The translations under genes were made by a program, and so were the position numbers. Source: an uncultured Candidatus Poseidoniales archaeon (GTDB lineage Archaea > Thermoplasmatota > Poseidoniia > Poseidoniales > Poseidoniaceae). From it: 64,000 nucleotides of DNA. Within the stretch, counting starts at the first letter, position 1. Every line of letters begins with the position of its first letter. The DNA lies in assembly GCA_964014545.1 (NCBI GenBank), contig CAXGZX010000002.1, forward strand, positions 521-64,520. Direction: 5' to 3'. This document shows, piece after piece, positions 1 through 64,000 of the stretch. The notes under the pieces were generated by a model. The model saw nothing but the letters and a program-made list of their open reading frames with translations, was not told where the DNA came from and did no database searches.

Positions 1-7
1 GATTATT

Positions 8-730
8 ATGTTACATATTGGAGTTGATGAAGCAGGCAGAGGACCAGTTATCGGTCCTTTAGTCGTTGGATGTGTCTGTGTACCTGAAGAGGACATCAAA
101 CTGCTCGTTGAGGCTGGGGTTAAAGATTCGAAAGATTTGACTAAGAAAAAGCGTGAAACTATTCGCACATGGTTCTTTGAAAATTGTCAAACAAGAGGAT
201 GGAAATATTCAGTAATAACCTGTCAACCGGCAAGAATAGATTCAGCCGTAGCCAATAAAGGTCTAAATATTTTAGAAACCCAATTATTTGCGGAAGCAAT
301 CAATAAATTATCACTGACAGATGGAAATAATGGATTTATGATAACCAATGATGCTTGTGACGTAGATGAACAACGATTCACTAGAAGAATAAGTGCACTG
401 GTTGACCAATGGCCTTGGCCTAATTCGAATATGGTAAGTTTTCACAAAGCCGATGAAAATTACCCCATAGTTGGCATGGCTAGCATACTGGCAAAACAGC
501 ACAGAGATCATTGTATTAGTGAAATTGAAAATAAGGTCGGCTTCCCAATTGGTTCAGGTTACCCAAGTGATAAAAAAACTATAGATGCTGTACATCTCAT
601 GATAGGGGACAAGCCTCATGAAGACCTTCGTTGGTCATGGTCTACCGTCAAACGTATTTGGTCACAAAAGCATGATATTGAATTACCTGATAGATTAATT
701 TCTGAAGGTAATCAAACTACTTTGTTTTAA
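8..730 (+). CDS. rnhB: Ribonuclease HII
   Basis: N-terminal HIGVDEAGRGPVIGPLVV (the DEAGRG catalytic motif of type 2 RNase H), plus DSK and MASILAK segments typical of RNase HII. Complete 240-aa ORF. Confidence 0.9.
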   Translation: MLHIGVDEAGRGPVIGPLVVGCVCVPEEDIKLLVEAGVKDSKDLTKKKRETIRTWFFENCQTRGWKYSVITCQPARIDSAVANKGLNILETQLFAEAINKLSLTDGNNGFMITNDACDVDEQRFTRRISALVDQWPWPNSNMVSFHKADENYPIVGMASILAKQHRDHCISEIENKVGFPIGSGYPSDKKTIDAVHLMIGDKPHEDLRWSWSTVKRIWSQKHDIELPDRLISEGNQTTLF

Positions 731-779
731 ATTAACCATTCAATTCATCAAGGACTGGTGTTAGGGAGAATTGATTGGC

Positions 780-2492
780 ATGGACTGGACTCCGGACGAA
801 GCAACAGATACAATGCTATGGCATATGGCAATCCAAAATGCCATTGAATACTCTGGCAAAGCCAATCCTGGTTCAGTAATAGGTAGAATTATGGGTATGC
901 GGCAGGATTTACGACAGTATGGTAAATCACTTAGCCCGTTAATTGCCAAAAAAGTCGCTCAAGCCAATAATCTAGCCGGGGAGCAAGGCCTTGATTATTT
1001 GCGCACCATCTTACAAAATGAAGCTCCTCACTTACTAGAAGAAAGGGAAAAACAAACTAGAAGAGAAGGGTTACCCGAATTAAGTTCAGCACAAAAAGGC
1101 AAAGTTGTTCTGCGTTTTGCCCCCAATCCAAATGGCCCGTTATCTTTTGGTCACGCACGTGGAATTATTATCAATGGTGAATATGCTAAAGAGTATGATG
1201 GTGAACTAATATTACGATTTGATGATACAGATACTACAGTAAAACCTCCTCTCCCCGAAGCTTATGGAATTATTGAACAAGAAGCTGAATGGTTACTTGG
1301 TTTCAAGCCCCATCGAATTGTAATAGCTAGTAATCGAATCAAAGAATATTATGAGCATGTAGACATTATGCTTGATGGGGATTTTGGCTATGTTTGTCAA
1401 TGTAGTGCTGATGAATTTAGGGAATTCAGAGTTAGTAAAACAAATTGTCCTTGCAGAGATAATGATGTTAAACTAAATATCGAATTGTGGAATAAAATGC
1501 TGGATGGAACATTCGTTCCAGGAGATGCAGTTGTTCGGGTAAAAACTGATATGACCTTAAAAAATCCTGCACTACGAGATTGGCCAGCCCTAAGAATTCA
1601 AGATACAACAAAGAATCCACATCCAAGAAAAGAAATTGGTTCAAAGTACCGTGTTTGGCCGCTGTTAGATTTCCAAAGTGCGGTAGAGGATCACTTGCAG
1701 GGTGTAACCCATATTATTCGAGGAAAAGACCTCATGGATTCAACACGTAAACAGACATTACTTTACCAGCACTTCGGATGGGATTATCCTGAAACAATGT
1801 ACTGGGGAAGGGTCAAAGTTCACGAATGGGGTGGATTTTCTACTTCACAAATGCGCAAAGACATTGAATCCGGAAAATTCACTGGTTGGTCTGATCCACG
1901 ATTACCGACAATCGCAGGACTTAGTGGAACCGGTATCCAAGCCGAAGCTTTGCGTAATTTCTGGGTAGAATTAGGAGTAACCCAGAAAGATATATCTGTA
2001 CCGTTAAGTTCACTTTATTCTCACAATACTAAGATTATTGATGATGATGCACCAAGAATTTCCTTTATCAGAAATCCAGTTTTACTGGATTTATCTGGTG
2101 GCGAACAGAGCAGTATTGAGATTCCAACCCATCCAAATTTCCCGACAATGGGAAGTCGCAAAATCAGCTTAGCCTCCCAACAAGTGTTGATTGAATCAAC
2201 AGATTATGGTGAGAATCAATTAAGGTTGAAGGAATTTGCAGACTTTGATATTTCTGGAAACTCTGCAACCTTTGTGTCGCAAGAGAGAGGTGATACTCGC
2301 AAGATTATTCATTGGGCATCTGTTGACACATCTAGTAAAGCTACTTTGAAGATGGTTACGAATGGTGAAATTATCGAAATTGAAGGTGTATTAGAGCATC
2401 ATAGTTTATCCAAAGGAGACATTGTACAAATCGAACGTATTGGTTACGGTGTTATTGGTGAAGATAATACCATAATATTCACACATGACTAG
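780..2492 (+). CDS. gltX: Glutamyl-tRNA synthetase, archaeal/eukaryal-type class I
   Basis: VVLRFAPNPNGPLSFGHARG (HIGH-type motif), LRFDDTD, and the WPLLDFQSAVEDHLQGVTHIIRGKDL core typical of Glu/GlnRS. The ORF opens at TTG 771, but ATG 780 lies 11 nt after GGGAG and is preferred. Confidence 0.9.
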   Translation: MDWTPDEATDTMLWHMAIQNAIEYSGKANPGSVIGRIMGMRQDLRQYGKSLSPLIAKKVAQANNLAGEQGLDYLRTILQNEAPHLLEEREKQTRREGLPELSSAQKGKVVLRFAPNPNGPLSFGHARGIIINGEYAKEYDGELILRFDDTDTTVKPPLPEAYGIIEQEAEWLLGFKPHRIVIASNRIKEYYEHVDIMLDGDFGYVCQCSADEFREFRVSKTNCPCRDNDVKLNIELWNKMLDGTFVPGDAVVRVKTDMTLKNPALRDWPALRIQDTTKNPHPRKEIGSKYRVWPLLDFQSAVEDHLQGVTHIIRGKDLMDSTRKQTLLYQHFGWDYPETMYWGRVKVHEWGGFSTSQMRKDIESGKFTGWSDPRLPTIAGLSGTGIQAEALRNFWVELGVTQKDISVPLSSLYSHNTKIIDDDAPRISFIRNPVLLDLSGGEQSSIEIPTHPNFPTMGSRKISLASQQVLIESTDYGENQLRLKEFADFDISGNSATFVSQERGDTRKIIHWASVDTSSKATLKMVTNGEIIEIEGVLEHHSLSKGDIVQIERIGYGVIGEDNTIIFTHD

Positions 2493-2527
2493 AAACTATC
2501 AAAATGCAGTAGCCATACAGGTTAACT

Positions 2528-2947
2528 ATGCCTAGTAGTGATAAGACAGTTGCCGATTTGGACTTAAATGATGAACACATCACCGCAGGCCTTGAAGATA
2601 GCCTTCAAGAAGCGGCTAAGCGCTTGCTAACCGTGCCAGGTGGAATATTAGTAATTCTTGATGACGATTCACGGGTGAAGGGGGTTATTGGCCACAAACA
2701 GATTCTCACCGCAATAGTCAAAGGTGCAGAACCAAGTAATACCAAATGTAGTGATTATATGGAAATGGATTTTATGGAAATTCAGCACGACCAACCACTT
2801 TCCAAGGTGCTAAAACAGATAAAAGAAAGAACGCCACAAGCCGTAGTTTCAGTTGACGAAAATGGGGAATTTAGTGGTTATTTTTCACCCTCAGATTATA
2901 TGGAAAGTAAGTTATTAGTAAAATCTTTGAAGAGTTTAAAACTCTGA
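2528..2947 (+). CDS. CBS-domain pair protein
   Basis: Two CBS-like units (ILVILDDDSRVKGVIGHKQIL and AVVSVDENGEFSGYFSPSDY) in a 139-aa ORF. Confidence 0.6.
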   Translation: MPSSDKTVADLDLNDEHITAGLEDSLQEAAKRLLTVPGGILVILDDDSRVKGVIGHKQILTAIVKGAEPSNTKCSDYMEMDFMEIQHDQPLSKVLKQIKERTPQAVVSVDENGEFSGYFSPSDYMESKLLVKSLKSLKL

Positions 2948-5017
2948 TTAACCAACTATTTTTATGGTTTTCCCACACCCACTACAGGCTATTTTTAATG
3001 GCCTCTCGTCGCTGGTGACTGGAATTTTGGTATCACATGCTGGGCAGCCAACAACCGGAACATCTACCGTGACTTCTGGCTTCTCATCAACTTCATTTAA
3101 TTGCAACCTTCTGGGGCTGACTAGCGCAGTAAGTAACCATAATCCCGAAGTTACTGCTGAAGAGCCAATCACAAATAATTCAGGATATGAAAAGAAGTAA
3201 ATTAGTGCAACAATTGGTAGTAATACTAACTCTAACATTAGGAACCTGCGATGTTTATTCTTAGTCATTGAAAGGGAGATGATAAGACCAAAAGAAATTA
3301 TGATCAACGTGATTATGGTTAATGGCATTGGTGTGGAAATTAAGCCTTTACTTGGTTGGATGTAGAATGAAAATTCTTCATCAAGACTCATTGATGTACC
3401 TTCAACCTTGATTACTTCACCCCACGGGTATCTAGAATGGGAAAATGAAAGATCGTCTGTCTCCAATAAATCAGCTGTTCCAAAGGAGGTAGTAATTGAC
3501 GACTTGGCCTCTAATTTGAACGTGTATGATTGCCAAAGGGGCGCACTTTGAGTAGATGTGAAGCTGCTTACAAGATCAAATCGCTCCCCATCTTGCACAG
3601 TTTGAAGTGTAGAAAATGTCAAACTCAAGGGGTGATAAATAACTCGATCTTCACCTTTTAAATCAAGAGATATTGAAATCGTATCAAAATCTGTCGAATC
3701 ACCAATCAAATCTGAACTGTCAAGTTGCATGCCATTTATATCAGACATATAGGTTCGATATCTTTTACTCATCTCTCTTTCAAACTGCTCTAGTTCAACA
3801 TTTTCAATACTACGACTTTCCCGGTCTTCATCAGCTACGCCGCCAGGACTCCAGCCATAAAATACTGAATTAGTTGGTAGATCGTTATCTCCGATGTGAT
3901 CCATTCCCCATCTCATCCAGTAAGCCATTTCACCATCAATTTCCAATGTAGTAGTCCTTGATAATTTCAAATTACCATCATCACTAGCAAGGTCAACAAT
4001 TTGGGTAATGGTTAGTGGGCTTCCGCTTCCTCCGGTTCGCAGTGGTTCATTATCTGGGTAGAATGTGCCTGTACCTCCGCCGGTGTCTGAGGTTTCAATT
4101 GTGAACTGTGCTGAGCCCTCAATCAATGGACCTCCATCTTGAAAATTTAGTCTTACACTGACCTGTATTGACTGTTCGCCACCTGACGCTTCAGTCCATG
4201 TCCAAGTAACTACAATAGAATCACCACTCTGCGTTTTAATGGGCTCTCCAGGCACTTCTTGGTTGTCTACAGATAATTCAATAGATTCTGAATATGCAAG
4301 AGCATCAAGACCAAATGGCGAATCTATAATTACCGAAATATAGGCATCACTGCCTTCAATTTCCGGCTCATCTACGGACAATTCCATCAAAGGTATATCT
4401 GCTGTTATCTTTGAATCAAAATCTGTTGAACCCCATAGAAATTCTAACTCTGCATTACCACCAGGAACGCTAAAAATTACTGAACGTGCGCTAAGAACCA
4501 ATTCGATTTCACTAGACGAGGACACTGACATTTCATCAACCGGTATTGAAAACTCGATTGTCCCCTCACCTTGTGTCAGTACAGACGAATCAATATTTGT
4601 TGAATCCGAGAACGTTTGTGAGCCAATCTTGATTGTTGCAGTAGCGTTAATTTGGGCGCCACCTGCATCAGTTACCCGGTAATTCATGACCAAATTCCAA
4701 TTTGATTCGGGTATTGAACCTGGCCAAACTTTACCCATGCTCCAAACACCTACCTCTTCTTGGGATGTTATCGAGTTGGTAATCAATGCATTACTTGCTT
4801 CGTCTTCTAATAATTGAGAAAAAGGCGTAAGTGTACCACTTGAACCACCGATTAGGTACAAATCTACATCATGAGAGTCTTCACAGCACACCACCACTGA
4901 TTCTGCTTCGACTACACCAGAAAGTTGTGATGAAAATGGCAAAGAAATCATCAATAAGACCAGGGTTAGCTGAACTATTCTTGTCGACAAACCTCTCACC
5001 ACATCATCGCCAATCAT
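2948..5017 (-). CDS. Surface/membrane protein with cytoplasmic C-terminal zinc ribbon (function unknown)
   Basis: Signal/anchor (IVQLTLVLLMISLPFSSQL), a long Ser/Thr/Asp-rich ectodomain, C-proximal TM helices, and a terminal CPAC...CSGC ribbon (VVGCPACDTKIPVTSDERPLKIACSGCGKTIKIVG). No family recognised. Confidence 0.5.
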   Translation of the reverse strand: MIGDDVVRGLSTRIVQLTLVLLMISLPFSSQLSGVVEAESVVVCCEDSHDVDLYLIGGSSGTLTPFSQLLEDEASNALITNSITSQEEVGVWSMGKVWPGSIPESNWNLVMNYRVTDAGGAQINATATIKIGSQTFSDSTNIDSSVLTQGEGTIEFSIPVDEMSVSSSSEIELVLSARSVIFSVPGGNAELEFLWGSTDFDSKITADIPLMELSVDEPEIEGSDAYISVIIDSPFGLDALAYSESIELSVDNQEVPGEPIKTQSGDSIVVTWTWTEASGGEQSIQVSVRLNFQDGGPLIEGSAQFTIETSDTGGGTGTFYPDNEPLRTGGSGSPLTITQIVDLASDDGNLKLSRTTTLEIDGEMAYWMRWGMDHIGDNDLPTNSVFYGWSPGGVADEDRESRSIENVELEQFEREMSKRYRTYMSDINGMQLDSSDLIGDSTDFDTISISLDLKGEDRVIYHPLSLTFSTLQTVQDGERFDLVSSFTSTQSAPLWQSYTFKLEAKSSITTSFGTADLLETDDLSFSHSRYPWGEVIKVEGTSMSLDEEFSFYIQPSKGLISTPMPLTIITLIIISFGLIISLSMTKNKHRRFLMLELVLLPIVALIYFFSYPELFVIGSSAVTSGLWLLTALVSPRRLQLNEVDEKPEVTVDVPVVGCPACDTKIPVTSDERPLKIACSGCGKTIKIVG

Positions 5018-5087
5018 TCATGGCTCATAATTTACTCTACTACATGAAGACAATTATGAGTATTACATGCAGTTTAGATATCTTCCG

Positions 5088-5438
5088 TCAAAGGGCTTTT
5101 TCTAGCAGAGCACCAAGCTCTTTTTCAAATAATGAGACCAAGGCTTCACCAACTTCACCCTGCAAATCGTCAGGCAGTAATCTAAGCCCAAGTCTTGTAG
5201 CGGCTCTTGTAGCCTTAAGTTCCGCATAAATAGAGCGGGCTTTAGATTGGAAATAATAAGACACAGCATCTTTTATTTCACTTTTCAATTCTGGATCCGC
5301 ATCGACTTTATTGCGGATATGAGTCTTTAATTCATCTTTGACAAGGTCCCTAAATGCCTCAATAACTAAATCTTCGGTAGAAAGTAGTTCCTTGATTTGG
5401 TCTTTGATACTTCCAGTTAGTAATCTCTCTATTGCCAT
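5088..5438 (-). CDS. Hypothetical small helical protein
   Basis: 116-aa ORF with a charged, helix-favouring composition. It is co-directional with its neighbours. No motif recognised. Confidence 0.4.
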   Translation of the reverse strand: MAIERLLTGSIKDQIKELLSTEDLVIEAFRDLVKDELKTHIRNKVDADPELKSEIKDAVSYYFQSKARSIYAELKATRAATRLGLRLLPDDLQGEVGEALVSLFEKELGALLEKAL

Positions 5439-5481
5439 GGCCTACCCACACAGCCATATGGTTTCAATTCATCGACAAATG

Positions 5482-6381
5482 TCACATCAACTGACCTGAG
5501 GTAATTAATTGCTTCAGGAGGTTAGATGCGAATACTTTGCCTTCTGCATTTTCTTCTGGCCATGCTTCTTGGGTAGTGTAAATTTGTGAGTGCAAATCGT
5601 GTTGCTCATTGCCAGTAACAATCCTATACCAAATTAATTCCTCTAGTCTTGGAGTTGATAGCTTGTCATTAGAAAGGCAAGGTAAAGCTAGTTCACTAAG
5701 CGCCTGTTGACGTTGTTCATAGGCCATTTTTGACCATTTCTTGGCCAGCCTTTTCAGCATTGAAGCAGACATATTTGGTAACATGCCGATATCTGGGTTA
5801 GTTATTTCAGGTAAAGGCAACAAACGAATTGAGCCCTCATCTTGTAAGATATCTCTAATTTTGGTATAGACGGGGTCATAAGAATTGTCTAATGACTCCC
5901 GAAGCCAATGACCAACGCCAGATAATGACCTTAACCTTCTGACTCTTGTTCCGTTAGGGCATATTTCAGAGGCGATTGCAGCACACTGAATAACTACATC
6001 AAGAGCGCCATTGTGGGCTTTATCGGAGTTTGGGTGATTTACTGAAATTGCTAATGGGACAATACGCATCCTAAGTGATTCATCAATTTCTTCGGATTGC
6101 CAAGTTTCTTCATAATGCTCAATGCTAATTATTAAATCAGCTTTTGATTGGTAATCGTATTCATCACCTTTTGGTTGATGTATTTTGGATTGTAGAATTT
6201 TTCTGCTGTAAGGCACATTAGCATCGATCATTGCAGATTCCAAGTATGCAAGAGAAAGAATGCTTTCAAAATCTGCTGTAGCAAATATGGCAACACTATT
6301 AGCAGATTTTATTTTATCAACTAACGAAGTAATTCTATTTTTGACATCACGAAACAAGTTTGTTTCTAAAATATCATTCAT
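5482..6381 (-). CDS. RecJ/Cdc45(GAN)-like DHH-domain protein with degenerate catalytic motifs (tentative)
   Basis: VAIFATADFESILSLAYL aligns by eye with DHH motif I (hhhxHxDxDGxxS, here D-F-E-S). LIISIEHY aligns with motif III (hhhxDHH, here E-H-Y). The gene lies immediately upstream of rps15, a linkage I recall for archaeal RecJ homologues. Confidence 0.4.
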   Translation of the reverse strand: MNDILETNLFRDVKNRITSLVDKIKSANSVAIFATADFESILSLAYLESAMIDANVPYSRKILQSKIHQPKGDEYDYQSKADLIISIEHYEETWQSEEIDESLRMRIVPLAISVNHPNSDKAHNGALDVVIQCAAIASEICPNGTRVRRLRSLSGVGHWLRESLDNSYDPVYTKIRDILQDEGSIRLLPLPEITNPDIGMLPNMSASMLKRLAKKWSKMAYEQRQQALSELALPCLSNDKLSTPRLEELIWYRIVTGNEQHDLHSQIYTTQEAWPEENAEGKVFASNLLKQLITSGQLM

Positions 6382-6431
6382 CGCTATCAGTTAACCTATG
6401 AGGCCAGTTGTTATTCAATCTCTCGATAAAC

Positions 6432-6890
6432 TTACTCGACCATTAGTCTGAGTTCGTCTCTCTTGTAACGCCAATCTTTCGGCAGTTTGCCTTCCGAAAT
6501 GTAGTAATTAGCCAATCGCCTAATCTTTGATTCAGTTATCTCAAGCGAACGCTTGTTGTGAATGTCTTTGTGATTACCACTGCCCAGATGTTCAATGATT
6601 CTAGCCGCTTGACGCATGAGATTCATCATGTCTTCCGGGTAGGTTCCGCCAATATCATTTTCTGATAGAATAGCACCAATTCTCTTACCGGTGACCAGTT
6701 TGACATTGGGAACCGCATGTTGGTCACGCAGGATGGTGCCAATTTGTGCAGTTGTGTTCCCGGCTTTTCCGAGGTCAACAACTAGTTTGGTAACTTCATC
6801 AACGTTGGTATTAGACCACTCTGGAGCTGCAGTAACGTGGGGTTTCGATGAACCACTTTGGCCTTTTCTAGACTTGTACATACGTGCCAT
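6432..6890 (-). CDS. rps15: 30S ribosomal protein S15 (uS15, archaeal S13e-type)
   Basis: MARMYKSRKGQSGSSKPH start, plus IGTILRDQHAVPNVKLVTGKRI and HNKRSLEITESKIRRLANYY. The ORF extends to 6899 (MINMARMY), but MARM is the conserved N terminus. Confidence 0.9.
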   Translation of the reverse strand: MARMYKSRKGQSGSSKPHVTAAPEWSNTNVDEVTKLVVDLGKAGNTTAQIGTILRDQHAVPNVKLVTGKRIGAILSENDIGGTYPEDMMNLMRQAARIIEHLGSGNHKDIHNKRSLEITESKIRRLANYYISEGKLPKDWRYKRDELRLMVE

Positions 6891-6966
6891 GTTAATCACT
6901 CAAGCACTCTGCCGACTTGCCTCTCATTATTAACCACTCCGCATGGTGACATACCACTCACCAAGA

Positions 6967-8748
6967 CTAGATTCTTTGATGGCCTTTAGCGACAATACCA
7001 GGAATTTTATCCCATTCCCAGCCAGAAGCAGTCGCCCTTGCCAATCCAATCGGCTGATTATTTTGCAGTATTAGAACATCATCACCTGAGTTAATTCCCT
7101 CATCAAAAGATTCCACTATTGAGGCAAAGACATCTCCTTTCCACTTTATCGATGGTTTAATTATCGCAGTTTTCAGTGATGAATTCTCGGCAATGAGTTT
7201 GACAGATGATTTGGAAAGGGAAAAGCCCCTGCGGTCATTAGACCACTGCGCTATTTGTTTGCCATCTAATTCAATCTTCCAATAAGGTGGCTTACCACGT
7301 ATTTTAACGCCCTCTAGCCAACGATCATTATTCATTTTGTATCTTGCCACACTCTGAAAGTTGTCGACCAATATACGATGATGACGGCGATTTCGGGGGG
7401 ATAAATCTTGATTTACTTTGGCCACTGCTTGGCGTAAATTGTCAAGAGCGTCTCTAGAAGTAGCCGGCAAACCGTTCCTGGTCTCAATATACTTGATTCC
7501 ATCCAGCTGGAAACTCATTGATGAGTGATTGATCACCGTATGATAATTATGCCGGGACAATAAGGCTTTGACCATTGCTTCAGATCTTGCAAATTCGTCA
7601 AGACTCCAATCTCCAGTCACTGGAATGTCATAATGAGACGCAGGCCAGACCTCTTCTAAATCCCTAGGAACAAGTCCAAGAGGTGAGGTAACCATTACCT
7701 CATGGTAACAACTTATACCAATCGCATCCATAAATTTACGATGAGATTTAGACATTCTGTAGGGCTTCTTTGCTGAACACGGCAACAGAATTAGTACATT
7801 ATCAATACCATTTGGCGCAACATAATCATTAGTCATGTAATCAACCCACTTTGTGATAATTGGATTTTCTAAAGAGATGGGAGAATTACAATGCAATATT
7901 GTGCTAGAGTCCACATGAGAGATTCCCAGATCAGCATTGGTCAAACTCAATTTGTCGTGGTGACGTAGATGTTCTACAAGTTTTGGACTGTTTAATGATT
8001 GGCGCTCCACTAAAGTTCTCAAAGTTCCACCTGCTAAGTGTGATTTAATTTCTTTTAGAGCATTATTCCATTGAACAATTTGACAACTCATATCAGCACT
8101 ATCGTCTGTATCGTCAACTAAATTCCTAGGACCTGATTCAGTCAATAACAAATTAGCAGCCATACATTGCCTTGAACGACTTAAATCAAATAAATCAACC
8201 CCAAACCACACGAGTACTGCTGCATTATCTGGCCCACCTAATCCCGGGGTCCAAATTAAGGCACCAGGGAAACGGTTTTTGATCACCGTCAAAGCACGAA
8301 CTAACTTGTCCTTTTGGGCCGCCAATTGTACCGCATCAACAAGAACCACAATACTTGGTTGGAGATTGCTATCTGTCAACTTGGAATCATGATTCAATCG
8401 CTGCCAAGAAAGTGGTAATAAGGCCCCTGTCTCAGCTAATTCGCCAGCATCAGCCTCTTCTAAAGAGGGTGGTAAAACATGACCAATTTTCGCAGTAAAT
8501 TTCGGCGATTCATCTTGGAAATCTGGCGGCGAAAGTGGCAGTCTAGCATCAAAAGTTAGAGTTGCCGGGATTTCATTGTCTGTAGTGGTTGAAAATGGGG
8601 CTAATTTGACCGGGATTTCAGGGTCACCGTCCAATTGTATCAAGCATGGAGTTGTCGCAGAAGGTACCTTTCTATCACCTAGGCCCCAACTCCTAGCATA
8701 CAGGTAGCGATGAATTACCGTCCGTCCTAATTCATTCGCCATATTCAA
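6967..8748 (-). CDS. arcS: Archaeosine synthase ArcS (TgtA2-like, PUA domain)
   Basis: Exact match to the ArcS signature PC-x3-KPY-x2-S-x2-H (LPCSAKKPYRMSKSHRKF). C-terminal PUA-like segment (DDVLILQNNQPIGLARATASGWEW) and an N-terminal TGT-like remnant. Confidence 0.75.
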   Translation of the reverse strand: MNMANELGRTVIHRYLYARSWGLGDRKVPSATTPCLIQLDGDPEIPVKLAPFSTTTDNEIPATLTFDARLPLSPPDFQDESPKFTAKIGHVLPPSLEEADAGELAETGALLPLSWQRLNHDSKLTDSNLQPSIVVLVDAVQLAAQKDKLVRALTVIKNRFPGALIWTPGLGGPDNAAVLVWFGVDLFDLSRSRQCMAANLLLTESGPRNLVDDTDDSADMSCQIVQWNNALKEIKSHLAGGTLRTLVERQSLNSPKLVEHLRHHDKLSLTNADLGISHVDSSTILHCNSPISLENPIITKWVDYMTNDYVAPNGIDNVLILLPCSAKKPYRMSKSHRKFMDAIGISCYHEVMVTSPLGLVPRDLEEVWPASHYDIPVTGDWSLDEFARSEAMVKALLSRHNYHTVINHSSMSFQLDGIKYIETRNGLPATSRDALDNLRQAVAKVNQDLSPRNRRHHRILVDNFQSVARYKMNNDRWLEGVKIRGKPPYWKIELDGKQIAQWSNDRRGFSLSKSSVKLIAENSSLKTAIIKPSIKWKGDVFASIVESFDEGINSGDDVLILQNNQPIGLARATASGWEWDKIPGIVAKGHQRI

Positions 8749-8819
8749 TCCTAATGCTATTCGTACAAGAATAATTCCTTCTAATCCCTAACTTCAAACA
8801 TGACATCGAGTACGGCAAG

Positions 8820-11024
8820 ATGATGCAGAGGGTTAGAAAGTTAGCACACGCCAAGGCCATCACGCTAGTGCTGTTGTTTTTTTGCTCAATTTGCAGTTTG
8901 TCTGTCTACGAAACTCTAGGCTCTGATAGCCAAGAAAACAATCATGTTAAATTCTCAGAGAATAACTCCAATATTCATCAGTGGGATATTTTAACAGGCC
9001 AGTGGTACAGCATTGAGGTTTATTGTGATACTTGCACAGCTGAACTTAAGTTAGACGAAACAACATTGTCTGAAGAGTCTAGAATATTTGTTGGCCAAGT
9101 GAATGTTTCTGGAAATCTAACATTGATTATTGATAATCCAAATGGAGAAGCGATAGAAATTATTTCACTAGTTGCGCCAAATGAAACTTATCCAACTATA
9201 CGGCCTTCACCTGGAGAAATCCATCCACTAGTAGAAGTGTATGATTGTAACAGTAGCGATTCATGCATCGATCTGGAGTCAAGTTTACTTGCTACTTATG
9301 TGGGTAGTGGTGACTTAGGTGAAGAATTCTACATCAATGGTTTGCTTGATTCTGAGCAATCGGAATTTGTGAGTATTGGTGTGAATATTGGTGATACTCT
9401 AGAACTATCCATTGCTTATGCGACCTCAGATATTGATTTTGAGTTATATTTTCAAGATGAATTAAATGAATCATATTTAGGGGATATTCTATCGAGTTCT
9501 ACATCGACTAATTTCGTTGAGAATAAAAATACAGTATTTATCCCGATAAACACTACTGGTAGAATAATTATCAAAGCATCATCTGAAAACATTAACACAT
9601 TGTGGTCACTCAAAACACTAAACCACCCACCTGCAAGCACCGCTATGTGGAATTTATCAAGCCAAGATGAAATCATGGGGCACACGACAAAAACTGTAAT
9701 TATCGATACTAATGATACTACTGCCGTCATTTTGCATTCAACAAATTTAGCAACTGATTTTTCATACCATTGCTTAGTAGGGGGTAGTTGGTTATTATCA
9801 GGCGATGGAATATTAGATCCGAGCAAAGAAAACTGGCTATTTCCGTTGCCAAACTCTTCTGCTATGAGGGTGACATTTACTGGTAATGCCTTTCATTTGG
9901 TAGCACATGCTCAGACTTTTGCTGATGCTCAAAGTGGTTATGAAGCACCGTCGTTGCCACCAATGAGAATTAGCACAGATAATACTTCTTGGCCGACTAT
10001 TGATTTAACAGAAACCACAACTTACGGGGAATTCACTACCTCTATTGGCGACACATCAGACGTATACAAAATTGAAATTGATGCTTGGGAAGATTCAGTT
10101 CACTTTGTCAAATTTGAAATTGAAGGGGATATTGAATCACTAGAAGTGGAAATGATCGCTAAAGACTCGGCAGATTGGTCAGAAATTGAATCAAAAACTA
10201 AAACAGTCGTCTTTGGAAAATTACAAGTTGCTATGGAATTGCCAAGAGGCACTCACTTTTTCCGTATTTCATTAATTAACTACACCGATAATATTGATTG
10301 GGGCAATTACACACCATCAATCGAATATACAGTACTGACCACTTATCAACTAGTAGATGAGGGTGAAGAACCATGGTTCCCACCAGATGAAAACGCAGAA
10401 AAATGGGGTTCTATTGCAAGATGGATCTTAGGATTTTTGTTCCTAATGCCAGCGATATATGTGCTAATTAGTGTACAGAAGAAAAAGTCATTTGCTCAGC
10501 GAATAAAGTCAAAAAAACAACGATTGAATTGGTTGAAATTACAACTTGACAAAGGAGTAAGTCCTAAACAAAATCGCCGATTATTGGCAAAATCACTTGA
10601 AGCGGTGTCGATATTAGATTGGGAAGACGCTTGCGAAACGTGGGGTGAGGCAGATGTAACTTATCGAACAGAAAATGTCGCTATCGCGGCATGGAAACTT
10701 GATCCAAGATTGGTAAAAAATGATGGATCATGGCCGATAATGATCGGTGTTTACATCATTAAGGGAGCCTGGGAAATATCTGCTCTTCGACTTGACTCGC
10801 CAAAAGGTCAAGCGTGGAATATTGATTCTGTAACTCCAAGATTCCTGTTTTCTGGTGATGAAATATTCTTGGATTCGATGAATGTTGGTAACAAAACCTT
10901 TGTTTCTGTCGAACTAAGTGGGACTGCGACATCAGTAGATATAGAATTGAATGGAAGAATGGATGGTGAACCTGGTGCCGCTAGAGTCGCCCAGACATTA
11001 TACCGAGTTAACGAAGAAGAGTGA
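8820..11024 (+). CDS. Bitopic surface protein with cytoplasmic C-terminal domain (function unknown)
   Basis: Signal/anchor (AITLVLLFFCSICSLSVY), a sequon-rich ectodomain of about 520 aa, a TM helix (WILGFLFLMPAIYVLISV), then a basic cytoplasmic domain of about 190 aa. Confidence 0.5.
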   Translation: MMQRVRKLAHAKAITLVLLFFCSICSLSVYETLGSDSQENNHVKFSENNSNIHQWDILTGQWYSIEVYCDTCTAELKLDETTLSEESRIFVGQVNVSGNLTLIIDNPNGEAIEIISLVAPNETYPTIRPSPGEIHPLVEVYDCNSSDSCIDLESSLLATYVGSGDLGEEFYINGLLDSEQSEFVSIGVNIGDTLELSIAYATSDIDFELYFQDELNESYLGDILSSSTSTNFVENKNTVFIPINTTGRIIIKASSENINTLWSLKTLNHPPASTAMWNLSSQDEIMGHTTKTVIIDTNDTTAVILHSTNLATDFSYHCLVGGSWLLSGDGILDPSKENWLFPLPNSSAMRVTFTGNAFHLVAHAQTFADAQSGYEAPSLPPMRISTDNTSWPTIDLTETTTYGEFTTSIGDTSDVYKIEIDAWEDSVHFVKFEIEGDIESLEVEMIAKDSADWSEIESKTKTVVFGKLQVAMELPRGTHFFRISLINYTDNIDWGNYTPSIEYTVLTTYQLVDEGEEPWFPPDENAEKWGSIARWILGFLFLMPAIYVLISVQKKKSFAQRIKSKKQRLNWLKLQLDKGVSPKQNRRLLAKSLEAVSILDWEDACETWGEADVTYRTENVAIAAWKLDPRLVKNDGSWPIMIGVYIIKGAWEISALRLDSPKGQAWNIDSVTPRFLFSGDEIFLDSMNVGNKTFVSVELSGTATSVDIELNGRMDGEPGAARVAQTLYRVNEEE

Positions 11025-11028
11025 GATC

Positions 11029-12150
11029 TTATTGGCGTCTTTCTTTAGCATCCTTAACGACACGTTCTTCCAATTCGTCTTGAGAAATTTCAACGTCCAT
11101 TTGCTTAACTAACTTCATGTCTGCTTTACTAATTTTTTTGGGTAAATGTAACTTTACCAATACCACAACGTCACCTCTGCCAGAACCTCTTATTCTAGGC
11201 AAACCCTTACCGCGAACTTCTATTGTTTTACCCGAGTTAGTCATTTTTGGTATCGAAATTTTTAGGTCTGAGCCATCGATATGGGGCAAAGTGATTGTCG
11301 TTCCAGTAACTAAATCAGCATACAGTAATGGTAAAGACATAATTAAATCTGAACCTGAACGTTCAAACCAAGGATGCTCTTCAACTTCAAGTTCAATAAA
11401 TAGATCACCGTTCTCGCCTTTTCCTCGATGCGCAGGTTCTCCCTTGCCTCGCATTCTTAGCCTTGTTCCGTCTTCAGCACCTCGAGGAACATTGAAGCGT
11501 AATTTGGTTTCCTTTATCTCTTGACCAGAACCATTACATGATTTGCATTTTGTCTTGATTAATTGACCCACACCCGAACAAGTTGGACAATCTCTGATTA
11601 CATCTTGAACGAAAGGACCAACTTGCTGACGTGCTCTAATTTTACCTTGACCACCACAATTACTGCAGGAAATGATGTCCCCATCTTCCGCACCAGTTCC
11701 ATTGCAAGGCTCACACTTTGTCGGCAAATCTATGACTAATTCTTCACTAGTTCCTTCAAACACTGATTCAATGGTTATTGAATATCTCACAATTACGTCA
11801 TTACCACGGTTTCGTGACCTGCGTCCTCCACCACCAAAAAAACTGGAGAAGAAATCTCCTCCAAGTATGTCATCTAAATTGATGTTGAATGAACCACCAC
11901 CAAAACCACCAAACGGCGAACCACTAGGACCATTATGCCCGTAGCGGTCATACATTTGCCGCTTTTCTGAATCAGAAAGAACTGCGTATGCTTCTTGGAT
12001 TTCCTTAAATTTATCCTCAGCATCTTCTTCTGTACTTCGGTCAGGATGATACTTTCTTGCTAGACTTCGAAAGGCATTCTTCAGCTCTTTATCGCCTGCA
12101 GATTTATCAACACCGAGTACTTCGTAATAATCACGTTTCTCAGACATCAA
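11029..12150 (-). CDS. dnaJ: Chaperone DnaJ (Hsp40, type I)
   Basis: J domain DYYEVLGVDKSAGDKELKNAFRSLARKYHPDR, a G/F-rich linker, and four CxxCxGxG zinc-finger repeats (CEPCNGTG, CSNCGGQG, CPTCSGVG, CKSCNGSG). Confidence 0.92.
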   Translation of the reverse strand: MMSEKRDYYEVLGVDKSAGDKELKNAFRSLARKYHPDRSTEEDAEDKFKEIQEAYAVLSDSEKRQMYDRYGHNGPSGSPFGGFGGGSFNINLDDILGGDFFSSFFGGGGRRSRNRGNDVIVRYSITIESVFEGTSEELVIDLPTKCEPCNGTGAEDGDIISCSNCGGQGKIRARQQVGPFVQDVIRDCPTCSGVGQLIKTKCKSCNGSGQEIKETKLRFNVPRGAEDGTRLRMRGKGEPAHRGKGENGDLFIELEVEEHPWFERSGSDLIMSLPLLYADLVTGTTITLPHIDGSDLKISIPKMTNSGKTIEVRGKGLPRIRGSGRGDVVVLVKLHLPKKISKADMKLVKQMDVEISQDELEERVVKDAKERRQ

Positions 12151-12209
12151 AATCCCCCTTCATGCTACCGGATAACACAATGTCTTTCAATATCTCGGAT
12201 AAAATTTGG

Positions 12210-13175
12210 TCAAATAACATCAAGACCACAATTATCGCAAAACCTGTCACCAGATTTGACAGGATAATTACAGCCCCGACATCGGGGTTGTTGAACACTT
12301 GCTGGGGCAGCAAATTTCTGCTGATTGCTACTCGGCAGCATAGCCATGGATTCGATTGATTGATTGGAGTTATTGCCAACATTTGGTGGCGCAAAAGCAG
12401 AATAATTTTTCTTTACTAAAGCAGGTGCTTTTTGAGGTATCGACTGTTCCGCCATTTCTGGAGTTTCTGATTCTATATTTTCCGAATATGAAACTTCAGA
12501 ATCGGGTTCAATAGAGACTTCATTGCGCTCATACTGAATTGGAGCTTGTGGTTTCACCGCTTTTACCGGAGCGGCTTCAGCCGCTGCATTAAGAGCTGCC
12601 ATCCTTTTTTCCTCTCTTGATTCAACAGAAGAATTTCCGCGGAATAAACCAGATATAACATCGAGAAACTTATCCATTGGACTTGCTTTCCTAGTAGCCC
12701 CAATAGTTGCCGTAATCTCTTGCTCATCAAACGTCGATTTGCCTGAAACACGCCTAGTTGCTTCAACAATCGTTTTTGATTCATTTAGCATATCAACATC
12801 TACTTTATTTTCATCAGACAATTCCATTTCAGGTGACTCTGTAGATATTTGAGAGACATTTCTGGTTAAATTTGTTGAATCATCTAATCTCTCAGATAGT
12901 TCTGCGTTACTTTGCCAAACTCCAGCCTCTTCTGCAGCATATGTTTTCTTCATTTTTTTCATTACTTTAGAACGACGATATTCATAATCCTTAACTGTAT
13001 TAGATCTGCGATAGATGAAAATACCAACTAGCGTCCCAAGTAGGTAATAGGGTACCATCAATAATGGTTCAATTTTGAATACATCTCGAAGGGGAGTAAC
13101 AATCACATGAAAAAATCCCAATAACAATATTGGCAGGACAGATACACTTTGCGAACTAAGTGACTTTTCTACCAT
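12210..13175 (-). CDS. Membrane protein with C-terminal zinc ribbon (function unknown)
   Basis: GAGGTGA lies 5 nt before ATG 13175; the longer ORF from 13238 would overlap the GT2 gene. N-terminal TM helices, a long low-complexity linker, and a terminal CRGC-x10-CDNC ribbon. Confidence 0.5.
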   Translation of the reverse strand: MVEKSLSSQSVSVLPILLLGFFHVIVTPLRDVFKIEPLLMVPYYLLGTLVGIFIYRRSNTVKDYEYRRSKVMKKMKKTYAAEEAGVWQSNAELSERLDDSTNLTRNVSQISTESPEMELSDENKVDVDMLNESKTIVEATRRVSGKSTFDEQEITATIGATRKASPMDKFLDVISGLFRGNSSVESREEKRMAALNAAAEAAPVKAVKPQAPIQYERNEVSIEPDSEVSYSENIESETPEMAEQSIPQKAPALVKKNYSAFAPPNVGNNSNQSIESMAMLPSSNQQKFAAPASVQQPRCRGCNYPVKSGDRFCDNCGLDVI

Positions 13176-13203
13176 TGTACTCACCTCTTGAAATTGGGCA
13201 TTG

Positions 13204-14256
13204 TTATTGTAAGTTCCCGTTATTTGATTCTCTATCATTGAAAGAACTAGGTTTACCGATTATTCCGTAAACTAAACCAAGTGAAAACATTGTATGAAGT
13301 AAAAATATGCAGATTGGCAGACCTACGAGTAATGATAGCCTTCGCTTTAGGAAGACTAATCTTAGTGATTCTAACAATAATACAGCGCCATATAGTGTGG
13401 CTGGAACATACCAGAATTGGTTAGATTTTACCAATAAGATAAATGTCAATATGACTCCAAACCATGGGAGTATTTCCCTTACGCTAAACCTTTTAGGGTG
13501 TTTCCTAACAATTCGGGTCCGCCAATAACCATATCTAAAACCCATCTTAGACCAACTCTTCAAAGATTTACGCTTTGTCATATTAACCTCTACTAAATCT
13601 GTTTTGAATAGCAAGAACCCTGCATCAATCATTCGCATTGACAGGTCACTATCTTGGCTAGTGATAAAGTCTGTATCCCAACCACCAATCTGCTCAATTG
13701 CTGTACGGCTATGGAGACAGAATGCGGGAACAGAGGTTTGCACTGTACCTGTAAAATTATCAAATTGACCCGAACCGCTACCAAACGGAGAAAGTAGTGC
13801 TCCTTCAACCCATGATTCTACTAATTCTAACTGTCCCAAACGGGATGAAACTTTACACCCAAGTGCACCAATTGGTTGCTCATTGACAGATTCTAATCTC
13901 GCCATTTCCTCTAGTAATATCGCAATATGATTCTCCTTTACTGTACAGTGACCGATTATTTCCAAAAAATATTTCACTGAATTGGGAACTAAATCCATGG
14001 CCAAATTTCTCGCTTCTGCAACGTATTTACCATCATTTTTGGCAAGTATTATTTGAGGACCTTCGGTGTTTTGTTCAATGAAATGTTCAATGAGTTTGAC
14101 AGATTGATCTGTTGATCCTCCATCTAAAACAATGACGATATGTTGGTCAATAGAAACAGTTTGATTAACTAGTGAACTAAGACACGCAATGATACTATCT
14201 TGCTCATTAAGTATCGGTATTACTGTTGCCACTAAAGGATTAGTTGCTCCAGTCAT
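13204..14256 (-). CDS. Family 2 glycosyltransferase with C-terminal membrane domain
   Basis: VIPILNEQDSIIACLSSLVNQT...IVIVLDGGSTDQS (GT-A/GT2 N-terminal signature), then ITSQDSDLSMR, then several C-terminal TM helices. Confidence 0.8.
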   Translation of the reverse strand: MTGATNPLVATVIPILNEQDSIIACLSSLVNQTVSIDQHIVIVLDGGSTDQSVKLIEHFIEQNTEGPQIILAKNDGKYVAEARNLAMDLVPNSVKYFLEIIGHCTVKENHIAILLEEMARLESVNEQPIGALGCKVSSRLGQLELVESWVEGALLSPFGSGSGQFDNFTGTVQTSVPAFCLHSRTAIEQIGGWDTDFITSQDSDLSMRMIDAGFLLFKTDLVEVNMTKRKSLKSWSKMGFRYGYWRTRIVRKHPKRFSVREILPWFGVILTFILLVKSNQFWYVPATLYGAVLLLESLRLVFLKRRLSLLVGLPICIFLLHTMFSLGLVYGIIGKPSSFNDRESNNGNLQ

Positions 14257-14326
14257 GTCAGTGGATTAGTGTGGACGATTTCATACTTACTCGTAATTTT
14301 AAACAAATGAACAGTTTGAAGAGGAA

Positions 14327-14857
14327 TTGTCCACTAGCCGTGATGTGTCAGTACCACGCGTTATGTTGAATGGCCTAGATGAGGGAATCGAAGTCATAAT
14401 TTCAACAACAATATCAGGTGCTGAGTCACCAACCCTTGTTCTTGAGAGTGTGCAGAATATTTTTCCAGATTTTACTGCTGATGAATTTGCTGAGCCAACA
14501 TTTGGTGTTGCTAATAAATATCAATGGATAAATGAACAAATTTCCTTGAATAATTTCCTTCAAATGGTTCACAAACAAGCCATTTTGGATACTGCTCTAG
14601 ATGTAATGAGTTTGAAGCTGGAAAACCATCAAACTAGTTTCCAATTACTAAGGCAAGCAAGTATTGCCAATAAAATAGCATTTAATCTAGAACAAGGTAA
14701 TCCACTAGGTGGAGTAATCAATGTTGAACTGAAAGGGGAGAATCTAGCAGACTGGCTTGAAGCAGCAACCTGGCACAAAGGACGAGACGCCGTACCAAAA
14801 AGAATCAATGATGAACGTCAAATGGATTTAGACGGTGAAGCTTCTACTTGGATTTGA
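14327..14857 (+). CDS. Hypothetical protein, possibly UPF0201-like RNA-binding fold
   Basis: IEVIISTTISGAESPTLVLESVQNIFPDF resembles the N-terminal pattern of archaeal UPF0201 proteins. This is a weak call. The start is uncertain (TTG 14327, GTG 14345 or ATG 14363). Confidence 0.3.
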   Translation: MSTSRDVSVPRVMLNGLDEGIEVIISTTISGAESPTLVLESVQNIFPDFTADEFAEPTFGVANKYQWINEQISLNNFLQMVHKQAILDTALDVMSLKLENHQTSFQLLRQASIANKIAFNLEQGNPLGGVINVELKGENLADWLEAATWHKGRDAVPKRINDERQMDLDGEASTWI

Positions 14858-15863
14858 GAGTCCTTAGAACTTCTAGAGCTGCATCCTTGTCTGCTCCCAA
14901 TAACTCGATATCTTCGATACTATCAAACCATGATATTTTGTCATGTGAAGTCCATTCATCATCATTACTATAACGATTATTTGACTGCAAAATAAGTTGC
15001 ATAATCTGCAAATCAACACATAATTCGTCATATTCAAAATACCAATTACCAAAGTTTGAACAGTCAACTACATCCCAATTAAACTCCTCTTTTATCTCTC
15101 TAGTTATTGCCTCTTCAAGTGACTCATTAGCCTCAACTTTACCGCCAGGGAATTCCCATTTACCAGGCATTTTTGAAGAGCGATTACGACGGGCTAACAG
15201 CATTTTTTTGTTATCGGTGATTAAGCCACCAACTACTTCAATGACCGGTTTGAAAAAAAGCCTACTAATTACTTGATATAATGATGCGAGAGATTCTTCT
15301 GCGGAGATATACTGCTCACTTGGCAGATGGATAAAACAACATGGAATCTGATTTTTTAAACCTTTAACTGCTAACTTAGACAAGGTTTGGTAATATGTCT
15401 CATTACAAATAAAACTACCAGCATCGTTTGATTTGCTTATATGTTTGATTGGTGGATAAGATAATCGTTGTATCACAGAATCATTGGCATGGAGATCGTG
15501 GTCACCCAGACTAACATCATTAACCATGCGCCCAGAATTATCGCGAATTCTCATATCAAGATTATTTTTAGCTGTGGTCTCGAGTCTGATTTTATTACAT
15601 GAGTCACACAAACCAAGATGTATTATTGCGTCCCAAATTTCACCATCATCCAATCTCTTGGCAATCGCGTTACTGCCATCATTATCTACCGTTAAAATAA
15701 TTTTTTCAACATAAATTTGTTGATCTTGAAGTTTGGTATTTCGCAAGCCTCTCCATGGATCAAAGACGGTAACTATTTCTGGTACTTTTGCCAGTACATC
15801 CTTGGAAATATTGGAATTATGGTTACCGAATGGTTCGAATCCAGTGACCAATATTCGTCCCAT
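14844..15863 (-). CDS. Fusion protein: pyroglutamyl peptidase I (C15) + NUDIX (MutT-like) hydrolase
   Basis: aa 1 to ~205: ILVTGFEPFG, catalytic Cys context DAGSFICNETYY, His context CFIHLP. aa ~205-339: NUDIX box GGKVEANESLEEAITREIKEEF preceded by MPGKWEFPGG. Confidence 0.75.
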   Translation of the reverse strand: MGRILVTGFEPFGNHNSNISKDVLAKVPEIVTVFDPWRGLRNTKLQDQQIYVEKIILTVDNDGSNAIAKRLDDGEIWDAIIHLGLCDSCNKIRLETTAKNNLDMRIRDNSGRMVNDVSLGDHDLHANDSVIQRLSYPPIKHISKSNDAGSFICNETYYQTLSKLAVKGLKNQIPCCFIHLPSEQYISAEESLASLYQVISRLFFKPVIEVVGGLITDNKKMLLARRNRSSKMPGKWEFPGGKVEANESLEEAITREIKEEFNWDVVDCSNFGNWYFEYDELCVDLQIMQLILQSNNRYSNDDEWTSHDKISWFDSIEDIELLGADKDAALEVLRTLKSK

Positions 15864-15956
15864 GAAACCCCCAATCAGTGCTTACTTTTGACCTGTTCGT
15901 GTTCATTTATGGGTTATATTGACATGCAATTAGCATTTGGTGGTAATTGAGCCACT

Positions 15957-16298
15957 ATGAATGATTCTCAATTTGTCAAAATTGAAGATAAACCTGAGGA
16001 GGGTGTTACTGGCCTCAAGATTTTCCGCCAGATTTGGAAAGAAATGACGTTAGGAGTTGGTTTTTGGGGAGCATTGCGGCCTTTGTTAGCTGCAATTATG
16101 GCTGCTGTTCCTTTCTTCTTTATCGGGCAACATTTCAATAGAAAGCATCAGAAAGCCTTTGACTGGACATTACTACAAATTCCGCTGGCTTTGACAGTAG
16201 TATTGTGGTTTGTTCTGTGGTTCTACTCGATATTTGACGCTTGGAGAGAGGCAACTAGATTCGTTGCGGAAAAAAATAATCAATTTGTCCACAATTGA
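15957..16298 (+). CDS. Small membrane protein (function unknown)
   Basis: 113-aa ORF with two or three hydrophobic helices (ALRPLLAAIMAAVPFFFIG, LQIPLALTVVLWFVLWFYSIF). Confidence 0.4.
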   Translation: MNDSQFVKIEDKPEEGVTGLKIFRQIWKEMTLGVGFWGALRPLLAAIMAAVPFFFIGQHFNRKHQKAFDWTLLQIPLALTVVLWFVLWFYSIFDAWREATRFVAEKNNQFVHN

Positions 16299-17065
16299 TA
16301 ATCGGTTTCGATTTCACCGCTTAACATACCTGCAAGATCATTGAGGTCATCAGCATCAAAATCATCGGGCAGTTGACCTGTTATGATGTTGCCAATATTG
16401 GCTGACTCGATGGCCCAATACATTACTGAATCTTCGTTATTTGAATGGCCCTTATGTTCTTCATCCTCATGGTCTACCGGTGATTGATAAACTAAGTTAA
16501 CCAGTCCAAGTAGGTGGCCAAATTCATGAACTAGCACGCTATTTTCAATCTCTTCAGCCGACGGACGATTGAAAATTGGACCTTCCGCATCATCAACGCT
16601 TTCACCAAAAATGGCAACTGTTGATGCATCTACCGCGACGCCGAGAACACCGTCATTAGCATATTGACCAGATGGGAAAATTGCTTGCCAATAAAGCGTT
16701 GAGCCAGTTTGTGGATCTTCTGACTTTTCATCCCAACTTTTGTCTCTTACATCGCTTGAGGACCATTGACCTTCATGCTCAAAATTAGTTTCTGTAAGAA
16801 GTATTTCGACACCTTGTGGCTTATTGCATACCTGTTCTAGACGAGTTTTTAGCAACTCTGTGGAACTTTGCTCTGGCATGTAACCAGCTTCATAATCAAT
16901 CTCTACAACTAGAGAGGTATATTTGGCATCACTAAGACAAGCAAGGGTTAATCCTCCAGGTATTCCTTTTTCTACATATGTAGAATCATTACCGAAGCAA
17001 CCAGAAAGACCGGCACTAACCACGAGCATAACAAGTAGTACAGAGATAGAATATTTGCCTGCCAT
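16280..17065 (-). CDS. Secreted zinc metalloprotease lipoprotein (metzincin-like)
   Basis: Signal with lipobox (VVSAGLSGC), the zinc site VLVHEFGHLLGL, and a downstream Met-turn-like DSVMYW. ATG 17065 is preferred over the TTG-initiated extension to 17125. Confidence 0.65.
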   Translation of the reverse strand: MAGKYSISVLLVMLVVSAGLSGCFGNDSTYVEKGIPGGLTLACLSDAKYTSLVVEIDYEAGYMPEQSSTELLKTRLEQVCNKPQGVEILLTETNFEHEGQWSSSDVRDKSWDEKSEDPQTGSTLYWQAIFPSGQYANDGVLGVAVDASTVAIFGESVDDAEGPIFNRPSAEEIENSVLVHEFGHLLGLVNLVYQSPVDHEDEEHKGHSNNEDSVMYWAIESANIGNIITGQLPDDFDADDLNDLAGMLSGEIETDYQLWTN

Positions 17066-17089
17066 GAAATCGCCTAAAATGTCATTGTT

Positions 17090-17099
17090 AAAAAAAAAA
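17090..17099 (-). terminator. T10 tract between two minus-strand genes (oligo-T terminator and/or A/T-rich promoter element)
   Basis: On the minus strand, TGA CAA TTTTTTTTTT follows the stop of the 17103-17546 gene and ends 24 nt before ATG 17065. Oligo-T tracts act as archaeal terminators, but the spacing also fits a TATA-like element for a near-leaderless transcript. Confidence 0.3.
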
Positions 17100-17102
17100 T
17101 TG

Positions 17103-17546
17103 TCACCAATCTTCTGGAATCTCAAAAGGAGAAAAAAGTTGACCTGGCGATGTGATGTTAGATAACTGGCTTCTTGCTAAATGTTCCCACATTCTTAGGG
17201 CGGAAATTCCGTCGGTAAGGATCATTTCTGTTTCTACCATAGTCACTCTGATTAGAGTCATCAAGATATCCATCCTATCTTCATCAACAACAGATAAAAT
17301 TTTATCGACACTTAGCGAAGATGCTACATCATCATTAATTGGTTTTCTAATCGGCCACTGATGTTTTAACTTCTCTGGAATTTCACTGTTGGTATTAGAT
17401 GCATGTTCATTTAGCGATGTAAGCATTGGTGAAAGCATGTTTTGTATAACTATACTTACTTCAACTAAGGGCATGTTAAGTTGTTTTATCAAATTAACAA
17501 CACGTTCTTGAAGAGTCACCAAACCCTCTACGGCATCATCTGACAT
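17103..17546 (-). CDS. Hypothetical cytoplasmic protein
   Basis: The ORF has GGTGG 4 nt before ATG 17546. The longer form from 17594 would overlap the giant upstream gene. No motif recognised. Confidence 0.4.
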   Translation of the reverse strand: MSDDAVEGLVTLQERVVNLIKQLNMPLVEVSIVIQNMLSPMLTSLNEHASNTNSEIPEKLKHQWPIRKPINDDVASSLSVDKILSVVDEDRMDILMTLIRVTMVETEMILTDGISALRMWEHLARSQLSNITSPGQLFSPFEIPEDW

Positions 17547-17571
17547 AATTCCACCAACTTTAGTAGCCGTC

Positions 17572-20500
17572 TCAACCAGTCTGTCTTGAGTCATATCTTA
17601 GTGGAGATGAATCGCCTCGTAGCCCATCTTCTTCATCATCATTTACTTCAAACCAATCCACAATCCAATCACCGTCAGTATCCCAATTAATTGGACTGGT
17701 TCCCTCTGCAATGTGGTCATTGTCAAGATCAACTGTATACCATCCAAATTCATGTTCACCGACGGCTCTAACTGGTGCTGTCTGGGGTGAATTAGTGTAG
17801 TATATCTCCCATTGGTCAGTAAGTGCGCCAGAGACTAGAGTTTGGTCATCACTTGGATTTAGAGTAAGGAAATCATCATCATTGTCATCAACAATCAAAA
17901 CATATCTAAAATCATTAGAAGATTGTTTATCCATCTTCAAATAATTAGTACTAGCCTCAGATGGAGTTCCAAGTCCTAGCAAATATCCACGGAATTGCCA
18001 CCATTCCTCAACAGGATTACCTTCATACACTAACGGAGCTAAACGGACCGCATTTGGTGACGTCAGATCAACGTTCGTTAATGTAAAAAATTCTTGAAAA
18101 TTAGTATAAGGCTCATAACTACATCCTGCGCCAGAACAGTCATAATTACCATCATTGTCAGGATCATAATTAGCGTCAACAGGATCTGCAGGATTCAAAG
18201 TAAACCAAGTTAATTCTAAGTCGGGACGAGACAACCTGTCTCCATTTAGTGAAAGCGGTAAACAAGAGATTGTATTAGTATCACAGTCTCCACCGGTTAA
18301 CGAATCAATCCAAATAACTTTGATTTGTAAGAGTGAAGAAAAATTATCGTTTGATTCATTCCAAGCCATCTTGTATTCATACCAATCTGGTAACATATCT
18401 CCATCAGTATCATTGTCGTTTGGATTAATACCATACTTGAATACTTCTCGACCATCACTGAGGTTGTAATCAATTTCATGAGAGATTACTAATCCATTCG
18501 ACGTTTGTGTATTATAGATTATTGAATCACCATCTGTATCATTCAAATCTGGCCGTGTATTATTGTTCCATTCCATTAGATTAGTGAACGGCAGAGAGCC
18601 TGGACCTGGTTGGATTATCACACCACTTCCAGTAAATGTTCGATCATCCCATTCACCTTGTTGTGCCGGGATATCGAAGGCATTTCTATCATACCAACCA
18701 TCACTATCTCCATCGTAATTGACATCATGCGGGTTGACCGGATTTGCCGCCCAGTGGTCTTCGGTTGAAACATCAGGCATACCATAAATTGCGTAACAAT
18801 ATTCCCAACCATCTGGAATAGAATCACCATCTGAATCACTACTTGTTGGATCGGCAACACCGACTAGTGTGCGATTAAAGTTATTAGAATCATATGAGTT
18901 GATTTTCAACATCCTATCCGCACTGTCTTGACTCTTTGAAATGAAGTCATTATACAATGCTGCTCTAGCTTCAAAATAGGTGTAACCCATTTCTTCTTTG
19001 TAGGCATTGATAGCATCATCACCAAAACTCAAAATTCCAACTTCTTGTGGAATTGTATTTCTTTCAGAGTATTTACCCCATGTCCTAGATTCCCATTCTC
19101 TGAGGTTAGAAAATCGTTCGTCTAATGAAATATTACCGTCACCATCACAATCAAAACTGTCTCCATCAGTATCTAGCAAAACATCCCCATCGATGAGTGG
19201 ATTAATGCTCCATAAATTACCTTCTAAATCCCATTCTGCAAACCAATATTCAAATCCGTCATACATACCATCTCCATCAGTATCTGGATTGGTTGGGTCT
19301 GTTATACCCATTAGAATGGAAATGAAATTATTTGCTGGTTCACCGTTTTGCCAATCGTTAAAATCATCTAGCAAGCGCTTCCCTCGAGTTTCTTTTGAGA
19401 TTAATATATTGAACATTCTCTGGGCCTTTTCGGTAGGTTGTAGTAAATCTCCATCAATGTGCAACAGAGGTGCATCAGAAGGGTGTTCAATTCCATTATC
19501 TGGATTTGAGGTTACCAAGGCAAATTCTTGTAAGTCAATTAAACCGTCTTCATCTGAGTCAAACATCCCATCGCCAGGAACCAGTGGATTTAACGTCCAA
19601 GTTTCAGCAGATTGGTTCCAAGTAGTAAACAGTAATTCAACACCATCGATAATTCCGTCACCATCAGTATCCACATTATTTGGGTCACCAGTTAATCCTG
19701 TTAGATTTCGCTGAGTAGAATTCACAAATGAGCCAAATGAAAGGTCGGTTTGTATTCCAGCCCACGCTTGGAATGTGTAAGCACTACCAATTGTGGTAAC
19801 AAACCATTTTGGCGATGAACGTTCTGCATCAGTTTCTGTCAATAGAGGGTCGATTGCGTTATATTCTTCCCAATTAGTCATTCCATCTTTGTCGGCATCT
19901 TCCCATCTATCAGCCGGTTGTAATGGATTTAGTGTCCATTCATCTTCCAATATGTTCCATCTAGAAAACCAGATTTCCCAACCATCAGGCATACCATCAT
20001 CATCGGTATCAGAGTCCAGAGGATTAGATGAACCCGAATCAATTGAATTTTGAGTTGCCAGCAATGAACCTGCTGCACGTTCTGCATAAGATGCCTCTGG
20101 TGCACCATTATCGCTTACAAAAGTGAATAAATCTGTACTAAATCCAGACGGTAAGTCATTGAAATCTGTTGGATTATTTTCATCAAATAAATCATAGCGT
20201 AAATGATATTCAAGGTAGTTTACCAAAGCCTCATTTTGTTGAATTATACCGTCTCTATCAATGTCAAATCCATCACCATCAGGATTTTTCAGTGCATCTG
20301 AACCATTTAATGGATTTATTCCAACTCTTGAACTATCCCAAGAACATGAATAGGCGGCTTCCCATCCATCAGGCAGTGAATCACCATCTGAATCAATATT
20401 GTTTGGATCGGAATCAGACCATAACTCTGCATCGGTAGAATTCTCTCCATGGGACTCAAATAACAGACCTTCAATTGCTTGCTGCTTTACTTGAGTCCAT

Positions 20501-23316
20501 CGATATTCACATAAATTTTGTAGCCCATCACCATCAGCATCCCAACTTGCATCCTCTGCTCTGTTGGGATCCAGTGACCAATTATTACCACCAGTAAACG
20601 AGGAACCAACCCATCTACGGTTCTCTATCTCCCAGCCGTCTGGCATTCCGTCACCATCTGAATCTGGATTTGTTGGGTCAGTCCCGATATCACTGGTTGA
20701 TAGGCTGAGGTAGGTGGAATTGGCGTCATCACCAACTTGGCTATCACAGATATATTCAAGTTGTACAGAATAATAGCACCATAAGTTAGTGCTCTCGTAG
20801 TAGAAACCAAAATACTCTTCACCGTCGCTTAATCCATCACCATCTGTATCTCCAACATTCGGATTAGTAGAATTATAGCCATCATCTGTAGTAGCGATAT
20901 ATCTGAATTCATCGAGATTGGTCCACAGCCGCTCTAAAATCCCATCACCCGATTGATCTAAATCTAGACCATCATAATCGAAATCTAATAGCGCATCCCA
21001 TGGGTCTGTAGGGTCCAAATTGTTGCCAATTTCCCATCCATCAGGCATACCATCACCATCAGAGTCGTTGGATTTTGGATTCATTAATTCAAGGTTAGAA
21101 AATTGTCCCGGTTCGGATGATGCAAAAATAGTCATGTTTTCAAAAGAGCCAATGGTTGCAATTTCAGAAATATATCCGGGAATAGTTTCCTGTTGATCAA
21201 TCTCGTATACATTGGAATAGTCTCCTGAAAGAACCCATGTACCTGCGTTGGAGCCAAGAATAATTTGTTGACCAGTAGAATATATTGACCTTATGCTATT
21301 GATGTCTCTTGTACTGACTTCATTTGAACCTGGATTTTCTAATAGACCACTGTGACTTATTACATTGTCAATAAGTCGCATTTGATGTAGTCCCGAGGGA
21401 GTACCAAACCAAAGGACTTGAGGGCTCTCAGGTGATGGACCATCTAACAGAATATCTCTTACTTCAGCAGGATTTTCTGCACTTCCCGTTGGTAATGTTC
21501 GCAATTCATTTATTGATGCAAAGACTCCTGTGTCCTCTTTTGAGTAGAAGAATCTCCAGTCAGCGGTATTACCATCCCTACCAGAGTTGGTCTCACAGGT
21601 AAGAAGACCTCTATCGGTAGCAACGAAGAGTGTAAGATTGCCGTTAGCAAGACCGTGCTCTATGTCCGTAACACTAGCATTACCGTTTGATAATTGGCTA
21701 GTTATTGCTTGACTTACTTCATGAACTTGTTCAATCAGTCCAAAGCTACTGACTTCAAACACATTACCAGTTCCCGCAAACCCAAGTCCAATTATCTGAT
21801 TATTCGGGCTATTAATCAATAATTCTTCCAATTCATGTATCGTTTCTGTTTGTGACCAATCCCAATTATCTACAGATTGTAGTAATCCGTCGAGCTGAAT
21901 TCTTGCCACACCCAAACCAACATTAGAAGCCAAAGCAATGGCATAAACTTGATCACTTTGATCACGTAAAATAGTTGAATCATAGAGTTCTACACCTTGA
22001 GGTATCCAATAATCCGTGGAAGATGAAATTGAATTGTCAATTACTGTTATCCCGTATTTTGTAGTGACATATAACATTGAGTCGACAACCTCTAGAGATC
22101 GGACATCATGATTTATGACACTGATTTCTTCGCTTTGGGTAGCAAAGGAAATTGGATACTGATATAGTGTTGACATTTCGCTAGCGTACATTGTTGATTT
22201 TAGCCCCGCCATTACGGTATTACCATCATCAAAGTAAATATTATACTCTTCAATATTAGATAATTGCTCACCTAATTCAAGTGCAGTTGCTGTCCTACTT
22301 ACATCCGGAGAAATCACTCCATCCAAATTTTTATCCCAACCGTCCAAGTCTTCGTCAGACAATGCACTGCTCCTATTTAGCGGGTCTAAACCAAAGTGAA
22401 CTTCCCAACCATCAGGAATTCCATCCCCAAAAGACGGGAATAAATTTCGTACGGTAAATCCATCCCAGTTGTACCTATCTGAATCCTTCAATAAAGGATC
22501 AGTACCTAACCACAAATCCTCACCTACTGGCGACTCTGAATTAGTACAGGCGGCTAAAATATTCTGGAATGTGGCATTTACTCCAGTAGGGATATAGGGC
22601 CAATTAGTTAGAATTGAGCCCTCCGGTAAAGTCGCAGTACACCAGAGACCATCAAGTTCTGTGGTATGATTTGATGGAGCACCATAGATATATTCTTCAC
22701 TCGAGGTATACCACTCATTGAAACTCATTATGCCATCTCGGTTTACATCAAAACCATCCTTATCTGGATCTTTAGCAACATCACTAGCGTTTAATGGGTC
22801 AAAATCGGTACACTCGTATCGCTGAGAAAAGACATCAAAACCACCAATTCTTAAGCACATATAGGCTTCATAGCCATCAGGCATACCATCGCCATCGGTA
22901 TCTGATTTTCGAGGATCTAAGTATGAGCGGAAACCTTCCCCATCAACCACACCTGTTAAGCCACGTAAAAAACCAGGATCTGTACATTCAGCAGGATAGG
23001 GCCAGCAATATTCTTCAGTGGAGTTTAGGCCATCTCTGTCAACATCAAGTATTGCATCTGAAGCATCATCTGCATCCATACCTTGCATCGAATAACCTCT
23101 GCCGTCAATTGCTGTAGAATTTATCCATTCAGCGAATATATCTTCGTGTACATCAGGTATTCCGTCACCATCTGAATCGGTTGTTGGGGGACGTTCTTGA
23201 TTAGTATCATCAGGATGAACATTTGAAACTGGAGATATTGTTGGAAATTGCGCCATAAATAGCAGACTGATAACCACTGCCAATGTAGTAAGCAGTGTAG
23301 ATTGACTTCGACGCAT
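17572..23316 (-). CDS. Giant secreted Ca-binding protein: more than 20 thrombospondin type 3-like repeats flanking a propeller-like core
   Basis: Signal peptide MRRSQSTLLTTLAVVISLLFMAQF (GGTGA 5 nt upstream; the ORF extends to TTG 23364). Repeated DxDxDGxxDxxE motifs (DSDGDGIPDVHE, DTDGDGMPDGYE, DSDGDGMPDGWE x2, DTDGDGLSDGEE and others). The central region has Reg_prop-like blades (VLWFGTPSGLHQM, LFVATDRGLLTCE, IILGSNAGTWVLS). No C-terminal anchor. Confidence 0.8.
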   Translation of the reverse strand: MRRSQSTLLTTLAVVISLLFMAQFPTISPVSNVHPDDTNQERPPTTDSDGDGIPDVHEDIFAEWINSTAIDGRGYSMQGMDADDASDAILDVDRDGLNSTEEYCWPYPAECTDPGFLRGLTGVVDGEGFRSYLDPRKSDTDGDGMPDGYEAYMCLRIGGFDVFSQRYECTDFDPLNASDVAKDPDKDGFDVNRDGIMSFNEWYTSSEEYIYGAPSNHTTELDGLWCTATLPEGSILTNWPYIPTGVNATFQNILAACTNSESPVGEDLWLGTDPLLKDSDRYNWDGFTVRNLFPSFGDGIPDGWEVHFGLDPLNRSSALSDEDLDGWDKNLDGVISPDVSRTATALELGEQLSNIEEYNIYFDDGNTVMAGLKSTMYASEMSTLYQYPISFATQSEEISVINHDVRSLEVVDSMLYVTTKYGITVIDNSISSSTDYWIPQGVELYDSTILRDQSDQVYAIALASNVGLGVARIQLDGLLQSVDNWDWSQTETIHELEELLINSPNNQIIGLGFAGTGNVFEVSSFGLIEQVHEVSQAITSQLSNGNASVTDIEHGLANGNLTLFVATDRGLLTCETNSGRDGNTADWRFFYSKEDTGVFASINELRTLPTGSAENPAEVRDILLDGPSPESPQVLWFGTPSGLHQMRLIDNVISHSGLLENPGSNEVSTRDINSIRSIYSTGQQIILGSNAGTWVLSGDYSNVYEIDQQETIPGYISEIATIGSFENMTIFASSEPGQFSNLELMNPKSNDSDGDGMPDGWEIGNNLDPTDPWDALLDFDYDGLDLDQSGDGILERLWTNLDEFRYIATTDDGYNSTNPNVGDTDGDGLSDGEEYFGFYYESTNLWCYYSVQLEYICDSQVGDDANSTYLSLSTSDIGTDPTNPDSDGDGMPDGWEIENRRWVGSSFTGGNNWSLDPNRAEDASWDADGDGLQNLCEYRWTQVKQQAIEGLLFESHGENSTDAELWSDSDPNNIDSDGDSLPDGWEAAYSCSWDSSRVGINPLNGSDALKNPDGDGFDIDRDGIIQQNEALVNYLEYHLRYDLFDENNPTDFNDLPSGFSTDLFTFVSDNGAPEASYAERAAGSLLATQNSIDSGSSNPLDSDTDDDGMPDGWEIWFSRWNILEDEWTLNPLQPADRWEDADKDGMTNWEEYNAIDPLLTETDAERSSPKWFVTTIGSAYTFQAWAGIQTDLSFGSFVNSTQRNLTGLTGDPNNVDTDGDGIIDGVELLFTTWNQSAETWTLNPLVPGDGMFDSDEDGLIDLQEFALVTSNPDNGIEHPSDAPLLHIDGDLLQPTEKAQRMFNILISKETRGKRLLDDFNDWQNGEPANNFISILMGITDPTNPDTDGDGMYDGFEYWFAEWDLEGNLWSINPLIDGDVLLDTDGDSFDCDGDGNISLDERFSNLREWESRTWGKYSERNTIPQEVGILSFGDDAINAYKEEMGYTYFEARAALYNDFISKSQDSADRMLKINSYDSNNFNRTLVGVADPTSSDSDGDSIPDGWEYCYAIYGMPDVSTEDHWAANPVNPHDVNYDGDSDGWYDRNAFDIPAQQGEWDDRTFTGSGVIIQPGPGSLPFTNLMEWNNNTRPDLNDTDGDSIIYNTQTSNGLVISHEIDYNLSDGREVFKYGINPNDNDTDGDMLPDWYEYKMAWNESNDNFSSLLQIKVIWIDSLTGGDCDTNTISCLPLSLNGDRLSRPDLELTWFTLNPADPVDANYDPDNDGNYDCSGAGCSYEPYTNFQEFFTLTNVDLTSPNAVRLAPLVYEGNPVEEWWQFRGYLLGLGTPSEASTNYLKMDKQSSNDFRYVLIVDDNDDDFLTLNPSDDQTLVSGALTDQWEIYYTNSPQTAPVRAVGEHEFGWYTVDLDNDHIAEGTSPINWDTDGDWIVDWFEVNDDEEDGLRGDSSPLRYDSRQTG

Positions 23317-23502
23317 GCCTTCACCTGTCACGAAGTATAGCCTTCGCATTTGTCGACTTCTCAACTACACTTATGAGCATGATGGAGTGATGTTCCGACA
23401 TTGATTCAGTTGGTAGAGTAAAAAAATACCGAAAATCATCTCTTTTTCCAATTTGCGAGGGGTTTGTTCAAGACCCTCCCGCGCCAGGAGTAAATTATCA
23501 AC

Positions 23503-24327
23503 ATGTCTTTGCGAATTACTCACTTAGGAACAGGTAGCCGAGGCAACTCAACGCTGCTTGAAACTGATGATGTAAAGGTGTTAATTGATTTAGGATTTAG
23601 CGGCGCCCAGTTGCAAAAACGACTAGCTATGCTCAACATTAAACCTGAAGATATTGATTGCGCTCTAATAAGTCACCATCATGGAGATCATGGTGGTGGA
23701 GCGACTATTGCCCAGCGCAAATGGGACATGCAAATTTTGGCCAATGAAAGAACTGCACAGGAATTAGATTTAGACCCCTTGAAAACTTCCTACTTTGGCG
23801 CCTTGGATGTGATTAGAATCGGTGACGAACTATCAATTCTAACAGTCCCAGTCCCTCATTCTGGCTCCGAAAATGTCGCTTTTGTGGCAAGCTATGGTGG
23901 AGAAAGAGCCGCAATAATTACAGATTTAGGCTCTTGGACGGATGAGTTAATCAAACATGTATATGGTTGTGAACATATCTCAATCGAAGCAAACTATGAT
24001 GATCAGAAATTGAGCGCTGGACCATATCCATATTCTTTGAAAGAGAGGATTCGTGGCAGAGGAGGTCACTTATCCAACAGTCAAACTGGACAATTTCTTG
24101 CTGAAGTCAGTACGGAGAGTACGCGAAATATAGTACTTACACACCTGAGTGAAAAAAATAACTCGCCGCACCTAGCAGAGTCTACCGTATTATACTACAT
24201 CTCAGAAGTATTTGAGGGAGACATATACCTTTCATTACAAGATGGTCCAGAAATGACTCACTATATAGGAGCAAGCGGTCTAGAAAATCTTACGCCCACT
24301 AAACTAAATGAAGTCAAGATTGACTAA
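23503..24327 (+). CDS. Metallo-beta-lactamase-fold hydrolase
   Basis: ITHLGTGSRGNSTLLE...VLIDLG, the HxHxDH motif ISHHHGDHGGG, and later metal-ligand contexts VPHSG and LTHLS. Confidence 0.8.
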   Translation: MSLRITHLGTGSRGNSTLLETDDVKVLIDLGFSGAQLQKRLAMLNIKPEDIDCALISHHHGDHGGGATIAQRKWDMQILANERTAQELDLDPLKTSYFGALDVIRIGDELSILTVPVPHSGSENVAFVASYGGERAAIITDLGSWTDELIKHVYGCEHISIEANYDDQKLSAGPYPYSLKERIRGRGGHLSNSQTGQFLAEVSTESTRNIVLTHLSEKNNSPHLAESTVLYYISEVFEGDIYLSLQDGPEMTHYIGASGLENLTPTKLNEVKID

Positions 24328-24356
24328 AAAATAGTCTGATTTAGGTCAATACCTAA

Positions 24357-25436
24357 ATGATACCGAAGTATGAGAGGTTTGTGCCAACTAGCAGACGCTA
24401 CATTTCAGGACCCCGGAGACGGGAAAATGAAGAGGGTGTTAGCGAAGTCCTTGGCGTGATTATGATGCTTGCCATGGTTGTTACAATAATGGGTGGTGTT
24501 TGGGTATTTTTGAATCCATATATTTCTGATTTTGAAGACAACACCAACTGGAATGCAGCCAATGGCATCGCTGACCGCTTAGAAGACAGGATAGATGTTT
24601 CAGCAGATGCGCCAGAGGGGACTGGAATACGTCATAGTTTGCAGATGAGAACAACACTCTTGCAAGGTGTCACTAATCTCGAGCACTGGACAATAAGTGC
24701 TGATTTGACCCCATATGAGGTAGTAAATATCGGGCAATATAGCAACAATTCCTTTGTCATAACCAGTATGAACCAGACAGCATCAAAAGTTACCATCACA
24801 ACAGAAAATAGTCAATTAACTCAACTGATAAGCGCTAACAATGGTTTAGTTGAGCACAATATGCAATTAGGTGAATGGTATATTATCACTGTTTTTAATG
24901 ACAATGATGACCCGATTCACCGTAGCGTCAAATATTCACTATCTGGGCTTCGTTTGATTACCAGTTTAGGCAATGGTGAGCATGAAATATATCTCATCAA
25001 TAATGCTAGAATTGAGCATTTTGCTGATTCAGCTTGGGAAATTAGTCAATTTCCAAGAATTGAATTTGATGAACTCGCAACAGGAGGCATACGCTTGTCG
25101 ATGGTTCTAACCAATGTAGTAGTAAATGGAAGTTTAGGGAATGCCAACCAACTTGGTATCGACATTATTTCAGCTGGCTCAATAAACCCATTTTCTGGAG
25201 AATGTTTCAATATACGATATACGACTACAAACTCTGTATCTCCAGTCATAAGCCCACAATATGATGATTTGTGGTTAAATTCATATTCATTAAACCGTGC
25301 ATCAGGAACACTTGATTCTTATGTCGGTTTATCACCATTTGAAAGAGCAAGTGGAATAGATGGCATCAGTGTAAATTCTTTGGGTCAATCGGTATTTTTT
25401 GACGTAACTATTAATCAGGTGGTTTTGGAAAGATGA
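24357..25436 (+). CDS. Archaeal type IV pilin-like protein (class III signal peptide), 359 aa
   Basis: N terminus RRRENEEGVSEVLGVIMMLAMVVTIMGGVWVF matches the archaeal pilin_N pattern (charged leader, (G/A)VS.V(I/L)G, hydrophobic helix). The remainder is a sequon-rich ectodomain. Confidence 0.6.
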   Translation: MIPKYERFVPTSRRYISGPRRRENEEGVSEVLGVIMMLAMVVTIMGGVWVFLNPYISDFEDNTNWNAANGIADRLEDRIDVSADAPEGTGIRHSLQMRTTLLQGVTNLEHWTISADLTPYEVVNIGQYSNNSFVITSMNQTASKVTITTENSQLTQLISANNGLVEHNMQLGEWYIITVFNDNDDPIHRSVKYSLSGLRLITSLGNGEHEIYLINNARIEHFADSAWEISQFPRIEFDELATGGIRLSMVLTNVVVNGSLGNANQLGIDIISAGSINPFSGECFNIRYTTTNSVSPVISPQYDDLWLNSYSLNRASGTLDSYVGLSPFERASGIDGISVNSLGQSVFFDVTINQVVLER

Positions 25437-27658
25437 AACATAATCTAACCAGAAATGAAGAGTCTGTTTCTGCAGCAATTGCGACAGTTTTATTATTTGG
25501 TGGAGTTGTTTCAATCATCGGTTTAATGCTGGTTTCAATGCTTCCAATAATTGAAGAATTAGAAGGTTCAATAGAGCGCGACGATATGTCTTCACAAATG
25601 ATGATTTTGTCTCAGCAAACTGAAATTTTAAGCGAGCATGGCATGCCTGGCGACTCTACTGAAATAGATTTAATACCAATTGACGGAACCCTCTCGTGGG
25701 ACACTACAAGAGGTGGAATGTGGTATTCATCTACTTGGAATAGCGACACGACATTTAGGATGAAAGGAGTATTAGACTTCGATGATTCAATACAAATAAA
25801 ACATCCTGAGAGTAAGTCTACTTCGGTTTGTTTTGACGACCTAAGATTAGGCCCGACAAAGCCATTCATCTATTCCATTCCAGATTACATAGAAGAAATT
25901 ATGATTAGTCCAAACCAAGGAATCGCATCACCACTTGGGCCAATAGAAATCAAAGTGAATTCTGCTGAGCTATTTATCGAAAAGATTGATTTGAACATCG
26001 GTTCTACCATTAAATTAACCACTACTGAATTCCAATCTTACAAACTTGAGTCTACTCATGAACTGAACATATTGGCAAGTTTAGGTAGCGGCGGTGGTAC
26101 TATTTTTATGCCAGATAACCCCAGTCAAAGTGATTTTACCGGCAGGTCTTGGAGCATACCAATGAATCAAGGTAACAATACAGTACACATCATGAGTGAA
26201 ACATCTAATCAAATTGAATTGATGGTAGATGGACAGGAAACCAGACATATTGTCACCAATGATGAGGACCCAAGAATTGGTGTTTCATGGACACATACAA
26301 TCGATTTGGATTCACCAAAATTAGTATCTCTTTCAACAAGCGCACCATCACGACTTATTCTGCTAACATCAGACAATAATATGACAGGTAGCGTAACCCT
26401 CCAATCGACTTCTGGTGCTCTAATCGGCTCGGAGTTCATCACACCTCAGCTAACTGGAAGTATAGAATTATTCAACCCAAATGAAGAGATCGCAACTATC
26501 ACTTGGAAAGGGGGAGGAATTTCAATTCAAGCAGATTCAACTGTAATCATACCATGGCCGCCTCAAACTGTTAATGGTGCACCAATTATCGATTCAGATA
26601 AAGAAATATCAGCATATTGGCATAATAATGATTCCATTAATCCAAGTAACGGATTGAATATAATTCCAGCAAAAGATACTGGGTTTTCCTCTGGAAAAGT
26701 CCATACATATGAGATATTTTCCAGCAATGGACTAGAATCAATACACACTCAATTAGCAGGATATACTTCAGTTCTAAACTATTCAAATACTAACTCTGCT
26801 AATCAGAATCTTACCTTCAATAATCCGTTCCATAACCTGCAAACAAGCCAAGGCAGCCATAATGTTTCTGTGGAAGATGGGCACCCAATTAGAGTTCACC
26901 GGAGTACTGGAGACTCGGGATTGAGTCAATTAATGCATGATGGAGAACAGAGATGTGTTGGAATTAATACCACGGCAAGCGGATGGATAACTACAGAATT
27001 GCCATGGAATTCCGTTTCTGGTAGAAGCGAAGGTCAAATTATGAATGCTTGGAATCAAGGAACACATCCCTCGAGTTACTCGATAAGTCTAATTGGTAAT
27101 AACGGAAAGACTGACCATCAAATCATTGCGTCATCGTGGATTTTCCACATCTCTAGACTTACTTATTCTTTCTCCTCTTCTATTACCGGACTTGAAGTTG
27201 CTTATTCTAACGGAGCAGTACTAACAAACCATCCAGAATTTTTACCTACCGTATTGAAACAACCAAATGACAGATCTGGACCAGGACCCCGGTTTGCAGC
27301 AACAATTCCTGCACTAAATCCTACCGCAGATAGTGCATCTGGTGCGGGTGTAATGAATTTAGATATAGAATTGGCATACAGAGAGTCATTAGCGTCAGAT
27401 ATTGCATATGAAGTAAGACGTGGGTGGTATAGCCCATATGGTGAAGAGATTGCAAATTCTGCAGCCAGTGGTCTAGATTCTAGTGTAGATTGGACGATTT
27501 ATCCTGGGCGATTGGATTTGCTCACAGATTATGTGGGTTGGGTCCCAGATCCAAGTATCGGAACCTCGGAAGCGGTTTGGCACACCAATGGTGATCCAAT
27601 TCAATTTAGTTTACAACTATCCTCACTTGATGTAACAATGACGGAGGCTGTTGGATGA
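25433..27658 (+). CDS. Large pilin-like surface protein (class III signal-like N terminus), 741 aa
   Basis: LTRNEESVSAAIATVLLFGGVVSIIGLMLV at the N terminus. The start overlaps the upstream stop as ATGA (25433-25436). Confidence 0.55.
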   Translation: MKHNLTRNEESVSAAIATVLLFGGVVSIIGLMLVSMLPIIEELEGSIERDDMSSQMMILSQQTEILSEHGMPGDSTEIDLIPIDGTLSWDTTRGGMWYSSTWNSDTTFRMKGVLDFDDSIQIKHPESKSTSVCFDDLRLGPTKPFIYSIPDYIEEIMISPNQGIASPLGPIEIKVNSAELFIEKIDLNIGSTIKLTTTEFQSYKLESTHELNILASLGSGGGTIFMPDNPSQSDFTGRSWSIPMNQGNNTVHIMSETSNQIELMVDGQETRHIVTNDEDPRIGVSWTHTIDLDSPKLVSLSTSAPSRLILLTSDNNMTGSVTLQSTSGALIGSEFITPQLTGSIELFNPNEEIATITWKGGGISIQADSTVIIPWPPQTVNGAPIIDSDKEISAYWHNNDSINPSNGLNIIPAKDTGFSSGKVHTYEIFSSNGLESIHTQLAGYTSVLNYSNTNSANQNLTFNNPFHNLQTSQGSHNVSVEDGHPIRVHRSTGDSGLSQLMHDGEQRCVGINTTASGWITTELPWNSVSGRSEGQIMNAWNQGTHPSSYSISLIGNNGKTDHQIIASSWIFHISRLTYSFSSSITGLEVAYSNGAVLTNHPEFLPTVLKQPNDRSGPGPRFAATIPALNPTADSASGAGVMNLDIELAYRESLASDIAYEVRRGWYSPYGEEIANSAASGLDSSVDWTIYPGRLDLLTDYVGWVPDPSIGTSEAVWHTNGDPIQFSLQLSSLDVTMTEAVG

Positions 27659-36451: not shown

Positions 36452-39400
36452 TCAGAATCTATTTGTTCCCTTGTTACGGGCAACCTTGGTTCCACCATAT
36501 CCTACAAGTAATGTAAGAACAATAATTACCACCATGAACCAAGATGATGTACCTTCAGCTTGGTCAAGAATTGTTTCTTCTTGGTAATCAAATGGTTCGA
36601 TTGAATCCTCGACATATTCTAGGTCGTCATCTGAAGTTACTTCAACACTAATTGCAAATCGGTTAAATTTAGACGATGATGGATCAACATCAAATGTTGC
36701 ATTTACCGTCTGTCCGGCAGGGATTGAAATATTCAATGATTCTAATGTCTTGATTACTTCGGTACCAGCATCATTGGTCAAGTCAACAGCAACAAGCACA
36801 TTGGTGGCAGTACGGTAACCAGAATTAGTAATCGGCACTATGACTTGCCCTGTTTCACTCTCATACACCTTGGTTAACTCTTGAGAAAGAGTTTCATCAA
36901 CGGATAGAGAAATTCTCGCTGAAACGATTTCAACTACCACTGTTTCAGAAGTCAAGCCATCTTCACTAGTAATAGTAACTGTAGCTTCTATTTCTCCAGA
37001 GGTAAAGTCTTCTGGTGCAAAGATCGAAAATTGTTGAGTTCTTTGGTCATCCTTAGAGATAATCAAATTAGTTGATGGAGGTGTTATTGTCCAGCCTTCC
37101 AATAAATTATCTGCTATCTCAATTGCATAGGTGTCATCACCATTACCGGAATTTTCAATTGTCATAGAAAAGGTTCCAGTGCCACCAGGTGAAACACCAG
37201 TCTGTTCAACGATATTTGATAATTCGAAGCCATAGAATTGAGGAACATTAACAATGAATTCAACATTACTAGATTCGCCTTGTTCACTACTTACATCAAT
37301 TGATAACTTGTGTCCATCATCTAGACTGATTGATTCACTCATATTTGGCAGCAGTACTCTTGCTTGCAAAATCGTAGTGTTGTCAATCGAATCGGTAGAA
37401 GCATTGAACACTGCATCTCCTACTCCGAGGTCAATTTGAATAGAGTCAACCCAATCAGTGCCGTTGTAGAATTCTATTGACCAAAGTTGTGAATCTTGTG
37501 AGGAAGCAACAGTACCTGAAACCTCAAGCAGATCACTTCTTTCAGTACCAAGATAATCAACTTGTACATCAAACTCTATGTTTTTGTATGACTCATCATC
37601 AGTCTGTGCATTTAGTACAGAGGTTTCAATATAAGTTACATTCCTTAGCGTATCCTCTAGTATTGTTATTTGTGTATCTGAATTAATCTTTCTAGTATAT
37701 TCTAGAACAAGTTCTGTGATACCTTGCTCAATAGAACTTAACCCAGTAGTCGAATAGTTCATTTCCAAACTTTGATGATGTTGATTTGTGGTGAATTCAG
37801 AGGTTATTCTTGCATCCCCAATAGGCAATAATATTTTGGCTTCTCCATCTGCATCAAAGGTTAAATCCCATTTTGCACCAACAAAGACATCTACAACCAT
37901 AACAACTGGAGAGTTTGTGATTATATCTTCACCAGTTGCAAAACCATTGTCTCCAGCATGATATTGATTCAATTCTATATCAGTCCATAGGGTATTTATT
38001 TCTAACCATCCGCCAGATTTCATTTCTAGAGTTATTTCGCCGCCATCAAACACATTAGCATCTAAGTATCCAATAGCAATTCCTCCACCATTTTCGTTGG
38101 TATTTTGGCTTTCAACAACTACGATCCAATTTCCTGGGGTCAATGTAGTGTCCCAAGATAACTCACTATTTTCATATGTACCAGTTAGAGAGATCGCAGA
38201 TAATTGGTTATCTGTTTCAGGGTACAAGGTTATCGATGAACCGTCTAGTTGTAATTCAGCATCAGGCATATTTGTGGTAACCAATCCAGATACGGCAACA
38301 CTGCTGGCAGTGATTTGATGAGACTCTACTATTGCTTCATCTTCTACGATTAGATTAGAGCTGTTAGTGCTGTTGTAATAGGTTGTAACATATCCAGATT
38401 TCTCCATGGATACATTAAGTTCAGTTCTTATCGGGACAAATGTGGACCACAAGCCATTAACGTCTGTGGCTACAGTTTCATTGATTGTTTCATCAGCACT
38501 AGTAATCACAACACTAACATTTTCAACATATTCGTTTGGAGTTGCAGAATTATCTAGATTAATATCCCAGTAAACTCTACCACCAATTTGCACACTTACA
38601 TCAGCATATATTGATTCTAAGTGTAATTCGTTGTCAATAATATTTTCAGATAATATTTGTTGGTCATCTTGTATTATCCATTGTCGGTCATCAGAAATTT
38701 GCTCCAATACCAAAGAATAATTACCAGGCATTAACATGTCATAAACATAACCAGTTGAGTTAGATGGTTGTAATGTTATGTTGCCAAACCCATCGTTACT
38801 AACAGCAGTGACCCTAGCATCAGCAATTGGGTTATCTGTAAGGTTCTCTGTTAGATTGAAGCTTACTTCCATAGCTGGAACTAAATTAAGTTCCATGTTT
38901 ACCCTATTAACGCTAGAAGAGTCAATCATTAGAGGAGCCCTTAGAAGGTAAGTTTCATTCTCAACAACCTTTGGTGCAACAATAATTACCCAATCACCTG
39001 CTGGTACGTAGCCGGCAAAGGTTCCATTTTCTTGGGTAACTAAACTCCTCCATGCATTATCATTTTCGTTGTACAAGAGGAATTCAAGGTTTTCCGCTCC
39101 AACATCATTTTGCAGTAATTCACCAGAGACCAACCATTCGTTTGAAAACGTGATGTTGTAATTGGTAACTGAATCTTCTCTGAAGTCCACGAAAATTTGT
39201 GTTGTTTGGAAAAATTGGTTAAAATCAGAGGAGTAATCATCACTATCGTAGTCAGTAATTGACAGTAAATACGATCCTGGCCTAACGCTTACTTTGTAAT
39301 CCCCATTTTCGATGACTTGATTTGTGCTGTTAATATAGTAAGTATCTTGAGTGAATATGGTTGGTATTAGCGAGAAATTACTGAATACTGATAGTCCATC

Positions 39401-42400
39401 CTCACATGTATCATTGGCAGATACACAAACAGATACTGTGATATCGACTAATTGCGGATTAGCGACTAGTTCAAATGTAGTTGAGACACCATTATCAGAA
39501 ATGTTTGCCCCAGTTATGCTAGTAAAGTTGAATTCATCGTCAACAAATATATCATAATTGTCATTTGCCACATTGAACACAAAACTTCCGTCGTCTTCTG
39601 AAGGTATTGTCCATTCAAATCCAGACGAGTCTTTAGCGACTACAACAGGATTGTAGCCATCATAGAACTCTGCGTTCCATTGAGTTTTGTTATCATAAGT
39701 AAACAAGGCACCTTGGACAGTTGTTGTTTCCTTGAGATATTGATTAGACAAATCATAATCTGTCACATTTTCTGGTGAGAAATCAATACCAAGTCCATGA
39801 GTAAGTGTTGTCGAGTAGGCAATTAATTGATATTCTCTGTCACCCGGAACTAGCAGGGAAAAGTTGCCATCGTTATCTGTTGAGACAGAATAGCTAAACT
39901 CTTCGCTTTGTATCTTGAACGCAAGGTTTTGTGCAATTACTGAATTATCAATCCGATCAGTAGAACTCCATGTTTCATTAAATTCTGAGGTATAAGCCCT
40001 GAGATTTCCAGTCAATGTGGTTGCTATTGAAAACGGTGCATCTAGTGTTAAATTATCTTCACTGACGGCAAATGTAGTAAATATGACATATGATTCTGAG
40101 TTTTCATCAGTTAACTCATAATTACCTGGGATGAGTTCTAAGCTTACTACTCCATTATCGTCGGTGGTATATTGCTGACTGAAGAAAATCTCACTTGAAG
40201 ATATAGTAATATTTCTATTGGATAGATTCAACAATTCTTCCCCGTCCCCATCTATTGGAGAAACTAACTGTATGTCTACATCAAACATTTCAGGAATAAT
40301 ACTGATTGGCGAAATCACTCCAGCATCTGTTGTAACAGTTACAACATCTTGAATTTCGTTGTATCCATCACCGTCCATATCTATTCTAAACGAATATGCA
40401 CCTGGATGTAATGGGCCGAAGTAATATCCACCTGTTTCATTGGACTTGATTTCAATCTCGGAAGCATTCTCTTCGTTGACATTTTCGAAGAATATCGATA
40501 AATCAGTAATTGGGCTTCCAGTTGAATCTGTCACATTTCCTGCGATTAATGATCCTGGCATGTTCAGAGTTACACCGAAGGAAGGATCAATTCCCACAGA
40601 TACAGTGTCGGGTAATTCTACCTCACTGCCGTCATCAAACATTACTAAGGCTTGATATTCTCCTGGCACTATTCCTGTTTGGTAGAATGAACCTGGGCTA
40701 ACCATTTCTCCTGAGAAATGTCCAGAGCCGACGAATCTTCCTGTTCCATTGAATATTCCAGTCCCTTCAAAGAAACCAATGCCTTCGAAAGAAGCACCAT
40801 TGTGTTCCTGAATTAGGATTGTTTCTCCAGCAGAGGTAAATCTTCCATTAGCATTCACAAGACCATCAATTAGGTAAACAGGTAAATCTCCAGTATTATC
40901 AATCAAACATACTGTTTCATTTTCAGGCATAGTGGTCACCGATGAATCGTTAGCGTCAACATCACAATTGACGTTAAATCCATCATTAAGGTCAATCCAA
41001 GATGCTGTCAATTCCCCAGTACCGTTCCATGAACCGTTTGCGATGTAGGTTCTTCCGTCGCCGATAGATCTAGTAAATGTACCAACAAAGTTGACTACTG
41101 ATGCCAAACCATTTGATTCAAATGTTCCATTTTCGTCAAATACGGCTTCACCAGTACCCTGTAAAATTCTAGTTTCTTCTGTAGAGAATGAACCGTTAGT
41201 AGTGACCAGTAGCATATCATCAGAGGCTTGGTGAACGTTAACCAGTTTGATAGTTGTGTCAACAATTGCATCACCATCAAATGATTCATCACCAGTCCAA
41301 GTTAGTTGGCCGGATATACCGCTGCTGTCAACTTGAATGTTCATAGAATCGGTAAATTCAGCAGTTCTGTTAGCCTGCTCACCTGTGACATTCATTACTG
41401 AATCGCCTAACCAAGTCATGTTTGCTACGTTACCAAGTACAGCAGTAACAGGGAATATAGTTCTTGCAGTTTCGTCTGGTAGACAAACATTGTATTGAGA
41501 ATTGTATGACTCATATGAATCACAAAGCATGTCGCCCCAATTTTGCATGTAACTTCCGTCACTAATTGATGTCCTTGCAGGTTCAGCATCAAAGGTCCCC
41601 ACAAAAGCACTGACTCTTATCTTACCCGCTGGTGCGGTAAAAGACCAATCACCATTTGCATCGGCATCGGTATAACCGATTGGAATCCAATATGTATCCT
41701 CGTCCAAGTCTTCAGCACCTTCGCCAGAGTAAGCATCTCTCTCGATTAGTAGCCTGACACCAGGAACTGGGTTACCATCATCACTCATAGTCACTTGACC
41801 ACTGATTTCGGCGCCAGAGTAATATTTCATTATCTTAACATAGGTGTTAGCTCTGAAGGTTGTATCATTTGCATCTTCACTGTACCAGTTAGATATGACA
41901 AAGTGATTCATCATAGCGCCAGGCATAGGCAATGCATTTTGTAAGATTGACCCCGGAGTTCCACCGATACCGAAGTGCTGAGCCGGCTGTGGGTTCGAGA
42001 ATTCTGTATTCACACCAAGCGAAGATGCACCATACCCAACGTAAGTCCTTGCCAGCATAGTGTCAAAGAATGCAGGGTTGTGGTCTACTCTGACATCTTG
42101 AACCAATAGCGGATCGATTTCCAATCCGGCTTGTTGATCAAGGAAGTCATTTACCATCGCTTCATCTACTTCTTCTCTTGTCATCTCAAAGCTTCTGTCA
42201 CCTCTAGAGGTTTCATAGGTCTCATCCATGAAGGTTGAAATATCTTGGCCGCTCAAAATAGTTGGTGCACCGAAAATACCCATAGGTTGTTCGCCGTTAT
42301 ATGCTGCATCAGCAGTATAACGACCGGCTCTAGGGTACAGTCTGTTGTCGATGGCAAAGTATCTAATTTCGTGATCTCTTTCAACCATATCACCTGGAAG

Positions 42401-45400
42401 ACCTTCATAATCTTGAACTTTGTAATAACCTTCCATGCCAATTAAGTCATCATATAGATTTACTATCTCTGGTTCTGTCATAATATCGTTTAGCAATTGA
42501 ACGGTTAATGCTAATCTTGTATTTGCTCGGTGAATGTGAGTTGATACTGAATCAAATTCATCTCGCAAGTCGTTGGTGTACCAGTAATCTCCAAAGATGT
42601 AATGTGTGGTTTTGTAACTGGATTCTTGGCCAGATCTCACGTTGCTATTGAATGTGGAGTTTGCATCTGAAAAATCACTGTAATCTCCATCGACGCATGA
42701 AGTAGAAACTTCTGGGTCACAATCAACTTTTTCACCGTCTTGATATAGTCGGTAGTAAAGAGTACTCGTATCAGCAATCCCGTCAACTCTATGATAACCA
42801 CTAGCCATTACATTTTCACTATTCGCTTGAATCTGTGATGCCTCGTTGGTTTGAATTACGGTAAAAGCATAATCATCAATTATACTACGCATTTTATCGT
42901 TGTCACCCTCTTCTTGGATGGTTTCAAACAATTCATATTGTTCAGAATCCATATGTCTTTCAACTATGTTTGAAAACCCTGAAGTTAGTTCATAGTCATC
43001 GGTGTTAAGTTGATTATACCGCAAGTCTCCGGTGGCTAGTTGCCATGTAAACATGGAGATTAAGTCTGCTTGATTTCTAGCTAACAGCATGTTACCCGAT
43101 GCAGGAATACCTGACTGGAAGTTGTCAGAAACAGATGGATGTTGACCGGTATCAAGGGCTTGGAAACCATAATCCCACCATGAGACAAATGCAGGTCTTT
43201 GAGAATAATCCATTTGAGCATCTTGCTGGGTCATCCAGTCATAGGCACTATTCCAGCCATAGTCATTAAATCCAGAACCAAATGATCCAAGATACTTGTT
43301 ACCTGAATATGCACTGCTATCCAAAACCGAGAATCCTGCCAATTCCCATCTTAGAGCGTCAGGAATGAGATTGTAAATAGTTTCATCGAGATCATCTTCA
43401 CTATCATCTGTTCCGGGTATTGCAGAATCTAATCCGTAAGTAAATTGTTGTCCACCTACTAGCAAAATGATCAACAATATGGCAGAGAAAGAAGGAGTCC
43501 TCCATACTGCTTTTCTAGCACCAGCAATTCTGTCTGCTGGAGTCCTGATTCCGAATTTTTTCCACGCCTTTACCAAACCACGGAAATTAGCTTTATCCCA
43601 TAGTGCGACTATTCCCCATGCACCAAGTACTGCTACTGCAGGTGTTGCGTTAAACATGAATCTTGCAGCAGTCCAAGACATGTAGGTAGCGGTAAAAATC
43701 CATATTCCAAAGAACAGGTGTGATTGATTTTTATTTCTAAATGTCGACCAAAGTGCATAGAATCCCATGGCTAGTGCAAGTACCAATACAATAGGTCCCA
43801 ACTGGGCAAATAACTGACCACGTGCTGGTGGATTAGCCTCAGCAACTGTTCCAAAAATCTTGGTCTTACTGAAATATCCACTTCCTGTGAACAGAACATC
43901 CCATGCATTGCTAAATTCTAGTTGCTTCAAAACAAACAATATGGCAAAGAATACGGTTGCTGCCACAAAGAGGGTCCCCAAAACAAGTAACCATGGCTTG
44001 TCTCTAAATCCGGTGGTAACGTATGCAATCGCTAATGTGAATCCTAGGACGAACAAGAATGGTTGTAATCCAGTGCCATCTAAAACAAGGTTCATTTGCG
44101 GGTGTGCATAGAATGGTAATGCCATTAGAAGATTGGCAAATAACATTGCTAAGAACAACGAATTGAGTGAGGTGGAATCTTTTCTGCGGAACATGTTGAG
44201 GGCTACCTGAGCGAAGTATGCCAAGAATAGTATGCTTGGACCGACAACGAAACCTTTCCAAGCCAACGAGGCGATACCAAAGGAAACACCAGCAAGTACG
44301 GCAAATGCCATAGCAGGCCTACGCTCTCTTGCTATTACTCCATAAGAGTTCAAAATCGATGTGATTCTTGGCGAAGAGGTTCTAGTTAAACGATCATTGC
44401 TAGAATACTTGATGGCTTTGAACCAAAACATGAATCCCATTGAAATGAATAGCATTACAAAGGCATCGTGGTCTGCAAGCGCCCAGGTGGAGTGAGAAAC
44501 GTGAGCTGGCATGAAGGCAATTAACCAAGCAGCCACTACTCCGGTAGACTTGCCGAAGTTGTCCTTGGCAATGGTAGCAATTGGGAATATGGTAAGTGCA
44601 CCGTATATTGCTGGTAGTCCTAGTATAGCATACCAAACTGCGTCATTACCAAGCATTGGTTCCAGAATCATTGCCAATAGGGCAATTGACCAGGTAAACA
44701 ACGGTGGACGTGGATTGACACCACCTAGTGGATAAGCACGATCTGCGTCAAAAATCAGGTGTGCATTATTTGCTAGAATATAATCAACAACACGCTTCAT
44801 GTACCATGGGTCAGACCCTCCAGTCATATCCCAGTCACCAGTTCCAACAGCGTTCATTGACGGAACAATGTACCATTGAATTCTGATTACCAGTCCGAAA
44901 AAGAAAGCCATACCGATCATCAAACTAGACCAGTGAGCATCCCAGAATTTTCTAGCGCCACTGACTTCATGATCATCTAAGTTTGCCCAGCCACCGTATT
45001 TCTCGTGTGTTGAAATCATGTATATTCCAACACAAATAAAGAACGTGAAACCAAGCCAAATTAGTGAGCCCCAAGTACCTTCAAGTTGCTCAGACTCCCA
45101 AATTCCTGCTTCGTACCATGCAGACACTAAGTATAGTGCCCACATTGAACCAATAAACATTGAACGAGTATACCACTTTTCTGCTGCCATTCCAGCAACG
45201 ACCATCGCCACCATACCGGTAAAGAAAGCACCCCAGAAGCCAAAATGACCGTGATAGCCGTCTGCGTCTGTGACGCCCAGTTTATCTGCCATAGAGACCG
45301 CATCAAAATGATACAGGCTACCGACATGTGCTAGAATCCAAACTGCTGCAGCGATTTGCAATGGTAGAGTTGATTTGTTGTAAGATCCTTCATGTTGTGC

Positions 45401-46030
45401 AATCTTAGAGAACCAACCATCTTCTCCAGCAGGGTTTAATGTGCCTCTAGAGAGTACTGCTGCGAGTAAACCAAGGACAACAAATATTGTCAAATAACTG
45501 AAAAATACGTAGCCTAATGCTTGCCTTTGGAGGTTTAGTGTGTCTTTTAACGAACCATCTGCAAAGGTATACAGAGTATCTAAATCGCTGTTGTATGAAC
45601 CAACAGCAACCATACCGACATTAATTCCCATAACAGCAAATGTAAGCATTGTAGCAAATTCATGACGTCCTCTTGAATCAAACAAAAATACACCAAAGGC
45701 AACTACTAGAAATTGTAGAGCCACAAATGCACCTTGGTCAGTCAAGTGAGTAATAGCTTGATGACCAACCATTGCTGCACCCAATGTTGCTAGAGAAAGA
45801 ACCGAGGAAGAGAGTTTTACGGCACCATTATCTCTGACAACTCTTGGGGTGATACCCAAGGTAGCCGCTACTGCAACAAGCAGCATCGGTGTCATGTTTT
45901 CTAGGTTTAGGTCGAAGTCAAATCCAGCGACCATAATTGCTGCGATTGCCAGCATTACTGCAAGGGGCGCAATTAGCCACCCAAGCATTGGTGCTGGAGA
46001 GTTTCGCAATGTTGTTGTTTTCTCTTCCAT
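36452..46030 (-). CDS. aglB: Giant (3192 aa) dolichyl-phosphooligosaccharide-protein glycotransferase AglB/STT3 fused to an N-terminal polytopic extension and a huge extracellular repeat region
   Basis: Catalytic WWDYG (PAFVSWWDYGFQ, nt 43166-43180) followed by SDNFQSG. EL1 motif GGSDPWYMKRVVDYIL..DADRAYPLGGVNPRPPLFTW. More than 20 hydrophobic helices in the first ~950 aa. About 2200 aa of beta-sandwich-like repeats follow (PGEYQALV, PGAYSFRI, PGNYELT, PGSYLLSI, PGNYSLVL), ending in a C-terminal TM helix WFMVVIIVLTLLVGYGG. GAGGG-A8-ATG start context. Confidence 0.85.
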   Translation of the reverse strand: MEEKTTTLRNSPAPMLGWLIAPLAVMLAIAAIMVAGFDFDLNLENMTPMLLVAVAATLGITPRVVRDNGAVKLSSSVLSLATLGAAMVGHQAITHLTDQGAFVALQFLVVAFGVFLFDSRGRHEFATMLTFAVMGINVGMVAVGSYNSDLDTLYTFADGSLKDTLNLQRQALGYVFFSYLTIFVVLGLLAAVLSRGTLNPAGEDGWFSKIAQHEGSYNKSTLPLQIAAAVWILAHVGSLYHFDAVSMADKLGVTDADGYHGHFGFWGAFFTGMVAMVVAGMAAEKWYTRSMFIGSMWALYLVSAWYEAGIWESEQLEGTWGSLIWLGFTFFICVGIYMISTHEKYGGWANLDDHEVSGARKFWDAHWSSLMIGMAFFFGLVIRIQWYIVPSMNAVGTGDWDMTGGSDPWYMKRVVDYILANNAHLIFDADRAYPLGGVNPRPPLFTWSIALLAMILEPMLGNDAVWYAILGLPAIYGALTIFPIATIAKDNFGKSTGVVAAWLIAFMPAHVSHSTWALADHDAFVMLFISMGFMFWFKAIKYSSNDRLTRTSSPRITSILNSYGVIARERRPAMAFAVLAGVSFGIASLAWKGFVVGPSILFLAYFAQVALNMFRRKDSTSLNSLFLAMLFANLLMALPFYAHPQMNLVLDGTGLQPFLFVLGFTLAIAYVTTGFRDKPWLLVLGTLFVAATVFFAILFVLKQLEFSNAWDVLFTGSGYFSKTKIFGTVAEANPPARGQLFAQLGPIVLVLALAMGFYALWSTFRNKNQSHLFFGIWIFTATYMSWTAARFMFNATPAVAVLGAWGIVALWDKANFRGLVKAWKKFGIRTPADRIAGARKAVWRTPSFSAILLIILLVGGQQFTYGLDSAIPGTDDSEDDLDETIYNLIPDALRWELAGFSVLDSSAYSGNKYLGSFGSGFNDYGWNSAYDWMTQQDAQMDYSQRPAFVSWWDYGFQALDTGQHPSVSDNFQSGIPASGNMLLARNQADLISMFTWQLATGDLRYNQLNTDDYELTSGFSNIVERHMDSEQYELFETIQEEGDNDKMRSIIDDYAFTVIQTNEASQIQANSENVMASGYHRVDGIADTSTLYYRLYQDGEKVDCDPEVSTSCVDGDYSDFSDANSTFNSNVRSGQESSYKTTHYIFGDYWYTNDLRDEFDSVSTHIHRANTRLALTVQLLNDIMTEPEIVNLYDDLIGMEGYYKVQDYEGLPGDMVERDHEIRYFAIDNRLYPRAGRYTADAAYNGEQPMGIFGAPTILSGQDISTFMDETYETSRGDRSFEMTREEVDEAMVNDFLDQQAGLEIDPLLVQDVRVDHNPAFFDTMLARTYVGYGASSLGVNTEFSNPQPAQHFGIGGTPGSILQNALPMPGAMMNHFVISNWYSEDANDTTFRANTYVKIMKYYSGAEISGQVTMSDDGNPVPGVRLLIERDAYSGEGAEDLDEDTYWIPIGYTDADANGDWSFTAPAGKIRVSAFVGTFDAEPARTSISDGSYMQNWGDMLCDSYESYNSQYNVCLPDETARTIFPVTAVLGNVANMTWLGDSVMNVTGEQANRTAEFTDSMNIQVDSSGISGQLTWTGDESFDGDAIVDTTIKLVNVHQASDDMLLVTTNGSFSTEETRILQGTGEAVFDENGTFESNGLASVVNFVGTFTRSIGDGRTYIANGSWNGTGELTASWIDLNDGFNVNCDVDANDSSVTTMPENETVCLIDNTGDLPVYLIDGLVNANGRFTSAGETILIQEHNGASFEGIGFFEGTGIFNGTGRFVGSGHFSGEMVSPGSFYQTGIVPGEYQALVMFDDGSEVELPDTVSVGIDPSFGVTLNMPGSLIAGNVTDSTGSPITDLSIFFENVNEENASEIEIKSNETGGYYFGPLHPGAYSFRIDMDGDGYNEIQDVVTVTTDAGVISPISIIPEMFDVDIQLVSPIDGDGEELLNLSNRNITISSSEIFFSQQYTTDDNGVVSLELIPGNYELTDENSESYVIFTTFAVSEDNLTLDAPFSIATTLTGNLRAYTSEFNETWSSTDRIDNSVIAQNLAFKIQSEEFSYSVSTDNDGNFSLLVPGDREYQLIAYSTTLTHGLGIDFSPENVTDYDLSNQYLKETTTVQGALFTYDNKTQWNAEFYDGYNPVVVAKDSSGFEWTIPSEDDGSFVFNVANDNYDIFVDDEFNFTSITGANISDNGVSTTFELVANPQLVDITVSVCVSANDTCEDGLSVFSNFSLIPTIFTQDTYYINSTNQVIENGDYKVSVRPGSYLLSITDYDSDDYSSDFNQFFQTTQIFVDFREDSVTNYNITFSNEWLVSGELLQNDVGAENLEFLLYNENDNAWRSLVTQENGTFAGYVPAGDWVIIVAPKVVENETYLLRAPLMIDSSSVNRVNMELNLVPAMEVSFNLTENLTDNPIADARVTAVSNDGFGNITLQPSNSTGYVYDMLMPGNYSLVLEQISDDRQWIIQDDQQILSENIIDNELHLESIYADVSVQIGGRVYWDINLDNSATPNEYVENVSVVITSADETINETVATDVNGLWSTFVPIRTELNVSMEKSGYVTTYYNSTNSSNLIVEDEAIVESHQITASSVAVSGLVTTNMPDAELQLDGSSITLYPETDNQLSAISLTGTYENSELSWDTTLTPGNWIVVVESQNTNENGGGIAIGYLDANVFDGGEITLEMKSGGWLEINTLWTDIELNQYHAGDNGFATGEDIITNSPVVMVVDVFVGAKWDLTFDADGEAKILLPIGDARITSEFTTNQHHQSLEMNYSTTGLSSIEQGITELVLEYTRKINSDTQITILEDTLRNVTYIETSVLNAQTDDESYKNIEFDVQVDYLGTERSDLLEVSGTVASSQDSQLWSIEFYNGTDWVDSIQIDLGVGDAVFNASTDSIDNTTILQARVLLPNMSESISLDDGHKLSIDVSSEQGESSNVEFIVNVPQFYGFELSNIVEQTGVSPGGTGTFSMTIENSGNGDDTYAIEIADNLLEGWTITPPSTNLIISKDDQRTQQFSIFAPEDFTSGEIEATVTITSEDGLTSETVVVEIVSARISLSVDETLSQELTKVYESETGQVIVPITNSGYRTATNVLVAVDLTNDAGTEVIKTLESLNISIPAGQTVNATFDVDPSSSKFNRFAISVEVTSDDDLEYVEDSIEPFDYQEETILDQAEGTSSWFMVVIIVLTLLVGYGGTKVARNKGTNRF

Positions 46031-46165
46031 TTTTTTTCCCTCATCGGTGTTTCGCGACAGCCGTAAGGCTGGAGCAACTTGCCCACTTTAGAACCTCTTT
46101 TAATAGTGACGCACGATAGAAGTTTTATCTTTGACTCAGTATAGCGTTTATCCTAAGAAAACAAG

Positions 46166-47449
46166 TCACTGTTTAGCGTTCAATATTTGACCACCAATAT
46201 CGGTCCTAAAATGGCCACCTTCTAAGGAAATAGTATTTATTAAATCATAGGCTAAAGTCGCTGCACCAGACAATGTTTTTGACATAGCACTACAAGATAA
46301 AACCCTGCCACCATTGGCAATAATTTTGTTTCCCGCTAATTTAGTTCCTGCATGATTTATCCAAGAACTCTCTAATGCAATAACGTTCATATTATCAGAA
46401 ATACCTTCGACAATCCGTCCTTTGACCGGCTGACTTGGATAACCTTCTGATGCAAGTACAATTGTCAAGGCATGAGCATCATAAAACTCCACATCCAATG
46501 AAGATAATTTATCCAATGAGGCGCTGTGAAGAATAGTAAACAAATCAGTTTTTATTAACGGCAAGGTGATTTGACATTCTGGATCGCCAAACCTAACATT
46601 AAATTCAACTACGTTGGGGTCCCCAGAATCTGTGATCATCAATCCAACATACAACACACCTCGGTACGGAATAGTAAGTTTTGAGAGGTACTCAAACATT
46701 GGTTTAACGATTCGCGAAATTACCTTTTCATGGACTGATTTTGTCACGATAGGAGCTGGACAATAAGCCCCCATACCACCAGTGTTGGGACCCAAATCCC
46801 CATCATATGCACGTTTGTGATCTTGACTAGGAGGTAGGCACACAAATCCAGAACCATCCATGACGACTAACATGCTAGCTTCTTGACCGGGTAGAAATTC
46901 CTCTAGCAGAACTTTACCATCGGTTTGGATGGCATTGGTAATGAATTCCTTTGCTTCACTGCGATCTGTTGTAACCAGTACACCCTTGCCACCAGCCAGA
47001 ACATCGCGTTTTACCACCCATGGATGTTCTGAAAATAGGTCAAGTGAAGAATCAATATGGGCAGTGTTATTGAGAATTTTAAAACCTGCAGTTGGTACAC
47101 CAACCTCACTCATCACCTGCTTTGCATGTAACTTTGACCCTTCCAACTCAGCTAGTTCTGCAACCGGTCCAAAACACGGTATGCTTACCTCAATGAGACG
47201 GTCTGCTAAGGATTTACAGAGTGGTGCTTCTGGACCGACAACAACTAAATCAATATGAGATTTGATCGAGAAATCAACTAACGCTTCAATGTCTGTTGGT
47301 GAAATATCGATATTGCTGGCAATAGATGCGGTTCCGGCATTGCCAGGGGCGCAATACAACTGGTCAACCATAACTGAATCATTAAGGGCTAAACATAGCG
47401 AATGCTCTCTACCACCGCCACCAACAACCAATACCTTGTGAGCGCCCAT
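46166..47449 (-). CDS. purD: Phosphoribosylamine-glycine ligase (GAR synthetase)
   Basis: KVLVVGGGGREHSLCLAL N terminus, ATP-grasp core (EEFLPGQEASMLVVMDG, GPNTGGMGAYCPAP), and 427 aa colinear with PurD. GAGGG 7 nt upstream of the start. Confidence 0.92.
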   Translation of the reverse strand: MGAHKVLVVGGGGREHSLCLALNDSVMVDQLYCAPGNAGTASIASNIDISPTDIEALVDFSIKSHIDLVVVGPEAPLCKSLADRLIEVSIPCFGPVAELAELEGSKLHAKQVMSEVGVPTAGFKILNNTAHIDSSLDLFSEHPWVVKRDVLAGGKGVLVTTDRSEAKEFITNAIQTDGKVLLEEFLPGQEASMLVVMDGSGFVCLPPSQDHKRAYDGDLGPNTGGMGAYCPAPIVTKSVHEKVISRIVKPMFEYLSKLTIPYRGVLYVGLMITDSGDPNVVEFNVRFGDPECQITLPLIKTDLFTILHSASLDKLSSLDVEFYDAHALTIVLASEGYPSQPVKGRIVEGISDNMNVIALESSWINHAGTKLAGNKIIANGGRVLSCSAMSKTLSGAATLAYDLINTISLEGGHFRTDIGGQILNAKQ

Positions 47450-47544
47450 AATTAGCCCTCAATGCTGTCCATTGATAATCTATTTTGCTAAATTCAAGTA
47501 TTACATTTGTCAAATGTTAAAGGCCTTCATCATAACGCAGGCAC

Positions 47545-48222
47545 ATGCAAACAGTCAATGAGGTTGCCCTAGACATGGGATTACTATCCCTTAGTTTGAT
47601 GACTTTGTGGCTTTATCTACCCGGTTTCTTAGCAAATACATTTGCTATGATGTGGGGTAAATGGCTGCCAAAAACTGGCTATGGACCATGGCCAATTGAT
47701 GGTGGTAAAACTATGAAAGATGGCAACAGAATGCTAGGTGACGGTAAAACTTGGAATGGATTAATTGGTGGTTCACTCACCTCGGGATTACTCTGTGTTA
47801 TTATCGTAGCATCCATGGGTGATGTACCAAATATTGATTCCGTAGAATCCAACATATTTGCTCACCCATTGACTGGTTTTGAGGACTCATGGTTCGATAT
47901 TGGATCCACTACTGTTTCAGCGTTTATTTTAGGTACGTTCTTAGGTTTTGCCTGCCTTGTTGGAGACAGTACTGGTTCATTTTTTAAGCGCCGCAGGGGG
48001 CTTAAAAGAGAAGGTGACATTTCTTCTAAAGCACCCTTACTAGACACCCTACCGTTTGCCATTATGGTATTTTTGTGGGGCCAATTATTCTTAGGTGAGT
48101 CCTTGCTTTCACAATCCGAATTGGTTGTACCAATGTTAATTATGATCGTAATTACGCCAATTCTACATCGTTCTTTCAACTTAATTGGATACTACATTGG
48201 TTGGAAAGATGTGCCATACTAA
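47545..48222 (+). CDS. carS: CDP-archaeol synthase (CarS, DUF46 family)
   Basis: YLPGFLANTFAMMWGK, PIDGGKT, GDGKTWNGLIGG and GDSTGSFFKRRRG segments match the CarS/DUF46 pattern. Five or six TM helices. Confidence 0.8.
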   Translation: MQTVNEVALDMGLLSLSLMTLWLYLPGFLANTFAMMWGKWLPKTGYGPWPIDGGKTMKDGNRMLGDGKTWNGLIGGSLTSGLLCVIIVASMGDVPNIDSVESNIFAHPLTGFEDSWFDIGSTTVSAFILGTFLGFACLVGDSTGSFFKRRRGLKREGDISSKAPLLDTLPFAIMVFLWGQLFLGESLLSQSELVVPMLIMIVITPILHRSFNLIGYYIGWKDVPY

Positions 48223-48283
48223 AACAATCTTTATCTAGGCATGAAGGGAAAGGTTTGATGAATAACTGCATTTAGTCTGCCAT

Positions 48284-50014
48284 ATGCGTAGAGCAACAAT
48301 TATTGTAGCATTCTTTATGATTTCAACAATCATATTCATGCCGACTGGACTTTCACAGCCTCAAACAGACGGTTCAACACAAGTAATAACGTCTTCAGAA
48401 TTGTGGGATACAAATTCTGAATTTAACGGTGATGTTACTGTTACTGAAGGAGCAACACTGACTATCAGTGGGGACATTAGTATTGCCACTGGAGCCTCTA
48501 TTGTGGTGGATGAAGGCGCAAACTTAGTGCTTACTGGAGGATTATCAGCCTTGGAAATGTCCTCGGGTGTGTTCATGGAAGTGTATGATACAACAATGCT
48601 TCAACCAAACTTTACCGGACTGGTTGATTCAGGAACACTGCGCATCAATGTGGCTAAAGATTACTTCAGTACAATGGATGTTAATGTAACAGTTGGAGAC
48701 AGCACAATCGCCTGGACTGGTGAAGATTACCTAGACTACAGTGTCGATTTTAATGACCAAGCAATTAATGTTAGTTTCCAAGGATTCTGGCAATTCCCGG
48801 TATGGATTGACTCGATTCAAGCATTTGATAGCAATGGAGTAATCTATACTCTAGACGCTGATGAGTGGCAACATAACAACGGCGTTTTGAAAACCGAAGA
48901 AGGTGAGGCATCCTACAGCATAACAATCAACGGAAACTTTGACTCAAATTCTGGTTCTATTGAAGGGGCTGAGTTGAGTTGCATTGGTGTATGTACAATT
49001 GATAATAGCACATTGAACTGGAGCAGCCCAATTAATGTTGAAGACACCGGTACACTCTCAATAATGACTAGCATAATCAATGGAAGTCGAACTTATGAAG
49101 ACATCATTGTTCATGACACTGGCACAATCAATTATGATACTTCGACAATGACTGGCACAGGCGGCCCAACTGATAGTTGGATTCGATTACTGTCACAGAG
49201 AGTCATTTCCACAAATTTGAAAGATGCTCCAGCTAGTGTCCATTTTGAAGGTCTTGGATACCTAGGCAGCAGCGGCGATTTAACATTAGATCAAAATGGT
49301 AATGTCGAATTGTCACAGCACAATAATCCAGATCTCAGTAAGTATCTGCGTATGACAGAATGGCTAGATAGTTCAGGGGAAATGAATCAGGAGGATGCAA
49401 TGGTTCTGATTACCTTAAGCGGCGGCAATAATGCTTGGAGCGGTGATTACTCAACCACTCTTGACCCTGCACCTATGACCCCATCATTCACTGCCAACAT
49501 TCCGCTACCATACGTAGTGATTGATTCTGTTGTTCCCGAGGATAACAAAGGAACTGCTAACAAAGGAATTGGAGTAATGGTAACCGCTTCTAATACAGGA
49601 GATGTCGAAGTATCTACCAATATACAATGTTTTGAGGGTGATGAATTAGCCGACGTAACAACCCTATATGTGACCTTAGCACCGGGTGAATCAAAAGATA
49701 TCCCGACTACATGGTATGCAAACTCTTCCGGAGCAAAATCCTTGAATTGTAAACCCTTGATTCTGCCAAAATTTAACACCTTATCTGAAGACCTTGGCCA
49801 GTCTGCTGGCACTGAGTCTGAACTAGTTTCCTTCAAGGACGCTGAAGATTCAGAAGATATGCCAATCATCCTGTACGGTGCAATCGTAATTGTCATAGTT
49901 ATTGGTACAATCATATTCTCTAGAATCTCTGCTAAGAAACTCACAGAAACTGAGGAAGAGAAAGATTACTCCATCGACGAGGATGACGATGAAGATACTG
50001 GAGTCATTGAATAA
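48284..50014 (+). CDS. Surface protein: beta-helix-like N-terminal region + CARDB-like domain + C-terminal TM anchor with acidic tail
   Basis: Signal MRRATIIVAFFMISTIIFMPTGLSQP. GDVTVTEGATLTISGDISIATGASIVVDEGANLVLTGG. CARDB-like VMVTASNTGDVEVSTNIQCFEG...LAPGESKDIPTTW. TM helix IILYGAIVIVIVIGTIIF followed by DEDDDEDTGVIE. Confidence 0.5.
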   Translation: MRRATIIVAFFMISTIIFMPTGLSQPQTDGSTQVITSSELWDTNSEFNGDVTVTEGATLTISGDISIATGASIVVDEGANLVLTGGLSALEMSSGVFMEVYDTTMLQPNFTGLVDSGTLRINVAKDYFSTMDVNVTVGDSTIAWTGEDYLDYSVDFNDQAINVSFQGFWQFPVWIDSIQAFDSNGVIYTLDADEWQHNNGVLKTEEGEASYSITINGNFDSNSGSIEGAELSCIGVCTIDNSTLNWSSPINVEDTGTLSIMTSIINGSRTYEDIIVHDTGTINYDTSTMTGTGGPTDSWIRLLSQRVISTNLKDAPASVHFEGLGYLGSSGDLTLDQNGNVELSQHNNPDLSKYLRMTEWLDSSGEMNQEDAMVLITLSGGNNAWSGDYSTTLDPAPMTPSFTANIPLPYVVIDSVVPEDNKGTANKGIGVMVTASNTGDVEVSTNIQCFEGDELADVTTLYVTLAPGESKDIPTTWYANSSGAKSLNCKPLILPKFNTLSEDLGQSAGTESELVSFKDAEDSEDMPIILYGAIVIVIVIGTIIFSRISAKKLTETEEEKDYSIDEDDDEDTGVIE

Positions 50015-50017
50015 TAG

Positions 50018-50359
50018 TTAGTCGACGCTAGCATCACTGAAAACTCGTAATACAACGACACCTGCAATAATCAAAGCCATACCAACTGCTCCAGCCAGAT
50101 CTATTTTTTGATCAAATATTAGCACTGATATAATTGCTAATGAAGCAATCCCAACGCCAGACCAAATGGCATAAGCGACTCCAATTGGGATTGTATCAAG
50201 AGTAAGGGATAGAAAGTAAAAGGCTGAACAATAACCAATTACCACCACTAATGATGGCCAAAACTTAGTAAAACCATCTGTTGATTTGAGATATGCTGTT
50301 GCAATAACTTCAGTCATTATCGCTAATCCTAGATAAGCCCATTTAGCCAAACTAGCCAC
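50018..50359 (-). CDS. Small multidrug resistance (SMR/EmrE-type) transporter
   Basis: 113 aa with four TM helices. WAYLGLAIMTEVIATAYLKSTDGFTKFWPS (conserved membrane Glu) and GVAYAIWSGVGIA closely parallel EmrE. Confidence 0.85.
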   Translation of the reverse strand: MASLAKWAYLGLAIMTEVIATAYLKSTDGFTKFWPSLVVVIGYCSAFYFLSLTLDTIPIGVAYAIWSGVGIASLAIISVLIFDQKIDLAGAVGMALIIAGVVVLRVFSDASVD

Positions 50360-50380
50360 TTCTGTAAGTTATAACAAGTT

Positions 50381-51628
50381 TCAGCAGGTGGTCATTGCGC
50401 CATCTTGAGTAGAATCTTGCTCATCCCAATCTAGTTCCCAACTATTGCTGGAGGTGTATGTTGATGTATCCCCTGCATAGAATTGGTTTACTACCTCAAG
50501 TTCAAATGTATAGCAACCTGCTTCACCGTAGAACTTATCTCTTTCAAGATATTGTGTTAAATCATTTTGTGCAGTACCAGGCAAGCCGAACCAGCCATCT
50601 ATTTCAACTGAACCTTGACCAATTTCTTGACTTGACCAAGATGCACTTAGTCCGTTTACAGTAATTGGAGGCATGTTATAGACTGGACTTGAACCTTCTT
50701 TGATTACTAGATTGAGCGTATAATCTGATACAACAGACAATACATCACTGGTTTCTAAGGAATGGTCGCCACCGTCCAATGATTGTTCTCCATTAGAGAA
50801 TAAACCAACAGCTGCATCAATAGCGATACCATCTGTCACCGATGTCGCACCTGTCCCTTGATTGGTTGTTTTTACAATCTTGAATATACTAATTGCAGAA
50901 TTTTGCGCTTCTCTAGTTAAAAATCTTGGTTCTATGTCAATAGAAGAAAATTGTCCATCTGAAGATTCAACTTCGAGTCTATACTGGGTAACCACATTTG
51001 CTAACCAACCATTACCCTGCACCAAATGTTCATAAGAATTTCCAGTAAAAACTTCATCAAGAGGCGCATAGAATGTTGCCCTGTCGTTGGATAATGATTT
51101 GCTACCTTCCCAAACTTCTTCGTCACCCGCAAAAATCTTAGCAGTTATTTCATTTGTACTACCTCTGACGACAAATGTGAAATCATTCTCATCCTCATCA
51201 ATAGACAATTCAGATATTACAATTGATGCATTGGTTGGGATAATCATTATCGCAGCATACGGCCCAACTGCTATTATGAAGGCTAAAGCAACAGAAATAC
51301 CAGTCTTGAGTCCTGAAACACCACCAGACATTCTTTGTGAGAAAAGGATTAACCCGATACCTAAGGCCAGAACAACCAAGACTACAGCAAAGCCAAACCC
51401 TCCGCCTTGGAGAGAAATTATAGCCCCAAGGACGATTATTACCCAGCCGACTAAATTTAGGATCAATGGAATGTCTGGACCAGCGTCTTGTGCTGTTGCT
51501 TTACTAGTGGCGACAACCGGCTTAGTTTTACTGAGCAAGGCAGCCGACTCAGGCTTTGATTCTGATTTCTTAGAACTCTTAGGTTCATCATTTGATGCGG
51601 TCTTTGCTTTATCAAGTAGTCCAGCCAT
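50381..51628 (-). CDS. Membrane protein with Lys/Ser-rich cytoplasmic N terminus and extracellular domain (function unknown)
   Basis: 415-aa ORF with three TM helices at about aa 55-130, followed by a beta-rich ectodomain. No motif recognised. Confidence 0.45.
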   Translation of the reverse strand: MAGLLDKAKTASNDEPKSSKKSESKPESAALLSKTKPVVATSKATAQDAGPDIPLILNLVGWVIIVLGAIISLQGGGFGFAVVLVVLALGIGLILFSQRMSGGVSGLKTGISVALAFIIAVGPYAAIMIIPTNASIVISELSIDEDENDFTFVVRGSTNEITAKIFAGDEEVWEGSKSLSNDRATFYAPLDEVFTGNSYEHLVQGNGWLANVVTQYRLEVESSDGQFSSIDIEPRFLTREAQNSAISIFKIVKTTNQGTGATSVTDGIAIDAAVGLFSNGEQSLDGGDHSLETSDVLSVVSDYTLNLVIKEGSSPVYNMPPITVNGLSASWSSQEIGQGSVEIDGWFGLPGTAQNDLTQYLERDKFYGEAGCYTFELEVVNQFYAGDTSTYTSSNSWELDWDEQDSTQDGAMTTC

Positions 51629-51721
51629 GGTGCTCCCTGTTTAGTTCACTACAGGTTTAAGTTATGAACTAAGCGCCTCCAAGAGTCACAAAAGTCAGTT
51701 TTACAGCGGGCAATGAGCAGT

Positions 51722-52672
51722 TCAAAGTCCGGGAGCAGCTTCTCGCCATTCCTCGTCTTCGTCGTCGACATTGATGAACCGACGACCAGCAACTGCAGCA
51801 GCAAGAGCAATCATAGAGAGAGCTGGGATTATTTCAAAGCCTGGCAGGTAAACTCCTCTTACGTAAATGGTAATCATCTGGGTTTCAGTAATACAGCCGC
51901 CTGTTGTACAAGCAAATTCGGACTCAGCATAGAAGTCTAGTACGTGGTAAGCATCTGTCCATCCTTGATTCTTTGGTGTTCTAACCTTAATCTCAACATT
52001 TGTTGGTGTTGGACCTGGATCTACGCCTTTCTTTACCGCAGGTAGAGTGACAGTAAATCCTGCATCTTCCAGTGACTTACGGTAAGTGTCAGTAATTCCC
52101 ACCTTCATGAAGTCATACTGGTTACCTAGATTGTAAACTTTGAACTCGAATATTTTGTCGGTTTTTGGCATCAGTTGAACGAATGGTTCGGTTGCTTCTA
52201 CTTGAACTAATGAATATTGCATGATGTTAACAATCATGTTGGTGTTTGAAGATGCTGAGTTTAGTGGAGGTACACCGTTTATTTCTTGGACTGTTGCTTG
52301 AACAGATAGCGTTCTTACATCCATTGTCATGTAAGGAGTTGCTCTAACTGATATTTGGAAATCTACTGATTCTCCAGCACCAACATACATGTCACCAGGA
52401 GCGGCTGTTGCCAAACCTTCTGCATTGACGTTGAGGCTAACTTTCTCTTGGTATGCTGTAGGGTTGGTTGCAGTACAGGTAGTAAATCCAGAGTAAGTTG
52501 AACCAGGTTTTACTTCTACGTTGATAGTAGATGGTGCACAGTTAACTGAAATAGCAGCTGTCGGGGTTGGGTTTTGAGCAGCCGCTGGAGCAGCAACTAC
52601 AAGCATGGAAAATAAGTACAATGTTACAAGAAACGAAGCGCGCTTTAAGTTGGTCACAATCTCACCTATCAT
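51722..52672 (-). CDS. Secreted surface protein with PGF-CTERM-like sorting/anchor signal
   Basis: Signal MIGEIVTNLKRASFLVTLYLFSMLVVAAPAAAQ, with GGGGGTGGG upstream of ATG 52672 (the ORF extends to 52729). C terminus YLPGFEIIPALSMIALAAAVAGRRF matches the PGF + hydrophobic + RR pattern, followed by an unusual acidic extension INVDDEDEEWREAAPGL. Confidence 0.55.
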   Translation of the reverse strand: MIGEIVTNLKRASFLVTLYLFSMLVVAAPAAAQNPTPTAAISVNCAPSTINVEVKPGSTYSGFTTCTATNPTAYQEKVSLNVNAEGLATAAPGDMYVGAGESVDFQISVRATPYMTMDVRTLSVQATVQEINGVPPLNSASSNTNMIVNIMQYSLVQVEATEPFVQLMPKTDKIFEFKVYNLGNQYDFMKVGITDTYRKSLEDAGFTVTLPAVKKGVDPGPTPTNVEIKVRTPKNQGWTDAYHVLDFYAESEFACTTGGCITETQMITIYVRGVYLPGFEIIPALSMIALAAAVAGRRFINVDDEDEEWREAAPGL

Positions 52673-52751
52673 GCTTCCCACCCCCGTGACCCTCATAACC
52701 ATTTTGGGAAGATGGGAGATAATTGCCATGAAAACGGCTATTGTGAAAAAG

Positions 52752-52825
52752 TGGGCCCGAAGGGATTTGAACCCTTGACCGCCCGGTTATGAGCCGGGTG
52801 CTCTAACCAACTAAGCTACAGGCCC
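52752..52825 (-). tRNA. tRNA with anticodon CAT (elongator tRNA-Met, or tRNA-Ile2 if C34 is agmatidinylated)
   Basis: The minus strand reads GGGCCTGTAGCTTAGTTGGTTAGAGCACCCGGCTCATAACCGGGCGGTCAAGGGTTCAAATCCCTTCGGGCCCA, 74 nt. It folds as a cloverleaf: 7-bp acceptor stem with one G-U, anticodon stem CCCGG/CCGGG with loop CTCATAA, and T arm AAGGG-TTCAAAT-CCCTT. CCA is not encoded. A T5 run follows the 3' end (52746-52750). The G1-C72 pair argues against an initiator. Confidence 0.9.
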
Positions 52826-52850
52826 GTAGTCGCCCGTCACGCCGCTCAGT

Positions 52851-52858
52851 CATAAAGT
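52851..52858 (-). promoter_or_regulatory. Possible TATA-like box for the tRNA gene
   Basis: The minus strand reads ACTTTATG, centred about 29 nt upstream of tRNA position 1. It is a weak match to the archaeal TTTAWA consensus. Confidence 0.25.
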
Positions 52859-52865
52859 GTTCCAA

Positions 52866-54161
52866 CTAACTGAATTGGGATAGAGATGACTGGCTTGGCT
52901 TAATCCACTCTCTTACCACAGCTTCTGCTGCATCTCTGATTTCCTCGGGAACAAATACCATAGCTCGTTCATTTGGCAATGCTAAAGAACGAATCATAGC
53001 AGAATGTTCAGAAACGTCTCTACCGTCTTCTAATTTGATACCTTGCTCATACGGCATGTAACCACGCTTAGAAATTGTGGCATAAAGTACGTGGATTTCT
53101 GGGTCGTATCCATGTGATTGGATGAACTCTTCTAGACGTTGTTTTACTGCATCTACCATATTTATGTCCAGTGTGTTAATTCTCAACGACTTGTGGAAAC
53201 CTCGTCGTGACAGTAATTTATCAGCGTACAGTGACAAGATTGTATCCTCATGTTTTGCCCAATCTGATAGGGCTACTTTGATGTGAGAATCATTTAATTC
53301 AGCGTATTGTACTGGTGACAAGGATTCATTGACCAGCATTTGTTCCAACCTGTGATCTAGGCTTAACTCACCTTGTTCAGCCAAGACCTTAGCACGAGAC
53401 AACATATCAACCAAATAATTTTGAGTCAGCATGTTGACCTTGTGGAAGTAGACTTGATTGTACATGTGATATCTAGTCACTAGGTATGCTTCGACTGCTG
53501 GCAAGCCCCAAGTTTTGACATAAAAATGACCATTTTTGCCAACTCTTAGCGCCCTAAACACTCGGTCGATATCAAATCCACCAATTTGGGCACCTGTGTT
53601 TGCTTGGTCTCTAACTAGGTAATCCATTCGATCAACATCAAGTTGCGATGAAACTATTTCTTTCATGAACTGCGGAATTTCCACACCTTGGTAATCTGAC
53701 TTACCATCCATAAGGGCAAACAGGCGACCAAGTCTATCAGGACCTAGAACCTCATGAACCGCCTTGCCAATTTCGGTATCTGTTGATTCAATCAACAATC
53801 GACCCCAGTGCTCATGAGAATGAAATGTGGCAAAAACTTTCGGCGTTTCCAGAAGATGTGAATATGGCGGATGACCTATATCATGCAACATAGCAGCAAG
53901 TTGAACTAACTCCGCATCATTATCGTCAATGATACCCGGTTGAACATCTTGTAATAGTTGAGTTAATTTTCTTGCGAGGTAATAAGCACCTAGAGAATGT
54001 GAGAATCGATTGTGATTAGCCGCAGGAAATACGTATTCACAAGTCGATAATTGCTGAATAGAACGTAGCCTTTGGAATTCCTTAGTGTCAATAATCTTAG
54101 CGTGGTGTGGCGGCACAAGAATATCCTTGTGAATCTCGTCCCTTATCACCCGCTCTCGCAT
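52866..54161 (-). CDS. HD-domain phosphohydrolase (dNTP triphosphohydrolase/SAMHD1-like family)
   Basis: NRFSHSLGAYYLARKL and AAMLHDIGHPPYSHLLE (the H...HD...D metal site), plus SSQLDVDRMDYLVRD, typical of the HD dGTPase-like family. Confidence 0.8.
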   Translation of the reverse strand: MRERVIRDEIHKDILVPPHHAKIIDTKEFQRLRSIQQLSTCEYVFPAANHNRFSHSLGAYYLARKLTQLLQDVQPGIIDDNDAELVQLAAMLHDIGHPPYSHLLETPKVFATFHSHEHWGRLLIESTDTEIGKAVHEVLGPDRLGRLFALMDGKSDYQGVEIPQFMKEIVSSQLDVDRMDYLVRDQANTGAQIGGFDIDRVFRALRVGKNGHFYVKTWGLPAVEAYLVTRYHMYNQVYFHKVNMLTQNYLVDMLSRAKVLAEQGELSLDHRLEQMLVNESLSPVQYAELNDSHIKVALSDWAKHEDTILSLYADKLLSRRGFHKSLRINTLDINMVDAVKQRLEEFIQSHGYDPEIHVLYATISKRGYMPYEQGIKLEDGRDVSEHSAMIRSLALPNERAMVFVPEEIRDAAEAVVREWIKPSQSSLSQFS

Positions 54162-54262
54162 TCCATCCCCACAACACGCTCGCTTTACTGTTTAAAAAGG
54201 CGCTGCAAAGATAGGCAACTATCGTTAAACATGACTAAAAGACTGATTTGCTAGCACCAAGT

Positions 54263-56023
54263 ATGGCGGATGTTCTCAAGAGCATTATGAATAAAATTAC
54301 TGATGATGACCCAGCAACTAGAGGTCAACAACTTTGGGTGATGTTTACTCTAGCGATTTTCTTAGTCGCAATTTTGAATTATTACGCCATGGTTAGAGAA
54401 CCTGACATTGTAGATATGGATGAGTTGATTGAATACAAGAATGAAGTGGTCAAAGTCGAAGGAGAAATAATTTCATGGCGGGAAGACCCATGGAACTCAG
54501 GGGATTGGGAAACCCACGTCATTGTAACAGACGGTACTGCCGTGGTTGAGGCTCGTTGGAGCCGTCCTGCAGAAATACCACCAATTGGCACAAATGTGGT
54601 AATCACTGGCAAAGTTATGGAATATGAAGGTAATATTTACATGACTGCGGTAGGCTCAGGAGCAATGGACTGGGATGAAGATGACTTACCAGACATCGTC
54701 CAGTTATCTCTACTTGATGTCGCACTGGACCCAGAAAAATACGAAGGTGAAGTGATTTCCCTCACTGGATACATCGGAGAATCAATACCACCAGATGCAA
54801 TGTTTGTATCTGCTGATTTAAGGGACCATCCTTCTTACGGCAATGCTGAACATCAGGTCAAGTTAAGCATCAGGTCTAAGGTTGGAAGTTGGATTGAAAC
54901 CTCTTCCAAAGTACAAGTTACTGGAACAATATCATATAATCAACGAGACCTGAATTGGGTTATGTCTGTACAAGGTCCAGAAATCCTTGTTGACAGAAAC
55001 CACCCTGTTGACATTATTCGATTGAATTGGGGAGAAGAGGCCACATGGAGTTATCAGTCTGGCAACCTTGTCAATATTGCTGGCTATGTAATGGTTGGAG
55101 AAGAATGGAGTTTACGAGGCCCAGGTGGAGTAACAATTTGCCTTAAACCAAGTGGCATTGACCTTGCAGCTAATGAAAACGCCTCACTCAACAATGAATT
55201 TCGAGATATTCAAGGCAGGTTGATGTGGTCTGAAGCCGATTCTAGTTGGTGTATTGATGCAAGCGAAGGCACGCCCACTGGGAATTTGATAAATTCAGAA
55301 GATGTCGTTGATTTGTTATCATTACTTTCTGGAGATCCAATAAGATTGATTGACCAGCCTAACACTAGATACACTGTCAATGCATTTGTCAGATATGCCA
55401 TTGAGCCATCAGTTGAAGATGTCAGTGGCTGGCTAGTAGACAAGATTGATTATCGAGGACAGACAAAGATTTACGCAACTTTCCCAGCCCAAACTTCAAC
55501 TCAATGGATTGAGGCTGGTCAAGCAATTACTGCCAATGTATCAGTTACCTGGGATGACACCAATATGGCGATACGGCTAATGATCCACGATTATCAACTT
55601 GGCGACGTACCTGAGGCCAAAAATTTACTTTGGGATGAAGGTGCATCACAATGGGGATATTCTAGAAGCCAAATGGTAAATCTACCAGGCATTGCGGTTC
55701 AAGATGATGACGGTCAATGGTGGTTGCAAAGAGATGGCTCGAATCAAAGTATTAGACTATCACCTAATAACAACACTATCATCGGCACAGATAGTTATCA
55801 TAGCGGTTATTCACACGTTTGGAACGGTCGAATGATGGAAGTTGCAGACCCAGAAATGATTGCAACGGTTTACCATTTGATAAATGCCGACGTAGTTGAT
55901 ACTGATGGTGACGGTTTATCTGATAATTTAGAATCTCTGTACGGCACCAACCCGTACAATGTTGATACTGATGGCGATGGTGAAAACGATCGTGATGATA
56001 ACGACACATACCCCGACTATTGA
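54263..56023 (+). CDS. N-terminally anchored surface protein with multiple OB-fold-like modules and C-terminal TSP3 repeats
   Basis: TM anchor QLWVMFTLAIFLVAILNYYAMV. OB-like strand patterns (EVVKVEGEIISW..THVIVTDGTAVVEARW..IGTNVVITGKVMEYEGNIYM, GEVISLTGYIGES..VKLSIRS..KVQVTGTISY). C-terminal DTDGDGLSDNLE and DTDGDGENDRDD. ATG 54263 is preferred over TTG 54248. Confidence 0.5.
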   Translation: MADVLKSIMNKITDDDPATRGQQLWVMFTLAIFLVAILNYYAMVREPDIVDMDELIEYKNEVVKVEGEIISWREDPWNSGDWETHVIVTDGTAVVEARWSRPAEIPPIGTNVVITGKVMEYEGNIYMTAVGSGAMDWDEDDLPDIVQLSLLDVALDPEKYEGEVISLTGYIGESIPPDAMFVSADLRDHPSYGNAEHQVKLSIRSKVGSWIETSSKVQVTGTISYNQRDLNWVMSVQGPEILVDRNHPVDIIRLNWGEEATWSYQSGNLVNIAGYVMVGEEWSLRGPGGVTICLKPSGIDLAANENASLNNEFRDIQGRLMWSEADSSWCIDASEGTPTGNLINSEDVVDLLSLLSGDPIRLIDQPNTRYTVNAFVRYAIEPSVEDVSGWLVDKIDYRGQTKIYATFPAQTSTQWIEAGQAITANVSVTWDDTNMAIRLMIHDYQLGDVPEAKNLLWDEGASQWGYSRSQMVNLPGIAVQDDDGQWWLQRDGSNQSIRLSPNNNTIIGTDSYHSGYSHVWNGRMMEVADPEMIATVYHLINADVVDTDGDGLSDNLESLYGTNPYNVDTDGDGENDRDDNDTYPDY

Positions 56024-56032
56024 GGAATTTAG

Positions 56033-57535
56033 ATGTTGGAAGCGTATTTTCTTGACCTTGGATGGTTGCTCTTTGCGCTATTCTTTGGCGTAGCGATGGG
56101 CTCCCTAACTGGTCTTATACCGGGTTTTCACGTTAACAATGTTGCACTAATTTTACTCGCATTAGCCCCCGTGTTTTTGAGTTGGGGCATTCCATTATCT
56201 GCAGTTGCAGCCATTATTGTCTCCACCGGAACGGTTCATACTTTCTTGAATTATATCCCCTCTGCACTACTTGGTGCGCCTGATGGCGATACCGCGTTAT
56301 CATTGCTTCCCGGCCATAGAATGCTATTGTCTGGTAATGCACCCAGAGGTGTTGCTTGGTCTGCTAGAGGCTCGCAACTTGGTCTGTTTCTTTCTTTACC
56401 GCTTATCATTGTGGCTAGGATTGCCTTTGGTGATGAACTTGGATGGTATGATTATCTGAGAAATATCATTTTCTTTTTACTCCTAGCAATATCATTCTTA
56501 TTACTAGCAACTGAAACTACAAGACTTGATTGGCCAAAATGGATGAGAAAACTATCGAGAAATTTACTTGGCACAGATAGTAGATTTGCTGGATTCCTAG
56601 CCGCAACTGGTTTCTTTTTACTAGCAGGATTTTATGGCTGGGCAGTATTTAGCCTACCCGCCAGATCACCAGTTGGTATTCCAGATGCAAGTTTATTATT
56701 GCCAAGTCTTGCTGGATTATTCGGCATTGCTAATTTGTTGGACATCTACGCTACTACATCCCATATACCTCCACAAAATGAAGATTGGACACTACCACCC
56801 GCAAAGCCATTGTTTGTCCCTTGTTTTTGGTCAGGAGTAGCCGGCGCATCGATGGGAGTGTTACCTGGAATGACTGCCTCTCAAGCAACTGTACTGGTAA
56901 TGGGTGGCAGAAACCTCGCAGCAAAGGTACAGGGCAAGGAAGGTTATGGCATGGATTGGGAGACCCGTCGCCTAACTGAAATGACTGATGATGAACTACT
57001 AGAAATCGCCCTTGCTGAAGCGGAAGGAGGGGTTGAGGGACCTCAAACAAAACAAGATTTAGAAGTAATTGCAATTCTTTCTGCGGTCAACACAGCTGTT
57101 ACAGTCATGGTTCTAGGGTTCCTATACATAATTGGCAGATCCCGTTCAGGTGCCACACTAGCCTTGAAAATGATGTATCCAATTGACACTTGGTCATCGG
57201 CAGAACCAACTGCAGATTTTATTCGTTTGATGTCAATTACTGTAGCGGCTGGATTAATGGCAATGCCAATTATGCGAGTTGTTGGCAAAGGTATGCTAAG
57301 ATTACATGCTGCAATACCGCTACAGCAAATGGTAATGGGAGTAATATTGTTCGTTGCTGCACTGGTATGGTTTACTACTGGTTTTATTGGCATTGGAGTA
57401 CTGATTATCGGCACAATTCTTGGATTGATACCCCCAAGAGTTGGTATACGTAGAAGTCACGGTATGGGTATTATCATTGTACCAATTATGATTTACACTT
57501 TTTCCCAAGCACAAGATGCGTTCGGTTTCCTATGA
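56033..57535 (+). CDS. Polytopic membrane protein, TctA/DUF112-like permease (tentative)
   Basis: About 12 or more hydrophobic helices. Duplicated motif GSLTGLIPGFHVNNVALILL and GASMGVLPGMTASQATVLV resembles the G-x-x-PG signature of the TctA family. GAGGA lies 6 nt before the ATG. Confidence 0.45.
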   Translation: MLEAYFLDLGWLLFALFFGVAMGSLTGLIPGFHVNNVALILLALAPVFLSWGIPLSAVAAIIVSTGTVHTFLNYIPSALLGAPDGDTALSLLPGHRMLLSGNAPRGVAWSARGSQLGLFLSLPLIIVARIAFGDELGWYDYLRNIIFFLLLAISFLLLATETTRLDWPKWMRKLSRNLLGTDSRFAGFLAATGFFLLAGFYGWAVFSLPARSPVGIPDASLLLPSLAGLFGIANLLDIYATTSHIPPQNEDWTLPPAKPLFVPCFWSGVAGASMGVLPGMTASQATVLVMGGRNLAAKVQGKEGYGMDWETRRLTEMTDDELLEIALAEAEGGVEGPQTKQDLEVIAILSAVNTAVTVMVLGFLYIIGRSRSGATLALKMMYPIDTWSSAEPTADFIRLMSITVAAGLMAMPIMRVVGKGMLRLHAAIPLQQMVMGVILFVAALVWFTTGFIGIGVLIIGTILGLIPPRVGIRRSHGMGIIIVPIMIYTFSQAQDAFGFL

Positions 57536-57553
57536 TTAAGAAATTTACCTGAG

Positions 57554-60500
57554 ATGAATATTATGAACACCAAAAAATACCCAATAATTTTGATTACACT
57601 CATGCTTTGTTCGTACTTAGCACCTGTCCTAGATTCCCAAGAAATGGCCGAACCAAACAAACCATTTGAAACATCAAGTAGGTCATCTGCTTGTATCGGT
57701 GATATTTGTATCTCCGAGGCGTTAGTAAACGCATTTGGTTCGGAAACTGGTGCCGTTGGACCTGCAGATTGGACCAGCGGAGAATGGGTTGAATTATACA
57801 ACTCTGGAACCACCACAGTTGATCTTTCAAACTGGATTTTAGATGACCATTATGACCGACCATTGAGTATGACTACCAACCATGTAGTATCTCCAAGCGG
57901 AGCGACAAATATGGACATCTTAGCAGGAGATTACATTGTTCTTGCTCGCAACGGTGATGGCGGTTCATGTGGATTTTGCATGAAGAACTCCAATGGAATG
58001 GTCAATCTTAAAGACACTAGTGGTAATTTAGTGCACAGCATAACTTGGACAACATCTCCTAGTGAGGGTGTTAGTCTAATTGAGGACATAAGTGACCCTG
58101 CTGCCGATTGGATTGAATCAACCACACTTTCACCAGGAGAAAGTAACCAAGGTGGTACACCTACTGGCCCTGTTTATTTCCCAGGTGATTTGGTAGTCAA
58201 TGAAGTAATGGCTGATGCATACCCAAGTTACGATAATGGAACATGGCCTGACGGTGAATGGGTTGAAATTCACAATCAAGGCAACTCGCCAATCGACATG
58301 ACTGGATGGCATCTCAAAGATGCCGCTGGTAACACTGTAGAATTTAATCAAAATCATTTGGTTGGGTATACCGCTGACCCTAATTCGATGATTATCAATG
58401 CAGGAGAACTCAGAGTTATTGCCATTAATGGCTCGTCTAATAGTGGTGTGCTGAATAATGCCATTGAGACACTAAGCATCCATTGGCCAAACGGTAGTAT
58501 TGCTGATGAAGTAAACTGGAGTTCAAATGAGCCAGGTTTCAGCTTGTCCCGTACCCACGGAACTGATGGTATGTATACCTCGGCGTACCCAACAGTAAAT
58601 GCAACCAATATCGGCGAAATTAATACCCTAGCAACTATGTCTAGTGACCTAATCATTACTGAGTATCTTCCTTCAACCAACACAACTGGTAACTTCCCAG
58701 ATGGCAAGTGGATTGAAATCCACAATAATGGAACCTCCTCAATCAACCTCCTTGGCTGGAGCATCACCAACGGGAAAGGAGAAATCCTATATTTTGATCC
58801 TGGTACAATAATCTTCAATCAATCCCACTCTAGTACCACCGATATATCTCCTGATGAGCGAAGATTGGTTCAAATGTCTAATAATTTTGACCTCTATGAT
58901 TACTACGAACATTTAGTAATGAAAGATGATAATGGAAATATCGTTGATTCGGGATGGCATAGTAATTACTTTGGCGATAACGTATCAATGGTAAGAGATT
59001 TAGCAAATATTGGCGCTCCATGGCTGCCCTCAAATTGGCTGACTCCTGGACAACCTGAACCGGGTGATGAGCCATACTCAATGAAGGATTTACAATTTAG
59101 TGAAATCTTACCTGATGGTCTGGGACTGGACACACAATCATGGCCACTGGGAGAGTGGATTGAATTATACAACAATGATAGTGTTGCTGTTGATTTAACT
59201 GGTTGGAAATTGAAAGCCTCAAGCAGTCGAAGCTTCACTCTAGGAGCCTACAATTTCCCACTCCAACAAGATGCTATAATCCAACCTGCTGATGTAGCCT
59301 TAATAGCGCTGAATGGTACCAACTCATTCTATCTAAAACAAACATCTGACCTCATTACTCTAGTCGATGACAGTGCTGCAATTGTTGATTCTGTAGCTTG
59401 GGACGTATCTTCGGAAAACATCTCAATGATCCCGCCTAGCAGCAGTCATGCAGGTTATACAACCATGTCGGCATCTGGAATTGCTGGTTGGGTAGAGCCT
59501 GCTTGGGCTACACCAGGCGAGATAAATCCTGAGTGGCCACAATATATTGGCTCTAACGAAGTTATTGTCACTGAGTATATGGGCTGGTGTGATGACCTAG
59601 ACGGCACGGTAAATGATTGGATTGAGATCTATAATAATGGCACATCGGCAATCGATTTGCTAAGATGGCGCATTGATACAGCCACAAACCGTCATTTTAT
59701 TCTCGAAACTGGAGAATTAGACAATACTAATTCACTCAGCGTCATAGCAAATTCCTCTAAATCAACTGTTGTTGCCCCTGGAGAATATGCCCTTATTAGT
59801 CTACCATACCAATTCTTGTGGGCTACGGATTTACCTGAAATCTATAACCCAGATGGACTGGCCATCAGTGAATCTTCTGTTCACGGTGAAGGGTTAACTA
59901 CCATCACTTGTCAATCTTGGATTTCAGATAATGGAGTCGACTGGAGTGTAGCAGCTTATCCAACACCGGGTACCGAAAATGTTGTGTCAAGTGATTTCGC
60001 CACTGCTGGGGACATACTGCTAACTCGTGTCTCACCTTATGATAATGAATTTATTCAACTCAAAAATATCGGTCAAAATGATGCTTATCTAATGGATTGG
60101 CAAATTAGCATAAATGATGGTACAGTGTACGAGTGTGATATTGATTCAACTATGTTTTTCCCTTCGATGTCTAGTATCATTATCTCTGATAGTAACGCAA
60201 TGAATTCCTTCACTGGCCAAGGCATGACATTTATCGACGAGATTAATCCGGTATTCTTACAATTTAGCGACATTGGTTGTTCTGACTTGTATATCCCTGA
60301 CACTGGCGTGGTGATTACCATCTTGGACCCAAGTGGCAACCTATCTGATGCTTTCGTGTTTGATAGCGGACCTGCTAGTCATGCAGGATGGACCAGTGAA
60401 GCCATCTCAGTACCAACAAACAGTGTATCTGATGATGAATTCATCTACGTTAGAGGTGATGGTTGCAATAATCTACCTGACACAGATAGTGCTGATGATT

Positions 60501-62533
60501 GGAAATATTTGTGGTCAATAAGTGGATTACACAACACTCTTTGCTTGTCTACTGACTTTACTGAAGGAGAATCTATCGTAACCCCAATTGTTGGACCGCA
60601 AAATGGTTTATTGGAGTTGATTGAATGGATTGATGGCAGTCAAACAAGTCTGCAAATTCAACTATACCAAATGCAGGAAGCAAATCTCGTCCAAGCCTTG
60701 TTAGATGCCTTGAACAGAGGCGTCAATGTAGAATTGATGCTTGATCCAGGATGTTATAATTGTAATATTTGGTCTGAAACAGATTTGCAATACAAGAACG
60801 ATTATGCTTACACGCTAATTCAAGCGGGTGCGACTGTCTATGAATTTAACACTGATTCAAATGAACCATATTTGTACTTGCACAGTAAAGTAGTGGTAAG
60901 AGATTCAAACAGTATTTGGATGTCATCTGGAAATTGGAAACCTTCATCTGTTCCAGCGCCCGACGTTAGAGGCAATGTCGAATGGAGTGTTATCATTGAT
61001 AATGATGATTTAGCCCAAATGGTTGAACAACAATTCAATCTTGACAAAGAATTTGCTGAATTAATGGCGCTAAATGATTATGATCAATATCAATTCTATC
61101 CGCCAGGTACTATCGGTGGTGGCGGAGTTCAATCGGCTATCCAAACCAGTATTTCAGGAGAATTACTCACTTGCCCAACTAATTGTGTTACTAAGATTGT
61201 TGAATTCATAATGTCTGCTGAAGATGAGGTCTTACTTTCTCAACAGACTCTTGATGCTGACTGGGCGTATGGTTGGGGGGATGAAAACCCAATAATTACG
61301 GCTCTACATGATGTTGCAATGCAGGGAGTAGGTGTTCACTTAATCATCAACGGCGCATACCTTGATGATGACGACCAAGAAGTAGTTGACTTGTTCAACG
61401 AAATTTGGAATGGCACCGAGGGATTAGATGCTTCTGCTGTTGTTATGGGTGAAGACGATGATGTCGCTAAGTTACACAACAAAGGAATTATTGTCGATGG
61501 GGAAAGTGTACTAGTCTCCTCAATAAACATGGGTAGTTCTGCAATGAACCGTAACCGCGAGATGGGAGTAATCATTCATTCATCTGTTGTTACTCAATAT
61601 TACCTAGATGGATGGCATGCAGATTGGAATCGCCTAGACAATGTCACAGATACTGACCAAGATTCACTGACTGACAAATATGAAGTTGCTAATGGATTAA
61701 ACCGAACCAAGCGTACCATGCCTTCAGGAGTTACTGAAGATATGTTTGATTCAGACGGCGATGGCGTCAACAATACGGATGAGGAAAAACAAGGTAGCCA
61801 CCCAATGTTAGCAGATACTGATGGCGATTGTGCTATTGATTCCATAGAGATCACTTGGGCACAGAGAACAGCCCTCAACGCATCGGTTGCTAATGTGGCT
61901 ATTTACGATGCTCTAACCCTAGAAGACGCTGATGGCGACGGCATCAAAGATACCGACCAATATGGTTGCGACCTTTCATCTGGCAACTCGCCAACCGAGC
62001 CACAAGATGATGACAATGTTGACCCAGAAGCCGATGACGACATGGACACGATACCAAATAAGTTTGATTTGTGCCCAGATACTGAACCAGATGCATTGAC
62101 TGACTTTGATGGATGCTCAGCTGACCAATTGGCTGAACTGGCTGATGCTAGCGATGGCGAAAATGATGACACTGGTAAAAACACCATGTTGATTGTGATG
62201 ATAGTAGCAGCAATCTTTTCAATTGGGGCATTTATCATCCTAAAGCAGTTAGAAAGTAAGGCAATTGAGGCTAAAAATTTAGTTAGCCTTGAGGAGCAAG
62301 AAATGATGCTAGTAGAGAATTCAGAATCAGTTGATACTGAATCATGGGCAATGCCGGTTCTTGACGGTAGTGGTGAAAGCCAGACTACTGAGGAGAGCAG
62401 CGATTTCTCACCTGAAGAATTAGCCAAATTCCCCGGCTGGACAGAGGATGTAATCCAACGTTATCTCGACAACGGATGGACGATTGACCAACTTGCTGAA
62501 TACTATCAAGAACAACTCGAAGGCAACCAATAA
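57554..62533 (+). CDS. Giant surface enzyme: 6 lamin-tail-domain (LTD) modules + double-HKD phospholipase D-fold domain + TSP3 repeats + C-terminal TM anchor
   Basis: Signal KKYPIILITLMLCSYLAPVL. LTD signatures GEWVELYNSG..DLSNWIL, GEWVEIHNQG..DMTGWHL, GKWIEIHNNG..NLLGWSI, GEWIELYNND..DLTGWKL, NDWIEIYNNG..DLLRWRI, NEFIQLKNIG. HKD motifs LHSKVVVRDSNSIWMSSGNW (His codon 60881) and LHNKGIIVDGESVLVSSINM (His codon 61475). TSP3-like DSDGDGVNNTDE, DTDGDCAIDSIE, DADGDGIKDTDQ. TM helix MLIVMIVAAIFSIGAFIIL. Confidence 0.8.
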   Translation: MNIMNTKKYPIILITLMLCSYLAPVLDSQEMAEPNKPFETSSRSSACIGDICISEALVNAFGSETGAVGPADWTSGEWVELYNSGTTTVDLSNWILDDHYDRPLSMTTNHVVSPSGATNMDILAGDYIVLARNGDGGSCGFCMKNSNGMVNLKDTSGNLVHSITWTTSPSEGVSLIEDISDPAADWIESTTLSPGESNQGGTPTGPVYFPGDLVVNEVMADAYPSYDNGTWPDGEWVEIHNQGNSPIDMTGWHLKDAAGNTVEFNQNHLVGYTADPNSMIINAGELRVIAINGSSNSGVLNNAIETLSIHWPNGSIADEVNWSSNEPGFSLSRTHGTDGMYTSAYPTVNATNIGEINTLATMSSDLIITEYLPSTNTTGNFPDGKWIEIHNNGTSSINLLGWSITNGKGEILYFDPGTIIFNQSHSSTTDISPDERRLVQMSNNFDLYDYYEHLVMKDDNGNIVDSGWHSNYFGDNVSMVRDLANIGAPWLPSNWLTPGQPEPGDEPYSMKDLQFSEILPDGLGLDTQSWPLGEWIELYNNDSVAVDLTGWKLKASSSRSFTLGAYNFPLQQDAIIQPADVALIALNGTNSFYLKQTSDLITLVDDSAAIVDSVAWDVSSENISMIPPSSSHAGYTTMSASGIAGWVEPAWATPGEINPEWPQYIGSNEVIVTEYMGWCDDLDGTVNDWIEIYNNGTSAIDLLRWRIDTATNRHFILETGELDNTNSLSVIANSSKSTVVAPGEYALISLPYQFLWATDLPEIYNPDGLAISESSVHGEGLTTITCQSWISDNGVDWSVAAYPTPGTENVVSSDFATAGDILLTRVSPYDNEFIQLKNIGQNDAYLMDWQISINDGTVYECDIDSTMFFPSMSSIIISDSNAMNSFTGQGMTFIDEINPVFLQFSDIGCSDLYIPDTGVVITILDPSGNLSDAFVFDSGPASHAGWTSEAISVPTNSVSDDEFIYVRGDGCNNLPDTDSADDWKYLWSISGLHNTLCLSTDFTEGESIVTPIVGPQNGLLELIEWIDGSQTSLQIQLYQMQEANLVQALLDALNRGVNVELMLDPGCYNCNIWSETDLQYKNDYAYTLIQAGATVYEFNTDSNEPYLYLHSKVVVRDSNSIWMSSGNWKPSSVPAPDVRGNVEWSVIIDNDDLAQMVEQQFNLDKEFAELMALNDYDQYQFYPPGTIGGGGVQSAIQTSISGELLTCPTNCVTKIVEFIMSAEDEVLLSQQTLDADWAYGWGDENPIITALHDVAMQGVGVHLIINGAYLDDDDQEVVDLFNEIWNGTEGLDASAVVMGEDDDVAKLHNKGIIVDGESVLVSSINMGSSAMNRNREMGVIIHSSVVTQYYLDGWHADWNRLDNVTDTDQDSLTDKYEVANGLNRTKRTMPSGVTEDMFDSDGDGVNNTDEEKQGSHPMLADTDGDCAIDSIEITWAQRTALNASVANVAIYDALTLEDADGDGIKDTDQYGCDLSSGNSPTEPQDDDNVDPEADDDMDTIPNKFDLCPDTEPDALTDFDGCSADQLAELADASDGENDDTGKNTMLIVMIVAAIFSIGAFIILKQLESKAIEAKNLVSLEEQEMMLVENSESVDTESWAMPVLDGSGESQTTEESSDFSPEELAKFPGWTEDVIQRYLDNGWTIDQLAEYYQEQLEGNQ
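57704..60140 (+). repeat. Protein-level tandem array of six LTD modules of about 150 aa each (period about 450 nt)
   Basis: The W(V/I)E(L/I)(Y/H)N core recurs near nt 57779, 58251, 58701, 59151 and 59612, with a degenerate copy near 60045. The repeats are diverged at the DNA level. Confidence 0.7.
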
Positions 62534-62579
62534 CATCGTAAGATTGACAAAGGACTTAACATTAGCAGGACTGATAAAG

Positions 62580-63329
62580 ATGCGTTACTCTACCAGCAAT
62601 CCAGTTATGACTCAAAATTTTTGGTCCAATATTCAAGGACAAAACACTATGACTTTGCAAGGTACAATCGGCAAACTTGCCTACTTACTTGGCATCGTAA
62701 CCATAACGGCATTAATTTCAGCATATGTTGCACTAGATGCTCTAGCAGCAGGCAACGCATCTGTCATCAATGGTATGGCATGGGGTGGTCTACTAGGCGG
62801 AATTGTGGTAGCACTGATATTGATGTTTATGAGGCCGGAAAATCCTGGAGCATTGATGACTATTTACGCAGTATTGCAAGGAATGTTTGTTGGGGCAATA
62901 TCTCTGGTGTTTGAAGCATTTTACACCGGTATAATCATCCAAGCCGCATTTGGCACACTGTTTATCACTGGCGGAATGCTAATTATTTACTCATCTAGAG
63001 CCATTAGACCAACTCCAACTTTTAACAAAGTGATTGGCAGCCTAGTAGGGGCAATAATGATGCTGTATCTTGTCTCAATATTCTTTTCATTATTTACTGC
63101 CTATGAAGTACCATTTGTTCATTCCTCTGGCCCTATTGGAATTGGCTTCACTATATTCGTTCTTTCAATCGCTGCGCTAAGTTTGATTTCCGATTTTGGG
63201 TTCATTGAATCGGGGGTAAAGTGGCAAGCACCCAAGAATGCAGAATGGTGGGGCGCATTTGGTGTTTTAGTGACAATAATTTGGATCTACATCGAAATGA
63301 TTAGACTGCTGTCAAAAATTCGTGACTGA
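62580..63329 (+). CDS. Bax inhibitor-1-like (COG4760-type) integral membrane protein (tentative)
   Basis: MRYSTSNPVMTQNF N terminus resembles the SSNPV(F/L) start of BaxI_1-family proteins, followed by 6-7 TM helices. ATG 62580 is in frame within the longer ORF from 62484, which would overlap the upstream gene. Confidence 0.45.
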   Translation: MRYSTSNPVMTQNFWSNIQGQNTMTLQGTIGKLAYLLGIVTITALISAYVALDALAAGNASVINGMAWGGLLGGIVVALILMFMRPENPGALMTIYAVLQGMFVGAISLVFEAFYTGIIIQAAFGTLFITGGMLIIYSSRAIRPTPTFNKVIGSLVGAIMMLYLVSIFFSLFTAYEVPFVHSSGPIGIGFTIFVLSIAALSLISDFGFIESGVKWQAPKNAEWWGAFGVLVTIIWIYIEMIRLLSKIRD

Positions 63330-63400
63330 TAAAATCACAGTTTTTGCTGCCTAACTGACATAGAGTTCATACGGTATCGTCATTACCACGAAGTGATAAC

Positions 63401-64000
63401 ATGACACGAAGCATTCCAGTAGTAGATTTTGCTGACTATCTGTCCGGTGACCAAGACCGACGTAATGACTTCATTGAACTTGTCGGCAATTCACTCAAGG
63501 ACATCGGATTCTTCGCTCTGAAAAACCACGGCATACCATTAGAGTTAATCCATCAATCATATGACAATGGGGATGCTTTTTTCGGACTTGACCAAAACAG
63601 TAAATCCAACTATTCACGCGCAGAAATTTCCCATCAACGTGGCTATACTGCTTTTGGTGTCGAGCATGCCAAAGATAATCCAGCACCTGATTTGAAAGAA
63701 TTCTGGCAAACTGGCCGTACTCACCAACCTGGTGAAAACCCCTCTTATCCAGCAAATGTTTGGCCTGATGCTGATGTGCCACAATTCAAGGAAACCATTG
63801 ACGACTTGTATAACAGAATGGAACATGTATCAAGAGAATTACTGGCTGCTTGTAGCATATATCTTGGCAAAGAAGCGAATTGGCTGCCCGAAATGACCGA
63901 TGATGGTAATACCATTATGCGTATTATTCACTACCCACCGCTTGGCGAAGATGTTCAAGAAGGCGCAGTCCGGTCAGCAGCTCACGAAGATATCAATTTC
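63401..64000 (+). CDS. 2-oxoglutarate/Fe(II)-dependent oxygenase (isopenicillin N synthase-like), 3' end truncated by the window edge
   Basis: Own translation from ATG 63401: MTRSIPVVDFADYLSG...DIGFFALKNHGIP...MRIIHYPPLGEDVQEGAVRSAAHEDINF. This shows the DIOX_N pattern and the start of the H-x-D iron motif. The frame stays open to nt 64000. The ORF is absent from the supplied track, presumably because it has no stop in the window. Confidence 0.8.
   Translation, partial: MTRSIPVVDFADYLSGDQDRRNDFIELVGNSLKDIGFFALKNHGIPLELIHQSYDNGDAFFGLDQNSKSNYSRAEISHQRGYTAFGVEHAKDNPAPDLKEFWQTGRTHQPGENPSYPANVWPDADVPQFKETIDDLYNRMEHVSRELLAACSIYLGKEANWLPEMTDDGNTIMRIIHYPPLGEDVQEGAVRSAAHEDINF

What the first reader, a model, noticed from the sequence alone, without database searches (positions are those of the whole stretch)
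36452..46030. 3192-aa AglB/STT3: oligosaccharyltransferase core embedded in a giant doubly anchored envelope protein
Seen in sequence: this is one uninterrupted 9579-nt ORF. Residues ~365-950 form a recognisable STT3 core. It has TM1, then the first external loop GGSDPWYMKRVVDYIL..FDADRAYPLGGVNPRPPLFTW (Asp codon 44810-44812), then many TM helices and the catalytic WWDYG (nt 43166-43180). This is followed by SDNFQSG, which parallels the eukaryotic DNNTWN segment. About 2200 further residues follow. They are built of repeated beta-sandwich-like units with recurring PG-x-Y-x-(L/F) strands (PGEYQALV, PGAYSFRI, PGNYELT, PGSYLLSI, PGNYSLVL, PGNWIVVV), which look carboxypeptidase-regulatory or Cna-B-like by pattern. 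Next comes a CARDB/NEW3-like terminal module (GTGTFSMTIENSGNGDDTYAIEI) and a second membrane anchor at the extreme C terminus. Established knowledge: characterised archaeal AglB proteins are roughly 600-1050 aa. Inference: the OST catalytic unit is part of, or tethered beneath, a giant surface scaffold that may have structural or adhesive roles in addition to N-glycosylation.
Basis: partly seen in the sequence, partly recalled or inferred. Interest (0 to 1): 0.75.

Follow-up and report, generated by a model that had tools for sequence, protein, structure and literature searches.

The report
Giant doubly anchored archaeal N-glycosylation enzyme
This is a real, intact 3192-residue version of the archaeal N-glycosylation enzyme AglB from a Marine Group II archaeon. 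Its catalytic core is fused to a huge, sequon-rich, membrane-tethered surface domain, an architecture shared by the whole class Thermoplasmata, sitting unremarked in databases since 2000, and never functionally explained.

Summary
Window 36452..46030 (-) is one 3192-codon ORF. It has an STT3/AglB core with invariant catalytic residues (D407, D520-H-D522, WWDYG 951-955). About 2200 extracellular residues follow, with 9-12 diverged transthyretin/CnaB-like beta-sandwiches and two CARDB/DUF11-like modules. It ends in a C-terminal TM helix with a basic tail.

It is not a mis-join. More than 120 protein clusters at 46-99% identity cover it end to end at 3109-3227 aa. They come from Ca. Poseidoniales (MGII), including a long-read assembly.

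MGII proteins carry an extra ~10-helix N-terminal membrane extension with no detectable relatives. The giant architecture is also not unique. About 200 further full-length proteins of 2040-2775 aa from Thermoplasmata share the same collinear layout and C-terminal anchor. These include cultured Thermoplasma volcanium (2076 aa, finished genome), Cuniculiplasma, Oxyplasma and Caldiplasma.

The ectodomain carries about twice the expected N-X-S/T sequons in every MGII ortholog checked (about twofold on average in the Thermoplasmata group). Its length is strikingly fixed.

Best reading: an active oligosaccharyltransferase whose own ectodomain is a heavily N-glycosylated, fixed-geometry envelope or glycocalyx element. 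The envelope role is inferred, not shown. The family is catalogued but unexplained: a new variant of a known kind.

The parts
36452..46030 (-). Complete aglB ORF, 3192 aa plus stop
   Evidence: full-length orthologs at 46-99% identity, 3109-3227 aa
44945..46030 (-). N-terminal membrane extension, residues 1-362. About 10 predicted TM helices. Found only in the MGII group, with no detectable relatives.
   Evidence: Hydropathy. AF2 helices 14-341. No Pfam hit. Only fragments of the same gene found. Not a duplicate of the core. Thermoplasmata relatives start their core at residue ~20-100.
43421..44944 (-). STT3/AglB GT-C transmembrane core, residues 363-870 (13 TM helices expected)
   Evidence: Pfam PF02516; TIGR04154; phmmer against PDB 3WAJ/5GMY; Foldseek top 15 hits are all AglB/STT3 at probability 1.0
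44810..44812 (-). Codon of D407 in external loop 1 (GGSDPWY). Aligns with the Asp of GGNDPWY in A. fulgidus AglB-L.
   Evidence: invariant in 40 orthologs
44465..44473 (-). D520-H521-D522, the second acidic (DXD-type) motif. Aligns with N-D-H-H of AfAglB-L.
   Evidence: invariant
43166..43180 (-). WWDYG catalytic motif, residues 951-955
   Evidence: WWDYG in all but one of the ~140 top-ranked homologs that contain the region; the exception has WWDFG
41816..43420 (-). Extracellular catalytic-proximal region, residues 871-1405. Contains WWDYG, a helical plus beta insertion of ~180 aa (about 1030-1214, MGII only), and a block at 1201-1400 that is as conserved as the core.
   Evidence: Conservation profile; AF2; collinear blastp to Thermoplasmata proteins at 1214-1483
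42320..42349 (-). Candidate Ser/Thr-pocket (DK/MI-equivalent) segment D1228-N-R-L1231-Y-P...R1237, within IRYFAIDNRLYPRAGRY
   Evidence: Invariant D1228, R1230, L1231, Y1232, P1233. The same D-x-R-(L/M)-(F/Y)-P is present in 12 of 18 non-MGII homologs inspected. Assignment is inferred, not shown (one search failed to align it).
41540..41815 (-). First transthyretin/CarboxypepD_reg-like beta-sandwich, residues 1406-1497
40691..41539 (-). Gly-rich region, residues 1498-1780, predicted to form very long beta-hairpins (strands of up to about 35 residues). Holds the five invariant sequons N1537, N1547, N1665, N1704 and N1761. No counterpart detected in the Thermoplasmata relatives compared.
   Evidence: AF2 pLDDT 72-89; sequon conservation and blastp gaps
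37751..40690 (-). Array of about 10 tandem, mutually diverged transthyretin/CnaB-like beta-sandwiches, residues 1781-2760
   Evidence: Pfam CarboxypepD_reg/SpaA/SdrD_B; iterated profile; Foldseek matches to the TIE protein, PitA, SpaC, SdrD B-repeats and S-layer proteins
36629..37282 (-). Two terminal CARDB/NEW3/DUF11-like modules, residues 2917-3134. Also a sub-threshold choice-of-anchor-T match at 2917-3030.
36455..36544 (-). C-terminal TM anchor (3165-3183) plus basic cytoplasmic tail ending in invariant Phe, residues 3163-3192
   Evidence: no match to known sorting-signal models
35185..36399 (-). Membrane-anchored S8 subtilase ('halolysin'), 52 nt downstream on the same strand. Adjacent to aglB in all 23 related loci that reach it.
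30663..35063 (-). 1466-aa secreted beta-helix protein with a C-terminal TM anchor; third gene of the conserved cluster

Best explanation
This is the functional oligosaccharyltransferase AglB of a Marine Group II (Ca. Poseidoniales) archaeon, built in the giant format typical of class Thermoplasmata.

Shown: an intact GT-C/STT3 core with all sequence-recognisable catalytic residues, conserved end to end under purifying selection.

Inferred topology: N-terminus inside, about 10 extra TM helices, then 13 core helices. The chain emerges outside at about residue 870 and stays outside for about 2300 residues. It re-enters the membrane through one C-terminal helix, with its basic tail inside. The ectodomain is therefore a loop tethered at both ends.

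Inferred function: the core transfers dolichol-phosphate-linked glycans to N-X-S/T sites on the outer face of the membrane. The ectodomain is an acidic chain of a long beta-ribbon, about 10-12 beta-sandwiches and two CARDB-like modules. It carries about 46 sequons, twice the number expected. It is probably itself a major N-glycan carrier, glycosylated in cis or by neighbouring copies. It would then act as a fixed-size glycocalyx or envelope element, in a lineage where most cultured members have no S-layer.

In MGII it is probably co-transcribed with a membrane subtilase and a beta-helix surface protein.
For: Enzyme identity: Pfam, NCBIfam, PDB sequence matches and Foldseek all point to AglB/STT3. 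D407, D520/H521/D522 and WWDYG are invariant in 40 orthologs spanning 47-96% identity.

Real gene: more than 120 full-length clusters. It occurs in 31 species-level genomes, including a 622-kb long-read contig and the CM001443 MG-II chromosome. Conservation is 0.5-0.85 per 100-aa block with almost no indels. It is transcribed in situ in an MGIIb MAG.

Topology: hydropathy and a positive tail. Nearly every complete relative has the C-terminal TM plus basic tail.

Glycan carrier: 46 sequons versus 25 +/- 4.3 in shuffles, and 0 of 2000 shuffles reach the observed number. The ratio is 1.7-2.9 in all 116 MGII orthologs and averages 2.1 in 198 Thermoplasmata proteins. The neighbouring surface protein is sequon-depleted. 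Twelve sequon columns are conserved in at least 80% of orthologs and five are invariant.

Envelope-type protein: Foldseek matches pilin, adhesin-stalk and S-layer proteins. Nine relatives end in PGF-/Loki-/Heimdall-CTERM-like archaeosortase sorting signals. The net charge of residues 891-3160 is -282. S-layer-deficient Cuniculiplasma and wall-less Thermoplasma carry orthologs.

Fixed geometry: length is 3109-3227 aa across 46-99% identity, and 2045-2161 aa among the 113 full-length (>=97% coverage) Thermoplasmatales-type relatives at 35-47% identity.
Against: There is no protein-level evidence for abundance, glycosylation or surface location. The MGII envelope has never been imaged at this resolution, because the group is uncultured. 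If the ectodomain were only a glycan carrier, one would expect faster turnover of domain number than is seen. The DK/MI Ser/Thr-pocket motif could not be placed by sequence, and the AF2 models are unconfident exactly around the active site. I could not test whether a second, ordinary-size AglB exists in the same genomes; if one does, the giant protein need not be the housekeeping enzyme.
Confidence: 0.55

Rival explanations
1. The ectodomain is an in-cis accessory module of the enzyme rather than an envelope component. It would be a spacer or platform that holds the catalytic site at a set distance from an overlying layer. Alternatively, it would capture unfolded acceptor proteins leaving the Sec channel, playing the part that separate lumenal subunits play in the eukaryotic OST complex.
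For: The block at 1201-1500 is as conserved as the catalytic core and is shared with the Thermoplasmata relatives. Length is strictly conserved. Weak Pfam hits fall on NOMO- and EMC7-type beta-sandwich families of ER-lumenal translocon partners.
Against: The NOMO and EMC7 hits are sub-threshold or generic for the transthyretin-like clan. This reading does not explain the twofold sequon enrichment, or the archaeosortase-type signals in some relatives. Characterised AglBs work as single subunits without such modules (review table).
Confidence: 0.2
2. The ORF encodes a polyprotein. After membrane insertion, the co-encoded membrane subtilase would cut it into an ordinary-size AglB (about 1400 aa) and a separate C-terminally anchored surface glycoprotein (about 1800 aa).
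For: An S8 subtilase with an N-terminal TM helix lies 52 nt downstream, with a GGTGA ribosome-binding-like site. It is adjacent in all 23 loci that reach it and in an MGIIb MAG.
Against: T. volcanium has the giant AglB without an adjacent protease. There is no poorly conserved linker or indel-rich hinge at the core/array junction. No cleavage motif was identified.
Confidence: 0.12
3. The ectodomain is an adhesin that binds particles, algal polysaccharides or other cells.
For: Structural similarity to Gram-positive adhesin and pilin stalks and to ice-binding or large adhesion proteins. CARDB/NEW3 modules occur in glycan-binding contexts. MGII papers argue for particle attachment.
Against: Stalk domains are generic. 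No recognisable ligand-binding head domain was found. Adhesins usually vary in repeat number and sequence, whereas this protein is collinear and length-invariant from marine plankton to acid hot-spring organisms. Both ends are in the membrane, so there is no free tip.
Confidence: 0.08
4. Assembly artefact: a frameshift or chimeric join fuses an ordinary aglB to an unrelated surface-protein gene.
For: One JGI contig calls the gene as three pieces of 365 + 895 + 1908 aa.
Against: That contig also truncates the neighbouring purD, which points to indel errors. Hundreds of independent assemblies give one ORF: short-read, long-read, and the finished T. volcanium genome.
Confidence: 0.01

Closest known systems
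Archaeoglobus fulgidus AglB-L (PDB 3WAJ, 3WAK, 5GMY, 7E9S), the structurally characterised archaeal oligosaccharyltransferase
   Same: Same GT-C fold. The external-loop-1 Asp (GGxDPWY), second acidic motif, WWDYG and the following xxFQxG segment align residue for residue.
   Different: AfAglB-L is 868 aa. The window protein adds about 362 residues of TM helices in front and a ~180-aa insertion after WWDYG. It adds about 1800 further extracellular residues and a second anchor. The variant DK motif of AfAglB-L (E613...K618) has no clear counterpart.
Giant AglBs of Thermoplasmata, e.g. Thermoplasma volcanium GSS1 TVG1271204 (2076 aa), Caldiplasma sukawensis WP_458329147.1 (2093 aa), Cuniculiplasma and Oxyplasma meridianum
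   Same: Collinear architecture: STT3 core, a conserved 'IRYFA(I/V)D.R(L/M)(F/Y)P' block, CarboxypepD_reg array, NEW3/CARDB modules, and a C-terminal TM with basic tail. The same sequon enrichment is seen.
   Different: About 30-38% identity in the core. They have no N-terminal 10-TM extension and lack counterparts of the 1030-1214 and 1498-1780 segments. They are about 400-1100 aa shorter. T. volcanium has no adjacent subtilase. They are database entries only, named 'carboxypeptidase regulatory-like domain-containing protein' or 'GT39 family protein'.
Haloferax volcanii S-layer glycoprotein (in situ structure PDB 7PTP) and Sulfolobus SlaB (8QOX)
   Same: Chains of Ig-like beta-sandwiches on the cell surface. 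They are acidic, heavily N-glycosylated, and anchored at the C-terminus. Both appear among the Foldseek matches. Some giant AglB relatives carry the same class of PGF-CTERM-like signal.
   Different: S-layer proteins have no enzymatic domain and one anchor. Lattice formation is their defining property and is untested here. The MGII C-terminus matches no known sorting-signal model.
CnaB / SdrD B-repeat / pilin stalk arrays of Gram-positive surface proteins (B. anthracis TIE protein 6FWV, PitA 7W6B, SpaC 6M48)
   Same: Best structural matches of residues about 1400-2099 (E 1e-14 to 1e-10). Pfam SdrD_B and SpaA hits.
   Different: Sequence identity is 8-14%. Neither an LPXTG anchor nor isopeptide-bond signatures were examined. 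They are bacterial wall-anchored proteins.
Eukaryotic NOMO (BOS complex), recalled from general knowledge as a rod of about 12 transthyretin-like domains with a C-terminal TM helix in the ER lumen
   Same: A string of the same domain clan ending in a TM anchor and sitting on the glycosylation side of the membrane. Pfam NOMO-family models give weak hits here and are precomputed hits in many orthologs.
   Different: All hits are below the curated cut-offs in this protein. There is no evidence of specific common ancestry. NOMO is not fused to STT3.

Membership tests
STT3/AglB/PglB oligosaccharyltransferases (GT66, GT-C fold) | Multi-span GT-C transmembrane domain of STT3 type | tested here: met
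   PF02516 scores 56 bits against a 24.5-bit cut-off. The top 15 Foldseek hits of the AF2 model are AglB or STT3 at probability 1.0, with target-normalised TM-scores of 0.36-0.50. The model itself is only moderately confident (pLDDT 58.6).
STT3/AglB/PglB oligosaccharyltransferases (GT66, GT-C fold) | Conserved acidic residue in external loop 1 (first DXD-type motif) | tested here: met
   D407 in GGSDPWY aligns with GGNDPWY of AfAglB-L and is invariant.
STT3/AglB/PglB oligosaccharyltransferases (GT66, GT-C fold) | Second DXD/DXH-type metal-binding motif | tested here: met
   D520-H521-D522 aligns with D-H-H of AfAglB-L and is invariant.
STT3/AglB/PglB oligosaccharyltransferases (GT66, GT-C fold) | WWDYG motif in the external domain after the last core TM helix | tested here: met
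   WWDYG at 951-955. It is present in all but one of the ~140 top-ranked homologs that contain the region; the exception has WWDFG.
STT3/AglB/PglB oligosaccharyltransferases (GT66, GT-C fold) | DK (DxxKxxx[MI]), variant DK (E<>Kxxx[MIP]) or MI (MxxIxxx[IVW]) motif on the kinked helix that forms the Ser/Thr pocket (definitions from PMC3703281) | tested here: inconclusive
   Sequence profiles do not reach this region of the PDB AglBs. AF2 pLDDT is below 50 for residues 1205-1268. The candidate is the invariant D1228-x-x-L1231, which is D-x-R-(L/M)-(F/Y)-P in 12 of 18 non-MGII homologs inspected. This is a D-type first residue with a hydrophobic second residue.
STT3/AglB/PglB oligosaccharyltransferases (GT66, GT-C fold) | Transfer of a lipid-linked glycan to Asn of N-X-S/T | not testable with these tools
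   Requires a biochemical assay or genetics.
NCBIfam TIGR04154 (archaeosortase A system-associated STT3 subfamily) | Score above the curated subfamily cut-off | tested here: not met
   174.8 bits against a 450-bit cut-off. This is the best NCBIfam hit, but the protein is not a member of that subfamily.
CarboxypepD_reg / transthyretin-like beta-sandwich domains (PF13620) | Domain match above the gathering score | tested here: met
   80.9 bits against 32.3 for residues 1829-1900. Further units were found by segment scans and an iterated profile. The beta-sandwich structure is predicted at pLDDT 80-90.
CARDB / NEW3 (NPCBM_assoc) modules | Domain match above the gathering score | tested here: inconclusive
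   In the terminal 293-aa segment, NPCBM_assoc scores 27.4 bits against 24.4 (passes) and CARDB 22.4 against 22.7 (just fails). Each gives two stretches.
PGF-CTERM / archaeosortase-sorted surface proteins | C-terminal P-G-F motif, TM helix and basic tail matching TIGR04126 or related models | tested here: not met
   The query C-terminus gives no hit, and none of 126 MGII-group sequences has P[GSA]F in the last 45 residues. Nine of 199 Thermoplasmata relatives do, with Loki- or Heimdall-CTERM scores at or above cut-off.
Archaeal S-layer proteins | Self-assembly into a 2-D lattice; among the most abundant cell proteins | not testable with these tools
   There is only fold-level resemblance to SlaB and the Haloferax S-layer glycoprotein.

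The most novel reading that the evidence does not exclude
In Thermoplasmata, including the very abundant marine MGII archaea, the oligosaccharyltransferase and its principal substrate are one polypeptide. The doubly tethered, about 45-60-sequon ectodomain of AglB would be the main protein of the glycocalyx that replaces an S-layer. Its invariant length would set the thickness of the cell envelope. The MGII-specific 10-TM extension and the co-encoded subtilase and beta-helix protein would form a dedicated envelope-assembly module.
Probability: 0.25. Interest if true: 0.75.

Novelty: new variant of a known kind. Interest (0 to 1): 0.5.

Why it matters
AglB is treated as a 600-1050-residue single-subunit enzyme in the reviews of archaeal N-glycosylation that I read. 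An entire class of archaea instead makes it 2-3 times larger, tethers it at both ends, and loads it with glycosylation sites. This includes the most abundant planktonic archaea of the surface ocean and the classic wall-less Thermoplasma.

If the ectodomain is a structural glycocalyx element, it would answer a long-standing question: what covers cells that lack an S-layer. It would also be a rare case of an enzyme fused to its own major substrate.

The question is directly testable, because orthologs exist in cultivable Thermoplasma, Cuniculiplasma and Oxyplasma. There is a practical point as well. These proteins are frequently mis-named in databases ('carboxypeptidase regulatory-like', 'GT39 family', 'hypothetical'), and one published study filed the gene under lipid metabolism.

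Tried and rejected
1. AF2 of residues 1-1200 with a 40-sequence alignment of close orthologs gave only pLDDT 58.6. External loop 1 and residues 815-984 are unmodelled, so no active-site geometry could be read.

2. Placing the DK/MI motif by sequence failed. phmmer and a 40-sequence profile against the PDB align only up to about residue 990.

3. A single-domain profile does not find the other beta-sandwiches, so the array is not a recent repeat expansion. Nine rounds of iteration over 328 relatives were needed.

4. The N-terminal extension has no Pfam hit and no PDB sequence or fold hit. It has no similarity to the STT3 core or to itself. A 5.8-billion-protein search returned only fragments of the same gene. 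An apparently free-standing 365-aa copy is a frameshifted assembly.

The window's other large ORFs contain no STT3 domain. The stored part of one MGIIb gene table lists a single K07151 gene, but the file is truncated.

6. Literature: seven full-text searches and ten papers gave no mention of the unusual size. Vinogradov et al. 2012 on T. acidophilum glycoproteins is not held. The AglB surveys by Magidovich & Eichler 2009 and Nikolayev et al. 2020 were not looked up or read.

7. The sigma-70 promoter and terminator scan was not used, because the organism is an archaeon. Only a TATA-like ATTAAAA about 65 nt upstream was seen by eye.
Full report
OBSERVATION. The window holds a single open reading frame at 36452..46030 on the minus strand, 3192 codons from ATG to stop. 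With this base composition a stop-free run of that length has a probability of about 1e-90. The neighbouring genes, purD and CDP-archaeol synthase, mark the organism as an archaeon.

IS THE ORF REAL? A search of 5.8 billion proteins returned more than 120 clusters at 46-99% identity. Nearly all cover 98-100% of the query at 3109-3227 aa. A scan of one genome per species found 31 loci, all in Ca. Poseidoniales (Marine Group II) MAGs and mostly Poseidoniaceae. They include the 2.06-Mb MG-II chromosome CM001443.1 and a 622-kb long-read contig. In a 40-sequence full-length alignment the mean column identity is 61% and indels are almost absent. Per 100-residue block the conservation is:
- 0.62-0.78 in residues 1-400;
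- about 0.8 in the STT3 core;
- 0.8 again at 1201-1500;
- 0.5-0.6 from 1900 to the end.

The one contig that splits the gene (365 + 895 + 1908 aa) also truncates purD, so indel errors are the likely cause. A mis-join is excluded.

ENZYME CORE. Pfam STT3 covers 406-802 and NCBIfam archaeo_STT3 covers 371-1110; the latter is below its subfamily cut-off. phmmer against the PDB aligns residues 374-664 with A. fulgidus AglB-L. In that alignment GGSDPWY pairs with GGNDPWY and ADHD with NDHH. WWDYG...SDNFQSG pairs with WWDYG...ANPFQAG. D407, D520, H521, D522 and W951-G955 are invariant. The AF2 model of residues 1-1200 is only moderately confident (pLDDT 58.6). Even so, its 15 best Foldseek matches are all AglB or eukaryotic STT3 at probability 1.0.

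The Ser/Thr-pocket motif (DK, variant DK or MI; definitions in PMC3703281) could not be placed. The best candidate is the invariant D1228-N-R-L1231-Y-P. It recurs as D-x-R-(L/M)-(F/Y)-P in 12 of 18 non-MGII homologs inspected.

Residues 1-362 contain nine to ten hydrophobic helices ahead of STT3 TM1. They have no Pfam, PDB or fold match. They are not a duplicate of the core. A dedicated database search found only fragments of the same gene. Ten helices would keep the N-terminus and the start of STT3 TM1 on the cytoplasmic side; this is inference.

ECTODOMAIN. The AF2 model of residues 900-2099 (pLDDT 70.2) predicts four parts:
- a helical plus beta insertion at about 987-1197 (pLDDT 72-91 for most of the segment);
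- a first beta-sandwich at about 1406-1477;
- a Gly-rich segment at 1620-1770, folded into unusually long beta-hairpins with strands of up to about 35 residues (pLDDT 72-89);
- tandem beta-sandwiches from about 1780.

Foldseek places these with CnaB, pilin and SdrD-B stalk arrays and with the S-layer proteins SlaB and Haloferax csg. Pfam scans by segment find CarboxypepD_reg, SpaA and SdrD_B units, and two CARDB/NEW3/DUF11-like modules at 2917-3134. An iterated profile over 328 relatives identifies units at 1406-1497, 1826-1903, 1935-1995, 2028-2076, 2130-2185, 2226-2267, 2301-2375, 2388-2446 and 2499-2557. Three weaker ones also appear. The units are old and mutually diverged.

The protein ends in a hydrophobic helix at 3165-3183 and the tail KVARNKGTNRF, with an invariant terminal Phe. 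This matches no known sorting-signal model.

THE ARCHITECTURE IS NOT UNIQUE. An exhaustive HMMER search with the core alone (residues 366-1000) against 1.84 billion representatives gave two tiers:
- the MGII tier, 3146-3228 aa, with the core starting at residue about 340-400;
- more than 100 representatives at 28-38% identity and 2040-2775 aa, with the core starting at residue about 20-100.

Nearly every complete member of the second tier also ends in a TM helix plus basic tail. These proteins show the same Pfam order. They are collinear with the query over the core, the 1214-1483 block and, in one of the four, the distal array. They are named 'Thermoplasmata archaeon'.

A search seeded with the Caldiplasma sukawensis protein found orthologs of about 2050-2120 aa in cultured Thermoplasmatales. 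These are Thermoplasma volcanium GSS1 (TVG1271204, 2076 aa), Thermoplasma spp., Cuniculiplasma, Oxyplasma meridianum and Acidiplasma. The T. volcanium gene sits intact in the finished genome BA000011.4.

An MGIIb MAG (SIMO Bin 19-2) has a 9538-nt gene labelled aglB, with the same purD - aglB - halolysin - unknown - TPR order. It has measurable transcripts and a log2 fold change of 2.05 when that genus is active. None of the papers I could search remarks on the size.

CLUES TO FUNCTION.
(i) Sequons. The query ectodomain (1401-3160) has 46 N-X-S/T sites against 25 +/- 4.3 in shuffles (z = 4.9; 0 of 2000 shuffles reach 46). The catalytic-proximal part, 891-1400, has 2 against 4.5. The observed/expected ratio is 1.7-2.9 in all 116 MGII orthologs and averages 2.1 in 198 Thermoplasmata proteins. 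The neighbouring 1466-aa surface protein is depleted, at 11 against 19. Twelve sequon positions are conserved in at least 80% of 40 orthologs and five are invariant.
(ii) The external part is very acidic, with a net charge of -282 over residues 891-3160.
(iii) Length is held within about 2% in the MGII group (nearly all complete proteins at 3146-3228 aa) and within about 3% in the Thermoplasmatales group, despite 35-50% sequence divergence.
(iv) Nine of 199 Thermoplasmata relatives end in PGF-, Loki- or Heimdall-CTERM-like signals, the archaeosortase tags typical of surface glycoproteins.
(v) Cultured Thermoplasmatales other than Picrophilus lack an S-layer, and Cuniculiplasma was shown by electron microscopy to be S-layer-deficient (PMC5155288). 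They nevertheless carry this protein.

CONTEXT. In MGII the order purD - aglB - membrane S8 subtilase - 1466-aa beta-helix protein with a C-terminal TM - STAND/TPR regulator is conserved in every related locus that extends far enough, 18-26 loci per gene. The subtilase start lies 52 nt after the aglB stop and is preceded by GGTGAGGA. This suggests co-transcription (inference). T. volcanium lacks the protease neighbour. Instead it has a 259-aa CARDB protein that overlaps the aglB stop.

INTERPRETATION. What is shown: a genuine, conserved, transcribed AglB with intact catalytic motifs and a giant external domain tethered at both ends, shared across Thermoplasmata.

What is inferred: the protein is catalytically active, and its ectodomain is a heavily N-glycosylated, fixed-geometry envelope or glycocalyx element (confidence 0.55).

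Rivals are an in-cis accessory or spacer module (0.2), a polyprotein cut by the subtilase (0.12), an adhesin (0.08) and an artefact (0.01). The claim of exceptional size is right only relative to characterised enzymes.

VERDICT. A real feature and a new variant of a known kind. It is catalogued in databases since the T. volcanium genome but, as far as I could search, undescribed and unexplained. Interest 0.5.

Noticed in passing
window 30663-36399 (-), with L002-L031: Downstream of aglB there is a conserved same-strand cluster: a membrane S8 subtilase, then a 1466-aa signal-peptide beta-helix protein with a C-terminal TM and a Gln/Pro-rich cytoplasmic tail. A STAND ATPase/TPR protein with an N-terminal HTH follows at 28126-30654. 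The order is kept in MGIIa and MGIIb.
   Followed up: partly
window 40691-41539 (-), residues 1498-1780: A Gly-rich segment (GTGEAVFDENGTFESNG..., GIGFFEGTGIFNGTGRFVGSGHFSG) is predicted with pLDDT 72-89 to form four beta-strands of about 16-35 residues each. If real, that is a ribbon of about 10 nm. It holds all five invariant sequons and has no detected counterpart in the Thermoplasmata relatives compared.
   Followed up: partly
P0145, P0154, P0155, P0158, P0180, P0182, P0211, P0217, P0242 (C-termini): A minority of the 2200-2700-aa Thermoplasmata AglBs end in P-G-F/P-S-F plus a TM helix and an Arg-rich tail. Of the five tested, three score at or above the curated cut-offs of the Loki-CTERM or Heimdall-CTERM models. 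This implies archaeosortase processing of an oligosaccharyltransferase.
   Followed up: partly
window 36455-36475 (-), alignment A1 last columns: The extreme C-terminus is conserved after the anchor. MGIIa-type proteins end in ...R-F and more distant MGII-group proteins in ...P-F, with an invariant terminal Phe. This could be an unrecognised sorting or interaction signal.
   Followed up: no
window 57554-62533 (+): A 1659-aa secreted protein combines five Lamin Tail Domains (E 3e-69) with two PLD-like phosphodiesterase domains (E 2e-34). It may be a surface nuclease or phospholipase.
   Followed up: no
window 17572-23364 (-): A 1930-aa ORF (TTG start) with an N-terminal hydrophobic segment has no Pfam match at all. 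The related loci do not extend far enough to test conservation.
   Followed up: no
window 24357-27658 (+): Two adjacent genes (359 and 741 aa) have archaeal type IV pilin-like N-termini (Pilin_N/DUF7289, sub-threshold). The 741-aa gene and the following 156-aa gene are conserved next to the cluster in 18 loci.
   Followed up: partly
L034 (JGI Ga0494229_00094, 695 kb), 9409-19560: In this long contig aglB is called as three genes (365, 895 and 1908 aa), and purD is reduced to its C-domain. The likely cause is uncorrected indel errors. Such calls create spurious 'stand-alone' N-extension proteins in databases.
   Followed up: yes
L032 (T. volcanium BA000011.4), 16228-17007: A 259-aa CARDB-like gene overlaps the stop codon of the 2076-aa aglB by 4 nt. 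It may be a small partner protein in the Thermoplasma version.
   Followed up: no
PMC9723583 main text versus its supplement: The 9.5-kb MGIIb aglB is grouped in the text with 'lipid metabolism' genes (eggNOG category I). Orthologs in NCBI are variously named GT39 family, carboxypeptidase regulatory-like, or hypothetical. This is systematic mis-annotation of the family.
   Followed up: yes
window 54248-56023 (+) and 48284-50014 (+): Two further predicted surface proteins lie nearby. One has a bacterial TSP3 (thrombospondin type 3) repeat. The other (576 aa, no Pfam hit here) has a signal peptide, a C-terminal TM and an acidic tail, and its counterpart in L034 carries CARDB. The region is rich in envelope genes.
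   Followed up: no

What the first reader, a model, noticed from the sequence alone, without database searches (positions are those of the whole stretch)
54263..62533. Three-gene surface operon: multi-OB-fold anchor protein + TctA/DUF112-like permease + 6xLTD-PLD giant enzyme (candidate extracellular nucleic-acid capture, hydrolysis and uptake module)
Seen in sequence: three + strand genes are separated by only 9 nt (56024-56032) and 18 nt (57536-57553), with GAGGA 6 nt before the ATG at 56033, so they very probably form one transcript. Gene 1 has an N-terminal TM anchor and at least two or three consecutive segments with the strand pattern of OB folds, and it ends in TSP3 Ca-binding repeats. 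Gene 2 is a polytopic protein with the duplicated G-x-x-PG motif of TctA/DUF112 permeases. Gene 3 carries six LTD modules and a complete double-HKD PLD fold. Established knowledge: LTD and OB (tRNA_anti-like) domains are typical substrate-binding accessories of secreted or wall-anchored bacterial nucleases (ExeM/NucH-type, YhcR-type). The PLD superfamily contains true nucleases (Nuc, BfiI) as well as lipid enzymes. An HD-domain dNTPase-like gene sits divergently upstream (52866-54161). Inference: this is a cell-surface module that binds and hydrolyses extracellular nucleic acid, or another phosphodiester polymer, and imports the products. I know of no described archaeal system with this composition.
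Basis: partly seen in the sequence, partly recalled or inferred. Interest (0 to 1): 0.8.

Follow-up and report, generated by a model that had tools for sequence, protein, structure and literature searches.

The report
Candidate DNA-scavenging trio in marine archaea
Three tightly packed genes of an abundant, uncultured ocean archaeon (Marine Group II) encode a membrane-tethered chain of five OB-fold binding domains, a TctA-type permease and a giant surface enzyme with a nuclease-like PLD core; the set is conserved across the order and probably captures and cuts dissolved DNA/RNA or another phosphodiester polymer outside the cell, but the substrate is unproven.

Summary
Three + strand genes (54263-56023, 56033-57535, 57554-62533) are separated by 9 and 18 nt in a Poseidoniales (MGIIa) genome.

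- **Gene 1:** an N-terminal TM anchor, five (not two or three) OB-like beta units, and TSP3 repeats. All top-50 Foldseek hits are OB-fold proteins, mostly tandem-OB DNA binders.
- **Gene 2:** a TctA permease of the euryarchaeal family arCOG04469, described as mostly stand-alone.
- **Gene 3:** signal peptide, five robust LTDs plus one degenerate, an intact double-HKD PLD core, TSP3-like repeats, a TM anchor and a conserved cytoplasmic tail.

Gene 1 precedes TctA in every testable locus of a lineage-diverse sample (66/66). An HKD gene follows in 53/54, across two deep clades with different flanking genes. One sister clade has a thiolase there instead.

The HKD core is closest to Nuc/Zucchini/NucT, PLD3/4 exonucleases and a nuclease-like Serratia PLD. 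A thymidine phosphorylase gene travels with the PLD gene.

The nucleic-acid reading is therefore the best supported, but not shown. All ectodomains are very acidic, and one lineage inserts a CD36-like gene, a hint towards lipid. The HD gene is not part of the unit.

Verdict: a new variant of known LTD/OB extracellular nuclease loci, with an unexpected OB-protein partner for TctA.

The parts
54191..54199 (+). TATA-like box (TTTAAAAA), the candidate promoter of the unit in the HD/gene 1 divergent intergenic region
   Evidence: It is the only TATA-like match upstream of any of g1, g2, g3 or BaxI. There are no T-runs of 6 or more on the + strand in 54000-63500. This is a pattern match only; there is no transcript evidence.
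54263..56023 (+). Gene 1: type-II membrane-anchored penta-OB protein (586 aa)
   Evidence: ORF. The start at ATG 54263 is supported by invariant M1-A2-D3 in homologs. AF2 model pLDDT 73.7. Foldseek top hits are p204 HINab (2.5e-10), RPA70, RADX, CST, POT1, TEBP and LEF-3. NCBI names a cluster member 'OB-fold nucleic acid binding domain-containing protein'.
54320..54397 (+). Gene 1 TM helix (aa 20-45), the best-conserved part of gene 1
   Evidence: Helix 20-44 in the model. Mean identity is 0.57 across 11 divergent lineages, against 0.37-0.40 for OB3-5. N39, Y41, A42 and R45 are invariant. I infer a contact with a membrane partner, most likely TctA.
54446..55894 (+). Five OB-like five-stranded beta units (aa 62-130, 146-236, 256-332, 351-446, 457-544)
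   Evidence: Secondary structure of the model and Foldseek. OB1 gives sub-threshold PF01336 hits in 16 of 24 family members, best E 1.6e-4. Each unit is net acidic, -4 to -7.
55895..56020 (+). Gene 1 C-terminal TSP3 Ca-binding repeats (aa 545-586)
   Evidence: Pfam TSP3_bac 26.6 bits against a cut-off of 25. DTDGDG at aa 546 and 568.
56022..56026 (+). SD-like GAGGA overlapping the gene 1 stop codon, 6 nt before the gene 2 ATG
   Evidence: An SD-like motif lies within 18 nt of the g2 start in 83 of 91 loci.
56033..57535 (+). Gene 2: TctA-family permease (500 aa), arCOG04469/COG1784 type
   Evidence: Pfam PF01970 E 1.5e-41. G-x-x-PG at aa 27 and 275. It is 57-91% identical across lineages in which g1 is 29-71% identical. 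It has no solved relative.
57554..62533 (+). Gene 3: type-I membrane-anchored LTD-PLD ectoenzyme (1659 aa)
   Evidence: ORF, Pfam LTD + PLDc_2, topology.
57554..57637 (+). Gene 3 signal peptide (aa 1-28)
   Evidence: Hydrophobic segment at aa 8-29 after a basic N-terminus. Inferred; no predictor was run.
57695..59833 (+). Five robust lamin-tail domains (aa 48-165, 210-322, 363-468, 510-616, 667-760)
   Evidence: Pfam LTD E 3e-69, 5 stretches. Self-built HMM E 1e-29 to 1e-50.
59999..60355 (+). Degenerate sixth LTD-like unit (aa 816-934)
   Evidence: E 0.013 with the self-built HMM. Orthologs in L094, L096 and L155 score six LTD stretches.
60554..61633 (+). Double-HKD PLD catalytic core (aa ~1001-1360). 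HKD1 is at 60881-60904 (HSKVVVRD) and HKD2 at 61475-61498 (HNKGIIVD).
   Evidence: Pfam PLDc_2 E 1.7e-34. AF2 pLDDT 87.9, pTM 0.90. Both motifs are intact in all six orthologs checked. These are the best-conserved blocks of gene 3, at 0.68-0.72.
61646..62113 (+). Acidic TSP3-like Ca-binding stalk (aa ~1365-1520)
   Evidence: DSDGDG at aa 1399 and DADGDG at aa 1458. No Pfam hit above the cut-off in this protein.
62174..62257 (+). Gene 3 C-terminal TM anchor (aa 1541-1568)
   Evidence: Hydropathy peak of 2.98. Acidic residues lie before it and lysines after it.
62258..62530 (+). Conserved cytoplasmic tail (aa 1569-1659), with the motif FPGWTEDVIQRYLDNGWTIDQLAEYY
   Evidence: Residues 1601-1650 are conserved at 0.60 across five deep lineages, better than the LTDs. 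There is no other copy in the window. Function unknown.

Best explanation
The three genes form one conserved cell-surface unit of Poseidoniales that captures and hydrolyses an extracellular phosphodiester polymer, most likely dissolved DNA/RNA, next to a TctA-type secondary transporter.

Gene 3 is the enzyme. It is a type-I anchored protein whose five or six distal LTD modules reach away from the cell. Its membrane-proximal double-HKD core cuts phosphodiester bonds by the metal-independent phospho-histidine mechanism of the PLD superfamily.

Gene 1 is a type-II anchored chain of five OB folds that holds the polymer or its fragments at the membrane. Its conserved TM helix and proximal OB units dock on the TctA permease. 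In this way gene 1 takes the place of the missing TctC binding protein and TctB small subunit.

Gene 2 (TctA) then imports a small anionic product. Inside the cell, the thymidine/pyrimidine-nucleoside phosphorylase gene that always travels with the PLD gene would feed nucleosides into central metabolism.

Shown: gene order and spacing, domain content, folds, intact catalytic motifs, and conservation.
Inferred: co-transcription, the gene 1-TctA contact, nucleic acid as substrate, and what TctA carries.
For: Unit:
- 9- and 18-nt spacers.
- The only TATA-like box is upstream of g1, and there are no T-runs in the unit.
- The g1-g2 spacer is 3-13 nt in 86 of 91 loci, and an SD-like motif is present in 83 of 91.
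- g1 is upstream of TctA in 83 of 85 MGIIa loci and 66 of 66 diverse loci. An HKD gene is downstream in 61 of 61 and 53 of 54.
- The trio is kept where the flanks differ (L094, L096, L155) and in both major clades of the TctA tree.

Gene 1-TctA docking:
- There is a conservation gradient: TM 0.57, OB1 0.53, OB3-5 0.37-0.40, with an invariant polar N39 and R45 in or at the helix.
- TctA itself is 57-91% conserved.
- No TctB or TctC was found among the neighbours.

Nucleic-acid reading:
- All top-50 Foldseek hits for g1 are OB-fold proteins, mostly tandem-OB DNA/RNA binders. PF01336 hits occur in 16 of 24 members.
- The HKD profile is closest to Zucchini (1e-23), Nuc (6e-23) and NucT (2e-16), against about 1e-7 for lipid PLDs.
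- NCBIfam ranks DrmC and NucT ahead of cardiolipin synthases.
- The fold is closest to 7e0m and the PLD3/PLD4 5' exonucleases. The authors of 7e0m describe it as nuclease-like and unsuited to acyl chains (PMC8004604).
- The motifs are GS/SS-type, as in the nucleases.
- The same parts list (LTD + OB + phosphodiesterase + C-terminal anchor, Ca-dependent) makes up the nuclease ExeM (PMC6085458). LTD+OB+nuclease proteins sit next to transporters in DNA-degradation loci (PMC8289736). The LTD-nuclease Hvo_1477 serves eDNA metabolism in Haloferax (PMC5118699).
- A true thymidine phosphorylase (449 bits against a cut-off of 269) lies downstream of the PLD gene in every locus with at least 3.5 kb of sequence after the HKD core: 80 loci show it and none with that much room lacks it. 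It is directly adjacent in the second clade. It was not seen in the 7 kb visible downstream in the PLD-less locus L100.
Against: - There is no biochemical or expression evidence.
- Gene 1 (D+E 16.4%, K+R 6.1%) and gene 3 (15.7% and 3.4%) are very acidic, and every OB unit is net negative. That is unusual for nucleic-acid binders unless Ca2+/Mg2+ bridges the contact.
- OB folds also bind oligosaccharides and other ligands, and no OB Pfam family reaches its cut-off.
- Small single-HKD nucleases may top profile rankings simply because they are minimal cores. Foldseek E-values for lipid PLDs are only about 3 logs worse.
- One lineage inserts a CD36-like gene between TctA and PLD, and the PLD-less clade has a thiolase after TctA. 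Both are lipid-flavoured.
- TctA (arCOG04469) is near-universal in Euryarchaeota, mostly stand-alone, and predicted to carry carboxylates (PMC5898192). To my knowledge, nucleotide transport by a TTT member has never been shown.
- The gene 1 + TctA pair can exist without the PLD.
- In ExeM the LTD is dispensable for DNA degradation.
Confidence: 0.45

Rival explanations
1. Lipid version. Gene 3 is a true surface phospholipase D that strips head groups from phospholipids of algal debris, vesicles or neighbouring cells. The LTDs mediate membrane or particle contact. Gene 1 + TctA import a carboxylate or other small anion released in the process. The unit serves the lipid-based heterotrophy already proposed for MGII.
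For: - Lipid hydrolysis is the archetypal PLD-superfamily activity, and lipid PLD1/2 and Streptomyces PLD match the model at E 1e-17 to 1e-18.
- A CD36-family-like two-TM ectodomain protein is inserted between TctA and LTD-PLD in 13 loci of one lineage. Pfam CD36 hits 6 of 6 orthologs, best E 1e-9, and three weak segments align in order with CD36 5lgd.
- A thiolase follows TctA in the PLD-less clade.
- LTDs were proposed to direct hydrolases to membranes (Mans 2004, as cited in PMC6085458).
- The acidic ectodomains are no obstacle for lipid substrates.
- MGII transcribe beta-oxidation genes highly (PMC9723583).
Against: - The HKD profile scores lipid PLDs, PS synthase and cardiolipin synthases far below Nuc/Zuc/NucT and DrmC.
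- The compact 360-aa core lacks the extra loops of Streptomyces and eukaryotic PLDs. It resembles PLD3/4 and 7e0m, whose authors stress nuclease-like pockets.
- This reading gives the five-OB array no role.
- The Pdp gene, not a lipid gene, co-travels with the PLD in both clades.
- The CD36-like gene is confined to one lineage, and the thiolase may simply be the next gene after a deletion.
Confidence: 0.2
2. Two unrelated functions side by side. Gene 1 + TctA is a self-contained two-component transporter for an unknown solute, with the OB protein as a tethered receptor or scaffold. The LTD-PLD protein is an independent ectoenzyme that only shares a transcript or neighbourhood through the generally strong synteny of Poseidoniales genomes.
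For: - The whole region (STT3, GARS, CarS, three surface proteins, HD..., BaxI, 2OG, Pdp) is collinear across MGIIa.
- The gene 1 + TctA pair persists without PLD.
- The g2-g3 spacer varies: 9, 18, 26, 66, 69 and 134 nt.
- A gene can be inserted between TctA and PLD.
- TctA is an ancient, mostly stand-alone family.
Against: - HKD is downstream of TctA in 53 of 54 diverse loci, across two deep clades in which the upstream (HD or not) and downstream (BaxI/2OG or Pdp directly) genes differ.
- No TATA-like box lies before g3 in this window, and the spacers in L094 are 9-10 nt.
- Both exposed proteins share TSP3 Ca-binding modules.
Confidence: 0.2
3. Competence-like DNA uptake. The OB array binds single-stranded DNA produced by the PLD nuclease and threads it, rather than mononucleotides, through or alongside the TctA protein. 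This would be functionally analogous to ComEA/ComEC plus a surface nuclease.
For: - A TM helix followed by an OB fold mirrors the ComEC N-terminus. Three family members give weak DUF4131 hits over exactly that segment, E 0.01-0.06.
- The structural neighbours of the tandem OB array are ssDNA-binding proteins.
- NucT, a PLD-family nuclease, is among the closest sequence relatives.
Against: - The DUF4131 hits are not significant.
- There is no competence domain, no metallo-beta-lactamase domain, no pilus genes and no translocase ATPase in the unit.
- TctA-type proteins belong to families of small-solute carriers (established knowledge), not polymer channels.
- The OB surfaces are acidic.
Confidence: 0.05
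4. Adhesion or surface architecture. The LTD and OB arrays with Ca-binding repeats mainly act as adhesins or envelope scaffolds for particle attachment, and the HKD domain plays a minor or regulatory role.
For: - The proteins are large, acidic, repeat-rich and sequon-rich (20 N-x-S/T sequons in gene 3), with TSP3 repeats.
- The distal domains evolve fast.
- Neighbouring genes encode further unknown surface proteins.
Against: - The HKD motifs are intact in every lineage examined, and they are the most conserved part of gene 3.
- The tight coupling to a highly conserved permease is not explained.
Confidence: 0.05

Closest known systems
ExeM / Xds-type extracellular nucleases (Shewanella, Vibrio)
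   Same: Signal peptide, LTD, OB-fold nucleic-acid-binding region, phosphodiesterase domain and C-terminal TM anchor. The enzyme is retained at the membrane and depends on Ca2+ (PMC6085458). The MGII trio carries the same parts list and has Ca-binding repeats.
   Different: In ExeM all parts are in one 871-aa polypeptide with one LTD, two OB regions and an EEP catalytic domain. Here the OB array (x5) is a separate, oppositely anchored protein, there are 5-6 LTDs, the catalytic domain is a metal-independent double-HKD PLD core, and a TctA gene lies between the two.
Haloferax volcanii Hvo_1477 (LTD + thermonuclease, eDNA metabolism)
   Same: An archaeal, surface-attached LTD-bearing enzyme implicated in the use of extracellular DNA (PMC5118699).
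   Different: It has an SNase catalytic domain and a lipobox anchor, and no linked OB protein or TctA is described. No SNase domain is detected here.
Ca. Izemoplasma 'DNA-degradation loci'
   Same: A large OB + nuclease + LTD protein is colocalised with transporter genes and nucleoside-catabolic genes (PMC8289736). Here the colocalised genes are TctA and thymidine phosphorylase.
   Different: Those loci are bacterial and use an ABC transporter with a substrate-binding subunit and a different nuclease fold.
PLD-superfamily nucleases: Nuc, NucT, Zucchini, PLD3/PLD4
   Same: HxK(x)4D(x)6(G/S)SxN motifs and fold. They are the closest relatives by profile (Zuc 1e-23, Nuc 6e-23, NucT 2e-16) and by structure (PLD3/4, TM 0.67-0.70).
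   Different: Nuc, NucT and Zucchini are about 155-200-aa single-HKD proteins that dimerise. Here two HKD halves are fused in a 1659-aa anchored protein. The NucT equivalog cut-offs are far from met: 40 bits against 297. Identity to PLD3/4 is only 12-16%.
Tripartite tricarboxylate transporters (TctABC) and archaeal arCOG04469
   Same: Gene 2 is a clear TctA of the euryarchaeal type discussed in PMC5898192.
   Different: There is no TctB and no TctC/Bug-type binding protein. Instead a TM-anchored penta-OB protein is translationally coupled upstream. arCOG04469 was described as mostly stand-alone.
ComEC (N-terminal DUF4131: TM helices + OB fold)
   Same: The layout of a TM helix followed by a membrane-proximal OB fold, in a context that includes a nuclease-like enzyme. 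Three members give weak DUF4131 hits.
   Different: The hits are not significant. There is no competence or metallo-beta-lactamase domain, and the membrane protein is a TctA carrier rather than a ComEC channel.

Membership tests
PLD superfamily (HKD phosphodiesterases) | Two HxK(x)4D(x)6(G/S)(G/S)xN motifs | tested here: met
   HSKVVVRDSNSIWMSSGN at aa 1110 and HNKGIIVDGESVLVSSIN at aa 1308. Both are intact in six orthologs.
PLD superfamily (HKD phosphodiesterases) | Pfam PLDc_2 above the gathering score, and a bilobal alpha/beta PLD fold | tested here: met
   118.9 bits against a cut-off of 27, two stretches. AF2 pLDDT 87.9, pTM 0.90. Foldseek E 1e-20 to PLD-fold structures.
PLD-family nucleases (Nuc/NucT/Zucchini/PLD3-4 clade) | Closer in sequence and structure to nucleases than to lipid-acting members | tested here: inconclusive
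   The profile ranking favours Zuc/Nuc/NucT by about 16 logs over lipid PLDs. The fold ranking favours 7e0m and PLD3/4 by only about 3 logs.
PLD-family nucleases (Nuc/NucT/Zucchini/PLD3-4 clade) | NCBIfam NucT equivalog score cut-off | tested here: not met
   40.2 bits against a cut-off of 297, and DrmC 78 against 133. Gene 3 is not an ortholog of either.
PLD-family nucleases (Nuc/NucT/Zucchini/PLD3-4 clade) | Hydrolysis of DNA or RNA | not testable with these tools
   Needs an enzyme assay.
LTD-bearing extracellular nucleases (ExeM/Xds, Hvo_1477) | Secreted or anchored protein with a lamin-tail domain | tested here: met
   Pfam LTD 230.7 bits. Signal peptide and C-terminal TM anchor.
LTD-bearing extracellular nucleases (ExeM/Xds, Hvo_1477) | EEP or SNase catalytic domain in the same polypeptide | tested here: not met
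   No such Pfam or NCBIfam hit in gene 3. The only catalytic domain is PLDc_2.
LTD-bearing extracellular nucleases (ExeM/Xds, Hvo_1477) | OB-fold nucleic-acid-binding region in the same polypeptide (ExeM) | tested here: not met
   The OB units are in the separate gene 1.
Tripartite tricarboxylate transporter (TTT) | TctA large membrane subunit | tested here: met
   PF01970 142.8 bits against a cut-off of 28.9.
Tripartite tricarboxylate transporter (TTT) | TctB small subunit and TctC/Bug periplasmic binding protein encoded alongside | tested here: not met
   None of the eight neighbouring proteins scanned, nor the neighbours in L001-L004, carry such domains.
Tripartite tricarboxylate transporter (TTT) | Transport of tricarboxylates or other carboxylates | not testable with these tools
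   Needs a transport assay.
OB-fold nucleic-acid-binding domains (Pfam clan, e.g. PF01336 tRNA_anti-codon) | Five-stranded closed beta-barrel OB topology | tested here: met
   Five beta1-5 units in the model, OB3 with a helix between strands 3 and 4. All top-50 Foldseek hits are OB proteins. Model confidence is moderate (pLDDT 74, pTM 0.45), and whole-chain TM-scores are low because the domain arrangement is uncertain.
OB-fold nucleic-acid-binding domains (Pfam clan, e.g. PF01336 tRNA_anti-codon) | Sequence match above the Pfam gathering score | tested here: not met
   Window protein 14.8 bits, best family member 22 bits, cut-off 27. Sub-threshold hits occur in 16 of 24 members.
OB-fold nucleic-acid-binding domains (Pfam clan, e.g. 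PF01336 tRNA_anti-codon) | Binding of nucleic acid | not testable with these tools
   Needs EMSA or anisotropy. The net acidic charge of every unit argues for caution.
ComEC-type DNA uptake | DUF4131 + competence domain (+ metallo-beta-lactamase) | tested here: not met
   Only three weak DUF4131 hits (E of 0.0095 or worse). No competence or MBL domain anywhere in the unit.

The most novel reading that the evidence does not exclude
The membrane-tethered penta-OB protein is a new kind of partner subunit for a TctA-family permease, replacing both TctB and TctC. Together with the LTD-PLD nuclease it would form a polymer-fed import machine. Extracellular DNA/RNA would be captured and cut at the surface, and phosphorylated products (nucleotides, oligonucleotides or even ssDNA) would be imported directly. 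This would be a substrate class and an architecture never described for the TTT family, operating in one of the most abundant archaeal groups of the surface ocean.
Probability: 0.12. Interest if true: 0.85.

Novelty: new variant of a known kind. Interest (0 to 1): 0.58.

Why it matters
[quoted passage not shown] Their proposed diet (proteins, lipids) rests on annotation alone. A unit conserved across most of the order sampled here, built for capturing and cutting extracellular phosphodiester polymers, would add dissolved DNA/RNA, a major pool of organic phosphorus and nitrogen, to what they are thought to consume. It would also give a concrete, clonable target (an HKD ectodomain of about 360 aa and an OB array) for biochemical tests.

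Independently of the substrate, the strict coupling of a TM-anchored OB protein to the ancient 'stand-alone' archaeal TctA family gives the first testable hint of how these permeases, which lack TctB and TctC, might receive their substrate.

Tried and rejected
1. Sequence searches of gene 1 against the PDB, as a single sequence and as two profiles, found nothing significant. RPA2 and YhaM OB domains scored E 0.3-1.2.
2. The gene 2 homolog search returned only relatives of 88-100% identity and gave no reach.
3. The GTDB genome scan with a TctA alignment was saturated by MGIIa (best 80 of 363). I therefore could not test whether TctA genes of other Euryarchaeota have OB-type neighbours.
4. TctA hits in plasmids were two stand-alone cyanobacterial genes, which was uninformative.
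5. No solved TctA relative exists.
6. The contexts of the nearest non-MGII HKD relatives (Methanocalculus P0272, P0281) gave no substrate hint.
7. CBM_5_12 hits in 6 of 24 gene 1 relatives are about 28-aa matches over the last hairpin of OB1. I rejected them as motif-level noise.
8. HD as a member of the unit is rejected. It is absent in L096 and in the second major clade, and present in only 37 of 50 diverse loci.
9. The downstream phosphorylase as an AMP phosphorylase (the archaeal NMP pathway) is rejected. It scores as thymidine/pyrimidine-nucleoside phosphorylase, and its AMP_phos score is 174 against a cut-off of 535.
10. Reading 7e0m as a 'lipid PLD' was revised after reading the paper.
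11. Literature searches for MGII + lamin tail, phospholipase D or tricarboxylate, and two key MGII papers, mention none of these genes. The search for CD36 in prokaryotes was uninformative.
12. The 673-aa 'PLD-only' proteins on long contigs have the length of the C-terminal part of gene 3. They are probably split gene calls, and I did not follow them further.

Full report
**Origin and observation**

The window belongs to a Poseidoniaceae (Marine Group II a) archaeon. Its TctA gene is 100% identical to one in MAG NP73 and 97% identical to one in a contig labelled MGIIa-L1. Gene 1 relatives are named Poseidoniales or Euryarchaeota archaeon.

The junctions read TGA-GGAATTTAG-ATG (9 nt, with GAGGA overlapping the stop codon) and TGA plus 18 nt and then ATG.

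Pfam confirms TSP3 in gene 1, TctA in gene 2 (E 1.5e-41), and LTD (E 3e-69) plus two PLDc_2 in gene 3. It also confirms an HD/HD_assoc_2 protein divergently upstream and a BaxI_1 protein downstream. Two full HKD motifs, two G-x-x-PG motifs and the TM segments were located by script.

**Gene 1**

No sequence method names gene 1. It has no PDB relative, and every public name is 'hypothetical' apart from one PGAP label, 'OB-fold nucleic acid binding domain-containing protein'.

An exhaustive HMMER scan of 1.84 billion representatives found only about 15 full-length clusters, down to 28% identity. Everything else matches only the TSP3 tail. The family is therefore narrow.

An AlphaFold2 model from 24 homologs (pLDDT 73.7, pTM 0.45) shows a long N-terminal helix at aa 20-44, followed by five consecutive five-stranded beta units. 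Foldseek against the PDB gave 103 hits at E of 1e-3 or better. The 50 listed are all OB-fold proteins: p204 HINab (2.5e-10), RPA70, RADX, CST, POT1, TEBP-alpha, Teb1, LEF-3, HIN-200 domains, and the anticodon-binding domains of Asp/Asn-tRNA synthetases. Whole-chain TM-scores are low (about 0.18) because the relative orientation of the domains is uncertain, so this establishes the fold class and not the function.

At sequence level, 16 of 24 divergent family members give sub-threshold hits to PF01336 at OB1, with a best E of 1.6e-4. A few touch DUF4131, MCM_OB and OB_YrrC.

Two further properties matter:
- Conservation falls with distance from the membrane. The TM helix scores 0.57, OB1 0.53, OB2 0.48 and OB3-5 0.37-0.40, and N39, Y41, A42 and R45 are invariant.
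- Every OB unit is net acidic.

**Gene 2**

Gene 2 is a clear TctA and is much more conserved than its neighbours: 57-91% identity where gene 1 is 29-71% and gene 3 is 32-50%. It has no solved relative.

Makarova et al. place such proteins in arCOG04469/COG1784. [quoted passage not shown] They describe it as 'in most archaea ... encoded by stand-alone genes' and predict it to carry carboxylates (PMC5898192). No TctB or TctC was found among the neighbours.

**Gene 3**

Gene 3 has these parts, in order:
- a signal peptide;
- five robust LTDs plus a degenerate sixth;
- a compact double-HKD core;
- an acidic stalk with TSP3-like DxDGDG repeats;
- a TM anchor;
- a 91-aa cytoplasmic tail, whose motif FPGWTEDVIQRYLDNGWTIDQLAEYY is better conserved than the LTDs.

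The HKD core models with high confidence (pLDDT 87.9, pTM 0.90).

By profile against PDB sequences, the best matches are mouse Zucchini/MitoPLD (1.1e-23), 7e0m (1.5e-23), Nuc (6e-23) and NucT (2e-16). PLD3 follows at about 1e-9, and lipid PLDs and PS synthase at about 1e-7. NCBIfam ranks DrmC and NucT ahead of cardiolipin synthases, all far below their cut-offs.

By fold, 7e0m and the PLD3/PLD4 5' exonucleases lead at about 1e-20 (TM 0.65-0.70), and lipid PLDs follow at 1e-17 to 1e-18.

7e0m is the Serratia plymuthica 'PLD'. Its authors stress that its loops, its GS-type motifs and its positively charged pocket resemble Nuc/Zuc/NucT. [quoted passage not shown] The MGII motifs are also GS/SS-type.

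The balance therefore favours a nuclease-like enzyme, but it is not decisive. Minimal single-HKD proteins may rank high simply because they have no insertions.

**Is it one unit?**

In this window the only TATA-like box lies upstream of gene 1. There is none before g2, g3 or BaxI, and there are no T-runs of 6 or more on the + strand between 54000 and 63500. Across 91 loci the g1-g2 spacer is 3-13 nt in 86, and an SD-like motif precedes g2 in 83.

In 80 GTDB representative MGIIa species:
- LTD follows TctA in 71 of 71 testable loci;
- HKD follows in 61 of 61;
- gene 1 precedes TctA in 83 of 85;
- HD is present in 70 of 70.

The whole region is collinear in MGIIa, so that alone proves little. 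The informative cases are the divergent lineages:
- **L094** (gene 1 at 37% identity) keeps the trio with 10- and 9-nt spacers.
- **L096** (32%) keeps it with an unrelated secreted protein upstream instead of HD, an 820-aa TctA, and thymidine phosphorylase 9 nt after the PLD gene.
- **L155** has a TctA that is only 48% identical to its best match in the query panel, and still keeps LTDx6-PLD followed by the phosphorylase.

In a lineage-diverse metagenome sample, gene 1 precedes TctA in 66 of 66 loci and an HKD gene follows in 53 of 54. HD is present in only 37 of 50.

Two variants exist. Thirteen loci of one lineage carry an extra 896-aa gene between TctA and a shorter LTDx2-PLD. The clade of L009, L010 and L100 has gene 1-TctA-thiolase and no PLD. 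On a TctA neighbour-joining tree, the thiolase clade is sister to two large PLD-linked clades. With so distant an outgroup, gain and loss cannot be told apart.

The conclusions are that gene 1 + TctA is the invariant core, that LTD-PLD is a stable third member across most of the order sampled here, and that HD is not part of the unit.

**Context bearing on the substrate**

The Glycos_transf_3/PYNP_C gene downstream is a true thymidine/pyrimidine-nucleoside phosphorylase. It scores NF004490 449 bits against a cut-off of 269, and it is not an AMP phosphorylase.

Of 128 loci with an HKD gene after TctA, 80 show the phosphorylase downstream on the same strand. No locus with at least 3.5 kb of room lacks it. 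It is directly adjacent in eight loci of the second clade. It was not seen in the 7 kb visible downstream in the PLD-less locus L100. This is modest support for a nucleoside or DNA connection.

Against this, the inserted 896-aa gene has one TM helix at each end and matches Pfam CD36 in 6 of 6 orthologs, with a best E of 1e-9. Three weak segments align in order with CD36 5lgd, although the PDB E-value of 0.89 is not significant. CD36-family proteins are lipid receptors, and thiolase is a beta-oxidation enzyme. These are lipid-flavoured hints.

Gene 1 and gene 3 are also extremely acidic, with K+R at 6.1% and 3.4%. That is compatible with cation-bridged binding in seawater but is not what classical nucleic-acid binders look like.

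**Comparison with what is known**

ExeM of Shewanella combines a signal peptide, an LTD, two OB regions, an EEP nuclease and a C-terminal anchor. It needs Ca2+ and stays on the membrane. Its OB region is essential and its LTD is dispensable on plates (PMC6085458).

Ca. Izemoplasma DNA-degradation loci place an OB + nuclease + LTD protein beside transporter genes (PMC8289736). Haloferax Hvo_1477 is an LTD-thermonuclease implicated in eDNA metabolism (PMC5118699).

The MGII trio has the same parts list, but it differs in four ways:
- the parts are distributed over two oppositely anchored proteins;
- it uses a PLD-type catalytic core;
- it multiplies the LTD and OB modules;
- it is wired to a TctA permease rather than an ABC system.

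None of the MGII papers searched mentions these genes. I therefore classify it as a new variant of a known kind.

**Verdict**

The most likely explanation (confidence 0.45) is a surface unit that captures and hydrolyses extracellular nucleic acid or a similar phosphodiester polymer, with the OB protein docked on TctA. Rivals are:
- a lipid-directed PLD (0.2);
- two unrelated functions side by side (0.2);
- competence-like DNA uptake (0.05);
- adhesion or surface architecture (0.05).

What TctA transports is unknown, and this is the weakest link. The decisive tests are an enzyme assay of the HKD ectodomain, binding assays of the OB array, multimer modelling of gene 1 with TctA, and transcript mapping.

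Noticed in passing
L148:8668-11358 (also L146, L147, L149, L151, L152, L154, L160, L167, L170, L171, L173, L178); absent from the window: An 896-aa protein with one TM helix at each end is inserted between TctA and a shortened LTDx2-PLD in one MGII lineage. All 6 orthologs tested hit Pfam CD36 (best E 1e-9), and three weak segments align in order with human CD36 (5lgd), but the PDB E-value is only 0.89. I know of no archaeal CD36-superfamily homolog having been described, and one literature search was uninformative. If real, this is notable in its own right.
   Followed up: partly
window 62354-62503 (gene 3 aa 1601-1650): The cytoplasmic tail of the surface enzyme carries a motif, FPGWTEDVIQRYLDNGWTIDQLAEYY, conserved at 0.60 across five deep lineages. 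That is better than the LTD modules. It has no Pfam family and no second copy in the window. It suggests an unknown cytoplasmic partner or a sorting signal.
   Followed up: partly
L096:3425-5887; L009:2420-4054; L010:12276-13919: The central loop of TctA is a hotspot for insertions. L096 has about 275 extra residues with two more hydrophobic segments (820 aa in total), and the thiolase-linked clade has about 45 extra residues at the same place.
   Followed up: partly
L012:16398-17483 (99% relative of the window); L096:10939-12285; beyond the window end: A thymidine/pyrimidine-nucleoside phosphorylase and a 2OG-Fe(II) oxygenase lie downstream on the same strand in 55 of 55 MGIIa loci. The window itself ends inside the 2OG gene (63401-64000). 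In the second major clade the phosphorylase follows the PLD gene directly.
   Followed up: yes
L001:9066-9644 and 9973-13938: In one NCBI MAG the gene 3 ortholog is called as two ORFs: a 192-aa LTD fragment and a 1321-aa remainder. This is a frameshift, an assembly error or a pseudogene. The 673-aa 'PLD-only' proteins on long contigs (P0245, P0246) are probably similar split calls.
   Followed up: no
L055 (NZEQ01000004.1) and L076 (CAXQWT010000055.1): Contigs carrying the MGII trio (TctA 83-84% identical to the window) are deposited in MAGs labelled Verrucomicrobiales bacterium and Salipiger bermudensis. This is likely binning contamination in public records.
   Followed up: no
window 62484-63329: The mechanical ORF start of the BaxI_1 gene (TTG 62484) overlaps the end of gene 3. 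The Pfam match starts at residue 39, and the ATG at 62580 is the more likely start. That leaves a 46-nt spacer with no TATA-like box, so BaxI may be co-transcribed with the trio.
   Followed up: partly
window 48284-52729: Three putative surface or membrane proteins without any Pfam family (576, 415 and 335 aa), plus an SMR-like 113-aa ORF at 50018-50359. The three large ones have counterparts of similar length and orientation in L002-L004, L008 and L010.
   Followed up: no
window 52751-52825 (- strand): A single tRNA-Met (CAT) lies between the 335-aa surface-protein gene and the HD gene. It is the only RNA gene detected in the 64-kb window.
   Followed up: yes

What the first reader, a model, noticed from the sequence alone, without database searches (positions are those of the whole stretch)
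57554..62533. Unrecognised architecture: six tandem lamin-tail domains on a single-chain double-HKD PLD fold, tethered by a C-terminal TM helix
Seen in sequence: a signal peptide is followed by six modules spaced about 150 aa apart. Each carries the LTD core, i.e. (G/N)(E/K/D)W(V/I)E(L/I)(Y/H)N.G followed by (V/I)(D/N)L.GW.L. The sixth copy is degenerate (NEFIQLKNIG..LMDWQI). Two HKD motifs lie about 200 aa apart (His codons at 60881 and 61475), giving a pseudo-dimeric PLD active site in one chain. They are followed by four TSP3-type repeats, a CPDT..DFDGC motif, a TM helix, and an acidic cytoplasmic tail of about 95 aa. Established knowledge: single LTDs attached to endonuclease/exonuclease/phosphatase-fold nucleases are common in bacteria. 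Six LTDs on a PLD fold in an archaeon is a combination I do not recognise.
Basis: partly seen in the sequence, partly recalled or inferred. Interest (0 to 1): 0.7.

Follow-up and report, generated by a model that had tools for sequence, protein, structure and literature searches.

The report
Surface-anchored LTD–PLD enzyme, likely nuclease
This is a real, intact gene for a large cell-surface enzyme of marine Group II archaea, with six lamin-tail modules in front of a two-HKD phosphodiesterase; the design is common and conserved in archaea rather than unique, has never been studied, and most likely digests extracellular DNA or RNA.

Summary
ORF 57554-62533 (+) encodes 1659 aa. It has a signal peptide, six Pfam LTD domains, and two PLDc_2 halves with HxKxxxxD at aa 1110 and 1308. 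These are followed by DxDxDG loops, a Cys pair, a TM helix and a 94-aa acidic tail.

The architecture is not unrecognised. At least 120 clusters of full-length orthologues (37-92% identity) exist in Poseidoniales. LTD(1-6) + double-HKD + C-terminal TM proteins also occur in Thermoplasmata, Lokiarchaeota, Syntropharchaeia and many sediment metagenomes. They carry only automatic names, and I found no paper on them.

By sequence, the HKD halves are closest to the PLD-family nucleases Nuc, NucT, Zucchini and DrmC. The fold matches every double-HKD enzyme equally well, including the PLD3/4 exonucleases.

The gene sits in a conserved same-strand cluster: a membrane-anchored protein predicted as tandem OB folds, a TctA-like permease, LTD-PLD, BaxI, a 2OG oxygenase and thymidine phosphorylase. 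Distant relatives lie next to TctA, to phosphate-uptake/5'-deoxynucleotidase-like/DeoC genes, or to rhomboid proteases.

Best reading (about 0.5): a surface-tethered extracellular nuclease that scavenges nucleic acids. Substrate is inferred, not shown.

The parts
57554..62533 (+). Complete CDS of the LTD6-PLD surface protein (1659 aa plus stop)
   Evidence: ORF list. Full-length homologues cover 97-100% of it.
57554..57634 (+). N-terminal signal peptide or signal anchor (aa 1 to about 27: MNIMNTKKYPIILITLMLCSYLAPVLD)
   Evidence: Sequence read directly: a KK n-region followed by a hydrophobic core. Cleavage was not tested.
57689..58084 (+). LTD 1 (aa 46-177)
   Evidence: Pfam LTD, 6 stretches. 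Family HMM envelope, 107.5 bits.
58175..58552 (+). LTD 2 (aa 208-333)
   Evidence: 142.8 bits.
58634..58996 (+). LTD 3 (aa 361-481)
   Evidence: 121.3 bits.
59075..59434 (+). LTD 4 (aa 508-627). This is the best Pfam stretch (aa 509-616).
   Evidence: 124.7 bits.
59531..59908 (+). LTD 5 (aa 660-785)
   Evidence: 70.7 bits.
59999..60385 (+). LTD 6 (aa 816-944), the most divergent copy (NEFIQLKN core)
   Evidence: 58.1 bits. Low to moderate pLDDT in the model.
60617..61039 (+). PLD half 1 (aa 1022-1162). HKD motif 1 is H1110-S-K1112-VVVR-D1117 with SSGN1127 (nt 60881-60904 for HxKxxxxD).
   Evidence: Pfam PLDc_2. Motif. H, K, D and N are invariant in 117 homologues. pLDDT above 90.
61199..61639 (+). 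PLD half 2 (aa 1216-1362). HKD motif 2 is H1308-N-K1310-GIIV-D1315 with SSIN1325 and N1334-R-E1336 (nt 61475-61498 for HxKxxxxD).
   Evidence: Aligns to Nuc 1byr residues 81-147.
61640..62179 (+). Membrane-proximal stalk (aa 1363-1542) with five invariant DxDxD(G) Ca-binding-type loops and conserved Cys residues (C1426/C1472, C1507/C1521)
   Evidence: Mostly confident model up to about aa 1470. Only weak calmodulin-like hits.
62180..62248 (+). C-terminal transmembrane helix (aa 1543-1565) with invariant G1558-A1559, followed by K-rich flank
   Evidence: Hydropathy up to 2.98. Conservation.
62249..62530 (+). Conserved acidic cytoplasmic tail (94 aa) ending in a two-fold GWTxDQLxxY repeat (aa 1627-1654)
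   Evidence: The motif is found in 118 of 120 family members and, among the 150 PLD-core representatives, only in the 10 closest.
54248..56023 (+). Co-directional upstream gene: a 591-aa membrane-anchored protein predicted as tandem OB folds, with a TSP3 repeat at its C-terminus
   Evidence: AF2 pLDDT 78. The Foldseek top 50 is almost entirely OB-fold nucleic-acid binders: HIN-dsDNA 5.6e-11, RPA70, POT1, LEF-3, SSB. Weak tRNA_anti-codon hit, E=0.006. Conserved synteny.
56033..57535 (+). Co-directional upstream gene: a TctA-family polytopic membrane protein (500 aa), ending 18 nt before the LTD-PLD start
   Evidence: Pfam TctA 1.5e-41. Same adjacency in MGII at 38-41% identity and in L025 and L039. 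Two genes away in Lokiarchaeota.
62484..63329 (+). Downstream gene: BaxI_1 family 7-TM protein. The true start is probably the ATG at about 62580.
   Evidence: Pfam BaxI_1 2.7e-61. Conserved position.
63401..64000 (+). Downstream gene, cut by the window end: a 2OG-Fe(II) oxygenase (DIOX_N). In syntenic loci it is followed by thymidine phosphorylase.

Best explanation
The gene encodes a conserved cell-surface enzyme of marine Group II archaea (Poseidoniales).

Topology (inferred from the sequence):
- The protein is exported by an N-terminal signal sequence and held in the membrane by a single C-terminal helix.
- The catalytic two-HKD PLD-fold domain therefore sits close to the membrane, on a Ca-loop/disulfide stalk.
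- The six LTD (Ig-like) modules project outward as a distal arm.
- A conserved 94-aa tail stays in the cytoplasm.

Catalysis (established for the superfamily, inferred here): the two HKD halves form one pseudo-dimeric active site, which cleaves a phosphodiester through a covalent phospho-histidine intermediate.

Substrate (inferred): most likely extracellular nucleic acid. The protein would then be a surface-tethered nuclease, with the LTD array capturing or holding the polymer. It would work together with the co-transcribed membrane-anchored tandem-OB-fold protein and the TctA-like permease, and would feed nucleotide/nucleoside salvage (thymidine phosphorylase lies downstream).
For: Architecture and intact catalytic residues.

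Sequence affinity of the HKD halves:
- With the family profile, the only significant PDB matches are PLD-family nucleases: Nuc 9e-13, NucT 5.9e-9 and Zucchini/MitoPLD 2.4e-8. A bacterial PLD follows at 3.5e-4, and PLD1/2 and PPK are non-significant (single sequence).
- NCBIfam ranks DrmC (78 bits) and NucT (40 bits) above cardiolipin synthases (28 and 26 bits), all below their cut-offs.
- PADLOC DrmC models reach up to 7e-25.

Fold: PLD3/PLD4, which are TM-anchored single-chain double-HKD 5' exonucleases, are among the best matches at E about 1e-19.

Precedent for LTD on surface-bound nucleases:
- ExeM has a signal peptide, an LTD, OB folds, an EEP nuclease domain and a C-terminal TM anchor. 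Deleting its LTD lowers activity in vitro (PMC6085458).
- Hvo_1477 combines an LTD with a thermonuclease domain and is needed for growth on eDNA as a phosphorus source (PMC3929857; PMC5118699).
- An LTD-bearing nuclease occurs in DNA-degrading Izemoplasmatales (PMC8289736).

Gene context:
- The same-strand cluster OB-fold protein, TctA, LTD-PLD, BaxI, 2OG oxygenase, thymidine phosphorylase is conserved down to 38% identity.
- In the Lokiarchaeota locus, LTD-PLD is followed by two TM-anchored proteins with sub-threshold OB-fold hits, then TctA, with DeoC nearby.
- In another lineage, LTD-PLD sits next to PHO4, PhoU, an HD_3 protein with a YfbR-like (5'-deoxynucleotidase family) hit, and DeoC.
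Against: - No assay exists; the substrate is inferred.
- The fold search does not discriminate. Phospholipases (S. plymuthica PLD, PLD1/2, Streptomyces-type PLD) and vaccinia F13 score as well as PLD3/4.
- The similarity to Nuc, NucT and DrmC may partly reflect the shared minimal size of each half.
- The protein is extremely acidic (260 D+E against 57 K+R; PLD core net -42; OB protein net -60), which is unfavourable for polyanion binding unless divalent cations bridge. All secreted proteins in this window are similarly acidic.
- Pfam does not recognise the OB folds above threshold.
- Homology between the MGII and Lokiarchaeota OB proteins is not significant.
- Most distant LTD-PLD loci show no nucleic-acid or phosphate genes, and TctA is adjacent in only 2 of 80 metagenome loci.
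- Strong synteny within MGII could be genome conservation rather than functional linkage.
Confidence: 0.5

Rival explanations
1. It is an extracellular phospholipase D or transphosphatidylase. The membrane-proximal PLD domain would cleave or exchange head groups of phospholipids. The lipids could come from particles, algal or bacterial membranes and vesicles held by the LTD arm, or from the cell's own outer leaflet.
For: Pfam places it in PLDc_2/PLDc. The best Foldseek hit is a bacterial phospholipase D (7e0m), and PLD1/2 and Streptomyces-type PLDs score about 1e-16. Automatic annotations read 'cardiolipin synthase-like'. The catalytic domain is predicted to sit near the membrane (topology). 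LTDs have been proposed to mediate membrane association (Mans et al. 2004, as cited in PMC6085458).
Against: At the sequence level the halves match nucleases, not lipid enzymes. Cls models score 26-28 bits against cut-offs of 281-290. PLD1/2 are non-significant with the family profile. No lipid-metabolism gene is conserved in the cluster, whereas OB-fold, thymidine phosphorylase, DeoC, PHO4/PhoU and an HD_3 (YfbR-like family) gene recur. A biosynthetic cardiolipin synthase would not need six extracellular Ig-like modules.
Confidence: 0.2
2. It is a phosphodiesterase for another extracellular phosphodiester polymer or small diester, such as teichoic-acid-like or phosphoglycan polymers, glycerophosphodiesters or polyphosphate. 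It would serve phosphorus acquisition without being a nuclease.
For: The HKD chemistry is generic for phosphodiesters and phosphoanhydrides, and there are weak PPK C-domain hits. One relative lies next to PHO4/PhoU phosphate-uptake genes. Ig-like and PKD/CARDB modules are typical of polymer-binding surface enzymes.
Against: Nothing points to a specific alternative substrate. The OB-fold, thymidine phosphorylase, DeoC and HD_3 (YfbR-like family) neighbours point specifically to deoxynucleotide chemistry.
Confidence: 0.12
3. It is mainly a structural or adhesive envelope protein. The LTD array would be the functional part, and the PLD fold a binding module rather than an enzyme, as in vaccinia F13.
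For: The protein is large, acidic and rich in repeats, like other giant surface proteins in the window. F13, an envelope-forming PLD-fold protein, is among the structural matches.
Against: Every catalytic residue of both HKD motifs (H, K, D, N and the supporting E/D) is invariant in 117 homologues at 37-92% identity. H, K, D and N are also invariant across distant non-MGII relatives. That argues for retained catalysis.
Confidence: 0.05

Closest known systems
ExeM / Xds (Shewanella, Vibrio): LTD-bearing, membrane-anchored extracellular nucleases
   Same: Signal peptide, N-terminal LTD, a nuclease domain and a C-terminal TM anchor (PMC6085458). An OB-fold component is present in both, inside ExeM and as a separate neighbouring gene here. 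ExeM carries a putative rhombosortase processing site, although removing the rhombosortase or mutating the site had little effect; many distant LTD-PLD genes are followed directly by a rhomboid gene.
   Different: The catalytic domain is EEP-fold and metal-dependent in ExeM, and HKD/PLD-fold here. ExeM has one LTD, this protein has six. The anchor here is followed by a 94-aa conserved cytoplasmic tail rather than a short basic stretch. This protein is archaeal. No rhomboid gene lies in the MGII cluster.
Nuc (Salmonella pKM101, 1BYR) and NucT (Helicobacter pylori, 6EHI): secreted PLD-family nucleases
   Same: They are the best sequence matches in the PDB for both halves. The HxK(x)4D(x)6(G/S)SxN motif and the downstream Glu are shared. 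From my own knowledge, both act outside the cytoplasm, and NucT serves DNA uptake and purine salvage.
   Different: Nuc and NucT are single-HKD proteins of about 155-180 aa that homodimerise. Here two halves are fused in one chain of about 350 aa and embedded in a 1659-aa multidomain protein. Scores fall far below the NucT equivalog cut-offs (40 against 297 bits).
PLD3 / PLD4: mammalian endolysosomal 5' exonucleases
   Same: Single-chain double-HKD fold, a single-pass membrane anchor and a catalytic domain on the non-cytoplasmic side. They are among the top structural matches (E about 1e-19, TM 0.62-0.67 normalised to the target).
   Different: Sequence identity is only 13-17%. PLD3/4 have an N-terminal (type II) anchor and no LTDs. 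The same fold search scores phospholipases equally well, so it gives no evidence of specific relatedness.
Hvo_1477 (Haloferax volcanii): surface lipoprotein for eDNA metabolism
   Same: An archaeal, surface-attached protein combining an LTD with a nuclease domain. Genetic evidence links it to use of eDNA as a phosphorus source (PMC3929857).
   Different: It has a staphylococcal-nuclease fold rather than PLD, one C-terminal LTD, a lipobox anchor, and is 327 aa long.
DISARM DrmC: PLD-like defence protein
   Same: It is the best NCBIfam and PADLOC profile match to the HKD halves.
   Different: DrmC is cytoplasmic, carries a single HKD, and sits inside a DISARM operon. The score is below the cut-off (78 against 133 bits), no DISARM genes are nearby, and this protein is exported.

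Membership tests
PLD / HKD superfamily (Pfam PLDc_2, PF13091) | Profile match above the gathering threshold | tested here: met
   118.9 bits against a cut-off of 27, two stretches.
PLD / HKD superfamily (Pfam PLDc_2, PF13091) | Two HxK(x)4D(x)6(G/S)SxN motifs forming one pseudo-dimeric site | tested here: met
   Motifs at aa 1110-1127 and 1308-1325. They are invariant in 117 homologues. The model shows two alpha/beta halves at pLDDT above 90, matching double-HKD structures.
Lamin tail domain (Pfam LTD, PF00932) | Profile match above the gathering threshold; number of copies | tested here: met
   230.7 bits against a cut-off of 34.3, six stretches. Envelopes listed.
Nuc/NucT-type PLD nucleases (NCBIfam NucT equivalogs) | Score above the equivalog cut-off | tested here: not met
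   40.2 bits against 297. It is the nearest solved relative by sequence but not a member of the equivalog.
Nuc/NucT-type PLD nucleases (NCBIfam NucT equivalogs) | Nuclease activity on DNA or RNA | not testable with these tools
   Requires an enzyme assay.
Bacterial PLD-type cardiolipin synthases (ClsA, ClsB) | Score above the equivalog cut-off; N-terminal TM helices with a catalytic domain on the biosynthetic side | tested here: not met
   28 and 25.7 bits against cut-offs of 290 and 281. The topology is exported with a C-terminal anchor.
DISARM DrmC | Score above the cut-off and DISARM gene neighbourhood (drmA, drmB and a methylase) | tested here: not met
   78 bits against 133. The neighbours are OB-fold, TctA, BaxI and HD genes.
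ExeM-like LTD-bearing surface nucleases (functional class, not a homology family) | Signal peptide, LTD, nuclease domain and C-terminal membrane anchor | tested here: inconclusive
   The signal peptide, LTDs and anchor are present. The catalytic domain has a different fold, and its nuclease activity is inferred only.
Bacterial TSP3 repeat (PF18884) | Profile match in the stalk region | tested here: not met
   No hit at E<=1 on this protein. DxDxDG loops are present and invariant. PF18884 is on record for 2 homologues.

The most novel reading that the evidence does not exclude
LTD-PLD is the hydrolytic arm of a previously undescribed archaeal module for capturing, degrading and importing nucleic acids. 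A membrane-anchored tandem-OB-fold receptor would hold DNA or RNA. The surface PLD nuclease would cut it next to the membrane. An orphan TctA-family permease, which lacks TctB and TctC here, would import the products (nucleotides or oligonucleotides, or even single strands, as in competence). The conserved cytoplasmic tail, or in other lineages the rhomboid protease encoded directly downstream, would control activity or release. Adjacency of TctA to LTD-PLD recurs in MGII, in Lokiarchaeota and in at least one further lineage.
Probability: 0.2. Interest if true: 0.75.

Novelty: new variant of a known kind. Interest (0 to 1): 0.5.

Why it matters
Marine Group II archaea are among the most abundant planktonic archaea, and none has been cultured. 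Their surface enzymes determine which dissolved polymers they consume. This gene is conserved across the order and abundant in ocean metagenomes; many of the 90%-identity clusters hold tens to hundreds of member sequences.

If it is an extracellular nuclease, it would give MGII a defined route into the dissolved DNA/RNA pool, a major marine phosphorus and nitrogen reservoir. It would also add a fourth catalytic fold (HKD/PLD) to the known LTD-tagged surface nucleases (EEP, SNase, metallo-beta-lactamase).

The wider LTD-PLD family is found in Thermoplasmata, Asgard archaea and Syntropharchaeia, often paired with rhomboid proteases. It is an uncharacterised and easily testable class of archaeal surface enzymes. 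The recurrent TctA neighbour offers a first functional lead for orphan archaeal TctA permeases.

Tried and rejected
1. The fold search was meant to tell nuclease from lipase. It returned all double-HKD enzymes at similar scores, so it does not discriminate.
2. Anti-phage defence reading (the DrmC hits). Rejected: scores are below the cut-off, the protein is exported and no DISARM neighbours are present.
3. Homology between the MGII OB-fold protein and the two Lokiarchaeota TM+OB proteins. hhalign was not significant. Only an analogous layout can be claimed.
4. Sequence-level identification of the OB folds. There are only sub-threshold tRNA_anti-codon hits and no PDB sequence hit.
5. TctA as a universal partner. 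It is adjacent in only 2 of 80 diverse metagenome loci, so the link is recurrent but lineage-restricted.
6. The cytoplasmic tail motif as a general module. It was not found in any other ORF of the window. Among the 150 PLD-core representatives it occurs only in the 10 closest to this protein.
7. Literature searches for LTD+PLD, for MGII+lamin tail and for Poseidoniales+phospholipase found nothing relevant.
8. The first attempt at a metagenome scan, with a heterogeneous alignment, failed. It was repeated with trimmed PLD cores.
A GTDB-wide taxonomic census was therefore not obtained.
Full report

Yes. The ORF at 57554..62533 (+) is intact and encodes 1659 aa. Pfam finds LTD (PF00932, E=3e-69, six stretches) and PLDc_2 (PF13091, E=1.7e-34, two stretches).

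A script on the translated sequence confirms the details:
- six LTD cores at aa 76, 234, 384, 533, 687 and 831, spaced 144-158 aa apart;
- HxKxxxxD at aa 1110 (codon 60881) and aa 1308 (codon 61475), exactly as stated;
- five DxDxD(G) loops between aa 1366 and 1498;
- C1507-PDT...DFDG-C1521;
- one strong hydrophobic helix at about aa 1543-1565;
- a 94-aa tail rich in Glu.

A family HMM gives LTD envelopes of aa 46-177, 208-333, 361-481, 508-627, 660-785 and 816-944. Copies 5 and 6 score lowest.

The 'TSP3' label is the only soft point. Pfam TSP3_bac does not hit this protein, although the loops are invariant in the family.

The organism is a Candidatus Poseidoniaceae (marine Group II) archaeon. 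MAG contigs encode the same protein at 90-96% identity.

**2. Is the architecture unusual?**

No. A search of 5.8 billion proteins returned 219 clusters. The 120 best are essentially full-length (1473-1688 aa apart from one 1225-aa fragment, 87-100% of the query covered, 37-92% identity). All carry LTD+PLDc_2. Their source names include 'lamin tail domain-containing protein [Candidatus Poseidoniaceae archaeon]', 'Cardiolipin synthase B [Euryarchaeota archaeon UBA443]' and 'cardiolipin synthase-like enzyme'.

Aligning 117 full-length homologues shows conservation along the whole length. Both HKD motifs are invariant (H1110, K1112, D1117, N1127; H1308, K1310, D1315, N1325, plus R1335 and E1336). 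So are the LTD cores, the paired cysteines, the Ca-type loops, G1558-A1559 in the TM helix, and a two-fold GWTxDQLxxY repeat at the end of the cytoplasmic tail.

An exhaustive HMMER search with the PLD core alone (aa 983-1366) found 2957 relatives at E<=1e-3. Among the best 150 cluster representatives, about 90 carry one to six LTDs by my HMM. Most also have an N-terminal hydrophobic segment and a C-terminal TM helix, and some have two complete PLD modules.

Pfam confirmed LTD in 39 of 44 non-MGII representatives, together with PKD and CARDB domains. Named members come from Thermoplasmata, Lokiarchaeota/Promethearchaeota and Syntropharchaeia.

So 'LTD(n) + double HKD + C-terminal anchor' is a widespread archaeal surface-protein design. 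The MGII branch is its six-LTD version with a special cytoplasmic tail: among those 150 representatives the tail motif occurs only in the 10 closest to this protein. No paper in the searchable library discusses it.

**3. What kind of PLD domain is it?**

An AlphaFold2 model of aa 860-1540, built from 47 sequences, has mean pLDDT 80.5, with the PLD core mostly above 90.

Foldseek against the PDB returns only double-HKD single-chain enzymes, with nearly equal scores:
- Serratia plymuthica PLD 7e0m at 1e-19;
- the PLD4/PLD3 5' exonucleases at 2.5e-19 to 4e-16;
- PLD1/2, vaccinia F13 and Streptomyces-type PLDs at 4e-17 to 1e-15.

The fold therefore confirms the pseudo-dimer but does not identify the substrate.

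Sequence profiles discriminate better. With the family profile, the significant PDB matches are Nuc (9e-13), NucT (5.9e-9), Zucchini/MitoPLD (2.4e-8 and 2.2e-6) and then 7e0m (3.5e-4). PLD1/2 and polyphosphate kinase are not significant. NCBIfam ranks DrmC (78 bits) and NucT (40 bits) above cardiolipin synthases (28 and 26 bits), all below their cut-offs. PADLOC gives DrmC models up to 7e-25.

The nearest characterised relatives are thus PLD-family nucleases. There is a caveat: these are also the minimal-size members of the superfamily, as are the two halves here.

**4. Gene context**

In the window the gene is the third of a tight same-strand series:
- 54248-56023: a 591-aa protein with no Pfam domain other than a C-terminal TSP3 repeat;
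- 56033-57535: a TctA family protein, 9 nt downstream of the first gene;
- 57554-62533: LTD-PLD, 18 nt further;
- a BaxI_1 gene;
- a 2OG-Fe(II) oxygenase cut by the window end.

An HD/dGTPase-like gene lies divergently upstream.

The same order holds in loci whose LTD-PLD is only 38-41% identical: HD (-), the ~580-aa protein, TctA, LTD-PLD, BaxI, 2OG oxygenase and then a Glycos_transf_3/PYNP_C gene. That last gene is a bona fide thymidine/pyrimidine-nucleoside phosphorylase (NF004490, 440 bits against a cut-off of 269).

The 591-aa protein has one N-terminal TM helix and is modelled (pLDDT 78) as a string of small beta-barrels. Its Foldseek matches are overwhelmingly OB-fold nucleic-acid binders: p204 HIN-dsDNA (5.6e-11), RPA70, POT1, baculovirus LEF-3, CST, Teb1 and SSB. 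Sequence support is weak: tRNA_anti-codon at E=0.006 for the first barrel and no PDB sequence hit.

**5. Contexts of distant relatives**

- Lokiarchaeota (L017): LTD-PLD, then two proteins built as Zn-ribbon + TM helix + OB-like barrels (sub-threshold tRNA_anti_2 4.6e-5 and tRNA_anti-codon 1.1e-3), then TctA, with a DeoC-family aldolase nearby.
- Two metagenome loci (L025, L039): TctA directly upstream, on the same strand, of an LTD(2)-PLD-PKD gene.
- Another lineage (L019): LTD-PLD divergently adjacent to PHO4, PhoU, an HD_3 protein with a YfbR-like (5'-deoxynucleotidase family) hit, and DeoC.
- Other loci are uninformative.

In a set of 80 diverse metagenome loci, unsupervised clustering of neighbour ORFs gave two recurrent families. 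One is a rhomboid protease directly downstream on the same strand. It occurs in 28 loci, and in 22 of the 53 loci with enough downstream sequence. The other is a convergent presenilin-type signal-peptide peptidase, in 19 loci. One independent four-HKD relative also has the rhomboid neighbour.

This resembles ExeM, whose C-terminal GlyGly-CTERM anchor carries a putative rhombosortase processing site, although in that study removing the rhombosortase or mutating the site had little effect (PMC6085458). It suggests that the C-terminal helix of LTD-PLD proteins is a substrate for intramembrane proteolysis in those lineages. The MGII cluster has BaxI at that position instead, and no rhomboid.

**6. 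Mechanism**

Shown:
- the domain order and intact catalytic residues;
- conservation along the whole length;
- the predicted fold;
- the conserved neighbourhood.

Inferred from sequence:
- Topology follows from the signal sequence, the single C-terminal helix and the Lys-rich flank after it.
- The PLD domain would sit near the membrane on a Ca-loop/disulfide stalk, with the six LTDs as the distal arm and the 94-aa tail in the cytoplasm.

Established for the superfamily: one histidine attacks the phosphodiester to form a phospho-enzyme, and the other protonates the leaving group.

Inferred substrate: nucleic acid. The grounds are:
- the sequence affinity to Nuc, NucT and Zucchini (section 3);
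- the repeated pairing of LTDs with surface nucleases in bacteria and archaea (ExeM; Hvo_1477; an Izemoplasmatales nuclease);
- the OB-fold, thymidine phosphorylase, DeoC, HD_3 (YfbR-like family) and phosphate-uptake neighbours (sections 4 and 5).

I put this at about 0.5.

The main counter-arguments are:
- there is no assay;
- the fold result does not discriminate;
- the protein is extremely acidic, though so are all exported proteins in this window;
- synteny within MGII could be conserved for reasons other than function.

**7. Comparison with known systems**

Functionally it most resembles ExeM/Xds-type LTD-bearing anchored nucleases, but with a different catalytic fold. Catalytically it resembles Nuc and NucT, which are single-HKD dimers whose equivalog cut-offs it does not reach. 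In topology and fold it resembles PLD3/4, at 13-17% identity and with the opposite anchor polarity. It is not a cardiolipin synthase or a DrmC by their curated cut-offs and contexts.

I therefore rate it a new variant of a known kind: an LTD-tagged surface phosphodiesterase or nuclease built on an HKD core.

**8. Verdict**

The family is abundant, conserved and automatically annotated, but functionally blank.

The most interesting residue is the recurrent module of OB-fold protein, TctA and LTD-PLD, together with the rhomboid pairing in other lineages. Together they make a concrete and testable hypothesis for extracellular nucleic-acid scavenging, or even uptake, in uncultured marine archaea.

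Noticed in passing
window 54248-56023 (+): A 591-aa protein with no Pfam domain apart from a C-terminal TSP3 repeat. It has one N-terminal TM helix and is modelled as about five tandem OB-fold barrels. Its structural matches are overwhelmingly nucleic-acid-binding OB proteins (HIN-200, RPA70, POT1, LEF-3, SSB). It is conserved across MGII, always two genes upstream of LTD-PLD.
   Followed up: yes
window 56033-57535 (+); L017:8538-9884; L025:7173-8792; L039:2966-4795: An orphan TctA-family membrane protein, with no TctB or TctC nearby, lies next to LTD-PLD genes in MGII, in Lokiarchaeota and in two sediment-type metagenome contigs. It is adjacent in only 2 of 80 diverse loci, so the link is recurrent but restricted to some lineages.
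   Followed up: partly
L051, L057-L059, L061, L062, L064, L066-L070, L072, L075, L078, L081, L083-L085, L087, L088, L090, L091, L094, L097, L100, L101, L021: In non-MGII archaeal loci the LTD-PLD gene is followed directly, on the same strand, by a rhomboid protease gene (28 loci). In 19 of these a convergent presenilin-type signal-peptide peptidase follows. This suggests intramembrane cleavage of the C-terminal anchor, analogous to rhombosortase and GlyGly-CTERM.
   Followed up: partly
L019:2953-7619: A 2314-aa LTD-PLD relative lies divergently next to a PHO4 phosphate transporter, two PhoU-type genes, an HD_3 protein with a YfbR-like (5'-deoxynucleotidase family) hit, and a DeoC-family aldolase.
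   Followed up: partly
window 62249-62530 (+), aa 1566-1659: The cytoplasmic tail ends in a conserved two-fold repeat, GWTxDQLxxY (PGWTEDVIQRYLDNGWTIDQLAEYYQEQ). It has no Pfam match, occurs in no other ORF of the window and, among the 150 PLD-core representatives, only in the 10 closest to this protein. The TM helix before it has invariant G1558-A1559. Its function is unknown.
   Followed up: partly
window 36452-46030 (-): A 3192-aa ORF combines an STT3/AglB-type oligosaccharyltransferase domain (aa 406-802) with a very large, highly acidic (net -281) region carrying CarboxypepD_reg and SdrD_B-like beta-sandwich domains. This is an unusually large OST fusion.
   Followed up: no
window 62484-63329 (+) and 63401-64000 (+); L012:14619-15950: A BaxI_1 7-TM gene and a 2OG-Fe(II) oxygenase (cut by the window end) follow LTD-PLD. 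In syntenic MGII loci the next gene is a bona fide thymidine/pyrimidine-nucleoside phosphorylase.
   Followed up: partly
window 48284-50014 (+), 50381-51628 (-), 51722-52729 (-): Three ORFs of 576, 415 and 335 aa have no Pfam match at E<=0.001. The 576-aa one is strongly acidic (net -64), like the other exported proteins. The 415- and 335-aa ORFs sit where 401-416 and 319-327 aa no-Pfam genes sit in distant MGII loci.
   Followed up: no
window 52751-52825 (-) and 52866-54161 (-): A tRNA-Met (CAT) gene and an HD/HD_assoc_2 protein with weak dGTP-triphosphohydrolase similarity lie divergently upstream of the cluster. The HD gene's position is conserved in distant MGII loci.
   Followed up: no
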